Shown here: positions 1-64,000 of the stretch, piece by piece
Numbering within the stretch: position 1 is the stretch's first letter
Layout of the letters: each line of letters begins with the position of its first letter
DNA from: Escherichia phage W22
Sequence record: PV159336
Direction: 5' to 3' (one strand)
Length of the DNA: 64,000 nucleotides
Translations under genes and position numbers: made by a program
The notes under the pieces: generated by a model
The model's input: only the letters and a program-made list of their open reading frames with translations
Told to the model about the DNA's origin: nothing
The model's database searches: none

Positions 1-1
1 G

Positions 2-112
2 ATCACAGGCTGGGGTTTTGGTGATAAGAAAGAACTTCGTGGTGCTTGGTATTGGTCTGCTCCGCTACAATATTACATTAATGGTAGGTGGATAACAGTA
101 ACCAACGTTTAG
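2..112 (+). CDS. partial CDS (3' end; 5' part lies outside window), product unknown
   Basis: Frame open from window edge to TAG at 110-112 (...RWITVTNV*); RBS of next gene follows directly. Confidence 0.35.
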   Translation: MTGWGFGDKKELRGAWYWSAPLQYYINGRWITVTNV

Positions 113-124
113 TAAGGAGAACAC

Positions 125-676
125 ATGAAAAAAGATGTTATTTACACTGGCTTTGAACTATATCAACCAGAATTGACAGAAGAAAATGTCATGTATCTTT
201 CAATAGGTGCTGGTTTTCTTAAAGATAAAGATGGTAATGATTGGTACGAAATTCAGAAATATTTATCCAAAAATTACCCTGATGCCTATTTCTTAACTCT
301 AGATCACAACAATGTAGTTGTTGCAGTTACGAAAGATGTTTCTACATATTTTCCTGCTGGTCTTACTGTTCTTGTAACGTATAATGTTCCAGATAAAATA
401 GAAGAAGAAAGCAATCTAGGATCGTGGAAATATGATAATGGTAAGTTTATTTCTTATAATGGGTTTGCAATAGAAGATGCCAACCTTAAAATGGAAAAAG
501 AATTAACTTGGGCCACAAATCAAATATCTGCAATGCAAGATTTAGAGGAATTACAAGGTTTATCTGAAGAACAAAAAGATTGGTTAGGAAAAGTTAAACT
601 ATATCGTGCAACACTGATTCAAATTAACGTTGAAGATGCACCTAATATAACTTGGCCTACAAGACCTAAGAAATAG
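125..676 (+). CDS. hypothetical protein (183 aa), probably virion/tail-associated
   Basis: ATG preceded by TAAGGAGA at 113-120; no recognisable motif; sits in fibre gene block. Confidence 0.5.
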   Translation: MKKDVIYTGFELYQPELTEENVMYLSIGAGFLKDKDGNDWYEIQKYLSKNYPDAYFLTLDHNNVVVAVTKDVSTYFPAGLTVLVTYNVPDKIEEESNLGSWKYDNGKFISYNGFAIEDANLKMEKELTWATNQISAMQDLEELQGLSEEQKDWLGKVKLYRATLIQINVEDAPNITWPTRPKK

Positions 677-685
677 GGGTAATGT

Positions 686-1027
686 ATGGAGCTAACAGAA
701 GTATGGGATATCGCTAAAGAGGCGATTATCCCTCTTATTGGTGTAATCTGGGTGGTCTTCAAACAGAAGATAGATGATATGGCAAGTGATTTGGATAAAA
801 TGGAAGACAAATACCGTGAACTAGAAAAGAAGTTGGTGTTTGTTGAATCCACTTATGCTACCAAAGCAGAACTTGCTCAAATGCTTAACCAGATCAACTC
901 TACATTAATGGCAAATAATACTGCCTTAGAACAGAAGATTGAAAAAATAATGGATTTAAAAAATGCTCCTGTTCAATTAATGCTAGAGGAGATTACGAAG
1001 CGCACACAAAGTAAGGACAAAAATTAA
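686..1027 (+). CDS. hypothetical protein with N-terminal hydrophobic segment and coiled-coil
   Basis: AGGGG RBS; hydrophobic AIIPLIGVIWVVF then heptad-like charged region; stop overlaps next start (TAATG). Confidence 0.5.
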   Translation: MELTEVWDIAKEAIIPLIGVIWVVFKQKIDDMASDLDKMEDKYRELEKKLVFVESTYATKAELAQMLNQINSTLMANNTALEQKIEKIMDLKNAPVQLMLEEITKRTQSKDKN

Positions 1028-3441
1028 TGGCGAATTTTCCAACATATCCTGCTACGACACTAGAACAAGGTGTTGATCTGGTTATATTCTCGTCTAACCA
1101 GATGCATGATGTTATTAACGGGGATGCTACAGCAACTGTAGAAACCGAAACAGGTTTAATACCTACACTGCGTAAAGCACTTGTTGATAACTTCTTCTTT
1201 AAGAGTCCTGTTGCTTGGTCAGCAGGATCAACTGAAACTGTATTTAACCAGTTACGTTATTTTGAAAACGGTATCTTGAGTGGGTACTACTATGCCCCAT
1301 CTGCCACTACTGCGAACCCTGTACCTATGCAGGGTACACCTGTAGGAGACAGTAACTGGACTCTGTACGCTCTTAAAACTGAACAGTTAGCTTCAGATGT
1401 GTATCCTTGGTATTTTAAAGGTGCTACAGGATATGAAACAGAAATCAGTCCTCCTTATATCTTTGATAATGCTATTGTCACCATTAACGGTGTAATTCAG
1501 ATTCAAGGTGAAGCATTTACTATCAAAGATAGTAAAATTATTCTGGCAGAACCATTAGGTTTAGATCCGTCTACTGGGCTACCTAACAAATTGTTTGCTT
1601 TTATTGGTAAAACAACAGCCTCTACTTCTTACGTAGAGAAAAACCTTTTGTCATCTACCACTGGTGCAGCAATGGTTGGTCTTCCATCTGGAGGCAACCT
1701 GTTACAAGCTCAATACTTTGTAACGCCTGAACAGTTTGGTGCAATTGGTGATGGAGTTACCGATGATACTCAAGCAATTTTAAAAACCATTACTTTCGCT
1801 AACACGAATAACATTCAAGTACGTGCAGATAAGAATTATAGATTCACAAGCTCAATTGCTATGTCTGGTATTCGTTGGTATGGTGGTACATTCACTGGTA
1901 ACGGTGGAACAATGATTTCTACTGTGTCCTGTTGGATTGAAAACGTTCGCTTTGAAAAATGTTATGTTAAGATGTTAGGTGGGGATTGCCGATTCTATCG
2001 TAATATCTTCTCCAACGCAACATCTACAGCAGCATTCTTAATGCAAGCGATGACAAGTGAAGGTACGTTGGACTTCAGTTACAACGAAATGTATGGTTGT
2101 AAATATGCGATCCTGCAACAAGGTACTGGAGAAGTAATGACCTATGGGCGTTACTCTAACAACTACATTCACGATATCAAAGGTGATGCTATTGAACTTA
2201 ACGTAGTTCAAAAACACTACACTGAAGGTTTGATCATCGAGAATAACCACATTGCTAACGTAGATGCTTCTGGACAAGGGGCAAACTGGGGTATTGGTAT
2301 TGGTGTAGCAGGTAGTGGCCCATATGGTGTTGATGCTCCTGATTCACAATATGTACGTAACTTCAGTATCGTTGGGAATAGGGTTTACAATTGCCGTCAA
2401 TGTTTACACGTTGAAATGGGTAAAAACTTTACGATACGTGATAATGAAGTTTATCCTAACACAGCAGTTTCAACAGGTACAGGTTTAACTACTTGTGGTG
2501 TTGCATTATACGGATGCCAAGACTTTGAAGTTGATGGTTTAACTGGTTATCTGCTTAATGATCCGTCTGTTTCAACACGCATGGTCTTTATTGACTGGGG
2601 TGTTAACAGTGGAAGATATGCGGGGCCACCAATTAACTTTACAATTAAGAATTTGGATATTCCAGAATCTTCAATTGAAATTGCAACGGCTGGATCAGAT
2701 GCCTGGGAAAACTCTACAATTGTTAGTAACATCAATTGTAATGTTTTTAAATGGCGTGGACTACCATCTAGCTCTACCTTTAATAATATTCGTTGCCGTA
2801 GTATTGACTTTATTGGTCAACACGGAAGCGGAGAAGGAAGTGGTGGCGGTTTCTATACTCGCAGCCAATTCACTTATATGAAGTGGGTAGGATGTACAGC
2901 ACTTAGCGGAGATGAAACAACAGTTTCTTTTGCTAAAATCTACACGGATCGTTGCGATCAGGTTGGAAATAACTTTGGTGTTCCAACTGCTGTTGATGGT
3001 ACAGGTCATCGTGGGCCAGTCTTAACCACTATTTCTGAACAATATTTTACAGATTATGATGAATTCCCAGGTGGGCGTGACTTCCCTACTGGAACAGTTA
3101 TTCATTGTGCAAGCGGTAAAAAACACGTTGTTACAGTAGGTGGTGCTTTCTTTAGTAATAATGAGAAAATAAAAGCAACTGTTACAGGTCAAACCTATCT
3201 ACAGTCTAATGCTTTAAACTGGGCTAGTAATGGCTACGCTAAAGCGGCAGGTACTAAGATTGTTATTCCAGGTGCAGGAGCAAATGGTGGCGATCTTGTG
3301 ACAACTATAGCACGTGCTACGTATGTGACAAATAGTTTGTACACAATAGATATTGCAGATCCAATTGTAACACCTACAGCAGAGAATACACAAATTAAAG
3401 CTCTGAACCCTGTTACTTTTGTTACTGTCAATAATGCTTAA
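1027..3441 (+). CDS. tail fibre/tailspike protein with predicted right-handed beta-helix (depolymerase-like) domain
   Basis: 804 aa; repetitive Gly/Asn/Thr-rich beta-helix-like repeats (NNHIANVD, GNRVYNC, NFTIRDNEVY); fibre gene context; family assignment from pattern, not search. Confidence 0.55.
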   Translation: MANFPTYPATTLEQGVDLVIFSSNQMHDVINGDATATVETETGLIPTLRKALVDNFFFKSPVAWSAGSTETVFNQLRYFENGILSGYYYAPSATTANPVPMQGTPVGDSNWTLYALKTEQLASDVYPWYFKGATGYETEISPPYIFDNAIVTINGVIQIQGEAFTIKDSKIILAEPLGLDPSTGLPNKLFAFIGKTTASTSYVEKNLLSSTTGAAMVGLPSGGNLLQAQYFVTPEQFGAIGDGVTDDTQAILKTITFANTNNIQVRADKNYRFTSSIAMSGIRWYGGTFTGNGGTMISTVSCWIENVRFEKCYVKMLGGDCRFYRNIFSNATSTAAFLMQAMTSEGTLDFSYNEMYGCKYAILQQGTGEVMTYGRYSNNYIHDIKGDAIELNVVQKHYTEGLIIENNHIANVDASGQGANWGIGIGVAGSGPYGVDAPDSQYVRNFSIVGNRVYNCRQCLHVEMGKNFTIRDNEVYPNTAVSTGTGLTTCGVALYGCQDFEVDGLTGYLLNDPSVSTRMVFIDWGVNSGRYAGPPINFTIKNLDIPESSIEIATAGSDAWENSTIVSNINCNVFKWRGLPSSSTFNNIRCRSIDFIGQHGSGEGSGGGFYTRSQFTYMKWVGCTALSGDETTVSFAKIYTDRCDQVGNNFGVPTAVDGTGHRGPVLTTISEQYFTDYDEFPGGRDFPTGTVIHCASGKKHVVTVGGAFFSNNEKIKATVTGQTYLQSNALNWASNGYAKAAGTKIVIPGAGANGGDLVTTIARATYVTNSLYTIDIADPIVTPTAENTQIKALNPVTFVTVNNA

Positions 3442-3444
3442 TTA

Positions 3445-3468
3445 AAAGGGGCGAAAGCCCCTTTATAA
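3445..3468 (+). terminator. rho-independent terminator
   Basis: AAAGGGGC-GAAA-GCCCCTTT hairpin followed by TAT-rich tract, directly after stop at 3441. Confidence 0.6.
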
Positions 3469-3481
3469 AAGGAGTAGTAAA

Positions 3482-5443
3482 GTGATTTTAACACGTCCAA
3501 ATAGTGCCATTGCAGACATGGTAGAGTCTCGCTATAGAAAGCGTAGAAGTTTTGCAAGTGGTTTTACCTTAAGAGATGCTCGTGAAGCATTGCTCTTTGA
3601 AGCTGACGGTAACTACTATCAGTGGAAAGGCTCTCTACCTAAAGTTGTACCTGCTAACTCTACTCCTACATCTACTGGAGGGATTTCAGATACAGCTTGG
3701 AAAAATGTGGGTAATGCAGATGACATTGCTCAAATAGAATCAGAATTAGATGCTATTGAAGCTGAAATTGAAGATCTTAGAGAATCCATCCCAGAAGCTG
3801 GTAAATCAGCTTACCAGATTGCCGTAGACAATGGTTTCCAAGGTACTGAGACACAGTGGTTGGCTTCTTTAAAAGGTGATCCAGGTGCTCCATTAAAGCT
3901 ATTAGGGACACTATCTAATACCAACCAATTACCTACAAGTGGAAACAATGCAGGGGATGCATGGATTGTAGGCGAGAATATGTATGCTTGGGATGGTACT
4001 GCTTGGAGAAAAGTAAACTCACAGGGGCCAGAAGGTAAATCTGCTTATGAAGTATGGCTTGCAGCAGGAAATGAAGGTACAGAACTAGATTATCTTGCTT
4101 CAATTAAAGGTGATAAAGGGGAGCCTGGCCCAGAGGGGCCACAAGGTGTGCCAGGTAATAATGCTAATGGTTTTGATTACCAAGGCGCAGCTAATTCCGT
4201 TTCAGATCTTCCTTCTGCATCTCATGGAAACACATCTCAAGCATGGAGTGTTGGTACATATCTATACGTGTCAAACGGTGTAGAATGGATCAATATGGGT
4301 GCTATAGTGGGGCCAAAAGGAGATAAAGGCGACAAAGGTGATAAGGGTAACACTGGTGATTCAGCTTATCAAGTCTGGTTAAATGCTGGTAACGTTGGTA
4401 CTATTGATGAATATATTGCCTCTCTGAAAGGAGAAAAAGGTGATAAGGGAGACAAGGGTGATCAAGGTGCACAGGGTATACAAGGCTTGACGGGGCCAAC
4501 TGGTGCAGGGTTGACCATTATTGACATTCTTACTAGCACTTCTGAACTACCACAAACTGGAGAAGAGGGTGATGGTTATCTAATCAATAATGAACTTTGG
4601 GTCTGGTTGCAAGGAGCCACAGAGTGGACAAATGTTGGTCGTTTAGCTGGTACTCCAATCACTGCAAAAGGACACGTTGCGTCTGCAAGTGCACTTCCTC
4701 CTACAGCTAATTACGGTGATGCTTATCTGACGGAAGATACAGGTCATCTTTACATTTACACCTATGATGAACAAACTCAAACTGCTGAATATGTAGATAT
4801 GGGTAGTTTGAAAGGTGATAAGGGTGAAAAAGGTGACGCTGGTACTAACGGTACAGACGGTGCAACTTGGATTGTTAAAACAACAGATCCAATCTCTAGT
4901 GATGGTAAACAAGGTGATTATGCCTTTAATATCTCCACTGGCGAGGTGTTCTTAAAAACATCTGCAACTGTCTGGACTTCTCAAGGTACACTACCTAGTA
5001 TCACAGATGCACCTAGTGATGGTAAGACTTATGCTCGTAAAGATGGGGCATGGGAAGAACTCACTAATTCTGTAGATGGTCAAGATATAGTTCCAACAAA
5101 AGTAACAACTAATTTTATAGAGGTTACAGCATATACCAACAATTCTGTTACAGGCGACTGGACACCTCCAGGAACACATAACATGAATGTGTTGAATCTT
5201 ACTGGTAACTCTACTATAAAAGCATGGCCTGGTGTCGAAGATAGCACAAAACCTAAACCATTCTCTGCAATAGTTTATCTTATCCAAGATGCCACTGGAG
5301 GTCATACTGTTACTTTAGATCCATCTTACAAAGTAATTGGTTCTAGTGATATTAATACAGATCCTAACGGAGTAACAATACTACAACTAACATATTGTGG
5401 TGTTGGCGATTACGTGGATGCTATTGTTGCTAAACGCACATAA
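3482..5443 (+). CDS. collagen-like repeat tail fibre protein
   Basis: GTG start with AAGGAG RBS; multiple G-X-Y runs (KGDKGEPGPEGPQGVPG, GPKGDKGDKGDKGNTGD, KGEKGDKGDKGDQGAQGIQGLTGPTGAG). Confidence 0.7.
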   Translation: MILTRPNSAIADMVESRYRKRRSFASGFTLRDAREALLFEADGNYYQWKGSLPKVVPANSTPTSTGGISDTAWKNVGNADDIAQIESELDAIEAEIEDLRESIPEAGKSAYQIAVDNGFQGTETQWLASLKGDPGAPLKLLGTLSNTNQLPTSGNNAGDAWIVGENMYAWDGTAWRKVNSQGPEGKSAYEVWLAAGNEGTELDYLASIKGDKGEPGPEGPQGVPGNNANGFDYQGAANSVSDLPSASHGNTSQAWSVGTYLYVSNGVEWINMGAIVGPKGDKGDKGDKGNTGDSAYQVWLNAGNVGTIDEYIASLKGEKGDKGDKGDQGAQGIQGLTGPTGAGLTIIDILTSTSELPQTGEEGDGYLINNELWVWLQGATEWTNVGRLAGTPITAKGHVASASALPPTANYGDAYLTEDTGHLYIYTYDEQTQTAEYVDMGSLKGDKGEKGDAGTNGTDGATWIVKTTDPISSDGKQGDYAFNISTGEVFLKTSATVWTSQGTLPSITDAPSDGKTYARKDGAWEELTNSVDGQDIVPTKVTTNFIEVTAYTNNSVTGDWTPPGTHNMNVLNLTGNSTIKAWPGVEDSTKPKPFSAIVYLIQDATGGHTVTLDPSYKVIGSSDINTDPNGVTILQLTYCGVGDYVDAIVAKRT

Positions 5444-5445
5444 TC

Positions 5446-5471
5446 AAAGCCCCTTCGGGGGCTTATTATTT
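5446..5471 (+). terminator. rho-independent terminator
   Basis: AAGCCCC-TTCG-GGGGCTT hairpin then ATTATTT, 3 nt after stop. Confidence 0.65.
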
Positions 5472-5482
5472 AAGGAGATTAA

Positions 5483-8302
5483 ATGTATCCTATTCCTTTA
5501 TTTATGTCAACAACATCAGCTTCAGTAGTAACAGCTACATCTATAACCACTTCCTCTATTGGTATTGCAATAGTTGGTAGTAAAAAGCAACTGACATACA
5601 CAGTTTCACCGGAAGATGGTGCGTTATTTGATATAGCTTTTTCATCTTCAGATAATACCAAAATGGTTATAGATAATAACGGTATGATGGAGTTTGTTGC
5701 TGAAGGCGGTTTTGATGCAATAATGACAGCTAAAAATAATTTAGGTGCTGTCTTAACTGATCAGTCTGGTGGCTATGCTTCAGAATTAAGTGTGTACACT
5801 GAAAGTCTGTCTGCTATGGATGCAGGAACTACTCAACAATTGGTTGCTACAATCAGTCCAGAAGGTGCTAAAGACCTTCCAGACATGGTAATTACGTACA
5901 CCACAACAGATCCAGAAGTAGCTACTGTAAGCCCTACAGGATTAATAACTGCTCTTAAAGATGGCAGTTGCCGTATAGGTTGCACTGCAACTTATCAAGG
6001 AACAGTGGTGGCCTCTGATAGTTCTTATTTAGGTGTTAATGCTGTTCCTGTTATTTCTAATGTAACAGCCGTGGCAAACAGCTATGGAGACATTCGTGTT
6101 GCTTGGGATGTAGCTGATCCGCTAGATGGTGATACTTATACTGTAGAAGTATTAGATTTAAGTAATAACAGTGTCCAGTGGACTACAACAACCACGAATA
6201 CTTACGCCTACTTTGATATCTCTGACTCTATTCCTCTTTATGGGTTTGCTCCAACATACCTTAAAATTAGCGTTAAGAGCACCAAAGCAGCAGCCGTTAT
6301 CTTTAATAACTCAATAGCTACAGATGATTCATTCATTAAAGAAGTTATTGTCTTTGCTGGACAAGATAACGTAAATGCACACTTTACAGAACTATCTGGT
6401 GCAAATAAAGCAGCAATGAGTAGCACAACAGCCCGTAATGCATATGCTACGCAACGTGGTTTAGCAAATGCTGAAGTTCTCCCGTTAAATACAGCTTCTG
6501 GATCATCAGCAGCAGATAAATATGCAGATGATAAAGCCGGAACAGGTACACCAGACAACTACTGGTATGATCTGGATAACACAGCAGATGGGCCATGCTT
6601 AACTAACTTTATCACTAAAGTCACACCTTATGCAAGTAAGGTTAAAGCAATTATTTGGGGACAAGGTGAAAATGATGCTGTATCAGCATCTTCGACTGTT
6701 GCAGGAAGATACAGTAACACTACACGTTACCATGATGCTACGATAGCTATCTTTGATAAGATGCGTACAATAGTTCCTGCTTCTCAAGCAAAAATTGTTT
6801 GGCAGATCCTAGGACGTTCTTATCTGTATGGTGTAGAAGTTAATGGTGTGGATTGGCAGAAATACAGAAATGTACAAAGAACCATCTCTACAGCACGTGA
6901 CGATGTTATCATTGGTTCTTGGGTAGATGGTGCTGAACGTTACAGTGGTTATGTTTATGAAGAAGGTATTGATGGTCGTATCCATTATATTTCTTCTGTA
7001 TACCAGACAGCAGCTACAAAACTTGCTAAATCAGCAGCAGACGGTACAGACCTAACATCAACGTCACCTGTTTGGGTTGATATGGCTGTTCCAACTGGAG
7101 CAACAGCTACTTCCCAACCTAATCAAGATACAATCTTAGCATGGGATGCTCAAGGTTATAGTAAACACTACTTCCGTAATATTAACGTCTTAACAGCATC
7201 TGTATTAACTGAACAAACGCTTAATACGAACAGTTATACGTTTACCTATGCAGATCAAGTAGAACAATATGGTTTTGCAGCAGGTACTACGATATTTGAT
7301 GTTGCATATTATGACGAAGCAAATGATGTGTTATCTCCTTTAGTACGTTTTAATGTTAGCGTTACAGCAGGAAAAGTAGAAGATAAACCTGTCGTGATGG
7401 ACTATGATTTGACGCAAGAAACTCTCCCATCAGATGTTAAGGTTAATGGTGGAAACTCTTTTGCTCGTGCTTCTGGAGATACACTTGTAGCCACTAACAC
7501 CTTGGTTGCTCCGTTGGAGTATGTTGGCACTACCCCTGTAGGTAGACGTGTAACAGCTAACACAGCTACACAAATTTTTGTCAACAACGCCTTAACAAGC
7601 GCAAGCCCGTGGGTAAAGACCAACTTAACTGTTGCAGCTTCATCTGATAAATCTCCGGCTGGAACTACTGCTAATGTATTCAAATTAACTCCGACTACAA
7701 CCTCTGGTAGTCATATCTTAACTGCAACATATACTAACGCGTACAACATATCTGCCGGACGTAACTGGTCTGCCTCTGTTTTCTTGAAAGCGAACGGGAT
7801 TACTAAGGCCAAACTAAGATTAAAAGCAGGGACTGAAGTTAATGAAGGTACTTTTGATTTAGCAGCAGGTACATTCACAGGAAGTGAAGCTAATATTATA
7901 TCTATGGGCAACGGTTGGTATCGTGCTATTCTGCATAAAACAGGGATAGCCAAACAGTCCTCCATAAGTTTTGAAATAATTGCCTTGGATGCTACTGGTG
8001 CGGAGATTTTCGCTGGGGATGGTACTAGTAACCTTGCAGTTTGGTTGCCACAGCTTGAAGGTGCTTCTACAGGAGAAACATCAAAAGCTGGATCGCCTTA
8101 TGTCTGCACATATCCTGGAAATTTAGGAGGAGTATCCTTCACTATACCAAGGAACGGACATACTGGTGTGGATGTTTACTATTCCAACGGAGACGTTGTT
8201 CGTGACGTATTCTCTGGTACGGCATCTACTTGGACAATAAACTACTCCAGCTTGTACGATTGGGGATCAGTCTTTATTACAGGTTTGAAATATTACGACT
8301 AA
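5483..8302 (+). CDS. tail fibre protein with Ig-like (BIG2-type) repeats and SGNH/sialate-O-acetylesterase-like domain
   Basis: 939 aa; N-terminal Ig-like repeats; internal IIWGQGENDA resembles the W-x-QGESN esterase motif; AAGGAG RBS. Confidence 0.5.
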   Translation: MYPIPLFMSTTSASVVTATSITTSSIGIAIVGSKKQLTYTVSPEDGALFDIAFSSSDNTKMVIDNNGMMEFVAEGGFDAIMTAKNNLGAVLTDQSGGYASELSVYTESLSAMDAGTTQQLVATISPEGAKDLPDMVITYTTTDPEVATVSPTGLITALKDGSCRIGCTATYQGTVVASDSSYLGVNAVPVISNVTAVANSYGDIRVAWDVADPLDGDTYTVEVLDLSNNSVQWTTTTTNTYAYFDISDSIPLYGFAPTYLKISVKSTKAAAVIFNNSIATDDSFIKEVIVFAGQDNVNAHFTELSGANKAAMSSTTARNAYATQRGLANAEVLPLNTASGSSAADKYADDKAGTGTPDNYWYDLDNTADGPCLTNFITKVTPYASKVKAIIWGQGENDAVSASSTVAGRYSNTTRYHDATIAIFDKMRTIVPASQAKIVWQILGRSYLYGVEVNGVDWQKYRNVQRTISTARDDVIIGSWVDGAERYSGYVYEEGIDGRIHYISSVYQTAATKLAKSAADGTDLTSTSPVWVDMAVPTGATATSQPNQDTILAWDAQGYSKHYFRNINVLTASVLTEQTLNTNSYTFTYADQVEQYGFAAGTTIFDVAYYDEANDVLSPLVRFNVSVTAGKVEDKPVVMDYDLTQETLPSDVKVNGGNSFARASGDTLVATNTLVAPLEYVGTTPVGRRVTANTATQIFVNNALTSASPWVKTNLTVAASSDKSPAGTTANVFKLTPTTTSGSHILTATYTNAYNISAGRNWSASVFLKANGITKAKLRLKAGTEVNEGTFDLAAGTFTGSEANIISMGNGWYRAILHKTGIAKQSSISFEIIALDATGAEIFAGDGTSNLAVWLPQLEGASTGETSKAGSPYVCTYPGNLGGVSFTIPRNGHTGVDVYYSNGDVVRDVFSGTASTWTINYSSLYDWGSVFITGLKYYD

Positions 8303-8303
8303 T

Positions 8304-8335
8304 AAAAAAGGAGCCATTAGGCTCCTTTTCTTTTA
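8304..8335. terminator. bidirectional rho-independent terminator between convergent genes
   Basis: AAGGAGCC-ATTA-GGCTCCTT hairpin flanked by A-run upstream and T-run downstream; lies between + gene stop 8302 and - gene stop 8338. Confidence 0.65.
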
Positions 8336-8337
8336 TC

Positions 8338-8769
8338 TTAATCAGTGAAAATTACGCTCACATCTTCTTTAGAGAAGAGTTTATGATCTTCGCCTTTTGT
8401 CTCAAGAGTTTCATACAGGTTAAGAAGTTCTGAAACATCTTTCTCTACCAGTTTCTTCAATGTTGCAATTTTCTGTTTGCGACTCTTAATACGTTCAGCT
8501 ACAACCTTACGTTGGTATCCAGCAGTACGATAACCTGAGAAAGTTACACCAGTAAGACTTGCAGTTACAGGATCGTAGTGACGTTCAATCTGAAATTTAT
8601 TAAAAGGTACAGCGTCATCACGAATAATCTTACCGCCATTACTTACTTGACGAAGACCAGTAACTTGTTCCAGTCGTGCCATAGAAATCTTTGGAGACAG
8701 ACCAGAGTCCAAATTCATACCGTTGTTAATCAGTGCTTTCAGGGTGATTTTGCTGTTCATTGTACTCAT
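8338..8769 (-). CDS. hypothetical protein
   Basis: ORF of 143 aa; 5' end overlaps stop of upstream MTase gene so true start may be an internal Met. Confidence 0.4.
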   Translation of the reverse strand: MSTMNSKITLKALINNGMNLDSGLSPKISMARLEQVTGLRQVSNGGKIIRDDAVPFNKFQIERHYDPVTASLTGVTFSGYRTAGYQRKVVAERIKSRKQKIATLKKLVEKDVSELLNLYETLETKGEDHKLFSKEDVSVIFTD

Positions 8770-9457
8770 TTAGTCGTTCCTCCGCTTGCTTAAAAATATT
8801 TACATCGGCTTCACAGCCTAAGTATTCTCTACCTGTTAAAAGTGCCGCAACTTGTGTTGTTGCACTTCCAGAGAAGAAGTCTAAGACTACATCTCCTTCG
8901 TTGGTATGTATATTAATAAGGTCACAAAACAAAGTCAAGTGTTTTTGTGTTGGATGAAAACGATCTGCTCCTTGATAGATAGGATACTCAAACACACCCT
9001 TATGGTAGGAAGCATTGAAGGTTGGCTTCGAACCTTTAACACAAACAATAGCCATCTCTTTAGCGTTACTAAGGTAGTTAACACCACTGTTGATGGGTAC
9101 AGGGTTTGTTTTAATCCATTCAATAGTACGGAACATACGAAAACCAAGCGGTTCAAGGATTTCACGTAGCTCCTGGATCTTCCAGATATCATACCAAACT
9201 ATGCAAGTACCACCTTTTCTAAGCACCCTATAGGCTTCTTTGAATACTTCTTTAAAGTAAGGAATATCTACAACGTCCCAGTCACCAAAGTTGTAAGATA
9301 CACGGAATCTATCCGTATCTTTTCCAGTAGGCTCTCCAGATTGAAAATTTGTGTCACGAGAAATAGCATATGGTGGGTCAGTAAGAATCAAATCTACACT
9401 ATTGCTTTCGAGGGTTTGCAGGTAGTTTAATGCAGTGTTGTTTACAAATTCGCTCAT
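8726..9457 (-). CDS. DNA methyltransferase (N6-adenine/N4-cytosine class, motif IV before motif I)
   Basis: ILTDPPY catalytic motif near N-terminus and VLDFFSGSATT AdoMet-binding motif near C-terminus; GGAGAT RBS. Confidence 0.8.
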   Translation of the reverse strand: MSEFVNNTALNYLQTLESNSVDLILTDPPYAISRDTNFQSGEPTGKDTDRFRVSYNFGDWDVVDIPYFKEVFKEAYRVLRKGGTCIVWYDIWKIQELREILEPLGFRMFRTIEWIKTNPVPINSGVNYLSNAKEMAIVCVKGSKPTFNASYHKGVFEYPIYQGADRFHPTQKHLTLFCDLINIHTNEGDVVLDFFSGSATTQVAALLTGREYLGCEADVNIFKQAEERLNEYNEQQNHPESTD

Positions 9458-9475
9458 TATATCTCCTTCAAAGAA

Positions 9476-9495
9476 AAGGAGCCGTTAGGCTCCTT
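9476..9495 (-). terminator. hairpin terminator downstream of SSB-like gene
   Basis: AAGGAGCC-GTTA-GGCTCCTT hairpin, near-identical to the 8310-8325 hairpin; U-rich tract on - strand. Confidence 0.5.
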
Positions 9496-9517
9496 ATATT
9501 CACACAATATTTAACTA

Positions 9518-10465
9518 TTAGAAACAGTGCAGGAAGTTTCGACCATATTGCAAACCAATAGGAGCAAACGGGATATCATCATCGAAATCTTGAACAACAG
9601 GTTCTGGTTCTTTCGGTGCTGGCTCTTTCTTCTCTACTTTTTTAGTTTCTTTCTTAACATCTTGTACTGGAGTAGACATTCCACGGATAGCAGCAGCTAC
9701 TTTATCAGACAAAGCAAGAACTTCACGAGCAGCTTCAATAATCTCTTCTGCCGTTACAGTTTTACCTGTATGATCACGACAAGCGTTAAGAATTGCGTGT
9801 CCAACTGAAGCACCAAGATCATAGTCAGTCACATCAACACCACGATCTTTAGCAATTTCAGCTTTCAGAGTAACAGTTGCAGATTGTACCACACCAGCCA
9901 AATCGAAAGCATCACCTTTCACACCAGCACGTAGAAGCTCCAGAGCGCCGTTTACAGCGTGTCCTGTTTCAATCCCTACGGTATCACGTTTTTTGTAGTT
10001 AGGCTTGTTACCGTCATTATTAGATGGCTTATTTCCACCTTTTGAAGAGGATTGCGCTTGCTGAACACCTTCTGTTGAAAGAATAGTGATTTTACCTTTA
10101 GAGGAGTTGTAGTATGTTTTACCATTCCATTCGGAAGGTTTAACATCCATAGTTAGTTCTACGCCTTTTTCGATAGTAACCCACTTATCACCATCTTTAA
10201 CTTGCAGGTTTTCATGTTCTGGGTGCAGTTTAACTTCACCTAGGCTAACCCAAACACCTTTATCATCAGCACCAGCACCTTTCTCTTTAATAAGCAGAGA
10301 TGCTTTGTGAGTTGATTCAATTTTCTTATCTGGCTGACCTGCAACCTTAATATAAGAGACTTTCATTTCATCAAACTTATCTAGCTTGACATATTCGACA
10401 ATACCTTCAGCCCAGAATGCTTCTTTTTTAGTACGACGGTCGATTTCAGAATTAATTACTGGCAT
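9518..10465 (-). CDS. putative single-stranded DNA-binding protein
   Basis: AGAGGAG RBS; acidic DFDDDIPF motif typical of SSB C-terminal tails, here followed by 15 extra residues; low-complexity Gly/Ser/Asn linker. Confidence 0.45.
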   Translation of the reverse strand: MPVINSEIDRRTKKEAFWAEGIVEYVKLDKFDEMKVSYIKVAGQPDKKIESTHKASLLIKEKGAGADDKGVWVSLGEVKLHPEHENLQVKDGDKWVTIEKGVELTMDVKPSEWNGKTYYNSSKGKITILSTEGVQQAQSSSKGGNKPSNNDGNKPNYKKRDTVGIETGHAVNGALELLRAGVKGDAFDLAGVVQSATVTLKAEIAKDRGVDVTDYDLGASVGHAILNACRDHTGKTVTAEEIIEAAREVLALSDKVAAAIRGMSTPVQDVKKETKKVEKKEPAPKEPEPVVQDFDDDIPFAPIGLQYGRNFLHCF

Positions 10466-10481
10466 AAATTCTCCTCTATAA

Positions 10482-10880
10482 TTACATTACTTTAACACAA
10501 AACTCTCGTAAAAGAGTAGCGTCAGTTTCTTCCAACAGGTATTTACCAAGACCAATACCAAATCCTATTTCACCACTTTCAAAATGGAGAATTTGTATCT
10601 TTTCTCCACCAAGGTTAATTACTTTTGCTTTTCCAGGATTGTCCAAAACATCTCGTATTGTGTCCTGTAGTAGCATTAGTTCACGTTTTGTGATAGTGGT
10701 TTCAGATATCTCTTTGTCTTCTACCCGCACTGTTAAACGGTTGTATCCACCAAAGAGACATAGTATTTGAATAAAAAAGGTATTATCTTGAGGTTCAACA
10801 TCTTTTTTAGTTAGTTCAAGACGATTAGTTTCTCTACTGTAGAACGTCTCGACTAAGATTTTAGAACGATTGTCTGTCAT
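10482..10880 (-). CDS. hypothetical protein
   Basis: 132 aa ORF with GAGGA RBS. Confidence 0.45.
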   Translation of the reverse strand: MTDNRSKILVETFYSRETNRLELTKKDVEPQDNTFFIQILCLFGGYNRLTVRVEDKEISETTITKRELMLLQDTIRDVLDNPGKAKVINLGGEKIQILHFESGEIGFGIGLGKYLLEETDATLLREFCVKVM

Positions 10881-10923
10881 TCAAGTCCTCATAATAACAC
10901 ATAATTGTAAGGTTTGTCAACAC

Positions 10924-11517
10924 TTAAATCTTAAATTCTTCGTTGTTAAATGAATCCAGTGTACGTACTTCTGGTTCTTTGGGAATGAAAACGTCTTTTA
11001 CAAAGCGGAACATAGGGAAACGTTCTGCCATTTTACGGACGTGTGCTTCTTTACCTGTGTATCGGTGATTAATAGTGCAAATATTAGTTTTCAATGCAAA
11101 TTCAAAATCTGGATGATATACATAATTTTGACCATCCCAGTAACACAGGCAAATAGCTACGTCAAAGTTCCATACGATTTCACTGCGTACACCTTCTTCC
11201 ATGATCATAAAGTTAAACTTAAGGTCTTTATAGTATGCTTCAAATACCCATTTCAAATGTGGTAGTTCGGCATAAGTGTGTTCTGTTTGCTTAGTAAGTT
11301 GTTTAACATTACGTGCACCAACACCCAACATCAAAAATTTCTCTACTAGCACGAGTGTATTGTGGTTAGGCATACGCAAGTAAATGTCAATGTTTTGTGC
11401 AGGTTTCTCTAATCGCCAATCACGTACAGCGCCGCCAGCTACAATTGCAAACGGATCTACCAGTTGGCACATACGTAATACTTCTAAAGCGCGTACTTTT
11501 TGATCTTCAATATTCAT
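10924..11517 (-). CDS. nucleotidyltransferase, CCA-adding/poly(A) polymerase head-domain-like
   Basis: Start refined to ATG 11517 (AGGAGA RBS); IVAGGAVRDW motif plus NIDIY acidic pair resemble GGxVRD and DxD of class II CCA enzymes. Confidence 0.5.
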   Translation of the reverse strand: MNIEDQKVRALEVLRMCQLVDPFAIVAGGAVRDWRLEKPAQNIDIYLRMPNHNTLVLVEKFLMLGVGARNVKQLTKQTEHTYAELPHLKWVFEAYYKDLKFNFMIMEEGVRSEIVWNFDVAICLCYWDGQNYVYHPDFEFALKTNICTINHRYTGKEAHVRKMAERFPMFRFVKDVFIPKEPEVRTLDSFNNEEFKI

Positions 11518-11525
11518 ATTTTCTC

Positions 11526-12122
11526 CTATCGTGTCCACTCTTTATGTTGTTCTACATGCTCAAGCATTTCATTATACAGTGCTTTAAGATGTGGAACAAC
11601 TCTTTCATCTTCAGTTTCAAAGAATTTTGTAAGCTGTTCTGCTTTAGCTTTCAACCAGCAAAGATGCGCTTCAATTTCAGTATTAAAACGCCCCAGCGTT
11701 TTCATGCGACCGTCTACTTTTATATTGGCTTTGTATTTATTACGATCTTTTTCGTAACTACAGCCTACCATAGTTCCATGAGATCTTTTACTTACTCTAT
11801 AAGCTAAGAACTTATTAAGATCTCCTGTTACTAAAAGACAGGTATCGGGAGAGTAAACCCTCCCTCCTATAATATCTTTATCAAGTTCTAAGTTTTCCCA
11901 GTTTTCCCAAGTTTGCAACCAGGAGTAGAAATTTGAGAACAGTTTCCATTCTTCACAAACCGTCACCCCCTTATAACAAGGATCACGTTCTTGTTGGCAA
12001 GGGGAGTAACACCTCCCCAACATAGCCATCCATTTCATATAATGCGGCGTTAGTTTCTTACTACCAGGTAGTGTACTCTCGCCTTCCAAATCATTAATAC
12101 CTTCACCATATACGGTAAGCAT
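11526..12122 (-). CDS. putative AP2-like DNA-binding / homing-endonuclease-like protein
   Basis: C-terminal KYKANIKVDGRMKTLGRFNTEIEAHLCW resembles AP2 domain pattern; free-standing between replication genes; weak call. Confidence 0.3.
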   Translation of the reverse strand: MLTVYGEGINDLEGESTLPGSKKLTPHYMKWMAMLGRCYSPCQQERDPCYKGVTVCEEWKLFSNFYSWLQTWENWENLELDKDIIGGRVYSPDTCLLVTGDLNKFLAYRVSKRSHGTMVGCSYEKDRNKYKANIKVDGRMKTLGRFNTEIEAHLCWLKAKAEQLTKFFETEDERVVPHLKALYNEMLEHVEQHKEWTR

Positions 12123-12149
12123 AAAAACTCCTTTAAAATCAAAGAGATG

Positions 12150-14729
12150 TCAGTGACAAGTTGACCATGAACTACCAACATCGTAACCAGCAGTGAGAGG
12201 TACATTAAGATTGTAATACTCACCAGCTTTATTAACAGCGATAGATGCTAATTCTCCAGCACGACTGTAGGCTGTAAACCAACCACCTTTCGGAGATTCA
12301 TGTACGTTAGCCCAAATCTTGCCAGTACGTTTCTCTTCCTCTTCTTTCCAGGCGTTAACTTTATCCAAACATTCTTTATCAATTTTCTTTTGTTCTTCTG
12401 GATCATCAACTTGAGTCCAACCTAAAGATTCTTTAGAGAACCATTTAAAATGCACCAGATCACGAGTTACTTCAAGCTGTGCTTCATCGTGATATGCAAT
12501 CATTTGTTGAACGAATGACTTATTTTTCCAGTCATCAACAAAAAAGTCAACAGCTAATCCTTCTTCTTCGATAAGATCATCGTAGATAACCATTGCTCTT
12601 TTTGCACAAATAACACCACCACTCTGGAACAGAGAGTTAAGTATTGCGTGTGCAGATCGTGTAGGTACTTTCCTACCATCAATACCAAGAATGTATTTCT
12701 TACCTGTTTTAACCCAAAAATCATGCAGACGTTCTTTAAGAAGAGCAAGAGGCTTTGCAGCTTCCCAGAAAGCATCGTATACAAGCTGTCCTGTATACAT
12801 ATCACTACCAATAGTTTTTGCTACTTTTGCAGCTTGAGCACCATAAGTAATGCCATACTTAACAGATTTAGCAGGGCTTCGTTCAAACTTGCGACCAATA
12901 GTGTCAGAAATACGTCGAGCCATCATTGTATGAACATCATTAGGTTTTTCCAACAATAGAGCATTACAATATTCGTGTGGTTCCTGCTCGTACCGCCAAC
13001 AGTAGTGTGATTCTATTTTTGCCTCAAGAGAATCAAAATCATAACCAATTTGGAAGTATTTTGGAACTTCTACACCAAATAAGTTACGCATTTCATATCC
13101 GTACAGAGATGTTACACGTGGGATATTTGCTACTAGCCTATGCTTCATACGAGACGTAGCTGCATCACACGTTGCAGCAGGAGTTGGTATACGACCATCA
13201 GCCCTTACTGCCGCCAGATAACCTTTATCGTAATCCTCTTCATCTTCTTCCCAATCAGCGCCACCACCTAGAATAGAGTTTCTACGATGTTTATACGTAA
13301 GATACTGCACAATCTGCGTAGCATAAGGAAACTTTTCACCTAGTGCTTCCAAGTTAGGACAAATATCCTTCTCTTGCCCTTTTGTAAAGGAAGGGTTAGT
13401 AAGCACTTTAACACCACGACCTTTAGCTTTAGCAATACGATCTCTTAGTTTCCATTCCAAAGTTTCTGGTGTGCACTCCAGATGATCACATCTGTCCTGG
13501 CAGAAATTAGATGCTAATGTTTGATCAACATAGTCACGAATAGCCTTCTCCATTTGTGCTTCATCTTTCTTAATCTTAGTGCCAGATTTAAGAGTGATAT
13601 CTTTATCTTTATATTCAGATGGACTCCAACCTAAACCAACTAACCAATTTTTAATATGTGTAGTGTCGTCTAAAGTAGCAGGTACTGTAGGATCACAAAT
13701 AGGTTCTTCTGCTGGAATAGGTAGTTTAAACTCTTTACCTAATGCAAATAACCACCAACCATCTTCTTTTTGTACAAGTTCACCAGAATGTTTCTCTGCA
13801 AACTTTATCATGTTACTTGAAGGTTCACCATTCTTTTTAAACTGTAGTTTAGGTGGAATGAATGATTTCAAATAACCTTTAGTAGCAGGTTTAGGAGGTA
13901 GCACAGGTTCTGCCTCTAAACGACATGCTTCCATTCGAGCATCCAGATCACGAATATTATCTTCTGCTTGTTTCATATTGAAAGCAAAGCCACGGTGCTC
14001 TTGACGTGTAATAATATCAGCTACACGTTGTTCTAAGTTAAATGGTTCAGACCACTTGTTATAATCACCCCACTCTTCCATCAAATAACGGAACACTGCG
14101 GTGTTAGCTTTGTTATCGTAAATACAGTAATACAGCATATCTGCTGCAAATGTTCTAAATCTTTCAGTTTCAGGAATGTTTTTTCTAAAATCAATTTTAA
14201 CATCCCCTCCAGCTTTCTTAGATAACTCTGCCAGACTATGACCACCGAAGCGATCAGGGTTTAGTGTCTTACTTAAGATCATAGTATCACAAATTTCAAT
14301 GTTACTATTACCCCAAGTATTGTACTTAATACTGTAGTTGAGTTTAAAAAATAATTTAATTGCCAGTAAGTCGAAGTTAATGATGTTGTGTCCAACTACT
14401 TTGGTAATTTTATAGTTTGAATTACCTTTAAATTTACCTGTTCCATTTACAAAATCAGGAAAATCTTTAAGAGGGAAATGGGTATATTCTAAATGCTCAT
14501 ATTCCTCCAGTCGGTATTCATACTTTCCGTCAGTCTCAATATACGGACGACCATCGAAAAGATATTTATCACCATCATGGAAAGCAATAATCTCTCCAGT
14601 ATCATGACTTTCGCACACAATACAGTGCATTGCAAAACTATCTTTTAAACGATATGGACTTGCCAAGTAATCTACACTTTCGTCATTAAGCAAGTTGTTA
14701 CTTTCAATGTCGAAAGTAAAAGCTCCCAT
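12150..14729 (-). CDS. DNA polymerase, family A (T7 gp5-like) with 3'-5' exonuclease domain
   Basis: 859 aa; N-terminal FDIESNNLL (Exo I), motif B KSVKYGITYGAQAAK, motif C YHDEAQLE, T7-like C-terminus ...SWSTCH; GGAGGG RBS. Confidence 0.9.
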   Translation of the reverse strand: MGAFTFDIESNNLLNDESVDYLASPYRLKDSFAMHCIVCESHDTGEIIAFHDGDKYLFDGRPYIETDGKYEYRLEEYEHLEYTHFPLKDFPDFVNGTGKFKGNSNYKITKVVGHNIINFDLLAIKLFFKLNYSIKYNTWGNSNIEICDTMILSKTLNPDRFGGHSLAELSKKAGGDVKIDFRKNIPETERFRTFAADMLYYCIYDNKANTAVFRYLMEEWGDYNKWSEPFNLEQRVADIITRQEHRGFAFNMKQAEDNIRDLDARMEACRLEAEPVLPPKPATKGYLKSFIPPKLQFKKNGEPSSNMIKFAEKHSGELVQKEDGWWLFALGKEFKLPIPAEEPICDPTVPATLDDTTHIKNWLVGLGWSPSEYKDKDITLKSGTKIKKDEAQMEKAIRDYVDQTLASNFCQDRCDHLECTPETLEWKLRDRIAKAKGRGVKVLTNPSFTKGQEKDICPNLEALGEKFPYATQIVQYLTYKHRRNSILGGGADWEEDEEDYDKGYLAAVRADGRIPTPAATCDAATSRMKHRLVANIPRVTSLYGYEMRNLFGVEVPKYFQIGYDFDSLEAKIESHYCWRYEQEPHEYCNALLLEKPNDVHTMMARRISDTIGRKFERSPAKSVKYGITYGAQAAKVAKTIGSDMYTGQLVYDAFWEAAKPLALLKERLHDFWVKTGKKYILGIDGRKVPTRSAHAILNSLFQSGGVICAKRAMVIYDDLIEEEGLAVDFFVDDWKNKSFVQQMIAYHDEAQLEVTRDLVHFKWFSKESLGWTQVDDPEEQKKIDKECLDKVNAWKEEEEKRTGKIWANVHESPKGGWFTAYSRAGELASIAVNKAGEYYNLNVPLTAGYDVGSSWSTCH

Positions 14730-14797
14730 TCTCCCTCCTTAAAATATTTCTAAAGTCTTAATTTGTTAATACTGTACCATAAATTAATTGTTTTGTA

Positions 14798-14815
14798 AAG
14801 GGGCTTTCGCCCCTT
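14798..14815 (-). terminator. intergenic hairpin (possible terminator or attenuator) upstream of DNA polymerase gene
   Basis: AAGGGGC-TTTC-GCCCCTT hairpin between stop 14820 and pol start 14729; weak U-tract on - strand. Confidence 0.35.
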
Positions 14816-14819
14816 CTTG

Positions 14820-15215
14820 TTATTTATTGTCAGCACTTAATTGTACTTTAATAAGGCAATTAGGGACACCATTGGTATTTCTCAAGCCTACACGTTCAAT
14901 TTTAACTGTCCCTGTTAAGCCACTAAAAGTGGAAACAATGTTATTAATGTTTTCATCCTTACTAGCTATATCAAGAACAACCTTATCACTAACATTTTTC
15001 AGCATACGATCTACAAGCTCTCCCACAAAACCACTGGTAGTTTGAATGAGAAGGTATAGGCAACCATCCTCAAACCACAAATGTTCACCATAAGCATAAC
15101 CGTATGGTTCTAACTCCGATCCATCTTGAAATTTAAACTTAGCAACAGTTTTCGTATAATCATACCCTAACGCAGAAGGGGATACCCCATAAAGGATATT
15201 TTCGTTGTCTTTCAT
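14820..15215 (-). CDS. hypothetical protein (131 aa)
   Basis: Start refined from track 15344 to ATG 15215 with AAGGAGA RBS, just downstream of primase stop. Confidence 0.45.
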   Translation of the reverse strand: MKDNENILYGVSPSALGYDYTKTVAKFKFQDGSELEPYGYAYGEHLWFEDGCLYLLIQTTSGFVGELVDRMLKNVSDKVVLDIASKDENINNIVSTFSGLTGTVKIERVGLRNTNGVPNCLIKVQLSADNK

Positions 15216-15225
15216 ATTTCTCTCC

Positions 15226-16998
15226 TTAATAAGAACCATCAGGAATATTCTCTGGGTTACTTGTGTATTGATCGTAATCGTGAAGTGTAGCTGTTTTAAT
15301 CTCATAGAAGAAACTACCTGCTGCACCAGTTTCTGAGAACTCACGGTTCTTTAGAATGTAGCAATATGTGCGGTTACGTTCCATAGGATCTTCAGCTTGT
15401 TTATCACGCTCCAGCGCAATTGTGATACCAGCACCTTTAGCAAGGAAGCTACTACCCATTGCATCATCTTCTACAATATGTTCATTACTATTGTTAGAAG
15501 ACTTTTTAACGTGTGAAATTACAACAATGGTAATTGCGTACTCTTTCATAATGCGTTTGAGCCACGTCGCAAGTTCCTCTTGTTGTGACACGTCCATACC
15601 AGAAAGCAAGTCAGAATAAGGGTCGATAACAAGAATGGTTACTCCGAAATAAATAATCATTTCCAGAACCTTCTCTTTAATCACATCTACGTTAGCTCCA
15701 CGATCATCACAAACATAGAAACGTGGTGTTCCATCTTCTCGTTCGTAAAAATCACGAATCTTTTCTTCATTATCTTTTAAAATCTTTTCCTTCTCTTCTT
15801 TTGTTTTACGGTGAAGAGGGATGTGCAAGAATGAAGACAGTAAGTTACGAGAATACTTCTTATACGTTGCCTCCAAAGATAAAATACCAAGAGTATGTTC
15901 TGGGTGTGCAAGAATAATGTGCTTCGTAATCTCGTTAACCAACAGTGTTTTACCGATACTTGTTTTTGCAAGTATAACAGTAATTTCTTCTTCTACCAAG
16001 CCTCCACCTAACATATTAGAAGCAACACGCATGAATGGAGGAAGGGTGATCATTTTAGCTTCCAGGCATTCCAAGGCTGCTTCATACAGTACGTTAGAAG
16101 CATAAACACCAGCAGGTGTGTACAGTTTAGCTTTGAAAAAGCGATCAAGAAAGTGATCAATTTTTCCTTCTACTAGTGCCTGGTTAGGATCTTTAACATC
16201 CGTTAGTTCCATCACGTAAACTTTATTACGTGGTAAGATTTTAACACATTTCTCAACTGCTGCACGTCCAGCTTCATCATTATCCATACACAGAACAATC
16301 TTTTTAAATTGATCTAAGAATTTATAACGATGTTGAAGCTGCTTATGCAGAGATGTTTCGCCACAAGTACCAGATACTACAGCAGGAACAGGATATTTAC
16401 CGCCCTTGTTATAATCTTTTAGCATCTGTGTTGCAGCCAGCATATCGTGTTCACCACCAACAATTAGAATAGTACCGCTGTGGTTACGATATTTAAACTC
16501 ACCAAAAAGATCACAATCCTTTCCTGTTTCACCAATAGGATGCGAAAAATCTTTTGGATCGATACGTTGTTTATACCCAGCAATATTGTAATCTTTAGTT
16601 GTAGGGTATAATGTTGAAATTACTTCGCCAGTAGCTTCATCGTACATATAGCGTACACCGAAAGGTTTAGAGATATCTTCACGAATACCGCGATAACCTT
16701 TTGGATTAGTTCCAGTGCTGGCTTTTAGTTTATCATGTACTTCTGGATTAAACTCACTACCCAAGATATCCTCCTCTTCAATTTCTTCGCCGTGTGCATT
16801 TAACCATTTTTGATCAGGGATAGTAAAGCCACAAGAAAAACAATGTGCGCCTCGATGGTCTTCATCGGCATCTAAGCCATATACCATCAAATTGTTTTGT
16901 GATCGATCACGCCCTCCTTTCATACAACGAGGACACCCAGTATGTCCTTCTTGACTTAGATCAATGTTATACCCATATTTATTTACAACATAAGACAC
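15226..16998 (-). CDS. DNA primase/helicase (T7 gp4-like)
   Basis: GTG start with AGGAGA RBS; N-terminal Cys4 zinc ribbon (CPRC...CFSC); C-terminal DnaB-like helicase with P-loop AKTSIGKT. Confidence 0.85.
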   Translation of the reverse strand: MSYVVNKYGYNIDLSQEGHTGCPRCMKGGRDRSQNNLMVYGLDADEDHRGAHCFSCGFTIPDQKWLNAHGEEIEEEDILGSEFNPEVHDKLKASTGTNPKGYRGIREDISKPFGVRYMYDEATGEVISTLYPTTKDYNIAGYKQRIDPKDFSHPIGETGKDCDLFGEFKYRNHSGTILIVGGEHDMLAATQMLKDYNKGGKYPVPAVVSGTCGETSLHKQLQHRYKFLDQFKKIVLCMDNDEAGRAAVEKCVKILPRNKVYVMELTDVKDPNQALVEGKIDHFLDRFFKAKLYTPAGVYASNVLYEAALECLEAKMITLPPFMRVASNMLGGGLVEEEITVILAKTSIGKTLLVNEITKHIILAHPEHTLGILSLEATYKKYSRNLLSSFLHIPLHRKTKEEKEKILKDNEEKIRDFYEREDGTPRFYVCDDRGANVDVIKEKVLEMIIYFGVTILVIDPYSDLLSGMDVSQQEELATWLKRIMKEYAITIVVISHVKKSSNNSNEHIVEDDAMGSSFLAKGAGITIALERDKQAEDPMERNRTYCYILKNREFSETGAAGSFFYEIKTATLHDYDQYTSNPENIPDGSY

Positions 16999-17010
16999 AT
17001 GATTCTCCTA

Positions 17011-17280
17011 CTAAAATGATTCGTTTGTCTCCATAATATATTGCATTTCCAAATCTTCCATATGTTTCTTAAATTGGTAAACAATTTCCGATGGGGAAAT
17101 ATCTATATCAAAAAGTTCTTTTGTACCAGAATAAAACCTAATACCGTCAACAATAAGTCCACCATAATAATCCCAATCACTTTCTCGTGAGAAAGGATTA
17201 GGTTCTTCATAATAGTAATCTACTTCAACAATAATAGGTTCTTTATTATCTTGTTTATACTCAAAATCAAAAGTGTTCAT
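17011..17280 (-). CDS. hypothetical protein
   Basis: 89 aa ORF; stop/start packing with neighbours. Confidence 0.4.
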   Translation of the reverse strand: MNTFDFEYKQDNKEPIIVEVDYYYEEPNPFSRESDWDYYGGLIVDGIRFYSGTKELFDIDISPSEIVYQFKKHMEDLEMQYIMETNESF

Positions 17281-18224
17281 TATAAATCCTCGATAAGCAG
17301 TCTGCGGGTTTCATTTAAATCATCAATATTGTAGTTATCTCTTACATATTTAGCAAGAGCCAATCCTTTCTCAATACAAACATCAGGAGATTCGATTAAG
17401 TATTCTACAATATCTTTCCACTCTTTAACTGAATCAGCAAAGAAGATTAGATCTTTAAATTCTTCAGTATAGTAGTTCTCTCGTGGAGAACAAACGAGTG
17501 GCAAACCTTTAGCACCAGCCTCAAGAATTTTTAAATTACTTTTGGCATTATTAAAATGATTATTTACTAATGGAGCTATGGAGATTTGATGACCATCGTA
17601 TGCTTCCATATAACACTCATAAGGACGAATACCTTCATAAACACAATCTGGTTGAATCTCTTCTTTAATTTGCAACCATTGAGCACTACTTAACTCTTCG
17701 TGATCTCTACGAAATCCACATAAAGTTAAATCTTTACCAAAAGCAGGAAGAATTGCTAAATCATGTTTATGTGTTTCACTTCCCGCCCAAACCAGTGGGC
17801 TTTTAGAATAACGATCTTTAGTAAGAACAAACTGCCCTTCATCAAAAGGTAGTCCGTTAGGCACAATATGTACATTATCATTGTATTGGCTTAATTCAAC
17901 CTTTAATGCTGGAGTTGTTGTAGTTACAAGATCGCTTCTTTCAAGGAACCATTTTAGGTCATCTCGGATTTGACTTTCAAATAATCCTTCCAGCATATGC
18001 CCTTCAGGAATAATTAAAGAATCATCCAGATCCATTACCAATTTAAACCCAAGTTGTTTAAGAGCCAGGAAACCTGGCTTTCCACGAGTTGGTACTCCAT
18101 TGAATACAAAAATATTATGCTTAGGATTAATAGTCAGTTTGCGTTTATATGGCAAAATGATTCTATGAAAATCACATACACTATACCTTTCATGTCCACG
18201 TGTGTCAAGAATAATATTAGGCAT
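17280..18224 (-). CDS. glycosyltransferase (GT-B fold-like), paralogue A
   Basis: AAGGAG RBS; shares YDGH-IAPLV-N-FNN-KSNLKILEAGAKGLP block with adjacent paralogue. Confidence 0.5.
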   Translation of the reverse strand: MPNIILDTRGHERYSVCDFHRIILPYKRKLTINPKHNIFVFNGVPTRGKPGFLALKQLGFKLVMDLDDSLIIPEGHMLEGLFESQIRDDLKWFLERSDLVTTTTPALKVELSQYNDNVHIVPNGLPFDEGQFVLTKDRYSKSPLVWAGSETHKHDLAILPAFGKDLTLCGFRRDHEELSSAQWLQIKEEIQPDCVYEGIRPYECYMEAYDGHQISIAPLVNNHFNNAKSNLKILEAGAKGLPLVCSPRENYYTEEFKDLIFFADSVKEWKDIVEYLIESPDVCIEKGLALAKYVRDNYNIDDLNETRRLLIEDL

Positions 18225-18235
18225 ATGGCTCCTTG

Positions 18236-19210
18236 TTAAAGACTTTCAATAACTTGACGACGCAGTTCATTGGCATCTGCAAGATTATAATTAAGACGAA
18301 CGTGTTCTGCAAGCATCATACCACGATCTTCTGTGTATCTAGGGTTCCTCATTAGCTTGACAACTTCATAATGCCAAGATGCTTTAGAGTCTGCATAAAT
18401 AACAGCCTTTGCATCTACCGGATTGAAGTACGGCAGCACAGGAGAACAGATAATAGGAAGACCCTTTGCACCTGCTTCCAAAATCTTCAAATTGCTTTTA
18501 CAGTTGTTGAAGTCATTATCTACCAGAGGAGCAATTGCAATACTGTGACCGTCATACACAGACATATACTCACCTAAATTTTTAATAGCTGGTTTATACT
18601 GTGCATTTGGAATTTTACGTTTTACTTTAACCCACTCCGCAGTAGTTAGATACTGACTATTATTTCCAACAGGTGCAGAAGGATACACTTCATACCCTGC
18701 AATTGTCAATAGCGTATCATCAAATGTGTTAGCTACAAGAGATAAATCAGGTTCATGGCTTGCTCCTCCAGCCCAAACGATAGGCGTGTCAGAATAACGG
18801 TCTTTTGTCAAAGTAAATTGACCTTCATCGTAAGGTAGTGCGTTTCTAATAACGACAACATTACGATTTAAATGACGAATTTTGTAAGCTAGGTATTCTG
18901 TTGTTACAGTAACAACATCTGCTAACTTAACCATCTCTACAATAGTCTTTGAGTGATTAGTAAATACGCCAGCCATATAATGTTCAGGATTAAGCGAATA
19001 AAAGTCATCTAAATCAACAATAATCTTAACACCTTGTGCCTTCAGGCGTTTAACTTCGTCTGATCCACGAGAATACACTCTATTAAAAACTAAAACGTCT
19101 TTCTTAGGCTTAAACGTATTTCCCGCAAATGGCATTACAATACGATGGTAATCACAACCACTGCCTAACTTATTATCACACTTAAGTACAGGAGTATTAG
19201 GATTTACCAT
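18236..19210 (-). CDS. glycosyltransferase (GT-B fold-like), paralogue B
   Basis: Start refined to ATG 19210 (GAGGAGG RBS, overlaps stop of upstream gene); clear paralogue of 17280-18224. Confidence 0.5.
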   Translation of the reverse strand: MVNPNTPVLKCDNKLGSGCDYHRIVMPFAGNTFKPKKDVLVFNRVYSRGSDEVKRLKAQGVKIIVDLDDFYSLNPEHYMAGVFTNHSKTIVEMVKLADVVTVTTEYLAYKIRHLNRNVVVIRNALPYDEGQFTLTKDRYSDTPIVWAGGASHEPDLSLVANTFDDTLLTIAGYEVYPSAPVGNNSQYLTTAEWVKVKRKIPNAQYKPAIKNLGEYMSVYDGHSIAIAPLVDNDFNNCKSNLKILEAGAKGLPIICSPVLPYFNPVDAKAVIYADSKASWHYEVVKLMRNPRYTEDRGMMLAEHVRLNYNLADANELRRQVIESL

Positions 19211-19883
19211 ATTTTTGAGCCTCCTCATAAGAGATAAAAGTTTTACCATTGCGAAGATCCTCCAGTGATTGTTTATATTGTTCCCAGTTTACACCAATCC
19301 CCTGTTCTTTCTCTTCTTTTGACAGATTCGCAAAAGGTAAAGGGTTGTCTCCAAACACATCATCAGGATGGATAAACGCCATAATTCGAATAGGACATGG
19401 TACGCCCTGAATACCTCGGTTCAAACCTGCTAGTGGAACGCGCTGAATCCACTCTGCATCTTCATATCCATAACCGTGGGTGTATGAGCGGAAATAGCCA
19501 GCTTTCTCAATAACTGCACGGGAATACATACCAAACTGGCACATACCTAGTTCCCAAATAACCACTTCACCTTCAATACCTTTTACTTTATCTTTAAAGT
19601 ATTCAGGCATACCAAAGAAATCCCAGCCATTTTCCTTAGCTTGTTTTACAAAATATGTTTCCCAACCTGGCACAACCGGATAGCAATCATCATCAAAAAT
19701 AAACCAGTAATCATACCCTTCATCATAAAACTTTTTCATCAGTTCATTACGAGCATATGCAACACCTTTTCGTTCCCGATCATACTGTACAACAAAAGTA
19801 GCATTAGGATCAGTCACAAGATAATCTTTAAGAGGACGCTTACCTACAGTAATAACACCAACACCAATTTTTGTATTTTCCAA
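19197..19883 (-). CDS. glycosyltransferase (GT-A fold-like, DxD)
   Basis: TTG start with AAGGAG RBS; FIFDDDCYP acidic motif typical of nucleotide-sugar transferases. Confidence 0.45.
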   Translation of the reverse strand: MENTKIGVGVITVGKRPLKDYLVTDPNATFVVQYDRERKGVAYARNELMKKFYDEGYDYWFIFDDDCYPVVPGWETYFVKQAKENGWDFFGMPEYFKDKVKGIEGEVVIWELGMCQFGMYSRAVIEKAGYFRSYTHGYGYEDAEWIQRVPLAGLNRGIQGVPCPIRIMAFIHPDDVFGDNPLPFANLSKEEKEQGIGVNWEQYKQSLEDLRNGKTFISYEEAQKYGKS

Positions 19884-19892
19884 AATAACTCC

Positions 19893-20456
19893 TTAAATAA
19901 TTTTATTCATGTCTTGACAATGTAAAAGGTGTGAAACAGCTTTTCTAGGATCATCATTACCTAAACGGTATGTGTGAAATAAATATAACCCACGTAGTAA
20001 ACCTAGCCTTTTATTGTTAGCGTGTAATGCTTTAGAGAAAATTATATCAAACTGTATTGATCTTTCCTCAAAAGGGATTTCATTCCACAAACTCTTACGA
20101 AAGAGAAGAAAGAATCCTGCTAAGATAGCATCTGTAGGTACTTCCTCTATTGAGTTTCCCCATTCTAGATGTGCTCTTTTTGCAATCTCAATGTGGTGTA
20201 ATATATTTGGATCTTCACTTCTTTCATTATTAAATAATTGATATGTTGATCCCAGTCTATTACAAGATGCACCAAGAACATCAAAATCAGGATTTGAACG
20301 GACTATTGATTCCAACCAAGCAGGTTGTTCTGGAAGAAGAAACATTGTATCAATGTCTCTTAGGCAAATCCAACTATCTTCTGGTAAGACACTTATTGTG
20401 TCATTGATACCTTTTCCAATATCTCCAGAAAGATAGGGAGTTATGTGAAATATCAT
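19893..20456 (-). CDS. putative glycosyltransferase/nucleotide-sugar transferase
   Basis: GGAGGG RBS; CLRDIDTMF acidic motif; fourth member of the transferase cluster; weak call. Confidence 0.35.
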   Translation of the reverse strand: MIFHITPYLSGDIGKGINDTISVLPEDSWICLRDIDTMFLLPEQPAWLESIVRSNPDFDVLGASCNRLGSTYQLFNNERSEDPNILHHIEIAKRAHLEWGNSIEEVPTDAILAGFFLLFRKSLWNEIPFEERSIQFDIIFSKALHANNKRLGLLRGLYLFHTYRLGNDDPRKAVSHLLHCQDMNKII

Positions 20457-20513
20457 ACTCCCTCCGTATTATTACTTTAGCATTTTTAGACTAAAAAGTC
20501 CAAATGGTTTTAC

Positions 20514-20708
20514 CTATTGATTACGTTTTGCGAGTTCCATTTGGATAGCTAAACTGTGATCTCGTGCTTCCATATACTCTTTATATGTTTCATTAAGATG
20601 ATCACGACAAACATCACGCAGTTTAATCAGTTTATCTGTAGGGATACCACTAAGATCATCCCAAGACTTTACAACTTCACCAGTATCATTGATCCCAATG
20701 GTTTTCAT
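20514..20708 (-). CDS. hypothetical protein
   Basis: 64 aa ORF. Confidence 0.35.
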   Translation of the reverse strand: MKTIGINDTGEVVKSWDDLSGIPTDKLIKLRDVCRDHLNETYKEYMEARDHSLAIQMELAKRNQ

Positions 20709-20916
20709 CTACAACCTCCTTAATTGCTACAGCACAGTTTTTGCAGATACACTGCCCTTTACCTTTAGAAATCTGGATGTAAGGTTCATTTTCATTTTCG
20801 CCCTTACGTGAGTCATATATTACAGAATTGAAGCACACAACGCAAATATTTTTTAAGATTGTATACTTATCAACTTTCTTTTTTGTTTTAAAGTTAACTT
20901 CAATAACATCAGCCAT
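20686..20916 (-). CDS. small zinc-ribbon protein
   Basis: Start refined to ATG 20916 (TGATG overlap with upstream stop); two CxxC pairs (CVVC...CICKNC). Confidence 0.4.
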   Translation of the reverse strand: MADVIEVNFKTKKKVDKYTILKNICVVCFNSVIYDSRKGENENEPYIQISKGKGQCICKNCAVAIKEVVDENHWDQ

Positions 20917-21194
20917 CAGTGTAACACTCCCAGTATGTTGTTTTGTGACATAACCATAGAACATTCAACATTATCGTGACTACGTGAAAAACGTTCCCAA
21001 ACATCTTCATCGACTCGTAAAGCTATACAAGGATAGACGTTATCATTGATCATTTCAATTGAATAAACATCCACATTGTCTTCGTCCTCGATGAACATCA
21101 TTGCAAACTGTTCTAAATGTTTCCTAATGTAATGTACATCCTCTTCTGTAAGACCAATAACAAGATAACTTGCAACGATAACGCCATCTTTCAT
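20916..21194 (-). CDS. hypothetical protein
   Basis: 92 aa ORF, translationally coupled to downstream gene. Confidence 0.4.
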   Translation of the reverse strand: MKDGVIVASYLVIGLTEEDVHYIRKHLEQFAMMFIEDEDNVDVYSIEMINDNVYPCIALRVDEDVWERFSRSHDNVECSMVMSQNNILGVLH

Positions 21195-21204
21195 CTATAT
21201 CTCC

Positions 21205-21714
21205 TTAGCGATAGAATTGATGTTCTTTGTAGCGGTACACCAGAACCATATCTTTTTCCCAGTGTGCTCTTATTGTAGATTTTTTAAAGTATAATGCTCC
21301 TTTTGTAATATCTAATGCAATTCGTAATTCTGGAAAATGGTTATCGAGATAAAGTAGACGTTCTGCTATAGCTTTAGCGTCTTTCCACTTATCGTGTTCC
21401 ATAACGTTGAATGTCTTCGTGTAAGAGAATTGTCCTTTCTGAAACAAAACTTCTTTTATAGTATCAGGGAAATATGAATCTCTAGCCCTATTCAATACTA
21501 CATTACCAACAGCAGACATACCGCGCTTTCCTTGATTACGACTTTCTGCATAGATTGCACAAGCTAATAGATTTTCTTTACTATCACGCTTTGTACACTT
21601 GTGAACTACTTTAGCAGTTTTTACGTTTGCAGCTTCGGCTTGCGCCACAACAGGTGTAAATGTAAAAGCAGTTAAGGATAGTAACGCAATTGCGACAAAG
21701 GTTTTTATTGACAA
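21205..21714 (-). CDS. secreted cell-wall hydrolase (SleB/CwlJ-type), candidate endolysin
   Basis: TTG start with AGGAGG RBS; signal peptide MSIKTFVAIALLSLTAFTFTPVVAQA; CAIYAESRNQ...AVGNVVLNRA...FPDTIKEVLFQKGQFS block. Confidence 0.65.
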   Translation of the reverse strand: MSIKTFVAIALLSLTAFTFTPVVAQAEAANVKTAKVVHKCTKRDSKENLLACAIYAESRNQGKRGMSAVGNVVLNRARDSYFPDTIKEVLFQKGQFSYTKTFNVMEHDKWKDAKAIAERLLYLDNHFPELRIALDITKGALYFKKSTIRAHWEKDMVLVYRYKEHQFYR

Positions 21715-21745
21715 ACTTGCCTCCTATTTTGTTAAACGAACTTTT

Positions 21746-21774
21746 ATTGTAACACAGAAGAGGCTATTTTGCAA
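21746..21774 (-). promoter_or_regulatory. sigma70-like promoter for cell-wall hydrolase gene
   Basis: On - strand TTGCAA (21769-74), 17 nt, TACAAT (21746-51), about 30 nt upstream of start. Confidence 0.5.
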
Positions 21775-21806
21775 GTGGAGGGGGACTATCCCCCTCTTAC
21801 ACTCTG

Positions 21807-22409
21807 TTAGATATTGTAAACCTTTGTATGAGTTACTACACCATCTTCTACAAAATCAATACGTTCTTGATCCGTGACTAGTGCAGACAACACTTTAAAT
21901 TTAATTTTTACACGTTCAAAAGCTGGTTGACCATCTTTAAGATAATTATGTTCGGTTGTCACTGTCTTGTTTACAAAATCAACTTTCGCTTTACCGTTTT
22001 CGCGTAGGTGGAATGTTTTTCCTGCTTTGTACACAATTTCAACATTACCTTCGAGAGTAATTCCTTCAAAAAGTTCACCCTCTTCTTCATTTTCTTCACT
22101 TTTGAACAGACGACGAAACTCTTCCATATCAAGATAAACAACATCTTCAGAAGAACTATCAGTAAGATATGTCTTACCCTCCATCAACCCGAAATATTGC
22201 CAGATTGCCGAATAAACATCACTAGATGATCCAAGGGTTTCTCTGAGTTTAGTTCCACGGATTACTTCATAAACTTCAAAATTGAAACCAGACTGCAAAG
22301 CATCAAACAGCACATCACTAACTTCTAAAGCATAATCTTCATCGCTGTCAATATCTACAAGAAAATTGCCGCTACGAATAAGTTTTTGACCTTCTAAAGT
22401 AATACCCAT
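21807..22409 (-). CDS. hypothetical acidic protein
   Basis: 200 aa ORF with AGAGGAG RBS. Confidence 0.45.
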   Translation of the reverse strand: MGITLEGQKLIRSGNFLVDIDSDEDYALEVSDVLFDALQSGFNFEVYEVIRGTKLRETLGSSSDVYSAIWQYFGLMEGKTYLTDSSSEDVVYLDMEEFRRLFKSEENEEEGELFEGITLEGNVEIVYKAGKTFHLRENGKAKVDFVNKTVTTEHNYLKDGQPAFERVKIKFKVLSALVTDQERIDFVEDGVVTHTKVYNI

Positions 22410-22436
22410 TGTTTTCTCCTCTTTTATTTCAAATAT

Positions 22437-22452
22437 GCGCCCCGAAGGGCGC
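22437..22452 (-). terminator. hairpin terminator downstream of TerD-like gene
   Basis: GCGCCC-CGAA-GGGCGC hairpin followed by AT-rich tract on - strand. Confidence 0.4.
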
Positions 22453-22473
22453 TATGATTTATTACTTGACGTC

Positions 22474-23070
22474 TTACTCGAACCAATCGTCGCCAGCGCC
22501 AAACGCTTTAACTACATCGTAAATGTCAAGCCCAGCTTTACCTACACCATATGCTTTCAGTTTCCATTCGCTATCTTCTCGCACCAGGGAGGCAACGTGG
22601 CAAATGGTGTTACCTGCAAGTTCTGGAGCCAAGAAGTCAAAGTCCAGCAGTTCAACATTACGTTCATCATCGAAGATTTTAAGGAAACCTTCGGTAGCGT
22701 GACCAAGGCGTTTCTTACCCGTTTCGTCATCAATAGTAATTACGAATGCAATTTCCTGTGCTTCAGCAGAGATATTATCCAGTGTAACATCAATCTGCTC
22801 CATCTGTCCTACACCATCACGAACATCTTCACCTGCAAAAGTAGAACGTTCAGGATCAAATTTCTGCGCGTAGCACACCAGGTGACGAGGAGACAACAGT
22901 TCCGGCAGACCAGATGCATTGTGTCGGCAAATCAGAGCACTAACATCCAGATCCAGTTTTTCGTTAGATTTCCAAGAGAATTCCAGACGAATGCGTTTCA
23001 GTGCTGGTGCGATCTTTTTCAGAGAAACTTTTTCGCTAGAACCTTTTTTCAGGGAAATTTTCTGAGTCAT
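22474..23070 (-). CDS. TerD-family protein
   Basis: AAGGAGA RBS; ISLKKGSSEKVSLKK, LDLDVSAL, acidic GEDVRDGVG, EIAFVITIDD and EWKLKAYGVG blocks match TerD pattern. Confidence 0.8.
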   Translation of the reverse strand: MTQKISLKKGSSEKVSLKKIAPALKRIRLEFSWKSNEKLDLDVSALICRHNASGLPELLSPRHLVCYAQKFDPERSTFAGEDVRDGVGQMEQIDVTLDNISAEAQEIAFVITIDDETGKKRLGHATEGFLKIFDDERNVELLDFDFLAPELAGNTICHVASLVREDSEWKLKAYGVGKAGLDIYDVVKAFGAGDDWFE

Positions 23071-23142
23071 AATTTATTATCTCCTTTGTTGTTAATTTAC
23101 GTTGTCTATTTTACTAATCTTTTCTACAAAGTCAAGCGTTTT

Positions 23143-23937
23143 TTACGCTTTTGCTCCGAATTTTTTAACCCACTCACCAAACTCTTCGGATAACAGTTTA
23201 TCGTAAAGTTCTTCATCAGACAAGGACAAATCTGCAATACCGATAAAATCAACATTATCGTACTCTTTTGCCAAGTCTTTCAGGAATTTAAAGTTTGCAT
23301 TACCTACACCAACCATAAACCAGTAAACAGGCGTATTGCGGTGTTTGTTCAGTAAGCTACGTACTGCTGAAGTATCCATGTTTTCCCCGTCAGTTTGGAA
23401 GAAAATCATTGCAGGAGTACGATCAACTTGTGCATCAGTATCTACAACCTGTTCTACAACAGTACGTGTTACTTCTACAAGTTCTTTTTTACCAGTTAGT
23501 TTAGCAAGGAAACCCTTAGCCGGGACTTCTTCATACTCAACGACTTCACGTGTAATATTTTTCATAGGTACACTACCGAAGTATGTATCATAGATCTCTT
23601 GCATTACTGGAGCATAAGCAGTACCACCGTTGATGCAAACATTAGACATGCAAGAGCCGACATAATCATCATACACATCAGCCGTTGCAGGAGGCAGTTC
23701 AAAAGAAGAACTATTGAAAGCCCACATGTCAATCTGTGCATTATCATCAAACTTCATACCAAACGGCAGCAGTTTACCTACAAAATCACTAACAGTGCCA
23801 TCACGATACAGCTCACACATACTACCCGAAATATCTAAGGCGCTACCGACACGAAGAACAACATCGTTAATCTTTTTCTTACGCAGAGATACAGTAAGAG
23901 TTTCTTGACGTTTTTTAAGACTGATTTTATTGGACAT
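23143..23937 (-). CDS. von Willebrand factor A (vWA) domain protein
   Basis: AAAGGAGA RBS; MIDAS-like DISGSM and downstream GGTAY; N-terminus ISLKK...VSLRK resembles TerD N-terminus. Confidence 0.5.
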   Translation of the reverse strand: MSNKISLKKRQETLTVSLRKKKINDVVLRVGSALDISGSMCELYRDGTVSDFVGKLLPFGMKFDDNAQIDMWAFNSSSFELPPATADVYDDYVGSCMSNVCINGGTAYAPVMQEIYDTYFGSVPMKNITREVVEYEEVPAKGFLAKLTGKKELVEVTRTVVEQVVDTDAQVDRTPAMIFFQTDGENMDTSAVRSLLNKHRNTPVYWFMVGVGNANFKFLKDLAKEYDNVDFIGIADLSLSDEELYDKLLSEEFGEWVKKFGAKA

Positions 23938-23938
23938 A

Positions 23939-24208
23939 TTATTTCTCCTTTCTGAGTGTAATGTTAGTAACTTCTAAATCCACTTCTACCACTTCTGTAT
24001 CATATAAAATACAGTTAAGTTGACCTCTTTGTGAACCGTTCAGACACATTGCTTGGTTTGTATTAACTTTAATAAACACTAAGTTTCTGAACGTATCTAA
24101 ACCAGAATCTTGATACGCAACATAATATACGAATGTATCACCTGCGTCAAGTTCTCCAAAACATTTAGGTTCATCTGATTTATCGTCTTTGATATTAAAT
24201 TTAAGCAC
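23939..24208 (-). CDS. hypothetical protein
   Basis: 89 aa ORF tightly packed. Confidence 0.4.
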   Translation of the reverse strand: MLKFNIKDDKSDEPKCFGELDAGDTFVYYVAYQDSGLDTFRNLVFIKVNTNQAMCLNGSQRGQLNCILYDTEVVEVDLEVTNITLRKEK

Positions 24209-24764
24209 TGTCTTCTCCTTTACCTGCCATCCAGCCTAAATAGAAAGCCTCTCTGGTGATCTTTTGCAACTCGTTTAAAGAGATAGTTACAACTAAATCA
24301 TCTTCAATTTCTAGCTTTGAGTCTTCTTCTGTCTCAATGCAAGTATTATGCACTTTGTGGTAAGGATTGTCAACACGTTTAAATTTATTATTTTCAGTGC
24401 TGAAGAAGCAATCTGGATCTTCTTCTCCATCACCCCAACCCTGGTTAGGGTCTTCTTCAGATCTTTCTGTTGGGATCTCACCTGTAAAGTGCTCTTCTAA
24501 TACCATAGCGATACCATCTCCAAGATCGGAAGAGAACATCAAATTACAAACTTCTTCCCAAGGCATAGACCACTTAAATCTTTTACGATTGCCATGTTTA
24601 TCTTCTTCGTTAGAGAAAACACTACCATAGCTATCATAATTGCCATACATCTCTTCAACAACTTTACCACCTTTCAAAAGAAATAGGTAGCAAGGAGAAC
24701 CATCGAAAGAGGTAGAAAGAGCAGCATTACCAGACTCTTTGCACAAGAAACTAAAACACCCCAT
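24201..24764 (-). CDS. hypothetical acidic protein
   Basis: 187 aa ORF. Confidence 0.4.
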   Translation of the reverse strand: MGCFSFLCKESGNAALSTSFDGSPCYLFLLKGGKVVEEMYGNYDSYGSVFSNEEDKHGNRKRFKWSMPWEEVCNLMFSSDLGDGIAMVLEEHFTGEIPTERSEEDPNQGWGDGEEDPDCFFSTENNKFKRVDNPYHKVHNTCIETEEDSKLEIEDDLVVTISLNELQKITREAFYLGWMAGKGEDSA

Positions 24765-24964
24765 TATACACCAGCCTTAAGATCAATTAAAGCCAAAGTT
24801 GTTTCAGAATGTGTTTGCTCGTCTACAGGTGCAGTCATATGATAATACAAAAAGTCTTCGGCATCATACCAATCTGACTCTTGACCTTGTTTCCAACCAT
24901 CAATGAAAGCATCTTCCATAATGGTTTGTAATTCTTCACGAGTTAAGTGAATATCTTTATTCAT
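24764..24964 (-). CDS. hypothetical protein
   Basis: 66 aa ORF, start/stop coupled. Confidence 0.35.
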   Translation of the reverse strand: MNKDIHLTREELQTIMEDAFIDGWKQGQESDWYDAEDFLYYHMTAPVDEQTHSETTLALIDLKAGV

Positions 24965-25197
24965 TACACATTCTCCTCTTTTACCAATTCCATCGTTGAA
25001 CTATCAAAACCATCTTTAGAAGAATAGGTATAGACAGAACGTAGTTCTCGCAGGACAGTAAATACATTAGGATCATCTAACCAAGCATCCTGGAGGAGAA
25101 CATAACGATCTTCATTGTCGTACTGGACAGCGATCATAGAACCAGACAGTTTGTAAATTTTAATATTCATAATATATTGCTCCTTAAAGTAGACCAC
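24964..25197 (-). CDS. hypothetical protein
   Basis: 77 aa ORF. Confidence 0.35.
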   Translation of the reverse strand: MVYFKEQYIMNIKIYKLSGSMIAVQYDNEDRYVLLQDAWLDDPNVFTVLRELRSVYTYSSKDGFDSSTMELVKEENV

Positions 25198-26287
25198 GTT
25201 TAACAGTTTGAATCATACCATCTTCAAGAGATTGCACTTCTTGAATATAATCAATACGAGCAGCACGGGCTTCAGTGTTGATTCGGTTAGTTTCTTCCAA
25301 CATTTTAACTAAGTTTTCTTGATCGCGACGTAATGTTTCAATATCCAATACTTGACGATTAGCAAGTTGCGTAGCTTCAATTTGGTTTTGTGAAGCCAGA
25401 TCACTACCCATTGCAATAGCAGCATTAAATTCATTCAGTACATTGTTCTGTGTATCGGCTGCTTTCTTCTGGCGTAGACTTTCAATATACATAGAAAAGT
25501 TTGCAGAGTAAGCAGGGATAACATTATTCACAATGTTACGTGCTGATCGCATCAAACTTGCAGATACTTTCTGCATACTTTGTACACGTGGCCCCATCTG
25601 AACACACAGTAAACGCAAGGCTTTCAGGTCTGCAATACGAATTTCAAGCAGATCCATAGTATCACGAGTACGTTGACGCTCTTCTACTTCATTTTCAGGT
25701 AGTGTATTAAGGCGAACTTCTTCTTTTTCATAAGTAGCTGTTAGAAGCTCTATATCCCTGTTTAAGCTAAGAGCATATTTTGCAATAGCCTCTTCTAAAC
25801 GTTGCAGATATCGTAAAGAATCTTCTTCTTTTTTCAAGTCTGTTTGGAGTGTCTTTACCAAACCTTCAATACGATTATTGATGGTGTCAAATTCACCAAA
25901 CAAATCTTCTTTCATACCTAATACTTTCTTAACTAGTTTACCTAAGCCTTTAGATTGTTTAATAGAGTTAGGATCAAGTTGCTTTGCTTGCTTAATAAGT
26001 GCAGTTAAACGTTCACTCATTTCATCTCCCTGAGATGAACGCTGGTGTTTAAGCACTTCAGCATTAAGGTTACGAAGAGTAAGTCCTGCATCAGCACCAA
26101 CTTGTTCAATCTCTTCACGAGACATTGGAGGCAGCATTTGTACAGGTCGTGCAACAGCAGGGGCATATACAGGGCTTGCATCCATAGCACTTGGAGCAAA
26201 CAAAGACTTACTTTTTTCTGTTGTTGCCGTGAATACACTCATTTCAGACGGTTTGCTTTTTACGGCACTGATAAAAGGACTGGACAT
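25184..26287 (-). CDS. TelA-like (toxic anion resistance family) helical protein
   Basis: GGAGGA RBS; 367 aa, alpha-helical, coiled-coil-rich; similarity judged by pattern and by context with TerD/TerC; unverified. Confidence 0.4.
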   Translation of the reverse strand: MSSPFISAVKSKPSEMSVFTATTEKSKSLFAPSAMDASPVYAPAVARPVQMLPPMSREEIEQVGADAGLTLRNLNAEVLKHQRSSQGDEMSERLTALIKQAKQLDPNSIKQSKGLGKLVKKVLGMKEDLFGEFDTINNRIEGLVKTLQTDLKKEEDSLRYLQRLEEAIAKYALSLNRDIELLTATYEKEEVRLNTLPENEVEERQRTRDTMDLLEIRIADLKALRLLCVQMGPRVQSMQKVSASLMRSARNIVNNVIPAYSANFSMYIESLRQKKAADTQNNVLNEFNAAIAMGSDLASQNQIEATQLANRQVLDIETLRRDQENLVKMLEETNRINTEARAARIDYIQEVQSLEDGMIQTVKRGLL

Positions 26288-26355
26288 TCAATTTCCTCCA
26301 TATTCTTTAGTAGATGGTGATACCTCTGTACCACCATCATAACACAAATTAAGTA

Positions 26356-27207
26356 TTAAACAAACATATCTAAATAATTTGTAGTAATAAATGCTCCATC
26401 TGCTTCCAGATTAACATAACCAGTAGCATTAGTGGTTAAGAAATCCAGATCGAAGGATTCTTTAACACCCCGTACCTCAACACGAGAGATATCGAATACA
26501 GGTAGTGTAACAGCCTCTTCGTGCAATACCGTACCTTTGTAGGTTGCCTTAATGATAAACTTGATATTACCCGTTCCCGCATCATACAAAACACTTTCAA
26601 ACCCTTTGAGAGTATACTTATCACCAGAAGTGAAGTGCAAAGTGGCTTTGTTTACAGTACGTTTTTTACGAGGAGTTCCTTTCACACGTTTATGATCACT
26701 ACGTTTTTTGTATTTAGGAGTGAATACAAACGATACACTCTCAAGAAAGGTATCAACATCAAGGATTTCAATATCCTCTGTTGCAGCAAATTTTGAAGTC
26801 GTTGCATCAAAATGCTTTCCCCTGCGATCATACATAAAGATATCAAACCGATCTTCTACATCAAACAAATTATGTATCTTAATTTCAGAATGCTTGCACA
26901 TTGCAGCAACCTTAAACTCTTCAAAACGTGGGTGTTCTACAAGCTCTTCAAGTTTTACACCAAAGACAGTATATTGTTTCGAAGTTTTTTCTGGCGTTGG
27001 CATTACAGAAGCATAATCACCGATTGCGCTTTTAAAGCAAAATTGTTCTTGACCTGTATTTTTACCAACGAATTTACAGTATTCGTCATCGTGCATACTT
27101 TCTTTGGTAGTACCAACAAACTCAAAACCATCTTTATTCTTCTCAAGAATTTCTTGATTAAAGATCCAACCTTCCAGGCGATACACTTTACCAACTTCTA
27201 GTTTCAT
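26356..27207 (-). CDS. hypothetical protein
   Basis: 283 aa ORF. Confidence 0.45.
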   Translation of the reverse strand: MKLEVGKVYRLEGWIFNQEILEKNKDGFEFVGTTKESMHDDEYCKFVGKNTGQEQFCFKSAIGDYASVMPTPEKTSKQYTVFGVKLEELVEHPRFEEFKVAAMCKHSEIKIHNLFDVEDRFDIFMYDRRGKHFDATTSKFAATEDIEILDVDTFLESVSFVFTPKYKKRSDHKRVKGTPRKKRTVNKATLHFTSGDKYTLKGFESVLYDAGTGNIKFIIKATYKGTVLHEEAVTLPVFDISRVEVRGVKESFDLDFLTTNATGYVNLEADGAFITTNYLDMFV

Positions 27208-27242
27208 CTGTTTCTCCTTCTTATTTAATCTGTATTAAATTA

Positions 27243-27833
27243 TTAACGACGACGTGAGCTACTAAAACTACGTTTCGACGAAGAATAACTTTTCGAAGAC
27301 TTACTATAAGAGCTAATAGGGCTTGAGTAAGACTTACGAGCAGAGTAATTACTATTCACTTTTGTTGTTGATGGGCGTGAATACGTTTGTACACTTTGCT
27401 GCTTAATTGTGTTTTGTTTAGTGGTTGTATATGTATTCCCTTGTTTATCATAAAAACTATGCTTTTGTGTTGTATATGCTTTACTGTTAGTTGTAGGAGC
27501 AGCGTTGTTATTAATAATTGTTGTATTGCTACCGCCATCTCTATAACCACCACCGCCACTATTACCACTCAACATATGACCAAGAAGCATACCTGTAGCA
27601 AACTCACCTACACCAGAAGAACCACTGCCGCCTCCTTGCACAACAACTGTTGAAGGTTGTGCAGGTGCTGCTTGAACAACTTGAGGTGCAGGTTGATTTA
27701 CATATTGTTCATCTACCATCTGATTTGGTGTTTGTTGGTAACGTTGGTTTTGTACATTTTCAGAATCATCACAACCTACCAGCAATGCACTGCCTAAAAC
27801 AACTGCAACAATAAAAGATTTAATGTTTTTCAT
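27243..27833 (-). CDS. lipoprotein with glycine-zipper-like segment and Ser/Tyr/Lys-rich tail
   Basis: Start taken at MKNIKSF; signal peptide with lipobox LLVGC; GMLLGHMLSGNSGGGG. Confidence 0.5.
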   Translation of the reverse strand: MKNIKSFIVAVVLGSALLVGCDDSENVQNQRYQQTPNQMVDEQYVNQPAPQVVQAAPAQPSTVVVQGGGSGSSGVGEFATGMLLGHMLSGNSGGGGYRDGGSNTTIINNNAAPTTNSKAYTTQKHSFYDKQGNTYTTTKQNTIKQQSVQTYSRPSTTKVNSNYSARKSYSSPISSYSKSSKSYSSSKRSFSSSRRR

Positions 27834-28026
27834 TTGTAACCCTCTCATTTAAAGTCTCAACACAATTTTTAAAATCTCTAGAGAAACAATACATCTGTTC
27901 TCCGTTCCTGTTGATAGTAATTGTATGGTTATCAATATATGTTGTCAATATAAAAATCAAACAAAATAGCCCTAAAGCAAAACAAATATTTTCAAACAGA
28001 ATCCAAAGAACACGTAAAACCACCAT
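27820..28026 (-). CDS. small hydrophobic protein
   Basis: 68 aa ORF with hydrophobic core. Confidence 0.3.
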   Translation of the reverse strand: MVVLRVLWILFENICFALGLFCLIFILTTYIDNHTITINRNGEQMYCFSRDFKNCVETLNERVTNEKH

Positions 28027-28029
28027 CAG

Positions 28030-28060
28030 ATCACCTCAACAAAGCCCCCGAAGGGGCTTA
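28030..28060 (-). terminator. rho-independent terminator after TerC-like gene
   Basis: AAGCCCC-CGAA-GGGGCTT hairpin then UUUGUUG on - strand. Confidence 0.55.
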
Positions 28061-28065
28061 ATGAA

Positions 28066-29043
28066 TTAAGCAACAGCCTGGTCTTCTTTTTCAGGGAAGA
28101 TTAAACTTGCAATAACACCCAGCCCCAGAGTACCTAACACAATATACATACTGATCGTCGGATCAATGTGTGCTGGCAGGAAACTCACTTTTGCGTGCAG
28201 AGTTTCTGCAAACGGGTGATACATCAGTTTTACACCCACAAATACCAGGACTACGATAACTGCTTTCTCCAGATGAACCAAATATTTCAGTGCAACACTA
28301 AGGACAAAGAACAGAGCACGTAGACCTAAAATTGCACACAGCATTGAAGAAAATACAAGCAGAGGTTCTTGTGTCACTGCAATTACTGCTGGAACAGAGT
28401 CTACTGCAAAGATTACGTCAACCATTTCCATTACAAACACACAAACCAATGCAGGAGTTGCTACACGAACACCATTTTTGATTGTGAAGAACTTCTCACC
28501 ATCCATCTGATCAGATACAGGGAACAGCTTACGAACAATGCGAGTAGCCCAGTGTTTAGAGTAATCAACTTCTGCGTCATTATCTCCAGCGAATACCATT
28601 TTAGCTGCACAGAAAAGGATGACCGCACCGAAGAAGATATTAACATACCAGCCCAAACTCAACAAGTAAGTACCTACTGCTACAAACACACCTCGGAAGA
28701 CAATCGCACCTGCAATACCCCAAAGTAGAATCTTGTGTTGCAAGTGTGTACTTTTAATACCAAAACTTGCGAATACTGCCACAAATACTACTAAGTTATC
28801 TACAGAAAGAGATTTCTCCAACACATACCCACTCAAGAACAAGCTCGCAAAATCAGCACCGTGTTGGAAGTATACAAAACCATAGTAGGCTAATGATACC
28901 CCAATCCAGAAAATTGACCAGCCAATTGCAGATTTAAATGAAATTTCTTTGTTTTCCCTGTGTCCAAAGAAATCAATACAAATCGACAAGACTAAAATAC
29001 CCACTAAAACAACCACATCAATAATTGGGAAACCCAGTTGCAT
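28066..29043 (-). CDS. TerC-family integral membrane protein
   Basis: AGAGGAG RBS; multi-TM; signature LEKSLSVDNLVVF. Confidence 0.8.
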   Translation of the reverse strand: MQLGFPIIDVVVLVGILVLSICIDFFGHRENKEISFKSAIGWSIFWIGVSLAYYGFVYFQHGADFASLFLSGYVLEKSLSVDNLVVFVAVFASFGIKSTHLQHKILLWGIAGAIVFRGVFVAVGTYLLSLGWYVNIFFGAVILFCAAKMVFAGDNDAEVDYSKHWATRIVRKLFPVSDQMDGEKFFTIKNGVRVATPALVCVFVMEMVDVIFAVDSVPAVIAVTQEPLLVFSSMLCAILGLRALFFVLSVALKYLVHLEKAVIVVLVFVGVKLMYHPFAETLHAKVSFLPAHIDPTISMYIVLGTLGLGVIASLIFPEKEDQAVA

Positions 29044-29120
29044 TCTTTTCTCCTCTTTAATGCGGAGGACAATCCTCCGCTCTATGTCGTATACTATAAA
29101 CTGTTTTTAAAGAAAGTCAA

Positions 29121-29369
29121 CTAGTTCAGTTCTGTAATTTTAAGTTTATCTTCTTTGTTAATGATAGGGAAAGCTACAGCATCACCTACATCATCAATAA
29201 AGCAAACAGCAAGACCACCTTCCACTTTGCTAACCTGGCCATTAAAGGCGTGATACGGGGCAGGAACAATATCTCCATCTTCAAGGAGAATAGCCTCATA
29301 AACCTTACCAACAGTACAATCACGAGTGTTTATAAATTTTTCAAGCACTTCAACATTTACTTTACGCAT
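29121..29369 (-). CDS. hypothetical protein
   Basis: 82 aa ORF. Confidence 0.4.
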   Translation of the reverse strand: MRKVNVEVLEKFINTRDCTVGKVYEAILLEDGDIVPAPYHAFNGQVSKVEGGLAVCFIDDVGDAVAFPIINKEDKLKITELN

Positions 29370-29383
29370 ATAAAAATCCTCTC

Positions 29384-29590
29384 TTATTTGTTAGATTGAA
29401 AGATACCACGAAGTACCGCAAGAATGAACGTCACACAGACTACACTCCAAAACGTTACAGGAACATGATGCCAGTCTAAACCGATAATGTCAATCATATA
29501 GTTGTATGCTAAAAGCAGTAGCCAACTAGGGATTAACACAATCAAGAATACAACAATAAAACAACCTAATACTGCTAAAACACCTGCCAT
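29384..29590 (-). CDS. small membrane protein
   Basis: 68 aa, two hydrophobic segments. Confidence 0.4.
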   Translation of the reverse strand: MAGVLAVLGCFIVVFLIVLIPSWLLLLAYNYMIDIIGLDWHHVPVTFWSVVCVTFILAVLRGIFQSNK

Positions 29591-29599
29591 ACTTTCTCC

Positions 29600-30316
29600 T
29601 TATTTCAGTTTGTAAACAATTACATTTAAACCTTTGTTTACTAGAGTTTCTTCGATCATAAGTTTTACAATATTCCAAGAACCTCCAGCCAAACCACAAC
29701 CAAGCATTGGTAAACCTACAATTTTACCGCCTGAAGATACAACATCGTCTCCCATACTATCTAACGCATTGTAGATAGCTTCATAATTCAGGTCACGCTT
29801 ACCTTCCTCACGACGACTATAACCATATTGTCCATATAAATTATAAATTGTCAAATTGTTTTCTGTATACTTAGTAAACGTACCTAATTTTTTATAATCA
29901 CCACGTTTAGTGGCACAATCTGCTTTAAACGCACCAGGCCACTTGCTTTTAATTTTTGGTGCAATACCACTACCCATAGTGCAAAAACAGTTACAGCAGT
30001 GTGCTATAGCGTCTATATCGCCTCTCTCGGCTGCTGCTAAAAGATCACCGTATACCTCAATGATACCTGCTGGATAACTTGTTACAATTTCATCTTCCCA
30101 GTACATTTGCTCTACACCACCGATCAGTGCAAAGTTTTGTGTAATGCGATCATCAATATAATTAAGACCTGAAACATACACAGCATATTCATCCTGTGCT
30201 GTAATGCCTTGTACACGAATTCTTAAGACACCATCTTTATCTGTTGCTACACGCCCAAAATCTTTTTCTGTAATATTGGTGATAGGATCTCCGAAAGTCG
30301 TCACTTTATTAGACAT
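29600..30316 (-). CDS. Macro-domain protein (ADP-ribose binding/processing)
   Basis: Start refined to ATG 30316 (overlaps PRTase stop as ATGTCTAA); DAIAHCCN...MGSGIA and KIVGLPMLGCGLAGGSW fit macro-domain glycine-rich blocks. Confidence 0.45.
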   Translation of the reverse strand: MSNKVTTFGDPITNITEKDFGRVATDKDGVLRIRVQGITAQDEYAVYVSGLNYIDDRITQNFALIGGVEQMYWEDEIVTSYPAGIIEVYGDLLAAAERGDIDAIAHCCNCFCTMGSGIAPKIKSKWPGAFKADCATKRGDYKKLGTFTKYTENNLTIYNLYGQYGYSRREEGKRDLNYEAIYNALDSMGDDVVSSGGKIVGLPMLGCGLAGGSWNIVKLMIEETLVNKGLNVIVYKLK

Positions 30317-31166
30317 AATAATCCCCTTTAACATTAGATTTGTTGATAATGTTGCTTTCAAAAAATTGACGCAGGAAATCAAAGTTCTCTTTGTATTTTT
30401 CAATATTATTGTAACCTTCTGCAAGGCAACCAAAGAACAGTTGTTCTACATAATACAAAGGAAGTTGTGAAAGTGCAATTTTAAAATCAACTTCGCTTTG
30501 ACTCATTAGATACTTAATAGGACGAACCAAACATTTAGCATCAGTTTCTTGCTTAATCATTTTAATAAAAGCTGCCAGGTTATTGATATAGTTGAAGTTA
30601 AGTGCAGCTTCGGTGTTGGCTTCTGTACCTTCATACTTTGCAAAGTACAGGAAAAACGTATCGTTTTCAACACCTTCTTTGTCTAAAATTTCAATAAGTT
30701 TTTCTTCGTGTGTTCCTGTAATATTAACATCATCAATGAAAATCAGAGTTTTATTACCCCAGAAATCACGATTGATAGAGAAAGTGTCACCATCGATCAA
30801 AGCCTTACGATCTTCTTTGCTAAGAAATCCATAATCATTGATATAACTCACTTTACGATGAACGATATCCCACTCTACTGCTTTACCTCCTTTGATAGAG
30901 ATTAGGTAGTTGAGGTGATCTACAAAATGTTCAGATAACACTGTAGCTGCATTTTTCACATAGTTATATGGAGATGGAATAACAACAAAACTTTCATTTA
31001 CTAGTCGTTCTTCATATTTAGAAAAGAAACTTTCAGCCAGAATGCGTCCCATTCTTTTTGCTGCCTGGTTACTACCAAACTTTAGTTTGGAATAATCTGC
31101 AATGTTAAATTTTGCTTCCTTCAGGTTAGTAAAAGTATTAGCAAAATGTTGAATTTGATTACGCAT
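30309..31166 (-). CDS. phosphoribosyltransferase (type I PRTase-like)
   Basis: AGAGGA RBS; PRPP-binding-like KTLIFIDDVNITGTHEEK. Confidence 0.5.
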   Translation of the reverse strand: MRNQIQHFANTFTNLKEAKFNIADYSKLKFGSNQAAKRMGRILAESFFSKYEERLVNESFVVIPSPYNYVKNAATVLSEHFVDHLNYLISIKGGKAVEWDIVHRKVSYINDYGFLSKEDRKALIDGDTFSINRDFWGNKTLIFIDDVNITGTHEEKLIEILDKEGVENDTFFLYFAKYEGTEANTEAALNFNYINNLAAFIKMIKQETDAKCLVRPIKYLMSQSEVDFKIALSQLPLYYVEQLFFGCLAEGYNNIEKYKENFDFLRQFFESNIINKSNVKGDYYV

Positions 31167-31815
31167 TAATAAGTTCCTCTTTTTTAAGTTTAGCCAACAA
31201 GTCTTCTGGATTAATAATATGACAGAACTTCATCCCTATGTCAACAGCTTTTCCATCATAAATCAAACTATCTCCAACGTGTAAAATCTCCTCTGGTGCG
31301 AGATCAAACGTTACCATTTCATCAAAAGAGAGTTTAAAAAACCTAGGATCTGGTTTACACAAGCAAAACTCATCAGAAAAATGCATAAAGTCAAATGGTA
31401 ATTTTGTTAAGCCAGAATATACAGCTAAGAAACTACCTGGTACAAAATTAGTATTGCTCTTAATACTCAAAGAATAGATTGAACTTAGCTCTTCCAACTT
31501 CTTGCAAAGCTCAGGGTTCAATATTGGAGGATGTTTTATAAACATTGCTAAACAGTCTCTTTTTAACCCATCTACTTTATCAAGATCAATGTTCAAACGA
31601 GTAGAAAGTGTTTCCCAAGCATTCCTAGACGTTCCACAAATGCCTTTTTCTGCTTTTAAATCCAGGAGAGTTTTTACCTCTTTATATACAGTAGCTGCTT
31701 CTGCCTCAGAACAAGAGGCATACTCGGCAATAACCTTGTTGCGTTCTTCTGCATACAAAGGATTAGCAGTAATAAGAGTATTCCATACATCAAAAGAAAT
31801 ATGCTTAACAGTCAT
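31159..31815 (-). CDS. HAD-superfamily hydrolase
   Basis: Start refined to ATG 31815 (GGAGGA RBS); motif I ISFDVWNTL (second Asp replaced), motif III CKPDP, motif IV VGDSLIYDG. Confidence 0.55.
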   Translation of the reverse strand: MTVKHISFDVWNTLITANPLYAEERNKVIAEYASCSEAEAATVYKEVKTLLDLKAEKGICGTSRNAWETLSTRLNIDLDKVDGLKRDCLAMFIKHPPILNPELCKKLEELSSIYSLSIKSNTNFVPGSFLAVYSGLTKLPFDFMHFSDEFCLCKPDPRFFKLSFDEMVTFDLAPEEILHVGDSLIYDGKAVDIGMKFCHIINPEDLLAKLKKEELINA

Positions 31816-31984
31816 TTTTAATCCTCCGTCCAAAAGAATATCATCTGCTTAATTTTATTGATCTCTTGATGTAGTAACTTTCCAGCATGTGATTGATCTT
31901 TAATATTGATAGCAAGAATTTCAAGCTCCGTTAGTTTTTCTTGGATAGCTTTATATTCATCATCTGTAAGCATTTTCTTCCCCT

Positions 31985-32188
31985 TTAGAATGGTAATCTT
32001 TGTATGTCACTTATCCCCACACCCAGAAGTCTAGCAATATCCTTATCTAAAAGCAACTCTTTTTGTTCTAAAATGTTAATCAAATCTCCTAATACTTCTT
32101 TAATGTCACGATCATTTTTAGCAACGTGACCACCTGCGGTATCAACTTTATCTTTAAAAACAAAATAATGATCCATAATACCCTCCAT
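31985..32188 (-). CDS. hypothetical protein
   Basis: 67 aa ORF. Confidence 0.35.
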   Translation of the reverse strand: MEGIMDHYFVFKDKVDTAGGHVAKNDRDIKEVLGDLINILEQKELLLDKDIARLLGVGISDIQRLPF

Positions 32189-32195
32189 ATAAATA

Positions 32196-32215
32196 AAGGA
32201 GGCTTTCGCCTCCTT
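32196..32215 (-). terminator. hairpin terminator after ATPase gene
   Basis: AAGGAGGC-TTTC-GCCTCCTT hairpin with flanking A/T runs. Confidence 0.5.
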
Positions 32216-32222
32216 TTATCAC

Positions 32223-33383
32223 TTAGTAAGAACGACCACCAAACACATACTCTGTGTAGTTTTTACGTTCTTTGTTTTTAATAACAACTTCAATGTTGTT
32301 ACCTTTATCATCGGTGAACATAAAGTGATAACCGTCACCACCCATTGTACGAATGTGTTTTTCATCATACGTTAGCAAGATACGGTCTACACCCCAGTAG
32401 TAGTCACCTTCTTCATCTTTATCTTCTACGGTAACAATCCCTTCCATTTCAGGAAGATGCTCTTCTCCTGACTTATGATCTACAGCTACAACATAACGAT
32501 TACCGCTAAACAAACCTTGTGCTGTCATACCGTCAATATCGGTATCTGACGAAACATCTGCTGTACGATCTACACCGTTAACTTTCAGAAGTTTAACTTC
32601 TTTTGCAGCATAGCGGTGTTCAGTAATACTGATACCCATTAATGCAAGTGCATCAGAGAATTTGTCATTAGGATAACGGTTAAGTTCTTCTACTAATGAC
32701 TGAACAATATCAAAGTTCAAATCCACGGAGAGATTATAAAGCGTTTCAAAATCTGGTAAGAAGGCTTTGTTCTCCAGATTTTTAGCCAGATAATCATCCA
32801 TAGTAGCTTTAGGTAGTTTCTTATAACTAAAACTGTAGAAAATACGGCTAGGACGATTACGCAAAAATTCTGATACATAACCATCATTTTTAGTCAATAC
32901 AAACAGCTTGTCATAACCACCAACACCATCCAGCAGGGTAAGCAAACCGTCTTGTGCATCTTTTTCAGCATACAGTTTATCAAATTCATCGATCATAATC
33001 ATCACAGGTTGTGTGATTTTAGACATAAAATTGATAAAGCCTTCACCATTAAAAGCACTACCGATAGAAATAGTAGGAATACCCATTTCACGAAGAGCAG
33101 AAGACAGCATTTTAGCTTGCAAAGTTTTACCGCTACCTTTCGTACCCTCAAGGAGAACACCTGTGTTTTTACCTTTGCGGCTAAGGAACGTCTTGATAAT
33201 ACGTTCTGATTTATCATCAGTATCACCGTATGTTACTGAAGGGACTTCCATATCGTTTTTAGGATACAGGAAGAACTCGCCACTTTGAGTAACACCTACA
33301 CCAAAAGTTCCTGCTGGAATTTCTTCAATATCTGTACCAGACTTCTGACGCAGGAAGATTTGATTGCCGAATACTGTAAACAT
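32223..33383 (-). CDS. P-loop NTPase (AAA-type ATPase), paralogue 1
   Basis: AGAGGAG RBS; Walker A GTKGSGKT, Walker B IMIDEFDK; paralogous to 49186-50313. Confidence 0.6.
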   Translation of the reverse strand: MFTVFGNQIFLRQKSGTDIEEIPAGTFGVGVTQSGEFFLYPKNDMEVPSVTYGDTDDKSERIIKTFLSRKGKNTGVLLEGTKGSGKTLQAKMLSSALREMGIPTISIGSAFNGEGFINFMSKITQPVMIMIDEFDKLYAEKDAQDGLLTLLDGVGGYDKLFVLTKNDGYVSEFLRNRPSRIFYSFSYKKLPKATMDDYLAKNLENKAFLPDFETLYNLSVDLNFDIVQSLVEELNRYPNDKFSDALALMGISITEHRYAAKEVKLLKVNGVDRTADVSSDTDIDGMTAQGLFSGNRYVVAVDHKSGEEHLPEMEGIVTVEDKDEEGDYYWGVDRILLTYDEKHIRTMGGDGYHFMFTDDKGNNIEVVIKNKERKNYTEYVFGGRSY

Positions 33384-33403
33384 AGTTTTCTCCTCTATTT
33401 AAT

Positions 33404-33874
33404 TTAGTCAGATTCCCAAATGTTGTCTTTCTTAACCCACATTCGTTGATTATCTGAACCTCTATAACGTTTCGTTGTTGGTTGATTCATATCATACTTA
33501 CCATCTATCACTATGTCAACCAGTTTTTTAATTTTCTCTGGAATTTCTTCAAAAAGATATCCTGTATATAAGACAATATCTTTTTTGTTTCCAAAACAAT
33601 CTCTTACCTTCTCAAGAACATACTCTACAGTGTCAATGTTCTCTTTGTCAAGAGGTTCACCACCTAAAACTGTTAATCCTTTAATGAAAGGTCGAGATAA
33701 ATCTTCCAAGATAAGATCTAATGTTTCAGCAGTGAACTCTTGTCCGTAATTATACGACCAGGCTTTCTGGTTAAAGCAGCCACGGCAACCGTGGCTACAA
33801 CCGCTCACCCACAAAGAGCATCTTACACCGTCACCGTTGAGCATGTCAACAGGTTCATATCCGGCGTAATTCAA
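33404..33874 (-). CDS. nrdG: anaerobic ribonucleotide reductase activating protein (radical SAM)
   Basis: CSHGCRGCFN Cys cluster; ATGA overlap with nrdD stop. Confidence 0.85.
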   Translation of the reverse strand: MNYAGYEPVDMLNGDGVRCSLWVSGCSHGCRGCFNQKAWSYNYGQEFTAETLDLILEDLSRPFIKGLTVLGGEPLDKENIDTVEYVLEKVRDCFGNKKDIVLYTGYLFEEIPEKIKKLVDIVIDGKYDMNQPTTKRYRGSDNQRMWVKKDNIWESD

Positions 33875-35670
33875 AAATGTTTCTCCCTTTCTAGTACCTC
33901 TTGCATTTTACCTTTGTTATAAGGGCGAGAGTTAGGGGCAGAAAGGTATCCTGACACTCTTCTGATCACAGATATGGATTCTTCTTCATGATTACCACAA
34001 CTTGGACACTCGAAGCCTTTAGCTGTTGCCTTAAATTCACCATGAAAACCACATTTGAAACACTGATCTACAGGTTGGTTCACGCCAAAATAAGGAATTT
34101 TATTGTAGGCATAATCTACAAGAGTTTCCAGTGCTTGCAAGTTATTTTTAAGGTTTGGTGTTTCTACATAACCTATGTTCCCACCATTACTAATTTGTGC
34201 AAAACCTTCCTCATAATCCCACTTTTGGAACGGGGTAGTGTGCATCCATACAGGTTGATGGAAAGAGTTTGTCAAGTAGTCACGATCAATAGAGCCAGGA
34301 TAGCGATCATTTAACGCTTTGGCAAATTTATAGCACAAGGATTCTGCTGGTGTTCCATACAAACTAAAAGCTAAACCAGAACGTTCTTTAAATGTGCAAC
34401 AGATATCCTTCATATATTGAAGGATGTTTTTACCCATTGCTTTTGGATTGGTGTTATTTGGGTATAAAATCTCCATAGCTTCTGCTAAACCTACATAACC
34501 GATACTAATAGAGGCATAACCACCTTCAAATAGTTTACCAATCTCTTCATTAGCTTCTAGTCGAGCTAAAGCACCTTCCATAAACAATGTAGGGTTTTGA
34601 GATGCTTTGGTATGTCTAATACGGTTAACACGTAGCATATGTGCCTTATACGCCATCTCCATATGTTGTTCCAACAGTTCAGTAAATAAGATGCCCTTTT
34701 CACGGGACTCTGCTGCAATGATAGGTAAGTTTAAAGAAACTACGCCTAAGTTGAAACGACCATCATATTTTTCACCTTGCTCTGTTGCATAGTATGACAA
34801 GAAACTACGGCAACCCATGCTTGTGACGCGACCATCTGAAGATCCTGTAACTTCTTTGTTTAAAGGTACAGAGATAAAATCAGGATAAATGCGTTCAGCA
34901 CAACACTCCATTGCCAGTTGCTTCAAATCATAGTTTGGATCGCCAGCTTTCATGTTAACACCATCTTCCAAGAAGAAGATAACTTTAGGAAACACAGGAG
35001 TTACCCTATCTTTTCCTAATCCTTGTTTGTGCACCATTAGGTAGTTTTTAGTGATCATTCTACCAAAAGCAGAGGTATCCAAACCTAAACTAATTGTTAT
35101 AAAAGGTGACTGACCATTTACACTCATTAGAGTGTTCACCTGGTAGATTAAAGTTTGCATTGCATCATAGACCTGTTTATCTACCATACGCATAGCAATA
35201 TCATAATCGCCAACATCGGCATATATTTTATTAAAACTTGCTTTAACGTATTGACTAAGCCCAGTATCAACATGTGCACAAGTTTGTCCACCATATTGGC
35301 TAGAGGCTACTGCTTGAATAATTTGAGTTAGGACAGTAGTCGCTACACCGATAGATTTTGGTTTTTCAATATGTGCATTACCAATACGGAAACCGTTCTC
35401 AAGCATATCTTGGTAATTTACCAGGCAACAATTAGTTAAAGGTGAGAGTAAATAATCTAAATCGTGAATGTGACCATACCCACTTTTATGCCATTCTGCT
35501 AAATCTTCAGGTAAAATATGGGTCATTGCCATGTGCTTGCTTAGGATACCTGCTAGTAAATCTCGGTGAGTATTAACAATCATTGCAGGTTTGTTTGCAT
35601 TTTCACGAGTAAATTCTTCGGATGTTTGTTCGAGGAATCCGATTACATCCTCATATAGTTTTTGGGTCAT
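33871..35670 (-). CDS. nrdD: anaerobic ribonucleoside-triphosphate reductase
   Basis: 599 aa; C-terminal zinc ribbon CFKCGF...CPSCG and glycyl-radical-type RRVSGYLS; CGGAGG RBS. Confidence 0.9.
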   Translation of the reverse strand: MTQKLYEDVIGFLEQTSEEFTRENANKPAMIVNTHRDLLAGILSKHMAMTHILPEDLAEWHKSGYGHIHDLDYLLSPLTNCCLVNYQDMLENGFRIGNAHIEKPKSIGVATTVLTQIIQAVASSQYGGQTCAHVDTGLSQYVKASFNKIYADVGDYDIAMRMVDKQVYDAMQTLIYQVNTLMSVNGQSPFITISLGLDTSAFGRMITKNYLMVHKQGLGKDRVTPVFPKVIFFLEDGVNMKAGDPNYDLKQLAMECCAERIYPDFISVPLNKEVTGSSDGRVTSMGCRSFLSYYATEQGEKYDGRFNLGVVSLNLPIIAAESREKGILFTELLEQHMEMAYKAHMLRVNRIRHTKASQNPTLFMEGALARLEANEEIGKLFEGGYASISIGYVGLAEAMEILYPNNTNPKAMGKNILQYMKDICCTFKERSGLAFSLYGTPAESLCYKFAKALNDRYPGSIDRDYLTNSFHQPVWMHTTPFQKWDYEEGFAQISNGGNIGYVETPNLKNNLQALETLVDYAYNKIPYFGVNQPVDQCFKCGFHGEFKATAKGFECPSCGNHEEESISVIRRVSGYLSAPNSRPYNKGKMQEVLEREKHF

Positions 35671-35681
35671 TAATCCTCCGT

Positions 35682-35712
35682 GGAAAATAAAAGCCAGCTT
35701 AATGCTGGCTTT
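35682..35712 (-). terminator. rho-independent terminator upstream of nrdD
   Basis: AAAGCCAGC-TTAAT-GCTGGCTTT hairpin with U-rich tract on - strand. Confidence 0.55.
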
Positions 35713-35759
35713 AGGGTGGATCTTTATTTTAAATCTTTTTCGTAAGATTGTCCTTGATC

Positions 35760-36710
35760 TTAGTCAAGGTTTTTGGTAATACGTGTACAACCGTCAGAAG
35801 TCAAACCGTCAACTTGAGTTTCCCAAGTGCCATGAATATTTCGGAACAATGTTGTTACACCTTTTGGTTCATTAATAATGATTGCCATAACAAGTTTAGG
35901 ATCGATAACAGACATAATCTTTTCCTCAATACCCTCTGTAATAACATTATTGCGCACAATATTAATTGCATCTTCTTGTACAGTAAGAGCACTTACGTTC
36001 TTAAGAGTATATACCTGCTGTGTAGTGTAAATGATACGAACATAACTTACAGAACGAGTAGGCACAGGTTTACGCGGTCGGCGAAAACGTGATTTTGGTG
36101 AAGATTCAGTCTTACTTTCATGTTTTGAATAATACTCCTCAAACAGTTTAGTAAATGTTTTTACATCAACTACAAACCGATCTTTCCGGTATGGAGAATT
36201 CTTATGTGCACCATTAATACCACTGTTTTCATCGAAGAAAGTAATGTTTTCTTCAGTTGAATACATTAGATAATGATCTGCATTTTTCCAATGTGGTTGT
36301 GGACAACGAGAATTACAAACGGAAAGCAGATAATTAATATTTTCTTCCGTGGCCTCAGTATCCAGGAAACACGTATTATGCACAGTCAGTTGTACTTTTT
36401 CAGCCATATCTTTTTCTTTATCCTCTTTAGCAAGATATTCAGTACGAATAATCTCCAGAAAACCTTCAGGTGTTACTTCCATAAATGTATATTCAGGATG
36501 AAGTTCCATATATTCAAATCCACAACCATCTAATTGCTGTAGAAAGTTAGGGTAGAAGAACAAATCATTAACACTGTGAATCAGATCATTGATTTCTGCT
36601 TCAGTTGTGTAACCAAAACTCTTGTGAATTGCTTCGTTAAGAACATGCAGGATACCCATCTCTTCTGCTGCTTTTTTAACTTCCAGTTTATTAGCGTAAA
36701 ATGCAATCAT
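35760..36710 (-). CDS. hypothetical protein
   Basis: 316 aa ORF. Confidence 0.45.
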   Translation of the reverse strand: MIAFYANKLEVKKAAEEMGILHVLNEAIHKSFGYTTEAEINDLIHSVNDLFFYPNFLQQLDGCGFEYMELHPEYTFMEVTPEGFLEIIRTEYLAKEDKEKDMAEKVQLTVHNTCFLDTEATEENINYLLSVCNSRCPQPHWKNADHYLMYSTEENITFFDENSGINGAHKNSPYRKDRFVVDVKTFTKLFEEYYSKHESKTESSPKSRFRRPRKPVPTRSVSYVRIIYTTQQVYTLKNVSALTVQEDAINIVRNNVITEGIEEKIMSVIDPKLVMAIIINEPKGVTTLFRNIHGTWETQVDGLTSDGCTRITKNLD

Positions 36711-36727
36711 TATGTTTTCCTTCTAAA

Positions 36728-37162
36728 TTAGTTTAAAATTTCTTTTGCAATGGTAGAAGCAAGTTTTCCATCGTATTGATTCGGATACTCTGCTTTAAGG
36801 TGTTTCATCATATCTGGCATTTTCTTGCCTGTCAAGGCAAATTCTTCAGCAATAGCTCGAAGATCATCTTCAGATAGCATTTCTGGCAAATATTTTTCCA
36901 GAGTGGTGATATCACGCATAGCTCGCTCACATTTGCTAATGGAGGCATTAACTTTCTTAAGCGAGTCTAGTTCCTCTTTAGCGTGTGCAATACCAATCTT
37001 AACAATGTTAATCATAATATCGTCTTCTGATTTGTTTAGATTTGCCTTTTGAGTACGAGCAAGGTCAAACTCACCAATAATATTAGTTAACAAAGCAAAA
37101 GCACCCTTATCGGTTGTACGTGCTAAGATACGATCTGCTTTCATTTGTGTCACAATAGACAT
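36728..37162 (-). CDS. GatB/YqeY-domain protein
   Basis: LEKYLPEMLSEDDLRAIAEEFA...GKKMPDMMKHLKAEYPNQYDGKLASTIAKEILN resembles YqeY pattern. Confidence 0.45.
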   Translation of the reverse strand: MSIVTQMKADRILARTTDKGAFALLTNIIGEFDLARTQKANLNKSEDDIMINIVKIGIAHAKEELDSLKKVNASISKCERAMRDITTLEKYLPEMLSEDDLRAIAEEFALTGKKMPDMMKHLKAEYPNQYDGKLASTIAKEILN

Positions 37163-37174
37163 TCTATTCTCCTC

Positions 37175-37747
37175 TTATTTGCTAATGCTTTGAATGTTAT
37201 TTACAACACGGTTTATTGCCAGTGAAGCCCTAGGCTCCGCAATACCTGTTGCATAGATATAAGGATGACCTTTTGGAGACTCCCTCATACCGAATGAACC
37301 TAATTCTAAACCATATTCATCCTCTACGTCAACCCCAATATTAGTGGGTACTAAATATGTTTTAACTCCATAATAAGTAGAGAAGAAACAGCGCATAGCG
37401 TTAGCATACTCTTCAATTGTAGCATCAGGGTAGAACTCAATCAACTCCAATTTCAAGAAAATATTAAAATGGGTATCATCTAAATTTTCTTCTGTACGGT
37501 AACATGGCGTTAGTGCCATATACGGATTACCTGCTGCAAATTCAAAACCATCCTTCTCCATTTGCAGGAAAGATTGTTCTGCACTAGCTACATAGTATTT
37601 ACCGTTAGGATGCCCTAATGGGCGATCCTCTTTATTTTCTGGTAGTGTGTACGCCAGTATATCAGCATCCACGAGATATGGAACTTCCAACATTTGTGCA
37701 AACCGACCATAGTAATCAATAGCTTGAGCTATTACTGCAACATTCAT
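37175..37747 (-). CDS. hypothetical protein
   Basis: 190 aa ORF; no confident motif. Confidence 0.45.
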   Translation of the reverse strand: MNVAVIAQAIDYYGRFAQMLEVPYLVDADILAYTLPENKEDRPLGHPNGKYYVASAEQSFLQMEKDGFEFAAGNPYMALTPCYRTEENLDDTHFNIFLKLELIEFYPDATIEEYANAMRCFFSTYYGVKTYLVPTNIGVDVEDEYGLELGSFGMRESPKGHPYIYATGIAEPRASLAINRVVNNIQSISK

Positions 37748-37995
37748 GATCGACCTCCATTGCGGAATGCACGTTTAGTAATGTTTGACATAGTGATCAA
37801 ATCTTGAAGCGTCATATCAGGAAAATGCTGTTCAAGAACACCTTCAACAGCGCCTACAATATCTGATAACTCAATAAGTTGCATCAGCTTGCAATCTTGA
37901 TCAATAGCATCTTGAAGTTCATAAAGCTCTTCTTGAATCTTAGCAACAGAACCATATTCCTCTTTGCTAATCTCCTTCAAATGATACCCTGCCAC
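37744..37995 (-). CDS. MazG-like nucleotide pyrophosphohydrolase (small)
   Basis: GTG start with AGGGGG RBS; KIQEELYELQDAI...LIELSDIVGAV resembles MazG EExxE/D core; weak. Confidence 0.35.
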   Translation of the reverse strand: MAGYHLKEISKEEYGSVAKIQEELYELQDAIDQDCKLMQLIELSDIVGAVEGVLEQHFPDMTLQDLITMSNITKRAFRNGGRS

Positions 37996-38005
37996 TTTAA
38001 CCCCC

Positions 38006-40780
38006 TTAGTTTACCAGTTTATTTATGTCTGGTAAAAGATTTATTTCACCTAAGAAATCACCTTCACCTTCCTCTAGCCAACTCTCATATGCTTGTGCAT
38101 GATTATAGTTACCATCAAAAGAATCTGCAACAAATTTTTCTACAGTTTTTCGAGATGTGCCAGCGCCAAATACACCAAGTTTAATACCATTGATCGGTAA
38201 AGTAGGGCTTGTTGGTACTTTCTCTGTTGCAACACGGTTGATATCTATAATCTCCTGTACGGTTGTATTCCATTGTAAGCATTTAACACAACGGGTGTGC
38301 GCTACATACAGTAGGTTTCGCTCTGCCTCTTCTAGTCCTACCCATTCACCAGTCTTTTTATCATAGTTGGAAGGAAAATCATTAGCAACAATAACCTGAT
38401 CCCACTCCAAACCTTTAGACTTATGTGCTGTAGTCAGTGTGACTTTTGCTGTAGGAGAATTTCTATGCGTTCTAAGTGTATGTGCTATAGTGTTTGCCTT
38501 ACCAGAAACTACAATGTTTAACAAGCGTTTAGCATCTGGATCAGCCTCTGCACACTCAACAAATTCATTCCAGTCTGCGTAAGGTAATACAGTTTCATGT
38601 TTTACTTTCTCAATATCTCCTCTCCGAAGAGCATTAACACTATCTACCATAGAGATAAAATCCCTGGTATCTACGTTAATAATAATTTCTTCCCCATCTG
38701 CAATACGATCCATTGCCTCCATAAGCAAGGTTAAATTCTTGCGAAAGATGATAGTGTAAGGTTTTGTATAGTCTACAACATCTGATTTGTAGCTACCTAC
38801 TACAGTATCAAAGCCTTTACCAACCAAAGGATGACGCAAAGGTTCTTTATCACTTAAAATCATATTCGCAATGTTTGCCACTTTGGGGCCAAAACGGAAG
38901 CAAGCAGTTAATGGAAGCTCTGCCCCATACTTAGCTGTTTCAATCATCATATTAGAGCTACCTCTAAATTGATAAATGCAGTTATGGCTAAGAATTTCAT
39001 TGCCAAAGAAGTTAGCAGTATCCTCTACTTCAATATCATAATAGATACCATCACTATCTACAATGTCCACAATTTCTTCTGCCGTTACAGTATCACCATC
39101 TTTTACTAACACAGACATGCCTTTAAACAAACCCGCTGCCGGAATTAAATTATATTTGGCAGTGTTCACAGAGGACATGCATTCTTTTAAAGATGCAAAC
39201 GGAACTATTTCAAGGATCTTTTGTGCAAAACTCAATGCTTCACGATAAGAATTGAAATATTTACGTACACGGTAACGACCTTCCAATTTAGCAACACTTA
39301 CGCTTACACCTGCTTCAATGAGTGAGGCATAGATTGGCATTTCACTTTCTGTCCACTCAAAGCTAACTTGTGTTCCTTTACAACCTTGTGCTCGCAAAGT
39401 CACTGTTAACATTTTTCTTGCATCTACTGTACAATTGATGCTGTGCCAATGTGGATAAGCAAAATGATAATCTTTATCCTCTAAAAGTTTAAAACCATTT
39501 TGTCCGAATTGTTCAAAGATATTGTTGATCCTTTCTTGATTAATACCGCGTGAACTTGCCTCAAATACACAAGTAGGAATGCCATATTGTAAACTGTATG
39601 CCATTTCTTTTTCCATAGCAGCTTCACGGTTTTCAACAATATCCAACACCCACAACTTCTGTGCTTTTTCAGAACGTGTACGTTGCCCCAGTTTAGAAAA
39701 ACCTTCTTTATCATCGAATTTGTTAGTGATCCCTACTCGGAAACCTAAATCTTTTCTCCACATTAGGTATACCACCATCTGATCATCTTTCAGAACATAA
39801 GGTGAAGCCCAAATACGATGGTTATGTGTCATATCTAAAGTCTTACCTTTAGCAGTAATAATATTCCTACCTTTTGTACGTGTAGATAAAGTTTTATTTG
39901 TTACTTTTCTAAATGTAACTTTACCGTTAGAATAAGACTCTACCTTATCACCGATTTGCAGGTCTTTCATTGTAACCTGACCATTTTCGGTATTAAGTAC
40001 CGTGTTTTCTGACACACATTGGAATTCATCACCAACTACCACAATTTGTTTGGCAGATTTAGCATTCCGCAGAATAGACAAGAATGCAGGGTTAACATCC
40101 TGGAATTCATCCCCAAAAATAATGTCATAACCAAGATCAGCACCAGACAATTCAAACAATTTTACATAGGTGTCATGCGTCATCAAAGTATCTGTGTTAG
40201 GGTCAATGCGCTCTCGCCACAATTGTTTTGCATACTTAACTACTTCTGTAATTAGTTTGTGTTCGTTAATACCTTTTCTTTTAATATCTGCAAGATGTAC
40301 ACTAGGAAAATGTTTACGGCTGATAAAAGGATCATCCGAAAATTCAAACTTACCTACGGTTTGCTTGATCATTAAACCAATCATAGCACGAGTTAAAAGT
40401 GTTTTCCCTCGTTTATCAATAAGATTATTAATCTTAAATTTCTTTGCTATCTCACTACCTGTACCTGCAACGTTAACATACTGTCCTTCTGGTCGTGACA
40501 GTTTTGCACGTAAACGATGATCCAGGAATTGATAGCAAATGGAATGCAATGTACGGCATTCTACATTTGGTGGCATCTTACGCCGTGCTTCTTCTGCCAT
40601 GCTTTTATTGAAAGCTAAGTAAAGAATGCGATCTTCTGTACTGTTAGCCAGCAAATAAAGTGTTGACGTTTTTCCTGATCCAGATTTAGCTTGGATAGTT
40701 AAAAACCGATGATCTGGAAAAGCCTCCTTAATAGCTGTTTGCTCTTCTGTTGGAGTAAAACTCAACTCTTTCTTAGCCAT
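38006..40780 (-). CDS. SF1 DNA helicase (UvrD/Dda-like) interrupted by an intein
   Basis: Start taken at MAKKEL; Walker A AKSGSGKT, motif II GDEFQD, motif III split as VVGDEFQ / CIYQFRGS by a 346-aa insert. Confidence 0.8.
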   Translation of the reverse strand: MAKKELSFTPTEEQTAIKEAFPDHRFLTIQAKSGSGKTSTLYLLANSTEDRILYLAFNKSMAEEARRKMPPNVECRTLHSICYQFLDHRLRAKLSRPEGQYVNVAGTGSEIAKKFKINNLIDKRGKTLLTRAMIGLMIKQTVGKFEFSDDPFISRKHFPSVHLADIKRKGINEHKLITEVVKYAKQLWRERIDPNTDTLMTHDTYVKLFELSGADLGYDIIFGDEFQDVNPAFLSILRNAKSAKQIVVVGDEFQCVSENTVLNTENGQVTMKDLQIGDKVESYSNGKVTFRKVTNKTLSTRTKGRNIITAKGKTLDMTHNHRIWASPYVLKDDQMVVYLMWRKDLGFRVGITNKFDDKEGFSKLGQRTRSEKAQKLWVLDIVENREAAMEKEMAYSLQYGIPTCVFEASSRGINQERINNIFEQFGQNGFKLLEDKDYHFAYPHWHSINCTVDARKMLTVTLRAQGCKGTQVSFEWTESEMPIYASLIEAGVSVSVAKLEGRYRVRKYFNSYREALSFAQKILEIVPFASLKECMSSVNTAKYNLIPAAGLFKGMSVLVKDGDTVTAEEIVDIVDSDGIYYDIEVEDTANFFGNEILSHNCIYQFRGSSNMMIETAKYGAELPLTACFRFGPKVANIANMILSDKEPLRHPLVGKGFDTVVGSYKSDVVDYTKPYTIIFRKNLTLLMEAMDRIADGEEIIINVDTRDFISMVDSVNALRRGDIEKVKHETVLPYADWNEFVECAEADPDAKRLLNIVVSGKANTIAHTLRTHRNSPTAKVTLTTAHKSKGLEWDQVIVANDFPSNYDKKTGEWVGLEEAERNLLYVAHTRCVKCLQWNTTVQEIIDINRVATEKVPTSPTLPINGIKLGVFGAGTSRKTVEKFVADSFDGNYNHAQAYESWLEEGEGDFLGEINLLPDINKLVN
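38981..40018 (-). other. intein (346 aa) within helicase motif III
   Basis: Starts CVSENTVLNT (block A), TxxH at MTHNH (block B), ends YDIEVEDTANFFGNEILSHN followed by +1 Cys; flanks rejoin as GDEFQ-CIYQFRGS. Confidence 0.7.
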
Positions 40781-40781
40781 T

Positions 40782-41258
40782 TCAACCTCTCTTAATTTGT
40801 TTAACAAGCATAGGAACAAAATCTCGTTTTAAAATTTGTTCAATAATATGATCAGGTAGCTGTTGGAAATTATAATTAAACGCTACTGTTTCACCTTTAG
40901 GTGTTTCTACCCGCACATATAACATGTTGCGAAGTTTATCCACTTGTGCTGTATATTCTAAACCACGTAATTGATGCATTGCAAACATCAAATCATCAGT
41001 TTCAGTTTGGAATCTATCCCTTGTCTGCATCAAGGATAAGGCAAAAGGTAGATTTTCCCTAAGAGCCACCTTCTTAGGCACTAGTGAAGGGAAATACTCC
41101 CCAATAACTTCCTGTGTAAGCTGAATACACTCTTTTTCAAGCTGGTTTTGTTCCTTGAGTTCACAAACACTTTTTTGTAAAGTGTTAACCTCTTTTTGCA
41201 AAGCTGCTAGTTGAGCACTTAACTTTCTTTTTTGATTACGACCGAAACGTTTAGACAT
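40782..41258 (-). CDS. hypothetical coiled-coil protein
   Basis: 158 aa ORF. Confidence 0.45.
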   Translation of the reverse strand: MSKRFGRNQKRKLSAQLAALQKEVNTLQKSVCELKEQNQLEKECIQLTQEVIGEYFPSLVPKKVALRENLPFALSLMQTRDRFQTETDDLMFAMHQLRGLEYTAQVDKLRNMLYVRVETPKGETVAFNYNFQQLPDHIIEQILKRDFVPMLVKQIKRG

Positions 41259-41266
41259 ATTTCCCC

Positions 41267-41782
41267 CTAGTAAAACCCCTTAACAATTTGTATTAACTCG
41301 GCACAACGGTTGACCAACTTTTCATCGTACAATACACGTTGTGGCATATGTTGTATAATATACTCCATTTGCTCATGCCATGTCCACTTTTCTTTTTTGT
41401 CTGGGATAACATCACTAGCACGAGAATTATCTTTTAATGTTTGTATAATCCAATTACTTGGAAAGTGCTCTCCACCTTTCTTAAATGGTTTATAGTGGCC
41501 TAGAGTGAATTGAGAATCCCCTGTTAGAGCACCCAATTTATTTAGATGGATAATCAAACTACGAAACACATAATATTCATAGATGTTATCCACCGTATAG
41601 CAAGCATAATATTTCAAGATACCCTTATCTCGCGGATACTTACCAACATCCAGATTACACCAGTTGACATTTTCTGGATCATAGTGGTGTTCCTTAAGCC
41701 ATATTTCTCTTTCATCAAAGTCTGGATATATTACCGCCCTACTTACAGAGTCAACAAGTGGAGATTGAGCATCAAAAAACAT
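41267..41782 (-). CDS. hypothetical protein
   Basis: 171 aa ORF. Confidence 0.45.
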   Translation of the reverse strand: MFFDAQSPLVDSVSRAVIYPDFDEREIWLKEHHYDPENVNWCNLDVGKYPRDKGILKYYACYTVDNIYEYYVFRSLIIHLNKLGALTGDSQFTLGHYKPFKKGGEHFPSNWIIQTLKDNSRASDVIPDKKEKWTWHEQMEYIIQHMPQRVLYDEKLVNRCAELIQIVKGFY

Positions 41783-41804
41783 TATATTTTTCCTTATTGG
41801 TTTA

Positions 41805-42170
41805 TTAAACGTTTTCTAAATCTTTTAAGGCATTACCCAACGTTAGAACAATAACATCGTTTGCTGCCTCTTCCCCATTGATATTGGTGAAATTTGGTGT
41901 GACAAAAGTAACCATATAAAACTCGTCCACCTGGAAGACAGCAATAACACCGTCCATCTTAACATCTTGACGAAAGGAAAAACCAATCATCTTCTCTTGC
42001 AAAGGCATATCCCCTTCCTTCATTACTGCCAGGGAGTTTTCAGGAATGTTATATTTATCTGCTCCGATGTAGATGTACGTAATGTTATCTTTATCGTGAT
42101 GATACAGGGTTGCTTTTTCCATATCTAAACCTGACAGATCAAATACGTTAATTTCTTGTGTAGTCTTCAT
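41805..42170 (-). CDS. hypothetical protein
   Basis: Start refined to ATG 42170 with GGGAGG RBS. Confidence 0.45.
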   Translation of the reverse strand: MKTTQEINVFDLSGLDMEKATLYHHDKDNITYIYIGADKYNIPENSLAVMKEGDMPLQEKMIGFSFRQDVKMDGVIAVFQVDEFYMVTFVTPNFTNINGEEAANDVIVLTLGNALKDLENV

Positions 42171-42534
42171 AAATATCCTCCCAAATCCAATAATCATCTG
42201 TGTAAGTAGGATGCCTTTTATCCCACTCTGTTCTAGCCCAAGCAACCGCTGCTACCAATACATCACCATGACAAGGTTGAGGTGAGCAGAAGCAAACTAA
42301 GTCTTTCCCTTCTAATTCTAACAAATCCTCAAGAGTGATTTTACCACAACGAATTTGTTCCCACAACCACTCTTTATATCTTTGTATAGTTGATCCTCGT
42401 GGTTCATCATCCTTTAACTTAAAAGGATTTGCAAACTTTGAGGCTTTTAACCCCATATGAGGCATAGCTCTGCCAATGTACACTGCACCTTCAGGTATTA
42501 CTTTACCTAAATGGTAGAAATTTAATACTTTCAT
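42148..42534 (-). CDS. DUF4326-like protein
   Basis: Start refined to ATG 42534; YIGR...NPF...Y.EWL...CFC...CH pattern. Confidence 0.45.
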   Translation of the reverse strand: MKVLNFYHLGKVIPEGAVYIGRAMPHMGLKASKFANPFKLKDDEPRGSTIQRYKEWLWEQIRCGKITLEDLLELEGKDLVCFCSPQPCHGDVLVAAVAWARTEWDKRHPTYTDDYWIWEDIYEDYTRN

Positions 42535-42535
42535 A

Positions 42536-42886
42536 TTAACCCAAACACATCTGTGCAATCAAGCCCTGTATAAATTTATTAGCTTCTTTACTGTCGTAAT
42601 CAGTTTCTTCTGGATATCCATCTTCATCGTACACAACTGTACCTTCAATATACCCTGCCTCAATTAAGGCACGGATCATATCAAATTGCCAGCATGAGTT
42701 ACCAAATGGACGTTTACCATTAAAACACTCTTCTTCTCTCCATAACGTAGAGAGTAGTTGTCGGAAATATTCCCGTACAGTGACAGTACCAAGATCTGAA
42801 TCCTCAAACATAACATCCAGGGCATCAGGATTGCTTTTCTCTACATAAGGAATATATTTAACACCATTAATAGTTACATCAAGCAT
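42536..42886 (-). CDS. hypothetical protein
   Basis: 116 aa ORF. Confidence 0.45.
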   Translation of the reverse strand: MLDVTINGVKYIPYVEKSNPDALDVMFEDSDLGTVTVREYFRQLLSTLWREEECFNGKRPFGNSCWQFDMIRALIEAGYIEGTVVYDEDGYPEETDYDSKEANKFIQGLIAQMCLG

Positions 42887-43249
42887 TTATTTCTCCTTAT
42901 CATCATATTCTAGGAACATATCTGCACGATATGCTTTACGCTCTTCAAACTTAGCAGGATCTACAACAATAAGCAATACAAGGTTAACATCTAAATACTT
43001 CTTAACAAATAGAAATAAATCTTTTCCACAGTTAAAACCTACACCAGTATAGGCATCCCCATATTGATCTACTGATTTAATCTTCTTACTAACCGTACAT
43101 TCTATGCTATTCTTTTCTTCTTGGTATAAGGCTTTCCCACCCCAATATGTAAAGAATTTAGTACCGTCAGCACCAAGTTTAAAACCTTCTGTTGCATGCA
43201 CAGCAAATGAAAGTAAACATAACCAAGTGATCATCAGGTACTTTAGCAT
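42887..43249 (-). CDS. secreted hypothetical protein
   Basis: Start refined to ATG 43249; signal peptide MLKYLMITWLCLLSFAVHA. Confidence 0.45.
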   Translation of the reverse strand: MLKYLMITWLCLLSFAVHATEGFKLGADGTKFFTYWGGKALYQEEKNSIECTVSKKIKSVDQYGDAYTGVGFNCGKDLFLFVKKYLDVNLVLLIVVDPAKFEERKAYRADMFLEYDDKEK

Positions 43250-43250
43250 T

Positions 43251-43733
43251 TTAACCACCCAATTGCAAATGTTTAGAAAGAACAATATCCCACTGATCAC
43301 CACAACCGTTATCTATGCGGAACATAATGTACGTATCATCTTCTTCTACAACATATAACACCTCATAGGAATTACAACAGCCTTCCCAATTTTTAACAGC
43401 CTCTGGTGTATCATGTGTAAAAATTTCATTACCATCATATGACCAAAACAAAGGGGTGAGGTTTTCGAACGTCAGTGAAGTAGGGTTCACTTCATCTTTA
43501 ACTGCTTCCTCATACTCCTTATGCGTTTGTACTGCTTTAGTTAGTGTACTCATGTCTATCTCCTTTTCTCCTTCTTGACTATGGAGGATAGCGAACTCTC
43601 TAAACTCCACTTCACGCCATGTTTTTAGGTAGTGCTTTATAATTTTATCAACATCTGCCTGTTCGACATTACTTTTCAAGCAATAGTAATCATGGTCTTC
43701 GCCCATTCTACCCCATATGCTGTACATTGTCAT
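43251..43733 (-). CDS. hypothetical protein
   Basis: 160 aa ORF. Confidence 0.45.
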   Translation of the reverse strand: MTMYSIWGRMGEDHDYYCLKSNVEQADVDKIIKHYLKTWREVEFREFAILHSQEGEKEIDMSTLTKAVQTHKEYEEAVKDEVNPTSLTFENLTPLFWSYDGNEIFTHDTPEAVKNWEGCCNSYEVLYVVEEDDTYIMFRIDNGCGDQWDIVLSKHLQLGG

Positions 43734-44001
43734 CTGATTGATCCTTTACATTGCTCTTGGTATACACAGGAATAACATCGTGTTGATCTTTATTACTTTC
43801 ATCTGTTAAAGCCCAAAACAACTTACCTGCTGGATGTTTAAAGATGTAGGCAATAGGTTCCTCTTCCTGTGCTTCTTTGCTACGGATACCATCCCGCCAG
43901 GCAAGCCAAGTGTAGATCATCACTTCTTGACGTTCTTCTTCGTTAGGCCACATATGTGGTGGGAAGGTTTTATCAAACCATTGCTTAAATTCTTCAGTCA
44001 T
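43708..44001 (-). CDS. hypothetical protein
   Basis: 97 aa ORF with AAGGAG RBS. Confidence 0.45.
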   Translation of the reverse strand: MTEEFKQWFDKTFPPHMWPNEEERQEVMIYTWLAWRDGIRSKEAQEEEPIAYIFKHPAGKLFWALTDESNKDQHDVIPVYTKSNVKDQSDDNVQHMG

Positions 44002-44011
44002 AATCTACTCC

Positions 44012-44176
44012 TTAGCGTACAAAGTTAACTTCTGCTTCTTTCAGCTTCGACACTTCTACATAACCACCATGATCATCTTTAATCCATTCTTTTCCTTTAC
44101 GGATGATAACAGGATATATAGAGTGAGTAAGTTTAGGCACAGATCTTTTTGTTTTAGTGATAGAAATGTTTTGCAT
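44012..44176 (-). CDS. small basic protein (54 aa), absent from ORF track
   Basis: ATG 44176 with AAGGAG RBS 6 nt upstream; ends TAA at 44012-14 just before next gene RBS. Confidence 0.4.
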   Translation of the reverse strand: MQNISITKTKRSVPKLTHSIYPVIIRKGKEWIKDDHGGYVEVSKLKEAEVNFVR

Positions 44177-44236
44177 AGTAGTCTCCTTAGTAAATTTTAC
44201 ATAGAGTCTAGATTATTTAGTAGATAGAGTCAATAA

Positions 44237-44503
44237 CTAATTACTGTTAGATCTGTACTCTGTCTTCCATTCACAATGGTAAACTTCAACAGGTTCTAAC
44301 TTCCAGTGTTCAGGAACTAATTCAGGGCAATATCTACAAAAGAGAAATAGATAGATAATTAAGACAGGTATTAAATAGTAAAATGGTATACGATCATAAC
44401 CATACTTACGAGATAACATGTAGACATAGAGATAGGGTATAACAATTAATCCTATAACTATAAGTAAGAAGAGAAGTATAAACCTTAGTGTAGTAACATC
44501 CAT
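44237..44503 (-). CDS. small membrane protein
   Basis: 88 aa with two hydrophobic helices. Confidence 0.4.
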   Translation of the reverse strand: MDVTTLRFILLFLLIVIGLIVIPYLYVYMLSRKYGYDRIPFYYLIPVLIIYLFLFCRYCPELVPEHWKLEPVEVYHCEWKTEYRSNSN

Positions 44504-44667
44504 AGTATTCTCCTATACAGTAATATACTCTGTTCCTGCCCCTCCATGAGTGACAGGAACAATATCTATAGAGAATACTAACTCGCTTCGCTCGTCACCT
44601 TTCAGGTTTAGGGTAGCATGTTTTTCTGAAAAAGTCAATACTCTCCACAAAACTTTACAAAATACTT

Positions 44668-44940
44668 TTACATAGGTACAACAGAGTCTGTTTTGAAGTC
44701 GTACATATGATTTACACCTGTGATTTTTGACATAGAGATTGCACGTTTAACACCTGCAATTACCTGGTCTGTCTTCTTAATCTCTTCACGGAACTTACGT
44801 ACAGTTAGAGAGAAGAAACGATGATCCATCCATTGACGATTCACACGATCACGTTTGAAGTGACGGAAATCTTCAATCTGTCTATTACGCAATCGGCGCA
44901 GTACATACAGTAATTCATAGTAAGGGTGTTTATTTTTCAT
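44668..44940 (-). CDS. hypothetical basic protein
   Basis: 90 aa ORF. Confidence 0.4.
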   Translation of the reverse strand: MKNKHPYYELLYVLRRLRNRQIEDFRHFKRDRVNRQWMDHRFFSLTVRKFREEIKKTDQVIAGVKRAISMSKITGVNHMYDFKTDSVVPM

Positions 44941-44943
44941 AAT

Positions 44944-45372
44944 TTATTCTCCAAATCGAAAATCGTCAATATCATCAAACCATACACAATGGCGAGTCCT
45001 TTCTTTTTCTGTTGCAGACATTGTTTCAACAGCTTTAGGACTAAGCACAACAGGAATGTAACGAATAGGTCGTTCATAATAGTAGCCATACTTTTCTGTA
45101 TTAGCTGCCTCAAAGACTTTACGGCGTTCTTCAAGATCTTCTATGGTGAATCCTACCATATAGCCATCATATTTGCTACCCCATCCTTCCTCGCTTTCAA
45201 CAACCGGGATATAAAAGCCGTTACGCGTCCCTGACGCTGGTTTTTCTTGAGCCTGAAGGCAAGCCTCCCATCCTGCTTTAAAGACGTTATAGAGCGATTT
45301 ACGCACGTTATGAGTGCCGCTTTCGCTTGCTGGATAGAGTTCATTAAATTTATCTTGGATTTGTTGTGTCAT
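44944..45372 (-). CDS. hypothetical protein
   Basis: 142 aa ORF. Confidence 0.45.
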   Translation of the reverse strand: MTQQIQDKFNELYPASESGTHNVRKSLYNVFKAGWEACLQAQEKPASGTRNGFYIPVVESEEGWGSKYDGYMVGFTIEDLEERRKVFEAANTEKYGYYYERPIRYIPVVLSPKAVETMSATEKERTRHCVWFDDIDDFRFGE

Positions 45373-45515
45373 ACTCGCCCCTTAGTGATTATTTGACCAG
45401 CTAAACAAATAGCTTGTAGTACAATAAAGAAGTAGCCTAATTTTACACTACCCAATACCCAGAATGCAATGTTTGCAAACAAACAAAAAGCAATATTAAG
45501 TCTAAAGAATAACAT
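45369..45515 (-). CDS. small hydrophobic membrane peptide (48 aa), absent from ORF track
   Basis: TAAATG coupling to upstream stop and ATGA overlap with downstream start; GAAGGGG RBS. Confidence 0.4.
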   Translation of the reverse strand: MLFFRLNIAFCLFANIAFWVLGSVKLGYFFIVLQAICLAGQIITKGRV

Positions 45516-45716
45516 TTAATCCCCTTCATATTTAGGTAAAGGCATATATGCCACAATAGGAGGGTAATCAAAGTGAAAATGATGGTTCACCACAATAATC
45601 TTACCAGACATACTTTTATGCACTTCACAATACCCTTTTTCACCATCTTCCATTACCACCACATACTCACCTAGTGGGATATCGTATGGATCTTCTACTT
45701 TTACCCATTCTGTCAT
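45516..45716 (-). CDS. hypothetical protein
   Basis: 66 aa ORF. Confidence 0.4.
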   Translation of the reverse strand: MTEWVKVEDPYDIPLGEYVVVMEDGEKGYCEVHKSMSGKIIVVNHHFHFDYPPIVAYMPLPKYEGD

Positions 45717-45748
45717 TTTGGAAATACCTCTTGTCCATCTTCATGCAT

Positions 45749-45982
45749 TTATAGTAAAGTTTCACAGATTTCATACACATCTTGGTATGTTACAACTGAG
45801 AGATCAGATTCTTGATCTTCGACAAGCATAGCACAAAGAGCTTTAATGTCAATACCTTTACAATGTTCCGTAGCTACACGGTACATTTCACCATCCTCCC
45901 AAACAATTGGTTGCGGGAGCAAAACATCTGTACCATCTTCACAAGTTACAATGTAGTCTGCAATATTATCACGAATTTTCAT
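45749..45982 (-). CDS. hypothetical protein
   Basis: 77 aa ORF. Confidence 0.4.
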   Translation of the reverse strand: MKIRDNIADYIVTCEDGTDVLLPQPIVWEDGEMYRVATEHCKGIDIKALCAMLVEDQESDLSVVTYQDVYEICETLL

Positions 45983-46236
45983 TGTACTACCCCCTTAAAT
46001 CCAGATGTACTGCCAGTTTTAACTTTTGCTTTAAGATGTTCCAACTCTACCATAGGTGTTGCTACTTGTATAGGATTTTCCTCAACCTCATAAATATAAT
46101 ATTCATAATAAGCATACTTACCAATAGAGTGCAGATACTTAATTGCATGTTCAGGCGAATCTGCTTCAACATACCCTAAATCTTTTGTGGTACGACCTTC
46201 GCAATCACCTTCGGTAGTTACATGATAAAGTGTCAT
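45979..46236 (-). CDS. hypothetical protein
   Basis: 85 aa ORF; last gene of - strand block before divergent region. Confidence 0.4.
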   Translation of the reverse strand: MTLYHVTTEGDCEGRTTKDLGYVEADSPEHAIKYLHSIGKYAYYEYYIYEVEENPIQVATPMVELEHLKAKVKTGSTSGFKGVVQ

Positions 46237-46366
46237 AAAACCTCCTCATAGTAAGGTAAAGCCTTGATCAGTTGTTCTGAAGTGCCATTTTGCACCCACG
46301 TAACACCATTGTCAACAGAAACATACCCTTTTTTTGTCAATAAATTTACGCAGACAACCAGTGAAC

Positions 46367-46546
46367 TTATTTTTGTAGATCATTTCTTCTTTCCTTTTTG
46401 ATTACAGCCCCGTCACTTCCTTGCCAAACTTCCGCTCTGAATTCCATCTCAAACCACTCACCACCGCAAAAACGGTTATGTTCAACACGTCTATCTTCCT
46501 TCATTGCTTCTTTAGCTTCGATAGAAGTTAGTTCGATGTTTTGCAT
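46367..46546 (-). CDS. possible small protein (59 aa) in divergent intergenic region
   Basis: ATG 46546 with AAGGAG RBS; longer track ORF 46367-46720 lacks RBS at its start. Confidence 0.3.
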   Translation of the reverse strand: MQNIELTSIEAKEAMKEDRRVEHNRFCGGEWFEMEFRAEVWQGSDGAVIKKERRNDLQK

Positions 46547-46664
46547 TTGTTTTTCTCCTTTCATTTGGTATGCGCTAATCTTAACAAAATAAAAATGTAT
46601 GTCAATACTTGATTTGAAATTAGTTTCTGGTACTCTGTGTGTATCGTAACAAAAGAGGTTAGAT

Positions 46665-46955
46665 ATGAACATCACACTAGCAACTAAGAATATTACAGAA
46701 ACTTTTGATGGTTTTGGCATTATTATTGCTGTTCATGGGCATAACGAAAAATGGTTAGCCTCTTTTGAAGAGGACAAAGAACGCAATGTACGTTTGAATG
46801 CACCAATCAAAGTTTTACACCAGGTAGGTGAGAATAAGAAACAATGGAGATCATATAAAGAGTGGAACATTACAAACGAGTTAATACACAAACTTGACAA
46901 AGTGATAAACATGTTCGACAATGCACCAAGCAGTGCAAAACGTGTCTTAATGTGA
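46665..46955 (+). CDS. hypothetical early protein
   Basis: 96 aa ORF with AGAGG RBS; first + strand early gene. Confidence 0.45.
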   Translation: MNITLATKNITETFDGFGIIIAVHGHNEKWLASFEEDKERNVRLNAPIKVLHQVGENKKQWRSYKEWNITNELIHKLDKVINMFDNAPSSAKRVLM

Positions 46956-46967
46956 GAGGAGAACCAA

Positions 46968-47255
46968 ATGTATTATTCACAAAATGAAGTAGCAAACATT
47001 AAACTGGCAGTGGGCGATCTTATTGTGTCACCTAACTACTATTGGGATAACACAGATTTGGTTGAAGTAGTAACCTATGTTGGAGTTGAAGGTATTGTGC
47101 TCTACACACTAGGTGGAGGTGTTGTTGGGGAAATGGAACGTTATACGACAACGAAGAAACTGGTAAGCTCTTATCGCATGTTTTTACACCAAGGTTCGGA
47201 AGAGTATACAGCTTTCTTGTTGAAATTAGATGCAGATCGGGAGAAGGCACGATGA
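46968..47255 (+). CDS. hypothetical early protein
   Basis: 95 aa ORF with GAGGAG RBS. Confidence 0.45.
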   Translation: MYYSQNEVANIKLAVGDLIVSPNYYWDNTDLVEVVTYVGVEGIVLYTLGGGVVGEMERYTTTKKLVSSYRMFLHQGSEEYTAFLLKLDADREKAR

Positions 47256-47605
47256 AAATTGTACACGATGAAATTCAATTTGAAGAGAGTGATCTTCTTG
47301 ATCTGGATGTGACACTAAGTAAACTGATCTACAACGCACTTTCTGCATATCGTGCAAAAGTGATAGCCACAAACAATGTTAAAATTCCTAGCGTGTTACT
47401 TCGTCGGATGTACCCACACGCTAAAGGTGACTATCTACCTTATATGGAAGAACGAGCAGCAGAACACTGGTTAGAAATTCTTGAAAAAATGGAGTCCTCT
47501 TTTAAAGATTCAACTCCACCGGAAGAAGTTAATGAAAAACAACGGCAAGAGCGTTTAGAAGGTCGTATTTTGTTTGCTAAGTATTTCCATAATTTGTGGA
47601 GCTAA
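47252..47605 (+). CDS. hypothetical early protein
   Basis: 117 aa ORF, ATGA overlap with upstream stop. Confidence 0.45.
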   Translation: MKIVHDEIQFEESDLLDLDVTLSKLIYNALSAYRAKVIATNNVKIPSVLLRRMYPHAKGDYLPYMEERAAEHWLEILEKMESSFKDSTPPEEVNEKQRQERLEGRILFAKYFHNLWS

Positions 47606-47685
47606 ACATATCTGGTAAAATCACTTATATGTTCTTAGTATACTTGTGTAAAGAAGTTATCGGTCTAATTAATTAAGGGGAAGAT

Positions 47686-47937
47686 ATGATTCAGTTTCAA
47701 AAAGGTCAAAAGATGACAGTTCACGATGCAGAGGAAATGGAGTTTGCACTTAAACTTCTCGAAAATGCTGGGTTTGTGTGGATCAACGGTGGAGAGAAGC
47801 CTACAGCTTGGCTTCCGCATGAGAAAATAGCCAACCACACCTTCCCTGATAGTATCAATTGGCATTCTGATGGTAAGATTTGCCGTGGAAGTTACCCAAC
47901 AGGTGTTGAGTGGACTATTAAATTAGGAGGGCTTTAA
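47686..47937 (+). CDS. hypothetical early protein
   Basis: 83 aa ORF with GGGGAAG RBS. Confidence 0.45.
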   Translation: MIQFQKGQKMTVHDAEEMEFALKLLENAGFVWINGGEKPTAWLPHEKIANHTFPDSINWHSDGKICRGSYPTGVEWTIKLGGL

Positions 47938-47938
47938 T

Positions 47939-48277
47939 ATGTTTAGTAAAGAAATGAGAGAAGTAATCGCCACTTTGGTAGTTGATCATGGTGTTGAAGT
48001 TGAGCGTCACGTTTGGAACGATGAACCTCCTTTCTTCGATTTGGCATCACGAGCTAAAAGTCATATGCACCTGCTGGAAGACGGTAATGAGTTTGTTCTC
48101 CGTATGCGTTATGATCGAGAGTTTCGAATTCCGCTTGACACTGAACCAGATGGTGTAGTAATGTGGTTGGCAGAACATTTCGCATACGATGCACTACATG
48201 GAAGAAGTTTTGGTAATGAGCGTTGGGATGCCATTTGTCGTAAGCATAATATTGAACCAGAGTACGGAGTTTTATAA
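47939..48277 (+). CDS. hypothetical early protein
   Basis: 112 aa ORF. Confidence 0.45.
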   Translation: MFSKEMREVIATLVVDHGVEVERHVWNDEPPFFDLASRAKSHMHLLEDGNEFVLRMRYDREFRIPLDTEPDGVVMWLAEHFAYDALHGRSFGNERWDAICRKHNIEPEYGVL

Positions 48278-48528
48278 TGTTAAGTATCAAACCTAAAATG
48301 ATAACAGCAGATGAAGCAGACTTTATTTTCAAATGTGGACGTGTATGGAGAGAATTCACAAAAGGGAATGAAGTGGTGGTTGTTGTCGAACACAAGATAT
48401 CTATCCAGGATCTGTTTGGACAATATGTTGATGTTATTAAATTAGGTATTGACAAGGGTTTAGTTGAGGTGTTAACATTAGATCAAGTTGAAGCAGAGCA
48501 CCTCGATAAAGTGGTGGTTGAATTTTAA
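48277..48528 (+). CDS. hypothetical early protein
   Basis: 83 aa ORF, overlapping start/stop. Confidence 0.45.
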   Translation: MLSIKPKMITADEADFIFKCGRVWREFTKGNEVVVVVEHKISIQDLFGQYVDVIKLGIDKGLVEVLTLDQVEAEHLDKVVVEF

Positions 48529-48548
48529 AATACAGACGGGAGAAAGGT

Positions 48549-48722
48549 ATGAGTTTCTTTGTTACAGTATTTATGGCTATCTGGATTGTAGTCTCACTCG
48601 TTCTTTTCCTGGTGGGTTGTCTGGAAGAGATTAAGAAAGCGGTTATTTGCGGTTTCTTTGGCTTTATTATCTCTCCTGCCTGGATGTGGTTCTTCATTAT
48701 GATTGGTTTCCTTAAAAGGTAA
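48549..48722 (+). CDS. small membrane protein (57 aa), absent from ORF track
   Basis: ATG 48549 with GGGAGAAAGG RBS; two hydrophobic segments. Confidence 0.4.
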   Translation: MSFFVTVFMAIWIVVSLVLFLVGCLEEIKKAVICGFFGFIISPAWMWFFIMIGFLKR

Positions 48723-48736
48723 GTGAGGAATAAAGA

Positions 48737-49174
48737 ATGAGTAAAACAAACGCAATCGCAGATAAAGCAACGGATGTACTTCTGAACATGGTTAACGTCA
48801 CTATTCAAACAATGAGTGATGTTGTAGAGTTTGGAAAACAACAAATTCCAGAAGTAATCCATCAATTATTAGTGTGGAAAGCAGTATCCGCAGGTTTATG
48901 GCAACTTTTTAGTATTTGCTTTATGTTTATTACTTTTATTGCTGTGCGGAACCTCGTAAAAGCAATTAAAGATAAAGAATGCCTGTGGTCACGAGATCGC
49001 TATGGTGAAGTATCTGCTTTACCTATTGTTGGTCTTGTTGTCTGTGCTTTCTTTTTCTTTTTAGGATTTGTTATTTTCTTTTCGAATTTTGATTGGCTAA
49101 AAATCATTATTGCACCAAAAGTGTATCTGATTGAATTTGCTGCTGATTTAATTCGTTCATCTCAACAAAAATAA
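48737..49174 (+). CDS. membrane protein
   Basis: 145 aa; GAGGAA RBS; multiple hydrophobic helices. Confidence 0.45.
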   Translation: MSKTNAIADKATDVLLNMVNVTIQTMSDVVEFGKQQIPEVIHQLLVWKAVSAGLWQLFSICFMFITFIAVRNLVKAIKDKECLWSRDRYGEVSALPIVGLVVCAFFFFLGFVIFFSNFDWLKIIIAPKVYLIEFAADLIRSSQQK

Positions 49175-49185
49175 AAGGGGTTAAA

Positions 49186-50313
49186 ATGAAATACACGATT
49201 TATGGTGATATTGTAAGTGTAAATAAAGATATGGGTGTGGAATCTAATTATCTTCCACCTGGATTCTATACTGTTAGTCGTGATCCCCTTGGCAATTATT
49301 TTTTAAGCCGTGGTAATCTAACAGGTGTACCGGATGTTCTGTATGGTGAAACAGAAAAACGAGCAAATCACGTTATCCGTACATTCCATCGCCGGAGTGC
49401 ACAAGGTAAAAATACAGGTTTGCTTCTGACAGGAACTAAGGGCAGTGGTAAAACTATGTTAGCCAAGCTCATTAGTCGTGACCTTGTAGAAGAAGGTATT
49501 CCAACTATTATGGTTACTCAAGCCTACAGTGATGCTAATTTCATTGAACTTATTAGCAAGATCACCGACAAAGCAGTGATTATTTTTGACGAGTTTGATA
49601 AAGTATATGAGAAGAAACAAGATCAAGAAGCACTTCTCACTTTGTTAGATGGTACTGGCAGTGGTAATAAACTGTTTATTCTAACTAAAAACAGTGGCTT
49701 TATCTCTGAATTCTTTCTAAATCGTCCTAGTCGTGTGTTTTATAATTTTAATTATGATAAAATCTCACTAGAAACTATGATTGACTATTTAGATAAAAAC
49801 CTGGATAACAAAGCACACTTTGATAATTTCCAAAGACTTTGGGATGTAAGTTTAGAGTTGTCCTTTGATGTGATCCAAGGTATAGTAGAAGAACTTAATT
49901 TCTACCCTGATTTATCCTTTAAAGAATGCATCTCTATGATGGGCGTTTCTTTGGGTGGTGGTAATAAATGGGATATCAGCAGTGTTGTTATTAATGGAAA
50001 ACTTCAGAAAGTTAGCTGGGTATCTAGTTGGCATAACTTCACACCTGCAATCTTTTTAGGTGGTTCGTGCACACTAGACGTGTACTTGTCATCTCCAAGT
50101 GATGCAGATTCTAAAGAAGCCCTTGCTAATAGCTCTTACGTGGTTTTTGATGATGAAGGCGATGCTCGAATTCCATTGAATGCGACAAAAATGAAAGCAG
50201 ATCTTATTACAGGCGGTAAAATCGTTGTGTTTAGTGATGATCCAGAAGATTCTTTCCGTATTGTTCTGGAACCAACTATCACCAATGGTGCAACTTTGGC
50301 AAGTGTGTTTTAA
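49186..50313 (+). CDS. P-loop NTPase (AAA-type ATPase), paralogue 2
   Basis: Walker A GTKGSGKT, Walker B IIFDEFDK; co-linear similarity to 32223-33383 (LLTLLDG, LFILTKN, NRPSRVFYNF). Confidence 0.6.
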   Translation: MKYTIYGDIVSVNKDMGVESNYLPPGFYTVSRDPLGNYFLSRGNLTGVPDVLYGETEKRANHVIRTFHRRSAQGKNTGLLLTGTKGSGKTMLAKLISRDLVEEGIPTIMVTQAYSDANFIELISKITDKAVIIFDEFDKVYEKKQDQEALLTLLDGTGSGNKLFILTKNSGFISEFFLNRPSRVFYNFNYDKISLETMIDYLDKNLDNKAHFDNFQRLWDVSLELSFDVIQGIVEELNFYPDLSFKECISMMGVSLGGGNKWDISSVVINGKLQKVSWVSSWHNFTPAIFLGGSCTLDVYLSSPSDADSKEALANSSYVVFDDEGDARIPLNATKMKADLITGGKIVVFSDDPEDSFRIVLEPTITNGATLASVF

Positions 50314-50327
50314 GTAAGCCAGTAAAT

Positions 50328-50354
50328 AAAAACCCGCTTCGGCGGGTTTTCTTG
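50328..50354 (+). terminator. rho-independent terminator
   Basis: AAAACCCGC-TTCG-GCGGGTTTT hairpin then CTTG. Confidence 0.7.
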
Positions 50355-50387
50355 TATTGATGCCAGATTTAATAAAAGGAGTAGTAG

Positions 50388-51365
50388 ATGGTAGCACCAA
50401 AATCATGGGAACAATATAAAGAAGAGTGTCAACCAATAGCAGAGAGTAAGCAAATCCAAATCTTAGGATGGACGGGACAATGGAAAGGGGGCCACACAAA
50501 ACTTGATTTGTTGTGCCATTGTGGTTATAAATGGGATACTACAAGTATTAACAGTTTTAAATGTGGTAGCGGTTGTCCACAATGTAAGAGGGAGAAACAA
50601 ACAATGTCCGACGATCAACATATTGCAGGTTTCTTTTCTACAGGGAAATTTAAGGAAGGCACTATCTTCACTAACACAGGAACACGGGGTAAAGGATGTA
50701 GGCATATTACCTGGATGGTTGAATGTCCTGTTTGCTCTCATGATGAATATGTTCAAGCAGGTGTTTGTGATGGTAAATTTTACTCTAAAGGACATCGCCT
50801 TAAACAAGGGTATATTCCGTGTCGTTGTGGGAACTATCAGTATACAGAAGACCAGATCACCTATAGGGTAAAAAAGGAAGTAGAAGGGAAAGGGTATGTC
50901 TGGGTAGATTGGATTACCAAACCCTCTTCTATAGGTAAGTTTAAATATCTTTGTCTTGTGCATGGTGAGCAGATAGGGAGTGCTCGTAATTTATTAAGCC
51001 TCGGTCAAGGTTGTCCACAGTGTGCTGGTCATAATCAACAGCAATTATATATTAATATTGTTAAAGATAATGATATTATAGTTGCTCTTAAGTTTGGTAT
51101 ATCTAAAGATAGTGATAGACGATTAAACGGTCAAAATAGCCGTAATCTGTTTTTTATGGAGCGTATTTGTTTATATGATTTTAGCACAGTGAAACAATGT
51201 AAGGCTGCTGAAAGAGCTATAAAGAAAAAATTAAAAACTGGTATTTTAACGGAAAGAGAGTTGAAAGACGGTTATACAGAAACAGTAAGTGTTTCTGATT
51301 TGGAAAATCTTCAAAAAATTATTACACAATATGGTGGCAAATTAGTATACAGTAAGGAGATGTAA
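50388..51365 (+). CDS. zinc-ribbon-rich protein with C-terminal T5orf172 (GIY-YIG-like) domain
   Basis: AAAGGAG RBS; repeated CxxC modules (CGSGCPQC, CPVCSH, CRCGNYQY, GCPQCAGH); C-terminal LKFGISKDSDRRLNGQNSRN. Confidence 0.4.
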   Translation: MVAPKSWEQYKEECQPIAESKQIQILGWTGQWKGGHTKLDLLCHCGYKWDTTSINSFKCGSGCPQCKREKQTMSDDQHIAGFFSTGKFKEGTIFTNTGTRGKGCRHITWMVECPVCSHDEYVQAGVCDGKFYSKGHRLKQGYIPCRCGNYQYTEDQITYRVKKEVEGKGYVWVDWITKPSSIGKFKYLCLVHGEQIGSARNLLSLGQGCPQCAGHNQQQLYINIVKDNDIIVALKFGISKDSDRRLNGQNSRNLFFMERICLYDFSTVKQCKAAERAIKKKLKTGILTERELKDGYTETVSVSDLENLQKIITQYGGKLVYSKEM

Positions 51366-51917
51366 ATGCGGATTACTGATAAGTATGTGTTCTTCTTCTC
51401 GGCAAAAGATGAATTTAGCAACTGGTATCTATCATCTTTTATTGAACCTTTAGCTCCCAAGTATAATAATTCTATTACAAGTTCTGTTGAATTTACTTGT
51501 GTGGAACAATATATGATGTGGAGAAAAGCATGTTTGTTTTATGATTACAGTATTGCATCTTCTATTTTAACCGGAGATCTAAGATATACAGGAGAAAAAG
51601 AACAAGCATATTATAAACGACTAGGCAGACTAGTTAAAGATTATGATGAAGATACCTGGACTTCTTTACGGGAGAAGATTGTCAAACGTGGTTTGTATCT
51701 TAAATACACACAAAATGAAGATCTCAAAAATAAACTTATAGCCTACGCAGATAAGGAGTTCGTAGAGGCAAGCCCTTATGATTCTATTTATGGTATCAAA
51801 ATGGGGATGTGGGATCGTGATGTGGAAAATAAGGACTGTTGGAAAGGACAAAATCTTTTAGGAAAATGGCATACAGACCTTGCTGTTTATCTAAAAGCAC
51901 AATCTGATATTTCCTGA
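51366..51917 (+). CDS. NADAR-domain protein (YbiA-like N-glycosidase / ADP-ribosyl-processing family)
   Basis: AGGAGA RBS; VFFFSAKDEFSNWY, CVEQYMMWRKACLF, EFVEASPYDSIYGIKMG, GQNLLGKW blocks. Confidence 0.7.
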   Translation: MRITDKYVFFFSAKDEFSNWYLSSFIEPLAPKYNNSITSSVEFTCVEQYMMWRKACLFYDYSIASSILTGDLRYTGEKEQAYYKRLGRLVKDYDEDTWTSLREKIVKRGLYLKYTQNEDLKNKLIAYADKEFVEASPYDSIYGIKMGMWDRDVENKDCWKGQNLLGKWHTDLAVYLKAQSDIS

Positions 51918-52132
51918 TATTTTGAAAATTTTTATTTTTATAAAAAGGGGTGTGGGTTTCATGTACAGAAATTCACCCTCTGCACAGTATATCCAGAGTA
52001 AATATTATTCTGTACTCTGTTAATAAAGTATTTAATTTGTTTGTTGGATTATGGTATCTGATCTTTAAAAGGCATACTATCTCTTAACTACTACTTATAA
52101 CAGAACAGTAAAATCATTTTTATAAAAAGGAC

Positions 52133-52340
52133 AAAATTATTTAAAGTTTTTACAGATTTTTGGGTACAAATTTTGAAAATGAAAAGTTCAAGTTTGGTCA
52201 AAATTATTTAAAGTTTTTGTACGTATTTCTATCCAGATTTTGAAAATGAAAACTTCAATTTTTTAAAAATTCCCCAGTTTATTTAAAGTTTTTTTGCCTT
52301 TTTCCGTAGAAAAATCAAAAATGAAAAGTTCAATTTCGTG
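52133..52340. repeat. three tandem AT-rich direct repeats (about 67-77 bp units)
   Basis: Each unit has ATTTAAAGTTTTT (52139, 52206, 52281) and TGAAAATGAAAA(G/C)TTCAA (52174, 52241, 52316). Confidence 0.7.
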
Positions 52341-52359
52341 TTTTTATGGGTATGCGTAT

Positions 52360-52470
52360 GATAATCATTCTCATTTGTAAATGAGAATCATTATCATTTA
52401 ATTATGTAAATGATAAGCATTCTCACTAAGAGAATGAGAATCATTAGCAAATGAGAATTTTTCTCATTTA
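52360..52470. promoter_or_regulatory. palindromic operator-like array built on TGAGAAT/ATTCTCA
   Basis: Three inverted repeats: 52360-52395 (17-bp arms), 52418-52436, 52449-52469; at least 7 copies of the 7-mer in 110 bp. Confidence 0.6.
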
Positions 52471-52730
52471 CAGAATAACGCGCAGGGGCGGTGTTTGTCT
52501 CGCGCTCCCGTGTCCCCTCGCCATACAATAAGAATAGCATAACCAACAACAAAAGCAAGCGATTATTTTTATCTTTACATTTCTTTACAAATTTATTTTG
52601 GACGAGCTACCGGCGATCAACCTTCCAACCAGTGCCCCCTGGTATGTTAGCCCCGCCTTTACGCCGTGGGGGTGGCGTTTCCTCTTCTGTATGTAAAACA
52701 GTATAAGCCCGATCCCTGGGCTTGTCAAGA

Positions 52731-52997
52731 TTATTTTTTGTTTTCTTGCCAGGATAGGACACCTAACCAAAAATACATGTCGCCCCGCGCCCCTGGCGGG
52801 ATCTTGCTTTCCCCGCCGCCACTGCAAGCCCATAAATAACCATCAGCGAACGGATCAAAGTGATCTATCTCTTCCACCTTATGATCGCCCAGGTTGAGAA
52901 CGGTTTCAACCTTTAAGCCCGTTGCGCTTGCTACCTGGTGCACCGTGCCGCCTTGCCAGCCCAATGAGTGCATGAGATGTAAAGGAGTATTTGTCAT
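52731..52997 (-). CDS. hypothetical protein encoded in GC-rich island
   Basis: 88 aa ORF with AAGGG RBS; local GC content far above surrounding phage DNA. Confidence 0.3.
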   Translation of the reverse strand: MTNTPLHLMHSLGWQGGTVHQVASATGLKVETVLNLGDHKVEEIDHFDPFADGYLWACSGGGESKIPPGARGDMYFWLGVLSWQENKK

Positions 52998-53108
52998 GGT
53001 ATCGCCCTTTCTTTGATGTGCGCCCTGGTTGGCGCGGTAGAAAGATAATAGCCGTTTCCTTTATAGATAGCAAGCAAAAAAGAAATGAAAAAAAGATTAA
53101 AAAAATGG

Positions 53109-53170
53109 TTGACGTTCCTCACCTGGTAGCGTAGTATTCATCTTGTCGAGGGGCGGCAATAGTGCCGCTC
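53109..53170 (+). promoter_or_regulatory. sigma70-like promoter plus 5'-UTR hairpin cassette
   Basis: TTGACG 53109-14, 17 nt, TAGTAT 53132-37; hairpin GCGGCA-ATAG-TGCCGC 53153-68. Confidence 0.6.
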
Positions 53171-53192
53171 ATAACAGAAGAGAGAAATAATC

Positions 53193-53465
53193 ATGGCATC
53201 ATATAGCGCATCAATGATCGTAAAGGGTATCACTGGTAAACCTATGCGCGGTGGCGGATCTTTCGCTAACATCAATATTGATGGACGTTTATCCCTGGAC
53301 GCAGCGATCACAGTGGCACGGGAAACGTTTAAAAAAGAATGTAATTTCAATAAACAAGATTATCTCGGTTTCGCTATTGAAAAAACCGCGCGATTTGTGG
53401 ATTATAAAAGCCCGAAAATGATCGACACTACACTAAAAGCGCAAGATGTAGCGTTTTTGCTTTAA
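53193..53465 (+). CDS. hypothetical early protein
   Basis: 90 aa ORF downstream of promoter-hairpin cassette. Confidence 0.5.
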   Translation: MASYSASMIVKGITGKPMRGGGSFANINIDGRLSLDAAITVARETFKKECNFNKQDYLGFAIEKTARFVDYKSPKMIDTTLKAQDVAFLL

Positions 53466-53468
53466 GTC

Positions 53469-53528
53469 TTGACACTGAAAAATAATTTGGTAATATATAC
53501 TCCATAAGGCGGGAAATGGTTTCCCGCC
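53469..53528 (+). promoter_or_regulatory. sigma70-like promoter plus 5'-UTR hairpin cassette
   Basis: TTGACA 53469-74, TAATAT about 53491-96; hairpin GGCGGGAAA-TGG-TTTCCCGCC 53508-28. Confidence 0.65.
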
Positions 53529-53550
53529 AAAACAAAGAAAGGGTAACACA

Positions 53551-53913
53551 ATGAGCAAGCAAATCAATACTATCATGTTAAACCTGGTATCTTTCCGCGA
53601 TGACGTGAAAAACCTTTCGCGTGATGCAGTGGATGCACGGATCGAAAGCTATCGCACACAGATCGCAACGTTACCGCTGAAACGTGATCAACATGCCGCT
53701 AATATGATGCTTGATGCTATGATTAAAAAGATGATTCAATGTGATCTTACCCTGGCTTATGAATATGCTGGCGATCTCTTTGTAACATATAGCAAGCCCG
53801 TTCCAGGTATGAGCACCACGGAAGAATTGCATGCCTTAAATCTGCGACAAGATGCATGGGATAACATGCGCCGTGTTATGGTATGGGTAGAAAGCGGTAA
53901 AATTTACGAATAA
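53551..53913 (+). CDS. hypothetical early protein
   Basis: 120 aa ORF after cassette. Confidence 0.5.
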   Translation: MSKQINTIMLNLVSFRDDVKNLSRDAVDARIESYRTQIATLPLKRDQHAANMMLDAMIKKMIQCDLTLAYEYAGDLFVTYSKPVPGMSTTEELHALNLRQDAWDNMRRVMVWVESGKIYE

Positions 53914-53919
53914 AAACGG

Positions 53920-53973
53920 TTGACATTGCACTAAAACCTGATAAGCTATCTTAAAGCGGGAATAGTTCCCGCT
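53920..53973 (+). promoter_or_regulatory. promoter-like -35 plus 5'-UTR hairpin cassette
   Basis: TTGACA 53920-25 with weak -10; hairpin AGCGGGAA-TAG-TTCCCGCT 53955-73. Confidence 0.5.
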
Positions 53974-53991
53974 TACATAGGATAAAACTTT

Positions 53992-54138
53992 ATGAAACAA
54001 TATGTAATGAGTATTCATACCAAAAACGGCGCTACTGTTACGACTCCGGCACGGTTTGCACTTGTAAACCGTTGCAAGAGACTAAAACGAGAGCTAAAAA
54101 ATAACCGTGCAACGGGCTTTAAACGCTGGGGAGGATAA
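53992..54138 (+). CDS. small basic protein (48 aa), absent from ORF track
   Basis: ATG 53992 after hairpin; K/R-rich; stop TAA 54136-38. Confidence 0.4.
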   Translation: MKQYVMSIHTKNGATVTTPARFALVNRCKRLKRELKNNRATGFKRWGG

Positions 54139-54140
54139 TC

Positions 54141-54401
54141 TTGTTTTTTCTAAAAGTTTTTGATAATGTGATCGCTTTTGAACATGCTACAACGTTCGAC
54201 CTGGCGAGATACGCTATCAGGTTTAAAGATAATGTTTATCCCCGTGCTGGCGGCGGTTACACTATTTTTAATCATCGCAACGCGCAACTGACTGATGTAA
54301 CTAATCCAGATCCTGGAGTGTATCGGATAGGCTGGCTACCGTCAAAAGACGCTGCAAGCATGTTTAAGGTATGTAAACTACTAACAGAAGAGGCGAACTA
54401 G
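54141..54401 (+). CDS. hypothetical early protein
   Basis: TTG start with GGGAGG RBS (GTG alternative at 54168); 86 aa. Confidence 0.4.
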   Translation: MFFLKVFDNVIAFEHATTFDLARYAIRFKDNVYPRAGGGYTIFNHRNAQLTDVTNPDPGVYRIGWLPSKDAASMFKVCKLLTEEAN

Positions 54402-54402
54402 C

Positions 54403-54957
54403 ATGGGGCGTGAATATGTGATCCAGTCCTGGGTAAAGCATGACGCAAATGATCCGCGCATAATACCAGATGACATGATCGATCACATGGTAGGGTATAG
54501 CGGGGAGCAGATAGGAAATCGAGCGGCAAAGAGCAACGGCAACACCAGGACGAGATCCGTTCGCCCTGGATGGCTGGCGAATGGTAACGCTGACATTGCA
54601 AGCGCCGCAGATCCAAGCGATGACGCTAAAAATAATCCCTTATACAGCATTGATCCGGCTTTTAAGGTGTTGGAAGAGTATCCCGCTAAATTAGCCGCAC
54701 TAGACAAGGCATACGAAGAAAAGCGCATGGCCTGGACTGTATACAACACCGCTAAAATGGTGCTAGATGCAAAACTAATTAAAGCCCAGGAGAAGATCAA
54801 TAAACTTGTTACCATAGCACAAGAGGAAGACCAGGGCGACCAGGAGGAAGAGGAAGAAATCATGCCTACCTTGGAAGAGGAAGAGATCCAGCCATACATG
54901 CCGACGGAAGAGGAAAAAAGACAAGCCTTAAAAAATTATGAAAATTGCATTGTGTAA
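54403..54957 (+). CDS. hypothetical early protein with acidic C-terminal tail
   Basis: 184 aa; start overlaps upstream stop (TAGCATG); C-terminus EEDQGDQEEEEE. Confidence 0.5.
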   Translation: MGREYVIQSWVKHDANDPRIIPDDMIDHMVGYSGEQIGNRAAKSNGNTRTRSVRPGWLANGNADIASAADPSDDAKNNPLYSIDPAFKVLEEYPAKLAALDKAYEEKRMAWTVYNTAKMVLDAKLIKAQEKINKLVTIAQEEDQGDQEEEEEIMPTLEEEEIQPYMPTEEEKRQALKNYENCIV

Positions 54958-54960
54958 GGC

Positions 54961-55016
54961 TTGACATATGCAAACAAGCACCGTAATATATACCACATAG
55001 AACGGGGCAACGCCCC
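54961..55016 (+). promoter_or_regulatory. sigma70-like promoter plus 5'-UTR hairpin cassette
   Basis: TTGACA 54961-66, 17 nt, TAATAT 54984-89; hairpin GGGGC-AAC-GCCCC 55004-16. Confidence 0.6.
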
Positions 55017-55038
55017 ATAAAGTGAAATAAAAAATCAC

Positions 55039-55066
55039 TTGACACCTGAAATCAGTAAGCTATAAT
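55039..55066 (+). promoter_or_regulatory. sigma70-like promoter (tandem, no hairpin)
   Basis: TTGACA 55039-44, 16 nt, TATAAT 55061-66. Confidence 0.65.
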
Positions 55067-55103
55067 GCTTATATAAATTAAAGCGTTACTAAGGAATAAA
55101 ATC

Positions 55104-55469
55104 ATGGCTAAAAATATCAATGTTTCTGCTTATGCTACCCTGGCTAACACTGCTAAAATTGAACTGTCCAGCATTGAAGCGGTACATATTAGCGCCCGTC
55201 GCTGGTTTCAAAAGTCTTATGGTAATACTTATTTCTCTTTGATGGTTGACGTTGAGATCGGCGGTAAACTGATTGAAGTCGTTAACGTTCCGTTTCAATA
55301 TGGCTATGGGGATCATTTTGATACCGTTGCCCTAGAAGAGTTTAGCAAGGTTATCAACCTGGAAGGTAAAGAGTTTTCAAATTATGCTTACCTTTCCCGT
55401 TTTTGCCGTGACAATGGGATCGCTGTATACAGTCATGCAAGCGATGTAAAACGTAAAAAAGATTTATAA
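55104..55469 (+). CDS. hypothetical early protein
   Basis: 121 aa ORF with AAGGAA RBS. Confidence 0.5.
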   Translation: MAKNINVSAYATLANTAKIELSSIEAVHISARRWFQKSYGNTYFSLMVDVEIGGKLIEVVNVPFQYGYGDHFDTVALEEFSKVINLEGKEFSNYAYLSRFCRDNGIAVYSHASDVKRKKDL

Positions 55470-55475
55470 AAAGCA

Positions 55476-55533
55476 TTGACAGCACGAATAAAAAGCATAT
55501 AATACTTATATCGAGAGCGGGAATAGTTCCCGC
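55476..55533 (+). promoter_or_regulatory. sigma70-like promoter plus 5'-UTR hairpin cassette
   Basis: TTGACA 55476-81, 16 nt, TATAAT 55498-55503; hairpin GCGGGAA-TAG-TTCCCGC 55517-33. Confidence 0.7.
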
Positions 55534-55557
55534 CTCACTGAAAAAGAGATTAACATC

Positions 55558-55797
55558 ATGGCTAAATCTAAAATGTACAACGGTCACAAAAATAAAACTC
55601 ATTGGAATGTAAGCCTTTGGATTAATAACGATCCAGGTTTTTATAATATGGCAAAAGAATTTATAGCCGTGAACAACAATAAAGATAACGCCGCGCGTGA
55701 AATGATGTCACTACTTAACGAAATGGGCCAAAATACTACGCCAGATGGCTATAAATTCAGTAAAACCAGTATCCGCGCCGCTATGGTAGGAATGTAA
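55558..55797 (+). CDS. hypothetical early protein
   Basis: 79 aa ORF. Confidence 0.5.
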   Translation: MAKSKMYNGHKNKTHWNVSLWINNDPGFYNMAKEFIAVNNNKDNAAREMMSLLNEMGQNTTPDGYKFSKTSIRAAMVGM

Positions 55798-55806
55798 TAA
55801 AAGCAG

Positions 55807-55866
55807 TTGACAACGTTTTTTAATCTGGTATAGTTTATCACATAGGGCGGGAAATGGTTTCCCGCC
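55807..55866 (+). promoter_or_regulatory. sigma70-like promoter plus 5'-UTR hairpin cassette
   Basis: TTGACA 55807-12, 16 nt, TATAGT 55829-34; hairpin GGCGGGAAA-TGG-TTTCCCGCC 55846-66. Confidence 0.65.
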
Positions 55867-55888
55867 AAATGAAAGAAAGGTTATCATT

Positions 55889-56116
55889 ATGGCTATCGTT
55901 ATTGTTCGCGTATCCGGCACGGTTGGAATCTCCCAGGTAGTAGCAGTTATCACCGAGAAGAAAGGGGATGATCTTCACTCCTCCTTGAATAGCTGGGCGG
56001 TCGCTAACTTTGGGCAATGGTCGAGCGTTGAGTACATCGAATCCTACCAGGTGCCAACGATTAGCCTGACCGATCTCAATGTTGATCGTCTGTTATGCCT
56101 GGATGAATTAATCTGA
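55889..56116 (+). CDS. hypothetical early protein
   Basis: 75 aa ORF. Confidence 0.5.
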   Translation: MAIVIVRVSGTVGISQVVAVITEKKGDDLHSSLNSWAVANFGQWSSVEYIESYQVPTISLTDLNVDRLLCLDELI

Positions 56117-56125
56117 AAAAGATTG

Positions 56126-56181
56126 TTGACACGGGAAAGAAAAAGAGTAAACTGTATTACGTAGGGCGGCAATAGTGCCGC
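56126..56181 (+). promoter_or_regulatory. sigma70-like promoter plus 5'-UTR hairpin cassette
   Basis: TTGACA 56126-31, 16 nt, TAAACT 56148-53; hairpin GCGGCA-ATAG-TGCCGC 56166-81. Confidence 0.55.
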
Positions 56182-56206
56182 TCATAACAGAAGAGAGATT
56201 ATCACG

Positions 56207-56422
56207 ATGGTTAATATCCGCACACTGTTAAAAAATGCAAGTCAAGTTTTATTTTCAGATGACGAGTATTTCAACAAAGACATTACAGGCGTGAAAAATT
56301 TAAAAGACGTGAAGGATGTTATCGGTATCCGTGGATCTTTACGTAAAGGTGACATATACGGTAACAAGGTGCAATATAAACTGTCAAAAGATTATGATTT
56401 TACTTTGACAATTATTTCATAA
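56207..56422 (+). CDS. hypothetical early protein
   Basis: 71 aa ORF. Confidence 0.5.
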   Translation: MVNIRTLLKNASQVLFSDDEYFNKDITGVKNLKDVKDVIGIRGSLRKGDIYGNKVQYKLSKDYDFTLTIIS

Positions 56423-56428
56423 AACTAC

Positions 56429-56489
56429 TTGCAAACCTGGTAAAATAAAGTAAACTATATTCATTAAGGCGGTGGAATAGCCCACCGCC
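56429..56489 (+). promoter_or_regulatory. sigma70-like promoter plus 5'-UTR hairpin cassette
   Basis: TTGCAA 56429-34, 16 nt, TAAACT 56451-56; hairpin GGCGGTGG-AATAGC-CCACCGCC 56468-89. Confidence 0.5.
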
Positions 56490-56512
56490 TAACAAAGAGA
56501 AGAGGAAACATC

Positions 56513-56683
56513 ATGATCACTTTCGCTACCCGTGAAGCCGCTCGCAACGTTGCACGTAAAGTTAATGCCGCCAACCTGGGCGCTACGCTTAAAGCCCCGG
56601 TTAAAGATGAATCAGGAAAATGGATCTTCCCTGGTCTGCGTCACGCTGATAAGCTGGGAACATTAACGTTAAAAAATAAATAA
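56513..56683 (+). CDS. small protein (56 aa), absent from ORF track
   Basis: ATG 56513 after hairpin; GAGGAAA RBS. Confidence 0.4.
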   Translation: MITFATREAARNVARKVNAANLGATLKAPVKDESGKWIFPGLRHADKLGTLTLKNK

Positions 56684-56690
56684 TATTCGC

Positions 56691-56749
56691 TTGACAGTAG
56701 CATCATTTATAAGTAAAGTAACAACAACGGCGGGAAATGGTTTCCCGCC
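56691..56749 (+). promoter_or_regulatory. sigma70-like promoter plus 5'-UTR hairpin cassette
   Basis: TTGACA 56691-96, 17 nt, TAAAGT 56714-19; hairpin GGCGGGAAA-TGG-TTTCCCGCC 56729-49. Confidence 0.6.
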
Positions 56750-56769
56750 ATCAATAAAGAGATAAGATT

Positions 56770-57129
56770 ATGAAATCAGTAAAAGCAATTAAAACTTACA
56801 TTGTGTCGGCTATTTCTTTTGATGGTACTACAACCGAAAAAGAAAAGATCACCGAACTGATGCGCCGTTTTAACTCTGAATACTGGTATCAATCTAATCG
56901 TGATCGTTATAATAACAATATGGTACAAGGTGTCAAAAGCTGGTTACAAGGTTTACCGTCAGATATCAATATCGCTTTTAATTATAACGAGATCGATCAA
57001 TTATTAATTGAATGGAAGTACATAAAAGAAACAAGCAAAGAAACAACCGTTACCCGTGAGCGGGAAAATTATTGGTTATATATTGCAAGCATGATCGTAA
57101 CTTTGGCAAAATATCATAACGTAGCGTAA
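56770..57129 (+). CDS. hypothetical early protein
   Basis: 119 aa ORF. Confidence 0.5.
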   Translation: MKSVKAIKTYIVSAISFDGTTTEKEKITELMRRFNSEYWYQSNRDRYNNNMVQGVKSWLQGLPSDINIAFNYNEIDQLLIEWKYIKETSKETTVTRERENYWLYIASMIVTLAKYHNVA

Positions 57130-57143
57130 TCGAGAGGAAAAAC

Positions 57144-57281
57144 ATGAACGCATCACAGCAGATCGAAAAATTCAACCGCAATAAAGCGCGTAAAGATTGG
57201 AACGAAGAGATCACCAAGAAAGGCGACAAGCGGAACAAAACAAAAAGAGATCGCAGCAGCAAAAGATACTGGAACGAATAA
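57144..57281 (+). CDS. small highly basic protein (45 aa), absent from ORF track
   Basis: ATG 57144 with GAGAGGAAA RBS; K/R-rich; followed by terminator. Confidence 0.4.
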   Translation: MNASQQIEKFNRNKARKDWNEEITKKGDKRNKTKRDRSSKRYWNE

Positions 57282-57283
57282 CA

Positions 57284-57308
57284 AAAAGGGCGCAATAAGC
57301 GCCCTTTT
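57284..57308 (+). terminator. rho-independent terminator
   Basis: AAAAGGGCGC-AATAA-GCGCCCTTTT. Confidence 0.7.
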
Positions 57309-57398
57309 AGCTTATATAGAGGCTTGTTGCTTATAGGCAAGGGTAACGCCAGGATAAGCCTATAAACCACGTTAGACGGCTTTACAGGAGCTTTAAAA

Positions 57399-57581
57399 AT
57401 GAAATTAGAGGAAATAAGCAAGGCACTAGCCCAGGGGCAAAGGTTATGCGCCCGATATCGTGATCAATATGGTTTCATAACTAGCGGCGTGATCCTGGGG
57501 ATTGAAGACAATAAGATTTTTATTGACACGTTGAAAAACGTTGTATATAGTGACAATATAATCTCAATAAAACATATATGA
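57399..57581 (+). CDS. hypothetical early protein
   Basis: 60 aa ORF with CAGGAG RBS. Confidence 0.4.
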   Translation: MKLEEISKALAQGQRLCARYRDQYGFITSGVILGIEDNKIFIDTLKNVVYSDNIISIKHI

Positions 57582-57589
57582 GGCAAGAA

Positions 57590-57991
57590 ATGAAAAAATT
57601 ATTGATAGCTGGTTTAATCTCTTTTGGCATGGTTGGAACATCTAGCGCGGCGATATCCTCCACAGTAGCAGAATTAAGCGCCGTTGATGCAATGGAAAAC
57701 GTCATGATCATTAATAATGCGATCCCCGATGAAATCATGGAGGATTCACACATGATCGCTTATGGTGCTGTTACACAATTAACGGCAAAAATAGATAAAT
57801 CTATTGTTAATGGCTTAAATGAAGATGTACCATGTGAAATTATTACCAGTGTGCTAACGACTCAAAATTTTACGCCGTGGTTAAAAAGTATTCAAAAAGT
57901 ACACAGTACAGCCGCAGATCGTAGCAATGAAAAACTAGTGTCAGCACTTGCAACGTATACCCTAGCAAAATGCACCGAAATAAAAGATTGA
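57590..57991 (+). CDS. secreted early protein
   Basis: Start taken at MKKLLIAGL (GAGG RBS); signal peptide ending SSAAIS. Confidence 0.5.
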   Translation: MKKLLIAGLISFGMVGTSSAAISSTVAELSAVDAMENVMIINNAIPDEIMEDSHMIAYGAVTQLTAKIDKSIVNGLNEDVPCEIITSVLTTQNFTPWLKSIQKVHSTAADRSNEKLVSALATYTLAKCTEIKD

Positions 57992-58016
57992 CAACATAGA
58001 AAGCACGTTATAAGAT
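57988..58016 (+). promoter_or_regulatory. sigma70-like promoter (no hairpin)
   Basis: TTGACA 57988-93, 17 nt, TAAGAT 58011-16. Confidence 0.5.
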
Positions 58017-58038
58017 ACACACAACAAAGGAGAACTAC

Positions 58039-58341
58039 ATGAACGGCATAGCTAAAACGTTTTTTCTTTTTTCTGGTGTAAATGACCCATCAATAAAAGT
58101 CGATAGCGTAAAAGAAAACAATACTATCACCGCTAAATTATTTCAAGATGAAACAAATAACGTGCTAATCATTAATCTTAAAGAAATAACAAAAGGTTAT
58201 TATACTATTGCTTACCATGCGATCTATAATGCTGATACTAGTGAGGAAGTGCAAACAAGCAACAACGAAAGCGCGGCGCTACCTGGTGATCTGGTGCTGG
58301 GCGTTATCAGTTTAATTGTCAATGATTTTTTTAAGGAGTAA
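58039..58341 (+). CDS. hypothetical early protein
   Basis: 100 aa ORF with AAGGAG RBS. Confidence 0.5.
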   Translation: MNGIAKTFFLFSGVNDPSIKVDSVKENNTITAKLFQDETNNVLIINLKEITKGYYTIAYHAIYNADTSEEVQTSNNESAALPGDLVLGVISLIVNDFFKE

Positions 58342-58345
58342 AACC

Positions 58346-58441
58346 ATGCCCTATTTACATTTATTTTTCGGGATCTTATTGACAGGATCTTTTTTCTTCT
58401 GTATGCTTGTTTCTATTGTAAACCACGTTTTAAAACATTAA
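58346..58441 (+). CDS. hydrophobic micro-protein (31 aa), absent from ORF track
   Basis: ATG 58346 with TAAGGAG RBS; single predicted TM helix. Confidence 0.35.
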   Translation: MPYLHLFFGILLTGSFFFCMLVSIVNHVLKH

Positions 58442-58599
58442 GGAAACAGCATGAAAATTATTCCCGTACAGTATAGCGTAATAAATCCAGCATATGAGGA
58501 AGGAAGGAAAACAAGCATGGCTTTATGTTGTATTGCTACTATAGCCATGTTATTATACACTGTGTTTTAATAGGTTTTATAGTTGTACGCTTTAAAGGC

Positions 58600-58627
58600 T
58601 TGACAATTTTTTGTTATGCTTTAAAAT
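58600..58627 (+). promoter_or_regulatory. sigma70-like promoter (no hairpin)
   Basis: TTGACA 58600-05, 16 nt, TAAAAT 58622-27. Confidence 0.45.
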
Positions 58628-58670
58628 ATATCTTGAAAACGGCAAAGGCCGCAAACAAAAGGGTAAAATT

Positions 58671-58994
58671 ATGAAATCTGTGATCGGTGTTTATTTGGAT
58701 AACTCTGATTTTTTCTATCATCGTGCGCGTTTACTTGATGCGATTGAAATGATAGAATCAGGCTTTAAAGAGTATCGCCTTGCACATGATGACCTGGAAG
58801 CATTACAGGGCAATAGTGTTTTTACATTGCAAGCTAAAGCACTATGTAAAAGCCGGATCGACATTGCAAGCAAAAAGATAGAACGCGGCATGTCCTGGTT
58901 GCGCACCGCAGAAATCAACATGGGGCAATGGTACGGCGAAAACTTAGAAAATAAACTCACTTTTGTAAATGTAGAAAATATTAAAGATTATTGA
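58671..58994 (+). CDS. hypothetical early protein
   Basis: Start taken at MKSVIGV, downstream of promoter; 107 aa. Confidence 0.45.
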   Translation: MKSVIGVYLDNSDFFYHRARLLDAIEMIESGFKEYRLAHDDLEALQGNSVFTLQAKALCKSRIDIASKKIERGMSWLRTAEINMGQWYGENLENKLTFVNVENIKDY

Positions 58995-59056
58995 TTGACA
59001 GCACACCTGATAAGTAATATATTGTATCTCATAGAGCGGGGAAATGGTTTCCCCGC
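58995..59056 (+). promoter_or_regulatory. sigma70-like promoter plus 5'-UTR hairpin cassette
   Basis: TTGACA 58995-59000, -10 TATATT about 59018-23; hairpin GCGGGGAAA-TGG-TTTCCCCGC 59036-56. Confidence 0.6.
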
Positions 59057-59076
59057 CTTAACAGAAGAGATAAGAT

Positions 59077-59361
59077 ATGAAGATCACAAAAGCACTTTCC
59101 AACTATGCAGCACGTCGCGGCTTATGCTTAACCGTTGAAAACTTAGGGAAAGAAGATTTTTTGTGCTTTTGGGAGCTTGAGAATGATAATGAGTGGATCT
59201 TCTCTTATTCTATCTGCAAAGATCAAAATGGTTGCTTGTTAACCTGGCGCGGTAATATCTATTTGCCGGAAGAAATAAAACAAGAATTACCAGGCACGAT
59301 CATGACTGAGAAACAGCTTAAGGAAGTGATCAATTTTGTAGGGCAAAACATTAAAAAATAA
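59077..59361 (+). CDS. hypothetical early protein
   Basis: 94 aa ORF. Confidence 0.5.
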   Translation: MKITKALSNYAARRGLCLTVENLGKEDFLCFWELENDNEWIFSYSICKDQNGCLLTWRGNIYLPEEIKQELPGTIMTEKQLKEVINFVGQNIKK

Positions 59362-59362
59362 T

Positions 59363-59423
59363 TTGACAGTAGGCAAACAACGTAGTAAAGTTTATCACAT
59401 AGGGCGGGAAATGGTTTCCCGCT
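59363..59423 (+). promoter_or_regulatory. sigma70-like promoter plus 5'-UTR hairpin cassette
   Basis: TTGACA 59363-68, 17 nt, TAAAGT 59386-91; hairpin GGCGGGAAA-TGG-TTTCCCGCT 59403-23. Confidence 0.6.
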
Positions 59424-59445
59424 CACAGCAGAAGAGAAACAAATC

Positions 59446-59616
59446 ATGATCCCAACTATGTTTTACGTATCGCGCAAAGGTCACAATATTTTTTGGTCTG
59501 AAGATTTAAATGAAGCCATGACGTTTGCCCGTGATCGTGTTGCTATCGGTGGCGTTAATATTACCGTAACCGATGAAAACGGCATTGAATACTATAACGG
59601 CGACGATGAAGAGTAA
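59446..59616 (+). CDS. small protein (56 aa), absent from ORF track
   Basis: ATG 59446 after hairpin; acidic C-terminus. Confidence 0.4.
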   Translation: MIPTMFYVSRKGHNIFWSEDLNEAMTFARDRVAIGGVNITVTDENGIEYYNGDDEE

Positions 59617-59623
59617 TTAATAA

Positions 59624-59644
59624 GGCGGGGGAGTATTCCCCGCC
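59624..59644 (+). promoter_or_regulatory. stand-alone 5' hairpin (no recognisable promoter)
   Basis: GGCGGGG-GAGTATT-CCCCGCC between two ORFs; may terminate upstream or mark a processed 5' end. Confidence 0.45.
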
Positions 59645-59663
59645 ATCAATAAAGAGATAAATC

Positions 59664-59933
59664 ATGAAAATATCATTGGACGTTGCAATCAAGGCCATCG
59701 AATCCGGTTACACCCTGGTAAAAGATGATAAGGCTAAAATAGTGCATCATGTTAGCAAGGAAACAGGCGAAAGCATGATCACATATAAAGCCGCCTACTT
59801 TCTCCAATCAGTAGCAGATCCGCGCGTACAGCGCCAGGTCACGGCGGCTATTGCTAAAAAATTATGTGCTTTACAGGGCACAAGTTTTAACGAGATCCCG
59901 CCGTGTTTTGACTGGTCGAGCTTGAAAAAATAG
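59664..59933 (+). CDS. hypothetical early protein
   Basis: 89 aa ORF. Confidence 0.5.
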   Translation: MKISLDVAIKAIESGYTLVKDDKAKIVHHVSKETGESMITYKAAYFLQSVADPRVQRQVTAAIAKKLCALQGTSFNEIPPCFDWSSLKK

Positions 59934-59934
59934 T

Positions 59935-59990
59935 TTGACAATAATTATAAATAGGGTAGAATGTATTGCGTAGGGCGGCAATAGTGCCGC
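59935..59990 (+). promoter_or_regulatory. sigma70-like promoter plus 5'-UTR hairpin cassette
   Basis: TTGACA 59935-40, 16 nt, TAGAAT 59957-62; hairpin GCGGCA-ATAG-TGCCGC 59975-90. Confidence 0.65.
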
Positions 59991-60013
59991 TCACAACTAA
60001 AAGAGAAATCATC

Positions 60014-60208
60014 ATGGCGCTTAAAAAACTAACAAGCAATACTCGTTGGGATGAAATTGACGGGGAAGTATACATTTTCGCCCGTAAACCAGGTGATCAA
60101 AAATGGTCAAAGGCTTTTACTTGTCACCCTGCAACAATAGATCTAATAAAAAGTAAAGGTTTTCGTGAAGCAGTAGCGAGAAGTTTACTGATCCCTTGTA
60201 AAAAATAG
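60014..60208 (+). CDS. hypothetical early protein
   Basis: Start taken at MALKKL (track ORF runs through the hairpin); 64 aa. Confidence 0.45.
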   Translation: MALKKLTSNTRWDEIDGEVYIFARKPGDQKWSKAFTCHPATIDLIKSKGFREAVARSLLIPCKK

Positions 60209-60209
60209 T

Positions 60210-60269
60210 TTGACAATATGCGGTTATCTGGTAAAGTGTACCACGTAGGGCGGGAAATGGTTTCCCGCC
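60210..60269 (+). promoter_or_regulatory. sigma70-like promoter plus 5'-UTR hairpin cassette
   Basis: TTGACA 60210-15, 16 nt, TAAAGT 60232-37; hairpin GGCGGGAAA-TGG-TTTCCCGCC 60249-69. Confidence 0.6.
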
Positions 60270-60287
60270 AGAATAGAGAGAACTAAA

Positions 60288-60392
60288 ATGATTATTCTTA
60301 CCATGATGTGCGCGGCGGTTATTATTCCTTTGATAACGCTTATTGTTTCTGAGATCGATGATCTTCTCTTTGAAAGAAGTTTAAAAAAGTAA
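60288..60392 (+). CDS. hydrophobic micro-protein (34 aa), absent from ORF track
   Basis: ATG 60288 after hairpin; single TM helix. Confidence 0.35.
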   Translation: MIILTMMCAAVIIPLITLIVSEIDDLLFERSLKK

Positions 60393-60455
60393 TTGACAAC
60401 GGCTAATAAGCTGATAATATGTATCACATAGGGCGGGGCAATAAGGCAACGCCCA
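60393..60455 (+). promoter_or_regulatory. sigma70-like promoter plus degenerate hairpin
   Basis: TTGACA 60393-98, 16 nt, TAATAT 60415-20; imperfect hairpin GGGCG...CGCCC 60431-55. Confidence 0.5.
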
Positions 60456-60472
60456 CTAATGAGGGTAGCATC

Positions 60473-60577
60473 ATGTTAGAGAAAATTTTCACGGTTGTAA
60501 TAGTGGGCCTGGCGTTATCGGTTGGAGTGATTGCAACTATGGCTAACATGATCCTATCTTCCCACGGTATTGGATAA
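60473..60577 (+). CDS. hydrophobic micro-protein (34 aa), absent from ORF track
   Basis: ATG 60473; single TM helix. Confidence 0.35.
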   Translation: MLEKIFTVVIVGLALSVGVIATMANMILSSHGIG

Positions 60578-60587
60578 GGTGAAACAA

Positions 60588-60803
60588 ATGATCACGAATA
60601 AGACAGGTAAAACGGAATTTTTACGCGGCTTGCAAATAGGTAAACCTGAGATCTGGTATTGCACTAAAACACCACGTGACGAAATGAAAGACTTTACCGC
60701 CACGCTGAAGCGGGTAAAGATATCTATTACGCAGAAAAAAGCCTTGATAGTAGTAGAAAACGAGATCCCGCAAACCATTATTATTGTTGAGCGTACAGCA
60801 TGA
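60588..60803 (+). CDS. hypothetical early protein
   Basis: Start taken at MITNKTGK with AAGGTGAAA RBS; 71 aa. Confidence 0.45.
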   Translation: MITNKTGKTEFLRGLQIGKPEIWYCTKTPRDEMKDFTATLKRVKISITQKKALIVVENEIPQTIIIVERTA

Positions 60804-61186
60804 AAACAGAAATCATTAACGAAATGATCAACGGCTATAAAGAAGCCTTTATTTTTGCTGAACCAGCGACGGATCACAATGGGGAATATATTGAGAATCT
60901 AGACGATTATGATTTTTCTTCTAGCGCCCTGAAACGTATTACCAGCGATGTGACCGCCTTTTGTAATGCCAATGTTGCCGCTATCTCTGAGGCAATGAGC
61001 GACGGCGCTACAGCAAACCAGATCGGGAATGATTTACATTTTACCCGTAACGGTCACGGCGTAGGCTTTTGGGATCGCCCTGAAATATACACCACTAACA
61101 CGGCGAACCGCCTAACAAATGCCGCTAAATTAATGCCATCGGTGCATGCTTACATTGGTGAAGATAATTTGATTTATATTGAATAA
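60800..61186 (+). CDS. hypothetical early protein
   Basis: 128 aa; ATGA overlap with upstream stop. Confidence 0.5.
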   Translation: MKTEIINEMINGYKEAFIFAEPATDHNGEYIENLDDYDFSSSALKRITSDVTAFCNANVAAISEAMSDGATANQIGNDLHFTRNGHGVGFWDRPEIYTTNTANRLTNAAKLMPSVHAYIGEDNLIYIE

Positions 61187-61192
61187 AAAGTA

Positions 61193-61251
61193 TTGACACC
61201 GATCCCCAGTATGGTATTATTTACCACGTAGGCGGGAAATGGTTTCCCGCC
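61193..61251 (+). promoter_or_regulatory. sigma70-like promoter plus 5'-UTR hairpin cassette
   Basis: TTGACA 61193-98, 16 nt, TATTAT 61215-20; hairpin GGCGGGAAA-TGG-TTTCCCGCC 61231-51. Confidence 0.65.
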
Positions 61252-61274
61252 AGGTAATCAAAAAGGTAAATACT

Positions 61275-61664
61275 ATGCGCAACCTGGTTTCTGTTTCTAA
61301 CGTTGAAAAATTCCAATCCTTGCAGGGTATCGTTAACAACGTAGCGCCTTTTTTAGTCAATGGCTTGATTGCAAAGATGAAAAATAAACATCATGCCGCA
61401 TGGTCTGCTTACTGCTTTGACAATGATGAAAAAGCGGCTGAAATGATGTTAAATATGCTGTTAGACAGTGTAGAATCATCTTTACCGGAAAACATCGCAG
61501 AAGAGATCACCTATCGTTATAATATGGCGATCACTTACCAGGAGGTTGCGCAATTTAATATGATGGACGATGACGAACAACAGGATCAGGAAATTTTCTG
61601 GGAGTATGCTGATCGTCAATCGGCTTTTGATGAAAAGTTAGCGATGTATTATAATGAATATTAA
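61275..61664 (+). CDS. hypothetical early protein
   Basis: Start taken at MRNLVSV after the hairpin; 129 aa. Confidence 0.5.
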   Translation: MRNLVSVSNVEKFQSLQGIVNNVAPFLVNGLIAKMKNKHHAAWSAYCFDNDEKAAEMMLNMLLDSVESSLPENIAEEITYRYNMAITYQEVAQFNMMDDDEQQDQEIFWEYADRQSAFDEKLAMYYNEY

Positions 61665-61676
61665 TACACGGTAAAA

Positions 61677-61705
61677 GAAAGGGGCGCACTAAGCGCCCTT
61701 TTTTG
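61677..61705 (+). terminator. rho-independent terminator
   Basis: GGGGCGC-ACTAA-GCGCCC then TTTTTTG. Confidence 0.7.
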
Positions 61706-61978
61706 TATTCTTTTTTCACGATGGAAACAACACGTAAAGAATAGGCGTAAAGGTGGCGTAAAACAGCCTAAAACCGATTATAACCGCTTAAACAAGGTAG
61801 GGATGATTAATCACCTTACCAGGATGAAAAAGCCGTTATAAAGCTATCTAGAGCGTTTAAAGCACATAGGGAATAATTTGCTTTTTATCTTGCCTTTTAT
61901 TCTGCTTTTGATTATTATTATGGAACGGGCGGCACCTGGGGACAGGGGAAGATAATCACCGGACGACCCCGCTATATA

Positions 61979-61999
61979 TTGATAGCTAACATCTATCAA
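61979..61999. promoter_or_regulatory. inverted repeat, candidate operator
   Basis: TTGATAG-CTAACAT-CTATCAA, 50 bp upstream of promoter at 62049. Confidence 0.35.
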
Positions 62000-62048
62000 A
62001 CAACAAAACATCAAAGAAATAAACTATCAAATCTTTACAATCTCATCT

Positions 62049-62077
62049 ATTGACCGATAAATCATAGCAGTTTAATA
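62049..62077 (+). promoter_or_regulatory. sigma70-like promoter (no hairpin)
   Basis: TTGACC 62049-54, 17 nt, TAATAT 62072-77. Confidence 0.55.
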
Positions 62078-62126
62078 TTGTTTTTAGAGGGTAGAACATA
62101 CCCAAAACGAAAACAGGAAAAAGAAA

Positions 62127-62363
62127 ATGAAAGAAGTCATGATCCTCAAAAAATCACCTATTTTACGTGGTGGCTTTATCGCTTACTCTGATGATCTGTT
62201 AATTGCAACGGTTGCAAAAATACTAAAATCAGAAGAGGATAGTAAAAACGGCGTTTATCGTATCTGTTTCACCCGTGGGAAATTGCAAGGCAAGATCGCC
62301 TATGCTTTTGATTTACAAGATGTAAATGATAAAATCTGCGCTGTTATTGATTATGCAAAATAA
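62127..62363 (+). CDS. hypothetical early protein
   Basis: 78 aa ORF with AGGAAAAAGAAA RBS. Confidence 0.5.
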   Translation: MKEVMILKKSPILRGGFIAYSDDLLIATVAKILKSEEDSKNGVYRICFTRGKLQGKIAYAFDLQDVNDKICAVIDYAK

Positions 62364-62375
62364 TGAACTTTCTTA

Positions 62376-62404
62376 TTGACACCGGATCACGCTTACATTA
62401 TTAT
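62376..62404 (+). promoter_or_regulatory. sigma70-like promoter with lost hairpin
   Basis: TTGACA 62376-81, 17 nt, TATTAT 62399-62404; conserved CACGTAGGGC start motif present but stem absent. Confidence 0.5.
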
Positions 62405-62450
62405 TTATCACGTAGGGCAAATCATTTTAAACGGTAAACGAGGAAACACC

Positions 62451-62834
62451 ATGAGCAATATCATCAACCTGGCAGCGACTGTAAACGGTAAAGACTTTAA
62501 CGGCGCTGTAGACCGTGATCCTATGTGGTGCTTATCAGTGTTTAAAGGCGACCTGGTTGAAGTTAGAACAACCGAAGGGTATAGCGATGATTATAAATGC
62601 GAGATCCATTTACATAACTGGTACACGGGTAAAACTTATGCGCTGAATCACGCGTTTATCGGGAAAATTGAATATCGCGAAATGATCGACGAAGAAACGG
62701 GGCAAGATTTTAGCGATTATGTTTATATTCGTTCCGAAACATTAGCCGAACGGTTGATCGAGAAAATGAAAGCAAAAAATAAAATTAATTTATCTCATTG
62801 GATTGATATAACAAACGATCCAGCTTATCAGTAA
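62451..62834 (+). CDS. hypothetical early protein
   Basis: Start taken at MSNIINL; 127 aa. Confidence 0.5.
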   Translation: MSNIINLAATVNGKDFNGAVDRDPMWCLSVFKGDLVEVRTTEGYSDDYKCEIHLHNWYTGKTYALNHAFIGKIEYREMIDEETGQDFSDYVYIRSETLAERLIEKMKAKNKINLSHWIDITNDPAYQ

Positions 62835-62848
62835 ATAACATTCCATAC

Positions 62849-62876
62849 AAGGGCGCAATAAGCGCCCTTTCTTTTT
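62849..62876 (+). terminator. rho-independent terminator
   Basis: GGGCGC-AATAA-GCGCCC then TTTCTTTTT; same hairpin as 57288-57304. Confidence 0.7.
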
Positions 62877-63169
62877 ACCTCAATAAAGATGATAGCTTTT
62901 ACCTATCAAAAACGTTCACCGAAAAAAGTGAATAGATCGCGGTATCGAGCTAATCAAGGAGCAGATGAATAACCATACCATGAAGATCATAAGGCGCTTA
63001 CAACGTGTTTTAGACCGCTTATTTTTAATTTCTCCATGTAACTATCTGGCAAAAACAGCCTTTTTCTTATCTTTCCTCTTAAATAATAATCATTCTCATT
63101 TATAGCTGATTATTTATGCAATAAACTGAATAATGCAATAATGATAATCATTCTTAACTTAAGACCATC

Positions 63170-63480
63170 TAACCTATAAAATAATAAGTTATCTAACTAA
63201 ATTAAAACTAATTATCTTACTTTTATTTATAACTTACTGTTACTATCTCATTGATAACCTTATATTAAACAACAATAACTAATATAAATCATTACTAAGC
63301 TAAATATAATCTATCTAACCTTTAAAACTATAACTATAATCTATTTAATTATTGCACAAAGTAACTATTAAATCGTTAGTAACATTACTAAATAATTAAT
63401 ATCCTATCTATTTATGATCTAATCTTTACCTTACTATCTATTACCTAAATAATCATTTCATACCGTAATCATTTCATACA
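63170..63480. repeat. G-depleted, extremely AT-rich low-complexity tract
   Basis: About 10 G in 300 nt on + strand; built from CTAA/TTAT/ATCT-type words; no ORF. Confidence 0.7.
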
Positions 63481-63523
63481 ATAATTATAACAAGAAATAT
63501 AATTCGCAAGCGTATCATTAGCA

Positions 63524-63692
63524 GCCTATGCCGGACACATAGGCGGCTAATAATAACGCAACTACACACCTCACATAATAACTATCACCGATAGTTATTA
63601 TCTGTGCTTATGTAGCTTGCAACAATTGCAAGCGCAACAATATACACGGTATATTGTATTCCCTTACATTGTTGCGGTGCGTTATTATTAGC
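63524..63692. repeat. cluster of nested inverted repeats (cruciform/structured-RNA candidate)
   Basis: GCTAATAATAACGC 63546-59 pairs with 63679-92; inner IRs at 63524-44, 63576-63600 (11-bp arms), 63615-33, 63633-76. Confidence 0.65.
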
Positions 63693-63900
63693 TAATGTTT
63701 AGAACATTGGCTATAATATAAGCTATCCAATAATAAACATAGTGAATAATGACCCTGATGATCATAATGCGCCACCTTCCAGGGGGCGCTATGTGAACAC
63801 AAAGAAATCTTTCTTGTCAAGAAAAATATTACCATTATTGCGCAAAATTATTTACATCTGAATAGATGGTTTTTCATACTATTGGCCCAATGTAACTTGT

Positions 63901-64000
63901 CATTTGTTGAGCATAGTTATAGCCTATTTGTTGCAATGTATCTTCCTATTTGTTGCCCTAACTATTGCTATTTGTTGGGTACAACTATTCCTATTTGTTG
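63901..64000. repeat. iteron-like array: five copies of C(T/A)ATTTGTTG at 22-23 bp spacing, running off window edge
   Basis: Copies at 63901, 63924, 63946, 63968, 63991. Confidence 0.7.

Follow-up and report, generated by a model that had tools for sequence, protein, structure and literature searches.

Myophages of the phi92 group (Justusliebigvirus) infect Escherichia coli with a published "Swiss-army-knife" adsorption apparatus by which several surface glycans are recognised. Colanic acid is hydrolysed by phi92 gp150, according to Xu 2025 as cited in PMC13450770, and gp151 is a putative fibre whose predicted structure resembles the head spike gp52 of Pa223 (PMC13450770). The N4 protein gp65 (PDB 9LC0, 9YF4, and 9YF5) is at once a non-contractile tail sheath and the receptor-binding protein for NfrA, possibly also for NGR, and in the sheath of phiAxp-3 a fragment spanning residues 795 to 1195, which lacks block I of the second SGNH copy, is sufficient for LPS binding. 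The head spike fibre of RcGTA is described as having been studied as a receptor-binding protein with an extracellular polysaccharide receptor (PMC10218006). SGNH esterases need a Ser acyl-enzyme in their mechanism; the SASA family is defined by an inverted oxyanion hole, made up of the block I Gln and the block III (H)QGE, and the Asp of its DxxH motif is dispensable, as in NanS (PMC9487903).

We analysed a 64,000-nucleotide stretch of DNA from Escherichia phage W22 (PV159336; the window), in which three large genes (genes 1 to 3, encoding proteins 1 to 3) follow one another. All three have been described before, as the tailspike and fibre genes of a phi92-like phage of E. coli; nothing in the module is new. 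With a probability of roughly 0.6, these genes form the distal end of the known cluster for multivalent adsorption to the host, and protein 3 is an accessory, modular, lectin-like adhesin.

Gene content and the products of genes 1 and 2

Window DNA is 97 to 99% identical to that of published Justusliebigvirus phages (including SD2, PHB05, and KMB37), and over 50 genomes in GenBank carry the adsorption module nearly unchanged. The three consecutive open reading frames, all on the plus strand, encode 804, 653, and 939 amino acids (aa) (Table 1), exactly as given in the preliminary description; the three-component module that it drew from them is in fact the 3′ end of a longer run of tail-fibre genes beginning before the window. 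Its suggestion that more than one surface polysaccharide is recognised agrees with the published apparatus of phi92-like phages. Ahead of gene 1 lie a chaperone gene, which belongs with a short tail fibre gene upstream of the window, and a gp149 homologue whose stop codon overlaps the tailspike start (TAATG, read from the sequence).

Table 1. Positions of genes, domains, active-site residues, and hairpins in the window
Feature	Position (nt)	Position (aa)	Strand	Basis
Tail-fibre assembly chaperone, phi92 gp148 homologue	125-676		+	Caudo_TAP E = 1e-10; phrog_136 E = 6e-44; 97.3% identity to gp148
113-aa protein, phi92 gp149 homologue	686-1027		+	99.1% identity to gp149; phrog_15210
Gene 1, colanidase tailspike, phi92 gp150 orthologue	1027-3441		+	99.0% identity to gp150 over 804 aa
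Protein 1, N-terminal anchor		~1-180	+	
Protein 1, WcaM-like beta-helix	2098-2682	358-552	+	TIGR04004 WcaM E = 9e-29
Protein 1, C-terminal TSP Ig-like domain	3136-3402	704-792	+	PF20745 E = 2.5e-14
Hairpin after gene 1 (8-bp GC-rich stem, GAAA loop)	3445-3464		+	dG -14.4 kcal/mol, z -3.46
Gene 2, collagen-like fibre, phi92 gp151 orthologue	3482-5443		+	98.6% identity to gp151
Protein 2, Tail_spike_N adaptor	3512-3712	11-77	+	PF18668 E = 4e-21, 75 bits (cutoff 25)
Protein 2, G-X-Y tracts	4109-4867	210-227, 277-294, 317-343, 445-462	+	
Protein 2, foldon-like motif	4985-5068	502-529	+	Fibritin_C E = 1.2e-3, below cutoff
Protein 2, distal domain		530-653	+	
Hairpin after gene 2 (7-bp stem, UUCG loop, then AUUAUUU)	5447-5464		+	dG -13.1, z -2.16
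Gene 3, modular 939-aa protein 3	5483-8302		+	
Protein 3, MYPIPLF peptide and two Big_2 Ig-like domains	5483-6052	1-190	+	PF02368 E = 7e-14, two stretches
Protein 3, beta-rich linker domains		191-280, 536-628	+	Possibly FN3-like, by sequence pattern
Protein 3, SASA-type SGNH-fold domain	6323-7087	281-535	+	AF2, Foldseek, profile matches
Asp295 codon (GAT), block I nucleophile-Ser position (GQSN to GQDN)	6365-6367	295	+	Alignments
IIWGQGENDA, SASA block III (H)QGE signature, oxyanion-hole network	6650-6679	390-399	+	
His501 codon, retained block V catalytic-base position	6983-6985	501	+	Alignments
Protein 3, variable C-terminal all-beta domain	7367-8299	629-939	+	AF2 pLDDT 85.6
Protein 3, GTA head-spike-fibre domain (NF048003)	7562-8071	694-863	+	70.1 bits (cutoff 36)
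Terminator hairpin after gene 3	8306-8329		.	dG -15.4, z -3.8

Residues 180 to 804 of protein 1 are about 99% identical to the crystal structure PDB 6E0V (phi92 gp150; E = 0), and the protein matches phrog_6117, "colanic acid degradation" (E = 2e-270). The beta-helix proposed earlier is borne out by the 6E0V match and by the WcaM and parallel-beta-helix profiles, which indicate a beta-helix glycanase. The gene 1 product is the colanidase tailspike, a trimeric glycanase that cuts colanic acid and so allows the virion to reach the cell surface, as demonstrated with the 99%-identical gp150.

Gene 2 starts with GTG, preceded by AGGAG. The G-X-Y tracts of its product comprise 6, 6, 9, and 6 triplets (81 of 653 residues; the shuffled-sequence mean is 0.47 triplets), and Pfam Collagen matches with E = 4.7e-8 (33 bits against a cutoff of 27.2); these are genuine tracts, yet short ones with interruptions, and calling them long was an overstatement. 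Fibritin_C scores 19.3 bits, just under its cutoff of 21, and the motif ITDAPSDGKTYARKDGAWEEL is one that we take to resemble the T4 foldon. Collagen tracts and a foldon-like motif together suggest a trimer. The N-terminus matches CBA120 tailspikes and 4QNL, and from this domain homology protein 2, a putative fibre of coiled-coil, short collagen-like tracts, and repeated beta motifs, may dock through its Tail_spike_N adaptor in the manner of branched tailspikes.

A stable, GC-rich hairpin does follow each of the three stop codons, as had been noted, but of the terminators claimed only that at 8306 to 8329 has a canonical U-tract. A terminator scan made no call at 3445 to 3464, where the hairpin lacks a U-tract and is followed by AUAAAA; at most it would act as a weak terminator or stabilise the RNA. 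The hairpin after gene 2, with its weak U-tract, is a weak intrinsic terminator. The third, a strong terminator hairpin, lies between the convergent gene 3 (+) and an open reading frame at 8338 to 8769 (-), and its A-run and T-run flanks suggest that it is probably bidirectional.

Domain organisation and active-site residues of protein 3

Gene 3 is the last gene of the tail-fibre operon in all relatives. Its product (named "tail carbohydrate esterase," "lateral tail fiber protein," or "tail protein" in other records) runs from an N-terminal peptide through two Big_2 domains, which confirm the Ig-like repeats reported before, a beta linker, the SGNH/SASA-type domain, and a second beta linker to a CBM-like "GTA head-spike-fibre" domain. 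The motif M[YF]P[IF]P is kept in Ig/SGNH, Ig/CBM, and RCC1-type homologues whose sequence begins at the native N-terminus, and P0055, P0057, and P0197 are without it; the peptide and Ig domains are a scaffold common to proteins with other distal modules. The model of the C-terminal domain was matched by Foldseek to Pa193 and E217 baseplate/fibre chains, to CBM22/27/4, and to lectins, which points to a CBM/lectin-like beta-sandwich fold; with identity falling to 62% among variants, it is the most divergent part of the protein. The word "fibre," as applied to protein 3 in the preliminary description, is unproven, its closest solved relative, N4 gp65, being non-trimeric and multi-domain.

The AF2 model of residues 260 to 560 (pLDDT 92, pTM 0.87) has the three-layer alpha/beta/alpha SGNH fold, and Foldseek on the domain returned N4 gp65 (TM 0.77), then 1ZMB (E = 7e-7), CE2, PatB, and many GDSL esterases. 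Structure prediction, suggested at the outset as a check for an esterase fold, thus found one of the SGNH/SASA kind. Pfam SASA (PF03629) scores 14.2 bits on the whole protein and 16.6 bits on the domain, both below the gathering threshold of 24.8; among 28 aligned relatives it matches 19 at E values up to 0.01 (best, 2.6e-13).

The nucleophile Ser expected in block I, where beta1 ends (GQSN), is absent from protein 3 and from 31 of 31 close variants, all of which read Asp. In the model, Asp295 sits at the elbow between beta1 (287 to 293) and a helix (295 to 301). Diverse homologues carry Ser at this position in 47 cases out of 61, Asp in 5, and another residue in 9, and both Asp295 and His501 are invariant in the 31 close variants. 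Gln294 and W392-G-Q-G-E396 are present and align with the family consensus, 2APJ, and 1ZMB, so that the inverted oxyanion hole of SASA proteins is kept. IIWGQGENDA, likened earlier to a SASA/SGNH catalytic motif, is indeed the block III (H)QGE, but the nucleophile motif is block I. The Gly-containing block II segment GSSAADK is conserved; in block V, His occurs in 47 of 55 homologues, and protein 3 has its Asp497 at -4, not -3. A sister clade (P0032 to P0034) also reads Asp in block I and has lost the Gln (GGDN), the QGE (LGE), and, in two of three members, the His; these further losses fit a non-catalytic role. The SGNH domain is under strong purifying selection, with 18 synonymous and 1 non-synonymous difference (dN/dS, about 0.02; estimates from 0.016 to 0.06).

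A profile of the SGNH domain plus linker, run against PDB sequences, found chain I of 9LC0 (N4 gp65) as its best match (E = 9.5e-76), in two copies, of which copy 2 is without Ser and His. The same SGNH-like domain, followed by a beta-sandwich linker, occurs in phiAxp-3 ORF69. The domains that define the gp65 family, NCTSP_N (PF23844) and TIM-barrel_NCTSP (PF23845), gave no match in protein 3 at E values up to 0.1; the Ser-bearing homologues P0036, P0037, P0044, and P0117 carry both. Receptor binding by gp65 and LPS binding by the phiAxp-3 fragment provide a non-enzymatic precedent within the family.

The phi92 copy of gene 3 is broken by a 226-nucleotide deletion and a 2-nucleotide insertion, and since phi92 carries this fragmented copy, protein 3 appears dispensable for basic infectivity. 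ECGD1 has a short form of the protein and, like phi92, is without the C-terminal domain; in other relatives distal modules are exchanged or missing, and Ig-plus-CBM and RCC1 forms exist.

Proposed role of protein 3

Protein 3 would be an accessory modular adhesin and not a classical enzyme fibre, its N-terminal peptide and two Ig domains forming a common scaffold that carries the SASA-type SGNH domain and the variable CBM-like "head-spike-fibre" domain. Because Asp295 replaces Ser while Gln294, Q394-G-E396, and His501 are kept, the most likely role of the SGNH domain is to bind, and not to cleave, an acetylated glycan of the cell surface, and the lectin-like C-terminal domain may serve as a strain-specific second binding site. 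On sequence grounds, binding of sugars is thus a likelier function than cutting them, although an Asp beside an intact oxyanion hole and a His could still allow some chemistry.

Deacetylation of O-antigen or capsule, as proposed in the preliminary description, is doubtful because block I reads GQDN, not GQSN. That the domain is nevertheless a working carbohydrate O-acetylesterase on O-antigen, capsule, or colanic acid, using Asp295/His501 or another residue, we consider unlikely. Its predicted fold is a true SGNH fold, Gln294, QGE, His501, and GSSAADK are all in place, and an active enzyme, too, would be expected to keep all the other residues of the SASA active site under strong purifying selection; the same label, "tail carbohydrate esterase," is given in the GenBank records of KMB37 and ALITA. 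Esterase tailspikes are known from phages, G7C gp63.1 among them, which counts in favour of an enzyme. Others are described for Moo19/B2 and Possum (PMC11654681, PMC9569702). Against this stand the loss, in all 31 variants, of a Ser that 47 of 61 homologues keep, in a mechanism that needs a Ser acyl-enzyme (PMC9487903). The sister clade with the same Asp has shed further catalytic residues, and the Pfam SASA score, at 14 to 17 bits, is under the gathering threshold of 24.8. No SGNH enzyme that uses Asp as its nucleophile is known to us, and a literature search for one found none; this also weighs against activity.

It is less likely still that protein 3 takes no part in receptor binding during infection and is a Hoc-like decoration or adherence protein, whose Ig and lectin domains would stick to glycans of mucus or biofilms, or a dispensable structural accessory at another site on the virion. 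Big_2 domains are typical of decoration proteins and of the C-termini of major tail proteins, protein 3 matches phrog_215 ("structural protein with Ig domain") and phrog_28902 ("major tail protein"), phi92 gp152 is annotated with a lambda gpV-like fold, and the family of the C-terminal domain takes its name from the head spike fibre of a GTA; yet the best fold matches of that domain are Pa193 and E217 baseplate/tail-fibre chains, and the SGNH cassette is common to a proven receptor-binding protein, N4 gp65. Phi92 itself, with gene 3 broken, still has a very broad host range, and the phi92 cryo-EM paper leaves the gene 3 product out of the fibre candidates and does not place it; phi92 is without an intact copy. 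Conversely, gene 3 ends the tail-fibre operon in all relatives, and allelic swapping and divergence of the distal domain are typical of host-specificity modules. The least probable reading makes the SGNH-plus-linker cassette a receptor module common with N4 that helps to recognise the glycan NGR or NfrA, through which it is exported; N4 and the phi92-like phages alike depend on them. Bas60 to Bas62, phi92-like phages with intact 939-aa proteins, need wecB and nfrB like N4, but the published explanation is a different shared protein, a gp66-type deacetylase tailspike encoded upstream of the window. The similarity of the cassette to gp65 (profile E = 9.5e-76; TM 0.77), with which N4 binds its receptor NfrA and possibly also NGR, is to be set against its presence in phages of Achromobacter and Pseudomonas and in numerous metagenomic proteins. 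In addition, Vequintavirinae, likewise NGR dependent, seem to combine this Ig scaffold with other modules (RCC1, CBM only), and the part of gp65 shown to engage the plug is its last 200 residues (D9-D10).

Returning to the adhesin reading, a bolder version of it is a long shot, if slightly less so than the shared NGR/NfrA module: the Asp-bearing SASA domain might sit in a receptor cassette of the phi92 group and N4 gp65 as a naturally evolved "substrate-trapping" lectin whose ligand is an acetylated glycan of the E. coli surface, or else be the first SGNH-fold enzyme with an Asp-His pair. A trapping cassette, if real, would add to the deacetylase tailspike a second link from these unrelated phages to the NGR/NfrA pathway. 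The practical value of the analysis is a correction: several records label gene 3 "tail carbohydrate esterase" or list "glycosidase domains," and the catalytic Ser is missing in every sequenced variant, so that enzyme mining or host-range engineering built on the esterase label will probably fail. Handles for engineering these broad-host-range, therapeutically interesting phages are the homology of protein 3 to the N4 receptor-binding protein gp65, a plug-and-play layout (conserved N-terminal peptide and Ig scaffold with SGNH, CBM, or RCC1 cargo), and the evidence that gene 3 is dispensable in phi92.

Comparison with known systems

Protein 1 shares with phi92 gp150 (6E0V/6E0W) its genomic position, the WcaM-like beta-helix, and the C-terminal TSP Ig-like domain, differing by about 8 substitutions only and with no functional difference detected. 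Protein 2 has the length of phi92 gp151 and the same GTG-start region, with no notable difference, and its adaptor is homologous to the N-terminal adaptor of G7C gp63.1 (PDB 4QNL), a trimeric esterase spike with a catalytic Ser. The esterase tailspikes of N4-like phages (G7C gp63.1, Moo19/B2, Possum) are receptor-binding proteins, trimeric and with a catalytic Ser, whose SGNH domain is directed against acetylated surface polysaccharide; none of them was among the best 50 fold matches of the protein 3 SGNH domain.

SASA/CE6-type sialate O-acetylesterases (PF03629; NanS, At4g34215 [2APJ], and CAC0529 [1ZMB]) have in common with protein 3 the SGNH fold, the block I Gln, block III, and the block V His, whereas the nucleophile is Ser in the enzymes and the position is Asp295 in protein 3, with its sub-threshold Pfam score. 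The C-terminal domain exceeds the family cutoff of the RcGTA head spike fibre domain (NF048003), but in protein 3 it is joined to an Ig/SGNH scaffold that a tail-fibre operon encodes, while that of RcGTA is attached to the capsid vertex. N4 gp65, a multi-domain "beads on a string" receptor-binding protein, shares the SGNH domain and the beta linker that follows it; protein 3 has one SGNH copy, Ig domains, and a CBM-like end and comes from a myovirus tail-fibre operon, whereas gp65 has two SGNH copies and forms the sheath of a podovirus.

Gene layout and the known fibre cluster

Open reading frame calls placed three consecutive large genes on the plus strand exactly where the preliminary description had put them (see table), just ahead of a strand switch at ~8.3 kb. 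Bases 1-9000 were 97-99% identical, over their full length, to many Escherichia coli myophages of the genus Justusliebigvirus (phi92-like, Stephanstirmvirinae), including SD2, EC.P2, PHB05, KMB37, alia, and PaulScherrer. Genes 1-3 are the last three of a longer tail-fibre cluster that starts upstream of the window; in KMB37, a deacetylase fibre, a glycosidase fibre, and the short tail fibre are among the products of that preceding stretch. In the literature, the cluster is portrayed as a "Swiss-army-knife" apparatus for multivalent adsorption. The module is not new: dozens of genomes carry it in annotated form, and two of the three proteins have orthologues in phi92 that have been studied. What this analysis adds is a correction for protein 3, which has an esterase fold and lacks the catalytic serine, with modest new observations (homology to a cassette of N4 gp65, a head-spike-fibre/CBM end, a conserved N-terminal peptide, and a phi92 pseudogene).

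Coordinates of the three genes, the segments of protein 3, and related features in phi92 and N4
Feature	Location	Strand	Product or content	Label in relatives' records or remark
Gene 1	1027-3441	+	804 aa	'colanidase tailspike'
Gene 2	3482-5443	+	653 aa; GTG start 7 nt downstream of AGGAG	'tail fiber protein' / 'lateral tail fiber protein with type I collagen domain'
Gene 3	5483-8302	+	939 aa	'tail protein' / 'tail carbohydrate esterase' / 'lateral tail fiber protein with intimin and glycosidase domains'
Protein 3, N-terminal part	aa 1-190		Short N-terminal peptide and two Big_2 Ig domains	PF02368
Protein 3, first linker	aa 191-280		Beta-rich	
Protein 3, putative esterase domain	aa 281-535			
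Protein 3, second linker	aa 536-628		Beta-rich	
Protein 3, C-terminal domain	aa 629-939			
phi92, broken orthologue of gene 3	FR775895.2 91320-92982 (L002:7001-8663, phi92 locus)			Equivalent to window 5483-7366
N4 gp65, SGNH copy 1	aa 431-602		Ser kept (GESQ)	Truncated before block V
N4 gp65, SGNH copy 2	aa 716-1009		Ser -> Gln, His -> Tyr	

Each gene had been credited with its own terminator. A stable GC-rich hairpin does lie 3' of every stop codon (folding against shuffles; dG, -14.4, -13.1, and -15.4 kcal/mol; z-scores, -3.5, -2.2, and -3.8 for genes 1, 2, and 3), but a canonical U-tract is present only at the last (8306-8329), and the terminator scan made no call at the hairpin after gene 1. 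Since it lies between convergent genes, the hairpin at 8306-8329 is probably bidirectional. Sigma-70-like promoter matches were at chance level (26 found versus 25.9 expected), and no promoter is therefore claimed. Upstream, a 113-aa gp149 homologue (686-1029) matched PHROG families of lipoproteins and, at a weak level, of Rz-like spanins. Its last bases, TAATG, include the start codon of the tailspike, an arrangement suggestive of translational coupling between the two genes. Downstream, on the minus strand (8338-9457), a 143-aa open reading frame without a family match overlaps the end of an N6/N4 DNA methyltransferase gene (PF01555, E=2e-30) by 44 nt, and the next four minus-strand frames (9518-12122) had no Pfam match. 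Across the whole 64-kb window, ARAGORN found zero tRNA genes, and zero Rfam families reached the gathering threshold; the sign of the GC skew flips near 8, 46, 52, and 62 kb, marking blocks of opposite transcription.

Colanidase tailspike and collagen-like fibre

Protein 1 was 99.0% identical to phi92 gp150 across all 804 residues, and its residues 180-804 matched the crystallised fragment 6E0V/6E0W almost throughout, so the "beta-helix spike" initially described is correct and already characterised. It matched PHROG 6117 ("colanic acid degradation"; E=2e-270) and ends in a TSP Ig-like domain. The gp150 protein has been shown to be a hydrolase of colanic acid that acts on its beta-1,4 Glc-Fuc bond (Xu et al. 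2025, cited in PMC13450770). The central, catalytic beta-helix (aa 358-552; window 2098-2682) matched WcaM (TIGR04004, E=9e-29), a colanic-acid biosynthesis protein of the host, a sequence similarity that hints at common ancestry of the phage colanidase and a protein of the host cluster.

Protein 2 is a collagen-like fibre, 98.6% identical to phi92 gp151. Four G-X-Y tracts (6, 6, 9, and 6 triplets; 81 of 653 residues in all) stand well above shuffled sequences (mean, 0.47 triplets), though at this length the tracts hardly deserve the "long" with which they had been introduced; they alternate with three 'SAYxx...LASLKG' and five 'LPxxG...W' repeats. A Tail_spike_N domain (PF18668, 75 bits) occupies residues 11-77; CBA120 tailspikes and 4QNL carry this domain N-terminally as well, and there it has an attachment role inside branched receptor-binding complexes. 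A foldon-like motif (aa 502-529) scored slightly under the Fibritin_C cutoff, and the fibre is probably trimeric. In a 2026 cryo-EM study of phi92, neither gp150 nor gp151 could be fitted into fibre II.

An SGNH domain without its serine in protein 3

The Ig-like repeats ascribed to protein 3 were recovered as two Big_2 domains; an Ig-domain homologue is not mentioned in the rV5 proteomics paper. Neither linker domain had an fn3 match in Pfam, and "FN3-like" is a label only. Within the C-terminal domain, aa 694-863 passed the NCBIfam model NF048003, 'phage head spike fiber domain' (70 bits versus a cutoff of 36). The domain was modelled as an all-beta sandwich (pLDDT 85.6), for which the best fold matches were baseplate/tail-fibre chains from two Pseudomonas phages, Pa193 and E217; next came CBM22, CBM27, CBM4, a hyaluronan-binding module, and lectins.

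For the putative esterase domain, the Pfam SASA match of protein 3 was weak (14-17 bits versus a cutoff of 24.8), and an exhaustive HMMER search of 1.84 billion representatives returned only 81 relatives, 27 of which served as alignment input for AlphaFold2. The resulting model was confident (pLDDT 92, pTM 0.87), Foldseek assigned it to the SGNH fold (hits to 1ZMB, an acetylxylan esterase, at E=7e-7, and to CE2 esterases, PatB, and many GDSL esterases), and Pfam SASA was matched by 19 of 28 aligned members (best E=2.6e-13); on this evidence, the esterase fold expected from the preliminary description is present.

What defines the SASA family is a Gln in block I, adjoining the nucleophile Ser, together with a block III (H)QGE motif that positions it; the block V Asp is dispensable (PMC9487903). 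The segment IIWGQGENDA (aa 390-399), previously likened to a catalytic motif, is the block III signature, and Gln294 and His501 are retained in the alignment, but the nucleophile Ser is replaced: block I is G293-Q294-D295-N296. The model puts Asp295 where strand beta1 (287-293) meets the first helix (295-301), the nucleophile position in SGNH enzymes. Among non-redundant homologues aligned to a single-sequence profile, this position held Ser in 47, Asp in 5, and another residue in 9, with all five Asp cases from this phage group (Justusliebigvirus variants and 645-aa proteins of Avunavirus-like phages).

Asp295 and His501 were invariant in all 31 full-length variants; the recurrence of Asp295 in 31 independent sequences rules out a sequencing error. 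A decaying relic is ruled out by purifying selection, with a dN/dS of ~0.02 (18 synonymous and 1 non-synonymous differences, dN/dS 0.016, against EmilieFrey; 14 and 1 against KMB37). The SGNH segment is the most conserved part of protein 3 (98.4-100% identity; the C-terminal domain falls to 62%).

The alleles of gene 3 are modular. The gene is nearly identical to those of ECGD1 and phi92 up to the end of the SGNH domain and then diverges sharply. Against ECGD1, dS was 0.03 within the SGNH domain and 1.28 within the second linker, a jump that marks a recombination or mosaic junction near aa 538 (window about 7095). Beyond it, the window type has a 310-aa C-terminal domain that ECGD1 and phi92 lack; ECGD1, outra, and A110a carry a 628-aa form ending after the second linker. 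The phi92 gene matches aa 1-628 only and is broken up into gp152 and gp153. An out-of-frame deletion of 226 nt takes out the first linker domain, a 2-nt insertion makes the gp153 GTG start, and the block I (GQDN) segment falls in a third frame, outside every annotated ORF; this broken state suggests that the gene is dispensable in phi92.

Phapecoctaviruses have the Ig pair and C-terminal domain without the SGNH domain, and in other relatives these elements are joined to RCC1 repeats. Nearly all these proteins start with the peptide M[YF]P[IF]P (window 5483-5506, aa 1-8; N-termini of homologues P0032-P0054, P0196, and P0198), kept though the downstream domains differ wholly (Ig+SGNH, Ig+CBM, or RCC1 repeats). 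Judged from sequence, this peptide may serve them all as a shared element by which exchangeable cargo docks on the virion.

Relationship to N4 gp65 and possible roles

A single-sequence PDB search with protein 3 gave an Ig-domain match only; the link to gp65 of phage N4 emerged solely with the family profile (PDB 9LC0 chain I, also 9YF4/9YF5; E=9.5e-76). This 1382-aa 'non-contractile tail sheath' has long been recognised as the receptor-binding protein of N4; it is a chain of ten domains and pairs with gp64. It holds two tandem copies of a SASA-like SGNH domain and was the best fold match of the protein 3 domain (TM 0.77). The paper on the N4 structure gives no description of how the gp65 domains fold, nor do papers on N4-type sheath/receptor-binding proteins, as far as accessible, describe these domains as esterase-like. 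ORF69, the sheath protein of phiAxp-3 (L006:1641-5828, phiAxp-3 locus), also has tandem copies (aa 432-603 and 716-1019). In N4-type sheath proteins, the Ser motif of copy 1 is GESQ or GESN and the copy is truncated before block V; in copy 2, Ser and His are lost in N4 and both kept in phiAxp-3.

We propose that protein 3 would act as an accessory adhesin, with an SGNH domain that binds but does not cleave an acetylated glycan and a variable CBM-like end that provides strain-specific binding. The domain could instead be an unusual active Asp-His esterase, as every other active-site residue is conserved; we consider this unlikely, for in a sister clade with the same Asp (homologues P0032-34) Gln (GGDN), QGE (LGE), and, in two of three, His are also gone, which fits a fold kept for binding or structure and not for catalysis. 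A literature search for Asp-nucleophile or pseudo-enzyme SGNH domains returned a general review only. That protein 3 is a decoration or adherence protein with no part in infection seems less probable still.

A receptor cassette common to N4 and tied to NGR/NfrA is the reading we doubt most strongly. Sellner et al. found wecB and nfrB to be required by Vequintavirinae, phi92-like phages, and N4, and ascribed this to a shared deacetylase tailspike, to which the gp65 homology adds a second shared element; yet Vequintavirinae are NGR dependent too, and in relatives of this group the scaffold bears other cargo, which speaks against a requirement for the cassette.

Binding without catalysis has a counterpart in phiAxp-3, where the LPS-binding fragment of ORF69 (residues 795-1195) starts past block I of copy 2 and spans the linker repeats after it, so that the nucleophile cannot be needed for its binding. 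By Pfam (NCTSP_N and TIM-barrel_NCTSP), the Ser-bearing relatives P0036, P0037, P0044, and P0117 belong to the gp65 family. Protein 3 has the cassette in common with that family but neither of these two domains, and it is thus a protein that shares the cassette and not a member of the gp65 family.

Follow-up and report, generated by a model that had tools for sequence, protein, structure and literature searches.

A short Gad2-family nucleotidyltransferase beside the replication genes of Escherichia phage W22, with a rare Asp-to-Asn change at its predicted catalytic site

Introduction

Small nucleotidyltransferases (NTases) that resemble the head of CCA-adding enzymes adjoin the replisome genes of many unrelated phages, where they have been labelled "tRNA nucleotidyltransferase" for more than 10 years. 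Escherichia phage W22 (sequence record PV159336) encodes one of them in the 64,000-nucleotide stretch analyzed here, which we call the window, and this raises the question of what such a protein does for the phage. An initial annotation of the window, made from the sequence, proposed a minimal enzyme able to repair damaged tRNA 3' ends. The idea was already present in existing annotation: a phAPEC8-like gene, 36% identical, has long been labelled 'putative tRNA nucleotidyl transferase / poly(A) polymerase', and in Autographiviridae the name 'tRNA nucleotidyltransferases', with the role left unknown, has come up in discussions of the similar small genes that separate primase/helicase from polymerase. 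What our analysis adds is a link to the anti-defence protein Gad2, an association with replisome genes across the family and a rare, apparently recurrent allele, D42N, at the predicted catalytic site.

Results

An ordinary gene of a widespread phage family

The open reading frame for 197 aa on the minus strand was confirmed (Table 1), and its homologues are widespread. The longest reading of this frame opens at a GTG codon at position 11538 and gives 204 aa. We favor the 197-aa start because of the AGGAG motif that lies 5 nt before its ATG and shares bases with the TAG ending the HNH gene (11526-11528); the RefSeq annotation of the relatives uses the same start. The product matches PHROG 1614 'nucleotidyltransferase' with E = 1e-31. 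An exhaustive HMMER search yielded homologues in 429 cluster representatives at E <= 0.001, and tblastn gave matches in 195 phage records. Regarding the surrounding region, it is present in 55 phage records at 95-99% identity and is 98-99% identical to that of Justusliebigvirus coliphages (Stephanstirmvirinae) such as vB_EcoM_PHB05 (PHB05). The NTase is the orthologue of phi92 gp158 and PHB05 gp151, labelled 'nucleotidyltransferase' in RefSeq: an ordinary gene, annotated before this analysis.

Table 1. Features of the NTase gene and its neighbors (positions in the window)
Feature	Position	Strand	Remarks
T7-like family A DNA polymerase	12150..14729	minus	Recurrent neighbor of the NTase family
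HNH homing-type endonuclease	11526..12122	minus	Between polymerase and NTase; only in some relatives
Shine-Dalgarno AGGAG	11523..11527	minus	5-nt spacer to the ATG; read from sequence
CDS, 197-aa nucleotidyltransferase	10924..11517	minus	ATG at 11517; stop codon 10924-10926
IVAGGAVRDW, residues 25-34	11416..11445	minus	hG[GS] loop and helix start of the NTase motif
Codon 42, AAC (Asn)	11392..11394	minus	Slot of the first metal-binding Asp of DxD
Codon 44, GAC (Asp)	11386..11388	minus	Second DxD carboxylate; invariant in the family
Codon 93, GAA (Glu)	11239..11241	minus	Candidate third carboxylate; predicted strand 88-96
HVRKMAERF, residues 159-167	11017..11043	minus	Conserved basic helix past the NTase core
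p132	10482-10880	minus	Conserved downstream of the NTase in Stephanstirmvirinae and related phages
p315	9518-10465	minus	Conserved downstream of the NTase; PHROG 4477, no Pfam match

A Pol-beta-like fold with an altered DxD motif

The AlphaFold model, built with an alignment of 112 family sequences, reached a pLDDT of 93.3 and a pTM of 0.85. When it was compared with the PDB using Foldseek, the first 45 matches were all class II CCA-, CC- or A-adding enzymes or poly(A) polymerase (E = 4e-6 to 1e-3, TMq ~0.5). BFVD contained many viral proteins of 170-230 aa with the same fold, including ICP1 ORF223 and the NTases of LKD16 and Pectobacterium phages. Model and matches bear out the likeness to the head of class II CCA enzymes and poly(A) polymerases that had been proposed from the sequence. 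A Pol-beta-like fold, whose absence the initial annotation had named as the finding that would speak against it, is present in the predicted structure, so the fold claim stands.

The IVAGGAVRDW string on which that claim was based is indeed found at residues 25-34. According to the family alignment (112 sequences), G28 and G29 are invariant, and at least 90% of the members retain A27, A30, R32, D33 and W34. The 'acidic pair' that had been read in NIDIY fared less well: residues 42-46 do spell NIDIY, but what occupies the DxD slot is N-I-D. In terms of motif A of class II enzymes, GGAVRD is present and the DxD slot reads N42-I-D44 (the family consensus is DLD). Of the traits of the Pol-beta superfamily, the GG loop and the fold are present, and Asn takes the place of the first carboxylate. 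E93 is the candidate for the third one, at a position where 75 of the 112 family members have E or D. Past the core, the basic helix retains K162 in at least 90% of the sequences, with H/Y159, K/R166 and F167 conserved as well, and could possibly contact the NTP or a nucleic acid.

The protein is not a CCA-adding enzyme, judging from its sequence

At the sequence level, the similarity to CCA-adding enzymes is limited to motif A. The family profile matched CCA enzymes of the PDB with E = 3e-4 to 1e-2 over ~40-60 residues (GGAVRD...DxD), and its hhalign comparison with E. coli Cca covered 26 columns with 28% probability. The PolyA_pol model (PF01743) gave the window NTase 16.1 bits, with a cut-off of 23, and was matched at E<0.01 by just 15 of the 112 family members; the NCBIfam CCA model NF009814 gave 11.3 bits, with a cut-off of 290. 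The comparison with head-domain proteins that the initial annotation had recommended came out in favor of the fold and of a profile-level alignment over motif A, with the scores for the PolyA_pol and CCA profiles falling below their cut-offs.

In class II enzymes, the selection of C and A depends on an amino-acid template made up of the RRD (motif B) and EDxxR (motif D) motifs. Both are absent from the consensus of the 112 family sequences. The protein had also been described as far shorter than a full CCA enzyme, and rightly so (197 aa compared to roughly 350-500). This length leaves no room for the body or tail domains that bind tRNA, and the head-neck-body-tail architecture, which takes ~350 aa or more, is not found in a family whose members mostly have 175-230 aa.

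Regarding the genomic context of tRNAs, the close relative PHB05 carries a cluster of 16 tRNA genes at 51.2-54.2 kb, all of them with an encoded 3' CCA. There are no tRNA genes in the 64-kb window, and the RNA ligase/phosphoesterase pair of PHB05 is located ~50 kb from the NTase gene. This circumstantial evidence does not favor a role in tRNA repair.

One could still argue for a minimal version of a CCA-adding enzyme, or for an enzyme that tails RNA in the poly(A) manner, as a means of mending tRNAs damaged by host nucleases, given that the nearest solved folds and the alignment of motif A both lead to class II enzymes and that phAPEC8-type and Autographiviridae relatives bear the tRNA label. 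We regard this as quite unlikely. The similarity does not go beyond the 26-60 residues of motif A, the template motifs and the domains for tRNA are missing, and the scores are far under the cut-offs of the dedicated profiles; besides, the 16/16 tRNA genes encoding their own CCA, the lack of linkage to the phage RNA ligase/phosphoesterase genes, the replisome (and not tRNA) genes that surround the family, and the NxD of the window copy all speak against it. From sequence comparison we conclude that the window NTase is not a CCA-adding enzyme, and the proposed CCA addition or tRNA 3'-end repair is not supported.

Gad2 is the closest characterized relative

The precomputed Pfam match of the exact window protein, and of its cluster, is PF26128 'Gad2' (E<=1e-5), a family centred on the anti-Gabija NTase of Bacillus phages and also assigned to bona fide Gad2 homologues. 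We compared profiles with hhalign using the Gad2 sequences from the supplement of the Gad2 paper. The NTase family profile matched SPbetaL7 Gad2 with 95.7% probability (E = 1e-8), and a 36-sequence Gad2 profile with 97.2% probability (E = 4e-11) over 122 columns, corresponding to Gad2 residues 17-141. These matches indicate that the two NTase cores are homologous. The window gene product appears to be a stand-alone nucleotidyltransferase of ~200 aa with a predicted Pol-beta fold, in the phage family that Pfam assigns to PF26128 'Gad2'. By profile comparison its closest characterized relative is Gad2, and it would seem to represent a short subfamily, sister to Gad2 itself, inside the Gad2 family, with the window protein ending ~55 residues past the aligned core.

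Gad2 is a 400-aa protein of the Bacillus phage SPbetaL7 that counteracts the Gabija defence system, and its knockout sensitizes the phage to Gabija. A homologue from a Brevibacillus laterosporus prophage suffices to protect phage SPbeta. AlphaFold2 predicts an NTase domain in Gad2, and the SPbetaL7 protein is toxic on expression; toxicity upon over-expression has been described for Gad2 and for a related NTase of a T7-like phage. A 2026 review still lists the mechanism of Gad2 as unknown and reports that Gabija acts at phage DNA ends without RecBCD activity. Gad2 is the only member of the family with a known phenotype, and the profile link to it shifts the working hypothesis for the window gene from tRNA repair to counter-defence.

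P0059, which has the length of Gad2 (400 aa), was rejected as a counterpart of full-length Gad2: its NTase sits at the C-terminus of another kind of fusion and it has no Bacillus phage matches. P0059, P0102, P0065, P0100 and P0095 are proteins of 280-400 aa in which repeated N-terminal units of ~80 aa are fused to the NTase, and no Pfam or NCBIfam family explains these units.

Small phage NTases of the Pol-beta superfamily are also known from a different kind of counter-defence: Ho et al. described MNT-like phage NTases whose products, competitor cyclic dinucleotides, counter TIR-STING. That such enzymes exist, and that the toxicity of over-expressed Gad2 and of the T7-like phage NTase fits a diffusible or promiscuous activity, would be in line with the window NTase blocking a host sensor by means of a decoy oligonucleotide, either cyclic or linear. 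We find this very unlikely. As to family membership, the MNT-like enzymes carry two motifs, GS-x-AY[GAN]T-x4-SDxD and NP-x-h2[DE], and the window NTase has neither of them: its sequence reads AGGAVRDW...QNIDIY, with no NP-x-h2[DE]. Membership in the cyclic-dinucleotide-making phage NTases (beside Atd1 in related phages) was rejected since the motif family differs.

The family is associated with replisome genes

The gene order in the window is T7-like DNA polymerase, HNH endonuclease, NTase, p132, the SSB-like p315 and a DNA methyltransferase. The gene had been assigned to the replication module, and this placement is correct; the association is general to the family. For the family context we took 80 related IMG/VR loci, grouped into 38 clusters at 60% identity, and compared the 150 neighbors encoded within two genes on either side with PHROGs. 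The commonest neighbor proteins at the 38 viral loci were primase/helicase (12), DNA polymerase (8) and HNH endonucleases (5). Among annotated phages, the NTase is located by the polymerase in Stephanstirmvirinae, PsgM04F and Pseudanabaena phage PA-SR01, beside ribonucleotide reductase in Aeromonas phage PhAER-4, and beside DNA ligase and NARP2-like NAD-salvage genes in ICP1-like phages. In the latter, as seen in Vibrio phage JSF4 (L003, 3959-4535), the homologue is truncated or split into the 137-aa ORF223 and a small ORF; only its N-terminal ~126 residues align, and it lies ~2 kb upstream of the NARP2-like NAD-salvage genes.

The HNH gene is absent in relatives L006, L014 and L021-L023, and some relatives have a polymerase of 1104 or 1182 aa in place of the HNH arrangement, which points to homing-endonuclease or intein mobility around the polymerase gene.

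Recurrence beside the primase/helicase and family A DNA polymerase genes of unrelated phages would also be expected of a replication accessory, that is, a terminal transferase or nucleic-acid tailing enzyme acting on phage DNA replication or DNA ends independently of immunity. In fact, the location beside replication genes fits a direct part in replication just as well. Still, the gene is missing from most phages with the same replisome type (it was found in only 60 of the more than 500 non-Pectobacterium Autographiviridae), phage contigs of complete length still carry D42N, which speaks against catalysis being essential, and the only relative studied experimentally, Gad2, shows an anti-defence phenotype. 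Taking this together, a replication accessory seems an unlikely identity for the protein.

Other genes deserve mention. The 315-aa p315 contains the sequence DFDDDIPF (9566-9589), 15 residues before its own end. The same eight residues form the C-terminal tip of E. coli SSB, to which replication and repair proteins of the host are recruited. In one relative, the p315 region is annotated with a single-stranded DNA-binding protein. Elsewhere in its genome, between 12 and 50 kb, PHB05 encodes an RNA ligase and a phosphoesterase (gp089/gp090), a MazG-like pyrophosphohydrolase (gp083), a Sir2-like protein (gp035), a NARP2-like ribose-phosphate pyrophosphokinase and nicotinamide phosphoribosyltransferase (gp100/gp101) and three DNA methyltransferases, all of them candidates for counter-defence or repair functions. 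Four consecutive glycosyltransferase genes, PHB05 gp157-gp160 (L001 16281-19457; window ~17300-20500, minus strand), adjoin the primase/helicase gene. On the plus strand, positions 5483-8302 of the window encode a 939-aa protein ('tail protein' in PHB05) whose central GQDN...GQGENDA has, by eye, the look of an SGNH/acetylesterase-type hydrolase; a hydrolase-like segment would be in keeping with phi92-like phages having a multi-spike host-range apparatus.

A rare D42N allele on two haplotypes

Position 42 is Asp in 111 of the 112 aligned family members, the sole exception being the window protein. Among all the other family proteins and loci that were retrieved, a regular-expression survey gave DxD for 316/316 sequences, and residue 42 is Asp in 15/15 listed members of the 90%-identity cluster of the window protein. 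D42N is the only difference between this protein and phi92 gp158. The exact N42 protein was found on three contigs, compared to 472 index blocks of the public collection for the D42 (phi92) protein. A search with a degenerate DNA pattern found no N42 allele in IMG/VR or in the JGI metagenomes; the pattern matches just two D42 copies in IMG/VR, so that allele frequencies are not obtainable from these collections.

One of the three N42 contigs, ENA ERZ27238227 (150 kb), has AAT at codon 42, compared to AAC in the window, and both genes differ by 12 synonymous substitutions. This second allele was found by looking up the exact protein, so the zero non-synonymous differences are built in and are no evidence of purifying selection. 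We then compared the haplotypes of both N42 alleles with ten D42 genes. The window allele differs at 5-6 positions from the D42 alleles L015 and L018, the latter with GAC at codon 42, and the downstream 1 kb shows 4-6 differing sites relative to the same loci. The ERZ27238227 allele differs at 2 positions from the D42 allele L022, whose codon 42 is GAT. The two N42 alleles also carry different bases at gene positions 120 and 126, on either side of the mutated one. With N42 on two haplotypes whose flanking markers differ, two independent G-to-A changes are more parsimonious than a common origin, so D42N probably arose twice, as far as the haplotypes tell; a very short conversion tract could also have supplied the second allele.

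In Pol-beta NTases, which use a two-metal mechanism, the first Asp of DxD is a ligand of the catalytic metals, and the N42 protein is expected to be strongly impaired for this reason. It is probably catalytically crippled or strongly attenuated and otherwise intact.

How should such an allele be interpreted? It could be a neutral or slightly deleterious change in an inactivated gene on its way to decay, which would say nothing about function. The rarity of N42 (three contigs, compared to the 472 index blocks with D42) and its possibly young age, with the nearest D42 alleles only 5 and 2 substitutions away, agree with such a remnant. However, the same G-to-A change is present on two haplotypes (AAC by GAC-type and AAT by GAT-type neighbors), suggesting recurrence, which under neutrality is unexpected at an otherwise invariant catalytic residue. 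Moreover, neither allele carries a frameshift, a stop codon or any further amino-acid change. In view of this, we deem decay rather improbable.

It is also conceivable, although we consider it unlikely, that selection has repeatedly favored D42N as a way of knocking down the catalysis of a Gad2-family enzyme. This idea is based on the toxicity of Gad2 and of the T7-like phage NTase, which would make the activity costly. As an alternative driver of the switch-off, the active enzyme might be sensed by another host defence; there is a precedent in Gad3, an anti-Gabija protein that triggers AbiK and whose escapers carry loss-of-function mutations. If the knock-down reading were true, some phi92-like lineages would retain the protein with its chemistry off, and natural D/N allele pairs would provide a genetic handle on the function of a widespread, replisome-linked NTase family.

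Discussion

We propose that the normal, D42 form of the enzyme serves counter-defence during phage replication by transferring a nucleotide to an acceptor, and that the allele found in the window is probably crippled. We give this reading a probability of about 0.5. In the proposed mechanism, the D42 enzyme would bind the NTP through the GG loop and the following helix (R32 and D33), while D42, D44 and probably E93 would hold two Mg2+ ions, and an NMP would be moved onto a hydroxyl acceptor. The gene would be co-expressed with the replisome genes, and its product would work as a counter-defence enzyme while phage DNA is being replicated, rather than in CCA repair of tRNA. We favor this role because of the expected co-expression with replisome genes and because Gad2 neutralizes Gabija, a defence directed at DNA ends; the Gad2 phenotype, the toxicity of related enzymes and the patchy distribution of the family lead to the same inference.

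For annotation practice, the lesson is not to pass on the label "CCA-adding enzyme" with this gene. From an experimental point of view, the natural Asp-to-Asn allele of the catalytic site, apparently present on two backgrounds, allows an isogenic comparison of D42 and N42.

Compared with known systems, the window NTase shares with class II tRNA nucleotidyltransferases and poly(A) polymerase I the head-domain fold and the GGxVRD...DxD pattern of motif A, and differs from them in having no motifs B and D, neck, body or tail. A stand-alone protein of similar design is known from PDB 2LA3 (Streptococcus pneumoniae NP_344798.1), a 191-aa 'CCA-adding enzyme head domain' protein, although it is bacterial and has 8% sequence identity to the window NTase. 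Among phages, the small NTases of Autographiviridae (Pectobacterium phages PP47 and Q19, LKD16 and probably Emajogi gp22) are alike in length (~170-200 aa) and in their location in the primase/helicase-polymerase interval, and the likeness to the window NTase is at the fold level (TM ~0.55-0.6, with 14-18% identity).

With Gad2, the window protein has in common the AGG...D-h-D-h-Y motif, a conserved Q/N in the next strand and an F-D/x-h-[ST]-h-C segment. The differences are several. Gad2 has ~400 aa, of which a conserved stretch of ~250 residues at the C-terminus has no counterpart in the window protein; the idea of a split gene, with p132 or p315 as the missing part, was rejected (16% and 0.3% probability, respectively). 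The helix after the GG loop reads GGTITSLF in Gad2 and GGAPRDW in the phage subfamily (GGAVRDW in the window protein), and in this segment PRDW is closer to class II tRNA nucleotidyltransferases than to the ITSLF of Gad2. D45 and D47 are invariant in Gad2, whereas the window copy has N42-x-D44. Hosts and phage types also differ, the anti-Gabija phenotype being established for SPbetaL7 Gad2 and the Brevibacillus homologue. With the C-terminal part missing and no substitute in the neighboring genes, anti-Gabija activity is not simply transferable to the window NTase. The nearest counterpart is phi92 gp158, which likewise lies downstream of a T7-like DNA polymerase and upstream of p132 and p315.

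Follow-up and report, generated by a model that had tools for sequence, protein, structure and literature searches.

To our knowledge, the only phages in which glycosylation of the virion by the phage's own enzymes has been demonstrated are a few mycobacteriophages, and in the abstract of Freeman et al. 2023 the evidence for virion glycosylation elsewhere among phages was reportedly described as scant. The chlorovirus PBCV-1 glycosylates its capsid protein Vp54 with virus-encoded rhamnosyltransferases and nucleotide-sugar enzymes, and the capsid glycans of giant viruses are assembled independently of the host secretory machinery. DNA is the acceptor for the soluble, phage-encoded glucosyltransferases of the T-even phages (AGT and BGT of T4; the beta-glucosyl-HMC alpha-glucosyltransferase of T2 and T6), and a further family to be compared is that of the TET-associated glycosyltransferases (PF20691), which have a GT-A fold. 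For the mycobacteriophages Che8, Corndog and Myrna, virions that are glycosylated by phage-encoded enzymes are reported in two citing papers (PMC12363180, PMC11256854); the glycosyltransferases of this system (Che8 gp108-110, Corndog gp38 and those of Myrna) are soluble and act in the cytoplasm. For the phi92-like coliphages, glycosylation of DNA has already been published as a speculation (Olsen 2020, PMC7552041), and Maffei 2021 found by plating that these phages are 'exceptionally susceptible' to RM systems 'despite a putative dTDP glycosylation machinery' (PMC8594841). Here we argue that four glycosyltransferase genes of such a phage are best explained, at a confidence somewhat short of even, by cytoplasmic O-glycosylation of virion proteins.

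The glycosyltransferase operon of phage W22

The window, meaning the whole stretch of DNA that was analysed, comprises 64 kb of Escherichia phage W22 (record PV159336), a Justusliebigvirus (phi92-like) coliphage. Four glycosyltransferase-like open reading frames had been picked out in an earlier reading of the letters alone. All four are present on the minus strand, and we call them D, C, B and A in the order of transcription:

19893-20456, minus strand: D, first gene of the operon; predicted minimal GT-A glycosyltransferase, 187 aa, with invariant D34-x-D36
19197-19883, minus strand: C, glycosyltransferase of GT-A type, 228 aa, starting at TTG; invariant FDDD (63-66) and YGxED (138-142)
18236-19210, minus strand: B, GT-B/GT4-like glycosyltransferase, paralogous to A; 324 aa when read from the ATG at 19210
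17280-18224, minus strand: A, GT-B/GT4-like glycosyltransferase, 314 aa
17011-17280, minus strand: small acidic open reading frame, 89 aa, pI 4.1; its start and the stop of A share 1 nt

The tight coupling that had been claimed for the four genes holds up, with gaps of 9 nt between D and C and 11 nt between B and A, and an overlap of 14 nt between C and B (53 nt with a longer version of B). They form one operon. The small open reading frame that follows is kept at the same position in EmilieFrey, Eryne and Klebsiella phage FKP3 and matches PHROG 4240 (function unknown) at 8e-35; we count it as part of the system only tentatively. The TTG start of C has AAGGAG upstream. The longest reading frame of B begins at an alternative ATG at 19249 and would give 337 aa. 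Both candidate starts are preceded by a Shine-Dalgarno sequence, and the one at 19210 is favoured because the B-type homologues P0023, P0026 and P0028 are 322-324 aa long. All four proteins lack transmembrane segments. With a pI of 5.1-5.6, A, C and D are acidic, as is unusual for enzymes that bind DNA.

The operon belongs to the early/middle replication block and lies outside the head module. The sequence-only reading had put it downstream of the primase-helicase (16998-15226) and DNA polymerase (14729-12150) genes; in the direction of transcription the order is the reverse, and the cluster is upstream of both. A scan of 16800-22600 for promoters and terminators gave no enrichment over shuffled sequence. 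The DNA methyltransferase gene that had been noticed nearby does exist (8726-9457). Its product is an N6-adenine enzyme of the Dam type, in which a DPPY motif is present and the Eryne orthologue of which matches N6_N4_Mtase at 2e-30; the gene is at a distance of 7.8 kb and shows no obvious connection with glycosylation. The genome is also rich in counter-defence genes (NADAR, macrodomain, NAD salvage).

Two GT-B paralogues and two GT-A enzymes

That A and B are paralogues with a common C-terminal block, as had been read from the letters, is borne out by BLASTP (41% identity over 311 residues, E = 5e-82) and by the sequence KSNLKILEAGAKGLP, which is present in both. In this block K228, S229, K232 and E235 are invariant among 38 family members. 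From the alignment and from reading of the sequence, it runs A227-K-S-N-L-K-I-L-E235, with another residue apparently in the place of the first Glu of the canonical EX7E motif. A reaches 26.8 bits on Pfam Glyco_trans_1_2 (cutoff 25), B remains under the cutoffs of the GT1/GT4-clan models at 14.7-17.9 bits, and B matches PHROG 7162 at 4e-149. A search of the PDB with the single sequence of A returned nothing useful, and the A/B family profile gave weak GT4 matches only. Both proteins have two Rossmann-like domains in a fold that matches GT4 enzymes, and are GT4-like glycosyltransferases of GT-B fold. Some GenBank records label them 'putative disaccharide synthase' or RfaG. In structure, the closest neighbours of A include PglA-like, PglH/WlaC, PimA, WaaG and WbnH; the protein O-glycosyltransferases GtfA and SdgB and the small-molecule enzymes BshA, MshA and TreT are also among its neighbours. 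A structural homology search had been proposed as a check on a link to DNA glycosylation, and in it the alpha- and beta-glucosyltransferases of T4 come no higher than 18th and 27th for A.

C is a glycosyltransferase of GT-A fold, judging from its sequence family. The alignment shows F63-D64-D65-D66 and Y138-G139-x-E141-D142 to be invariant, and C matches PHROG 2456 'glycosyltransferase' at 2e-79, in agreement with the DDD motif and TTG start noted earlier. Pfam matches of family members are all below threshold and are spread over several models: TAGT in 17 of 18 members, Glyco_transf_7C in 11 and GT2 in 10. The family is large, with 1475 representatives at E<=1e-3, and in 10 multidomain members the only fusion partners are further GT-A domains. 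In the family of D, residues D34 and D36 of a DxD motif are invariant in the alignment. Structure prediction, the sole means by which this transferase-like protein could be confirmed as a glycosyltransferase, models it as a minimal GT-A enzyme, with TarP, TarS and AvpGT as well as Mimivirus R655 and R699 among its structural neighbours. Searches of the PDB returned nothing useful for the single sequences of C and D and no match for their family profiles.

Some of these neighbours point to the cell envelope. Acting at the inner-membrane face on undecaprenyl-linked or lipid A-core intermediates, the enzymes could alter the surface polysaccharide or make a new, rhamnose-containing one, which would serve superinfection exclusion or stop progeny from binding to debris. 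This would suit the lipid-linked-acceptor enzymes closest to A, the likeness of D to TarP, TarS and AvpGT, and the disaccharide synthase and RfaG labels. Peripheral O-antigen transferases, too, often have no transmembrane segments. Phi92-like phages moreover target surface glycans with many tailspikes (PMC11990801). However, genes for a flippase, polymerase, ligase or initiating phosphoglycosyl transferase are all missing from the cluster, and a virulent phage whose latent period is short would have little to gain from changing newly made envelope glycan. It is also hard to see on this view why related genes should stand, in many small phages, between those for the capsid and the connector (see below). 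The sequence-only reading had listed surface polysaccharide and protein together as the alternative to DNA; we favour the protein side and consider the envelope side unlikely.

The dTDP-L-rhamnose pathway

Across Stephanstirmvirinae the four genes co-occur with a phage-encoded dTDP-L-rhamnose pathway. In tblastn searches, A/B, C, D and RmlC are found together in Justusliebigvirus, Phapecoctavirus and Klebsiella relatives, with about 140-167 matching records for A, D and RmlC; C returns the same set of E. coli and Klebsiella phages plus extra mycobacteriophage matches. Both phi92 and phAPEC8 carry rmlB-A-C-D, and RmlB, RmlC and RmlD of Eryne score above the NCBIfam equivalog cutoffs. The rml genes fall outside the 64-kb window, and relatives with 98-99% identity were used to read them; PHB05 encodes RmlC and shares 99.1% identity with W22 over the glycosyltransferase region. 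W22 itself probably has the complete RmlA-D pathway that is found in its close relatives. Gene content varies with host genus, which fits a glycan of variable length: the locus of Klebsiella phage FKP3 retains only D and one GT-B gene, and a distant C-like gene (35% identical) is found elsewhere in that genome.

In having both the glycosyltransferases and the supply of a rhamnose nucleotide encoded by the virus, these phages are like the giant viruses, and R655 and R699 of Mimivirus are GT-A neighbours of D. The likeness is at the level of the fold only, with no sequence homology, between viruses of different realms and capsid folds, and the donor in the giant viruses is UDP- or GDP-linked, not dTDP-rhamnose.

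Gene neighbourhoods in other phages

Relatives of these genes were examined in 37 non-redundant IMG/VR loci with a D-like gene, with Pfam used to verify cluster representatives. A C-like gene is present in 20 of the 37, usually adjacent, and head genes are found within 6 kb in 27; as the loci come from related lineages, they are not independent observations, and the counts show association only. Within the same distance there is a portal gene in 19 loci, a major capsid gene in 18, a prohead protease in 14, MuF and a gp6-type connector in 11 each, and a head-completion gene in 9. In 11 of the 37 the glycosyltransferases stand between the head-assembly and the connector/tail genes. The 19 non-redundant A/B-like loci are similar, with a C-like neighbour in 12 and an adjoining XkdF-type head protease in 5, and individual contigs repeat the same head-module neighbourhood. 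As an example, gp41 of Cellulophaga phage phi18:1 has a D-like C-terminus (161 bits) and is encoded between MuF and the protease/capsid genes, next to a Methyltransf_24 gene. Together the three protein families make up a module that recurs in hundreds of uncultured phages and is often found within the head-assembly block, after or before which stand the major capsid and connector genes that flank it. Placement beside replication genes is specific to the phi92-like lineage; elsewhere head-assembly modules are usual.

The acceptor could also be some other soluble molecule: a host protein modified during takeover, a phage protein that is not part of the virion, or some small molecule, for instance a defence signal, by analogy with arginine rhamnosylation by EarP or with toxin-type glycosyltransferases. 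The enzymes are soluble and cytoplasmic and belong to an early/middle gene block, the gene of a Burkholderia homologue of A (P0045) adjoins one for an adhesin of the invasin/intimin type, a hint of protein substrates, and GtfA, SdgB, BshA, MshA and TreT among the neighbours of A, along with the counter-defence content of the genome, would be in keeping with such a role. We regard it as improbable all the same: nothing specific points to such a target, four transferases with a dedicated rhamnose pathway would be expected to make an oligosaccharide more than to add one regulatory sugar, and the families are associated with head modules.

Relation to mycobacteriophage enzymes

With the C-family profile, TChen gp98 scores 75.5 bits and Myrna gp234 66 bits, which places C in the same GT-A family as these two. 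The gene for TChen gp98 is located at a genome-end locus that in Che8 holds the glycosyltransferases gp108-110; searches that included the C-family profile gave no significant match to Che8 gp108-110. Modules related to the W22 cluster, moreover, lie among capsid genes in other phages. The phi92-like phages differ from the mycobacteriophages in that their host is Gram-negative and that their operon is found in the replication block, includes two GT4-type GT-B enzymes and is accompanied by a phage dTDP-rhamnose pathway. For the mycobacteriophages glycosylated virions have been reported, whereas the phi92-like system is known from genes alone.

The case for DNA as the acceptor

The sequence-only reading had favoured DNA modification, in which modified bases of the phage DNA would receive rhamnose or other sugars from the transferases and restriction would be blocked. 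The operon does abut the primase-helicase and polymerase genes, and among the genes of the genus is one for a C5-cytosine methyltransferase (Eryne 104258-105247, Pfam 2e-43), an enzyme that supplies the substrate in TET systems; in relatives it is about 60 kb from the glycosyltransferase genes. As a precedent, phage YerA41 is reported to have oligosaccharide-bearing thymidine (PMC9023294). The N-terminal, nucleotide-sugar-binding region of C resembles TAGT (PF20691), and C matches PHROG 842, the T-even HMC glucosyltransferase family, weakly (5e-5 over 40 residues). The TAGT match, however, has 23.3 bits against a cutoff of 27.5 and is restricted to model positions 37-96 (60 of 205), and Glyco_transf_7C and GT2 match about equally weakly. 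T4 families give no Pfam match, and AGT and BGT are far from the nearest structural neighbours.

The RM susceptibility of phi92-like phages (PMC8594841) speaks against glycosylated DNA, as do the acidic A, C and D and the head-module context of their families elsewhere. The only thymidylate-synthase-like gene of Eryne is of the ThyX type (TIGR02170, PF02511), not a ThyA-type hydroxymethylase, and no hydroxymethylase is found in the annotations of Eryne, EmilieFrey and phi92. Among about 30 Eryne open reading frames scanned there was no TET_JBP match, a scan that small frames or distant homologues may escape. There is thus no visible source of hydroxymethyl bases, unlike in the T-even phages with their hydroxymethylcytosine pathway. 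A 200-aa open reading frame at 21807-22409 was considered as a hydroxylase and set aside, with a faint cupin match and no supporting motif or family match. In the literature on Stephanstirmvirinae we found, regarding these transferases and DNA modification, only speculation and RM-sensitivity data, and no nucleoside analysis of phi92-like virion DNA. The commonly repeated suggestion of glycosylated DNA in phi92-like phages is not supported, and we rate such a role as quite improbable. A variant, a rhamnose-containing sugar or oligosaccharide at sparse sites and thus a new kind of hypermodification, seems highly improbable; its sites might come from the phage C5-cytosine or N6-adenine methyltransferases or from an unrecognised oxidase, at a density too low to block the RM systems tested, and its target could be another defence.

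Proposed glycosylation of virion proteins

The glycosyltransferase folds and motifs, the lack of transmembrane segments, the co-occurrence with rml genes, the head-module neighbourhoods and the link to Myrna and TChen lead us to prefer O-glycosylation of virion proteins; the position of the operon in the early/middle replication block counts against it. D, C, B and A would form a soluble, cytoplasmic glycan-assembly line, probably acting in gene order, that builds a short glycan with up to four linkages directly on virion proteins during assembly. Donors would be host UDP-sugars and dTDP-L-rhamnose from the phage RmlB-A-C-D. We infer that the acceptor is a virion protein and that rhamnose is one of the sugars of the glycan; use of rhamnose by one of the transferases is suggested by co-occurrence in the subfamily, the fold being blind to donor specificity. 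The literature search found no experiment showing glycosylated virion proteins in a phi92-like phage. Among the C-termini of Eryne head and tail proteins, only those of the sheath and portal are mildly rich in Ser, Thr and Asn, with no clear signal.

It is worth noting two candidates that were dropped. The collagen-like tail fibre (3482-5443), a speculative acceptor by analogy with the rhamnosylated BclA, has repeats of the GDK type and not GXT, and the 'DNA methyltransferase' of the Eryne head module (3848-4327), considered as a glycan O-methyltransferase, is actually an XkdF-type protease domain.

If virion proteins do carry a rhamnose glycan, this would account for the complete dTDP-rhamnose pathway of these phages, which is otherwise puzzling, and the coat would influence clearance and recognition by antibodies, binding to mucus and the stability of the particles. 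Coliphages like phi92 and phAPEC8 have very broad host ranges and are in use in therapy cocktails. With the module present in hundreds of uncultured phages, often in head blocks, the phenomenon could be widespread.

The operon and its relatives

The stretch 17000-20700 shares 98-99% identity with over 50 complete genomes of Justusliebigvirus (phi92-like phages of the Stephanstirmvirinae), among them pEC-M2929-1AR.1, SD2, PHB05, EmilieFrey (Bas61), Eryne and phi92; the counterpart of the window in Eryne lies at about 26.6-88.4 kb. In some records the four glycosyltransferase (GT) genes are already labelled 'glycosyltransferase' or 'putative disaccharide synthase'. Four relatives are named 'Campylobacter phage', with C. 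jejuni as host (MG065639, MG065645, MG065656 and MG065689), and show 98.3% identity to E. coli Justusliebigvirus here and an equal genome size (146 kb). Serratia, Acinetobacter and Pseudomonas phage labels are also found on members of these coliphage genera, and all these host labels look doubtful or the result of contamination.

The four GT open reading frames (ORFs) lie on the minus strand inside a long minus-strand gene run. In transcription order the genes are:

20456-19893, minus strand: D, a minimal GT-A enzyme, first
19883-19197, minus strand: C, a GT-A enzyme with a TTG start, second
19210 or 19249 to 18236, minus strand: B, GT-B/GT4-like, third
18224-17280, minus strand: A, the GT-B/GT4-like paralogue of B, fourth
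17280-17011, minus strand: acidic ORF of 89 aa, after A
16998-15226, minus strand: primase-helicase, after the 89-aa ORF
14729-12150, minus strand: DNA polymerase, after the primase-helicase

Within the operon the genes are separated by 9 or 11 nt or overlap by 14 nt (53 nt with the longer form of B) or 1 nt, and a Shine-Dalgarno sequence precedes every gene, including the TTG start of C. The FDDD and YGxED motifs of C are invariant in the family alignment. These results bear out the sequence-only reading of four tightly coupled GT-like ORFs, one with a TTG start. That reading had also put the cluster downstream of the replication genes, which is wrong: given the order of transcription, it lies upstream of primase-helicase and polymerase. 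C has a strong match to PHROG 2456, and its scores for three Pfam GT-A families stay under the threshold. The proteins A, C and D are acidic, with B mildly basic, and none of the four has a transmembrane segment.

Association with head-assembly genes

The families to which these enzymes belong extend far beyond this genus. A word-index search found 57 proteins of the A/B family, at least 552 A/B-related stretches are present in IMG/VR, and the C family has 1475 representatives at E <= 1e-3. For D-like loci in IMG/VR, Stephanstirmvirinae and near-duplicates (>70% identity) were excluded, leaving 37 loci; neighbours within 6 kb were clustered and cluster representatives identified with Pfam.

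Genes within 6 kb of the 37 D-like loci (number of loci)
C-like GT-A, mostly adjacent: 20
Portal: 19
HK97-type major capsid protein: 18
Prohead protease: 14
MuF: 11
gp6-type connector: 11
Head-completion protein: 9
Tail tube: 7
A/B-like enzyme: 5

One or more head genes flank 27 of the 37 loci, and in 11 the GTs lie between head-assembly and connector/tail genes. The typical order is portal-MuF-protease-capsid-[C]-D-connector-head completion-tube. An isolated phage provides an example: gp41 of Cellulophaga phage phi18:1, with a D-like C-terminal domain (161 bits), is encoded between the MuF and protease/capsid genes, next to a Methyltransf_24 gene. On other contigs the D-like gene heads a larger sugar cluster (aminotransferases, epimerases, deacetylases, methyltransferases). 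Among 19 non-redundant A/B-like loci, 12 have a C-like neighbour and 6 a hexapeptide acetyltransferase; an XkdF-type head protease adjoins the A/B-like gene in 5, and a terminase-like gene follows a few genes downstream in 5. One contig has the order TerL-portal-protease-capsid-C-A/B, and another has C-like and A-like genes directly upstream of the terminase. From these neighbourhoods it follows that the three families are a mobile module, habitually in or beside head-assembly genes, and that phi92-like phages, with the module in the replication block, are exceptional. As the loci come from related lineages, their counts are not independent trials.

The only clearly bacterial A/B homologue is P0045 (411 aa) of Burkholderia dolosa (JAIMDN010000082, extracted stretch 3025-8440). 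It overlaps the end of a 571-aa gene, itself preceded by a gene for an 853-aa inverse-autotransporter (intimin/invasin-type) adhesin; the locus may serve to glycosylate the adhesin.

Among isolated phages beyond its own subfamily, C has its tblastn matches mostly in mycobacteriophages (341 records). The C-family profile recovers TChen gp98 (75.5 bits) and Myrna gp234 (66 bits). TChen gp98 is encoded at the right genome end, just ahead of an HNH gene, and the equivalent locus of Che8 holds the glycosyltransferases gp108-110. Two papers report that the virions of Che8, Corndog and Myrna bear glycans added by phage-encoded enzymes, and that Che8 gp110 and Corndog gp38 are essential (PMC12363180; PMC11256854). 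C has no match to the Che8 enzymes gp108-110 themselves.

The rhamnose pathway

Searches with A/B, C, D and RmlC (tblastn, 50,697 phage records) returned essentially one common genome set. The matches of A, D and RmlC comprise about 55 Justusliebigvirus, about 75 Phapecoctavirus and 8-10 Klebsiella relatives; nearly all fall within these three groups, leaving no place for Vequintavirus, the rV5-like sister group. C finds the same E. coli and Klebsiella phages, plus many mycobacteriophages. This co-occurrence supports a functional link between the GTs and the dTDP-L-rhamnose (rml) genes, yet few evolutionary events lie behind it.

No rml genes occur inside the 64-kb window; in phi92 and phAPEC8 rmlB-A-C-D sits between the ribonucleotide reductase and thioredoxin genes. 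RmlB, RmlC and RmlD of Eryne exceed the NCBIfam equivalog cutoffs. Its rmlB ORF (PQ529420, 115716-117026, 436 aa) is fused in frame to what is left of RmlA, its C-terminal half (model positions 156-284 of 286), and the N-terminal half, which binds the nucleotide, is absent, whereas rmlB and rmlA are separate and intact in phi92 and phAPEC8. The fusion looks like a natural deletion, perhaps tolerated through host RmlA or RffH.

The proposal of DNA glycosylation

Olsen et al. described the complete dTDP-rhamnose pathway in phi92-like and phAPEC8-like phages and speculated that rhamnose glycosylates hydroxymethylated nucleotides (PMC7552041). Maffei et al. measured restriction sensitivity and found phi92-like phages 'exceptionally susceptible' to RM systems 'despite a putative dTDP glycosylation machinery' (PMC8594841); a later paper restates both the speculation and the susceptibility (PMC10844046). 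The DNA idea is thus not new, and published data weaken it; literature searches turned up no experiments on the four transferases. A ThyA-family hydroxymethylase is absent from the annotations of Eryne, EmilieFrey and the inspected phi92 region. The sole thymidylate-synthase-like protein in Eryne is ThyX-type, and a Pfam scan of about 30 unannotated or ambiguous Eryne ORFs found no TET/JBP domain. The match of C to the TET-associated glycosyltransferase model (TAGT, PF20691) reaches 23.3 bits, below the threshold of 27.5, and is limited to the nucleotide-sugar-binding part, and T4 AGT and BGT come 18th and 27th in the ranking of structural neighbours of A. On this evidence the phage DNA is unlikely to be densely glycosylated. 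The sequence-only reading, which had favoured a DNA role, also pointed to a nearby DNA methyltransferase; the gene exists (8726-9457) and encodes a Dam-like N6-adenine enzyme. A C5-cytosine methyltransferase is also present in the genus, about 60 kb from the operon. Sparse DNA modification by the operon is possible, but taking published and genomic data together, we give little credence to DNA glycosylation by the four enzymes.

Other genes in the region

Two Eryne genes deposited as 'DNA methyltransferase' look misannotated: the one between portal and protease (3848-4327) has the XkdF-type domain of a prohead serine protease (Pfam 2.5e-11), and the one at 75424-75975 encodes a NADAR domain protein (Pfam 4e-36). 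In the window, the lateral tail-fibre protein (3482-5443, plus strand, 653 aa, GTG start) contains four short stretches of collagen-like Gly-X-Y repeats in which GDK triplets abound, and phi18:1, which carries a D-like GT, likewise has a tail fibre with collagen repeats, gp52. The parallel may be accidental, or it could hint at collagen-type glycosylation. The 198-aa ORF at 11526-12122 (minus strand), flanked by the polymerase and a 204-aa ORF, matches nothing in Pfam or NCBIfam. It is kept in EmilieFrey (bas61_0041) and replaced by a 31-aa ORF in Eryne; the equivalent area of Klebsiella phage FKP3 carries an HNH endonuclease. The site, next to the polymerase, is a small hotspot of indels. A SleB-type cell-wall hydrolase with a signal-like hydrophobic N-terminal segment (21205-21714, minus strand; Pfam Hydrolase_2, 7e-20) is encoded in the early/middle block, 750 nt from the GT operon; Eryne also has a T4-lysozyme-type endolysin elsewhere. 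The 252-aa ORF at 22435-23193 (plus strand) overlaps almost fully with 22474-23070 (minus strand), annotated as HNH endonuclease in relatives, and is probably spurious; the scanned region contains a single terminator-like hairpin (22437-22452, plus strand), located where this plus-strand ORF starts. A few kb from the operon are minus-strand genes for a TelA-like (25184-26287; Pfam 4e-34) and a TerC-like protein (about 28050-29030; Pfam 1e-38 in the Eryne orthologue), both of tellurite-resistance type and unusual cargo in a virulent phage.

A possible function

We tentatively propose that the four enzymes build an O-glycan on virion proteins. The data show the folds and motifs of the enzymes, their arrangement in one operon, their occurrence together with rml and the tie of their families to head modules. 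The donor, acceptor and order of action that we infer are as follows: D, C, B and A would form a cytoplasmic assembly line, placing a short, probably rhamnose-containing glycan on these proteins. The two GT-A enzymes, C and D, would be metal-dependent, and A and B are probably retaining, because GT4 enzymes are retaining as a rule. We consider it rather unlikely that the product is a lipid-linked or envelope glycan, and distinctly unlikely that the sugars go to some other soluble target, for instance a small molecule or a host protein. GT gene content differs by host genus: FKP3 has only D and one GT-B gene at the operon locus, with a distant C-like gene (35% identical) elsewhere in the genome. 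Such variation fits a glycan of evolving length and composition.

The genes themselves were already annotated and the DNA idea published; the association of these three families with head modules and the link of C to mycobacteriophage enzymes appear to be new. With these two findings, virion glycosylation in phages of Gram-negative hosts becomes a concrete hypothesis that is cheap to test.
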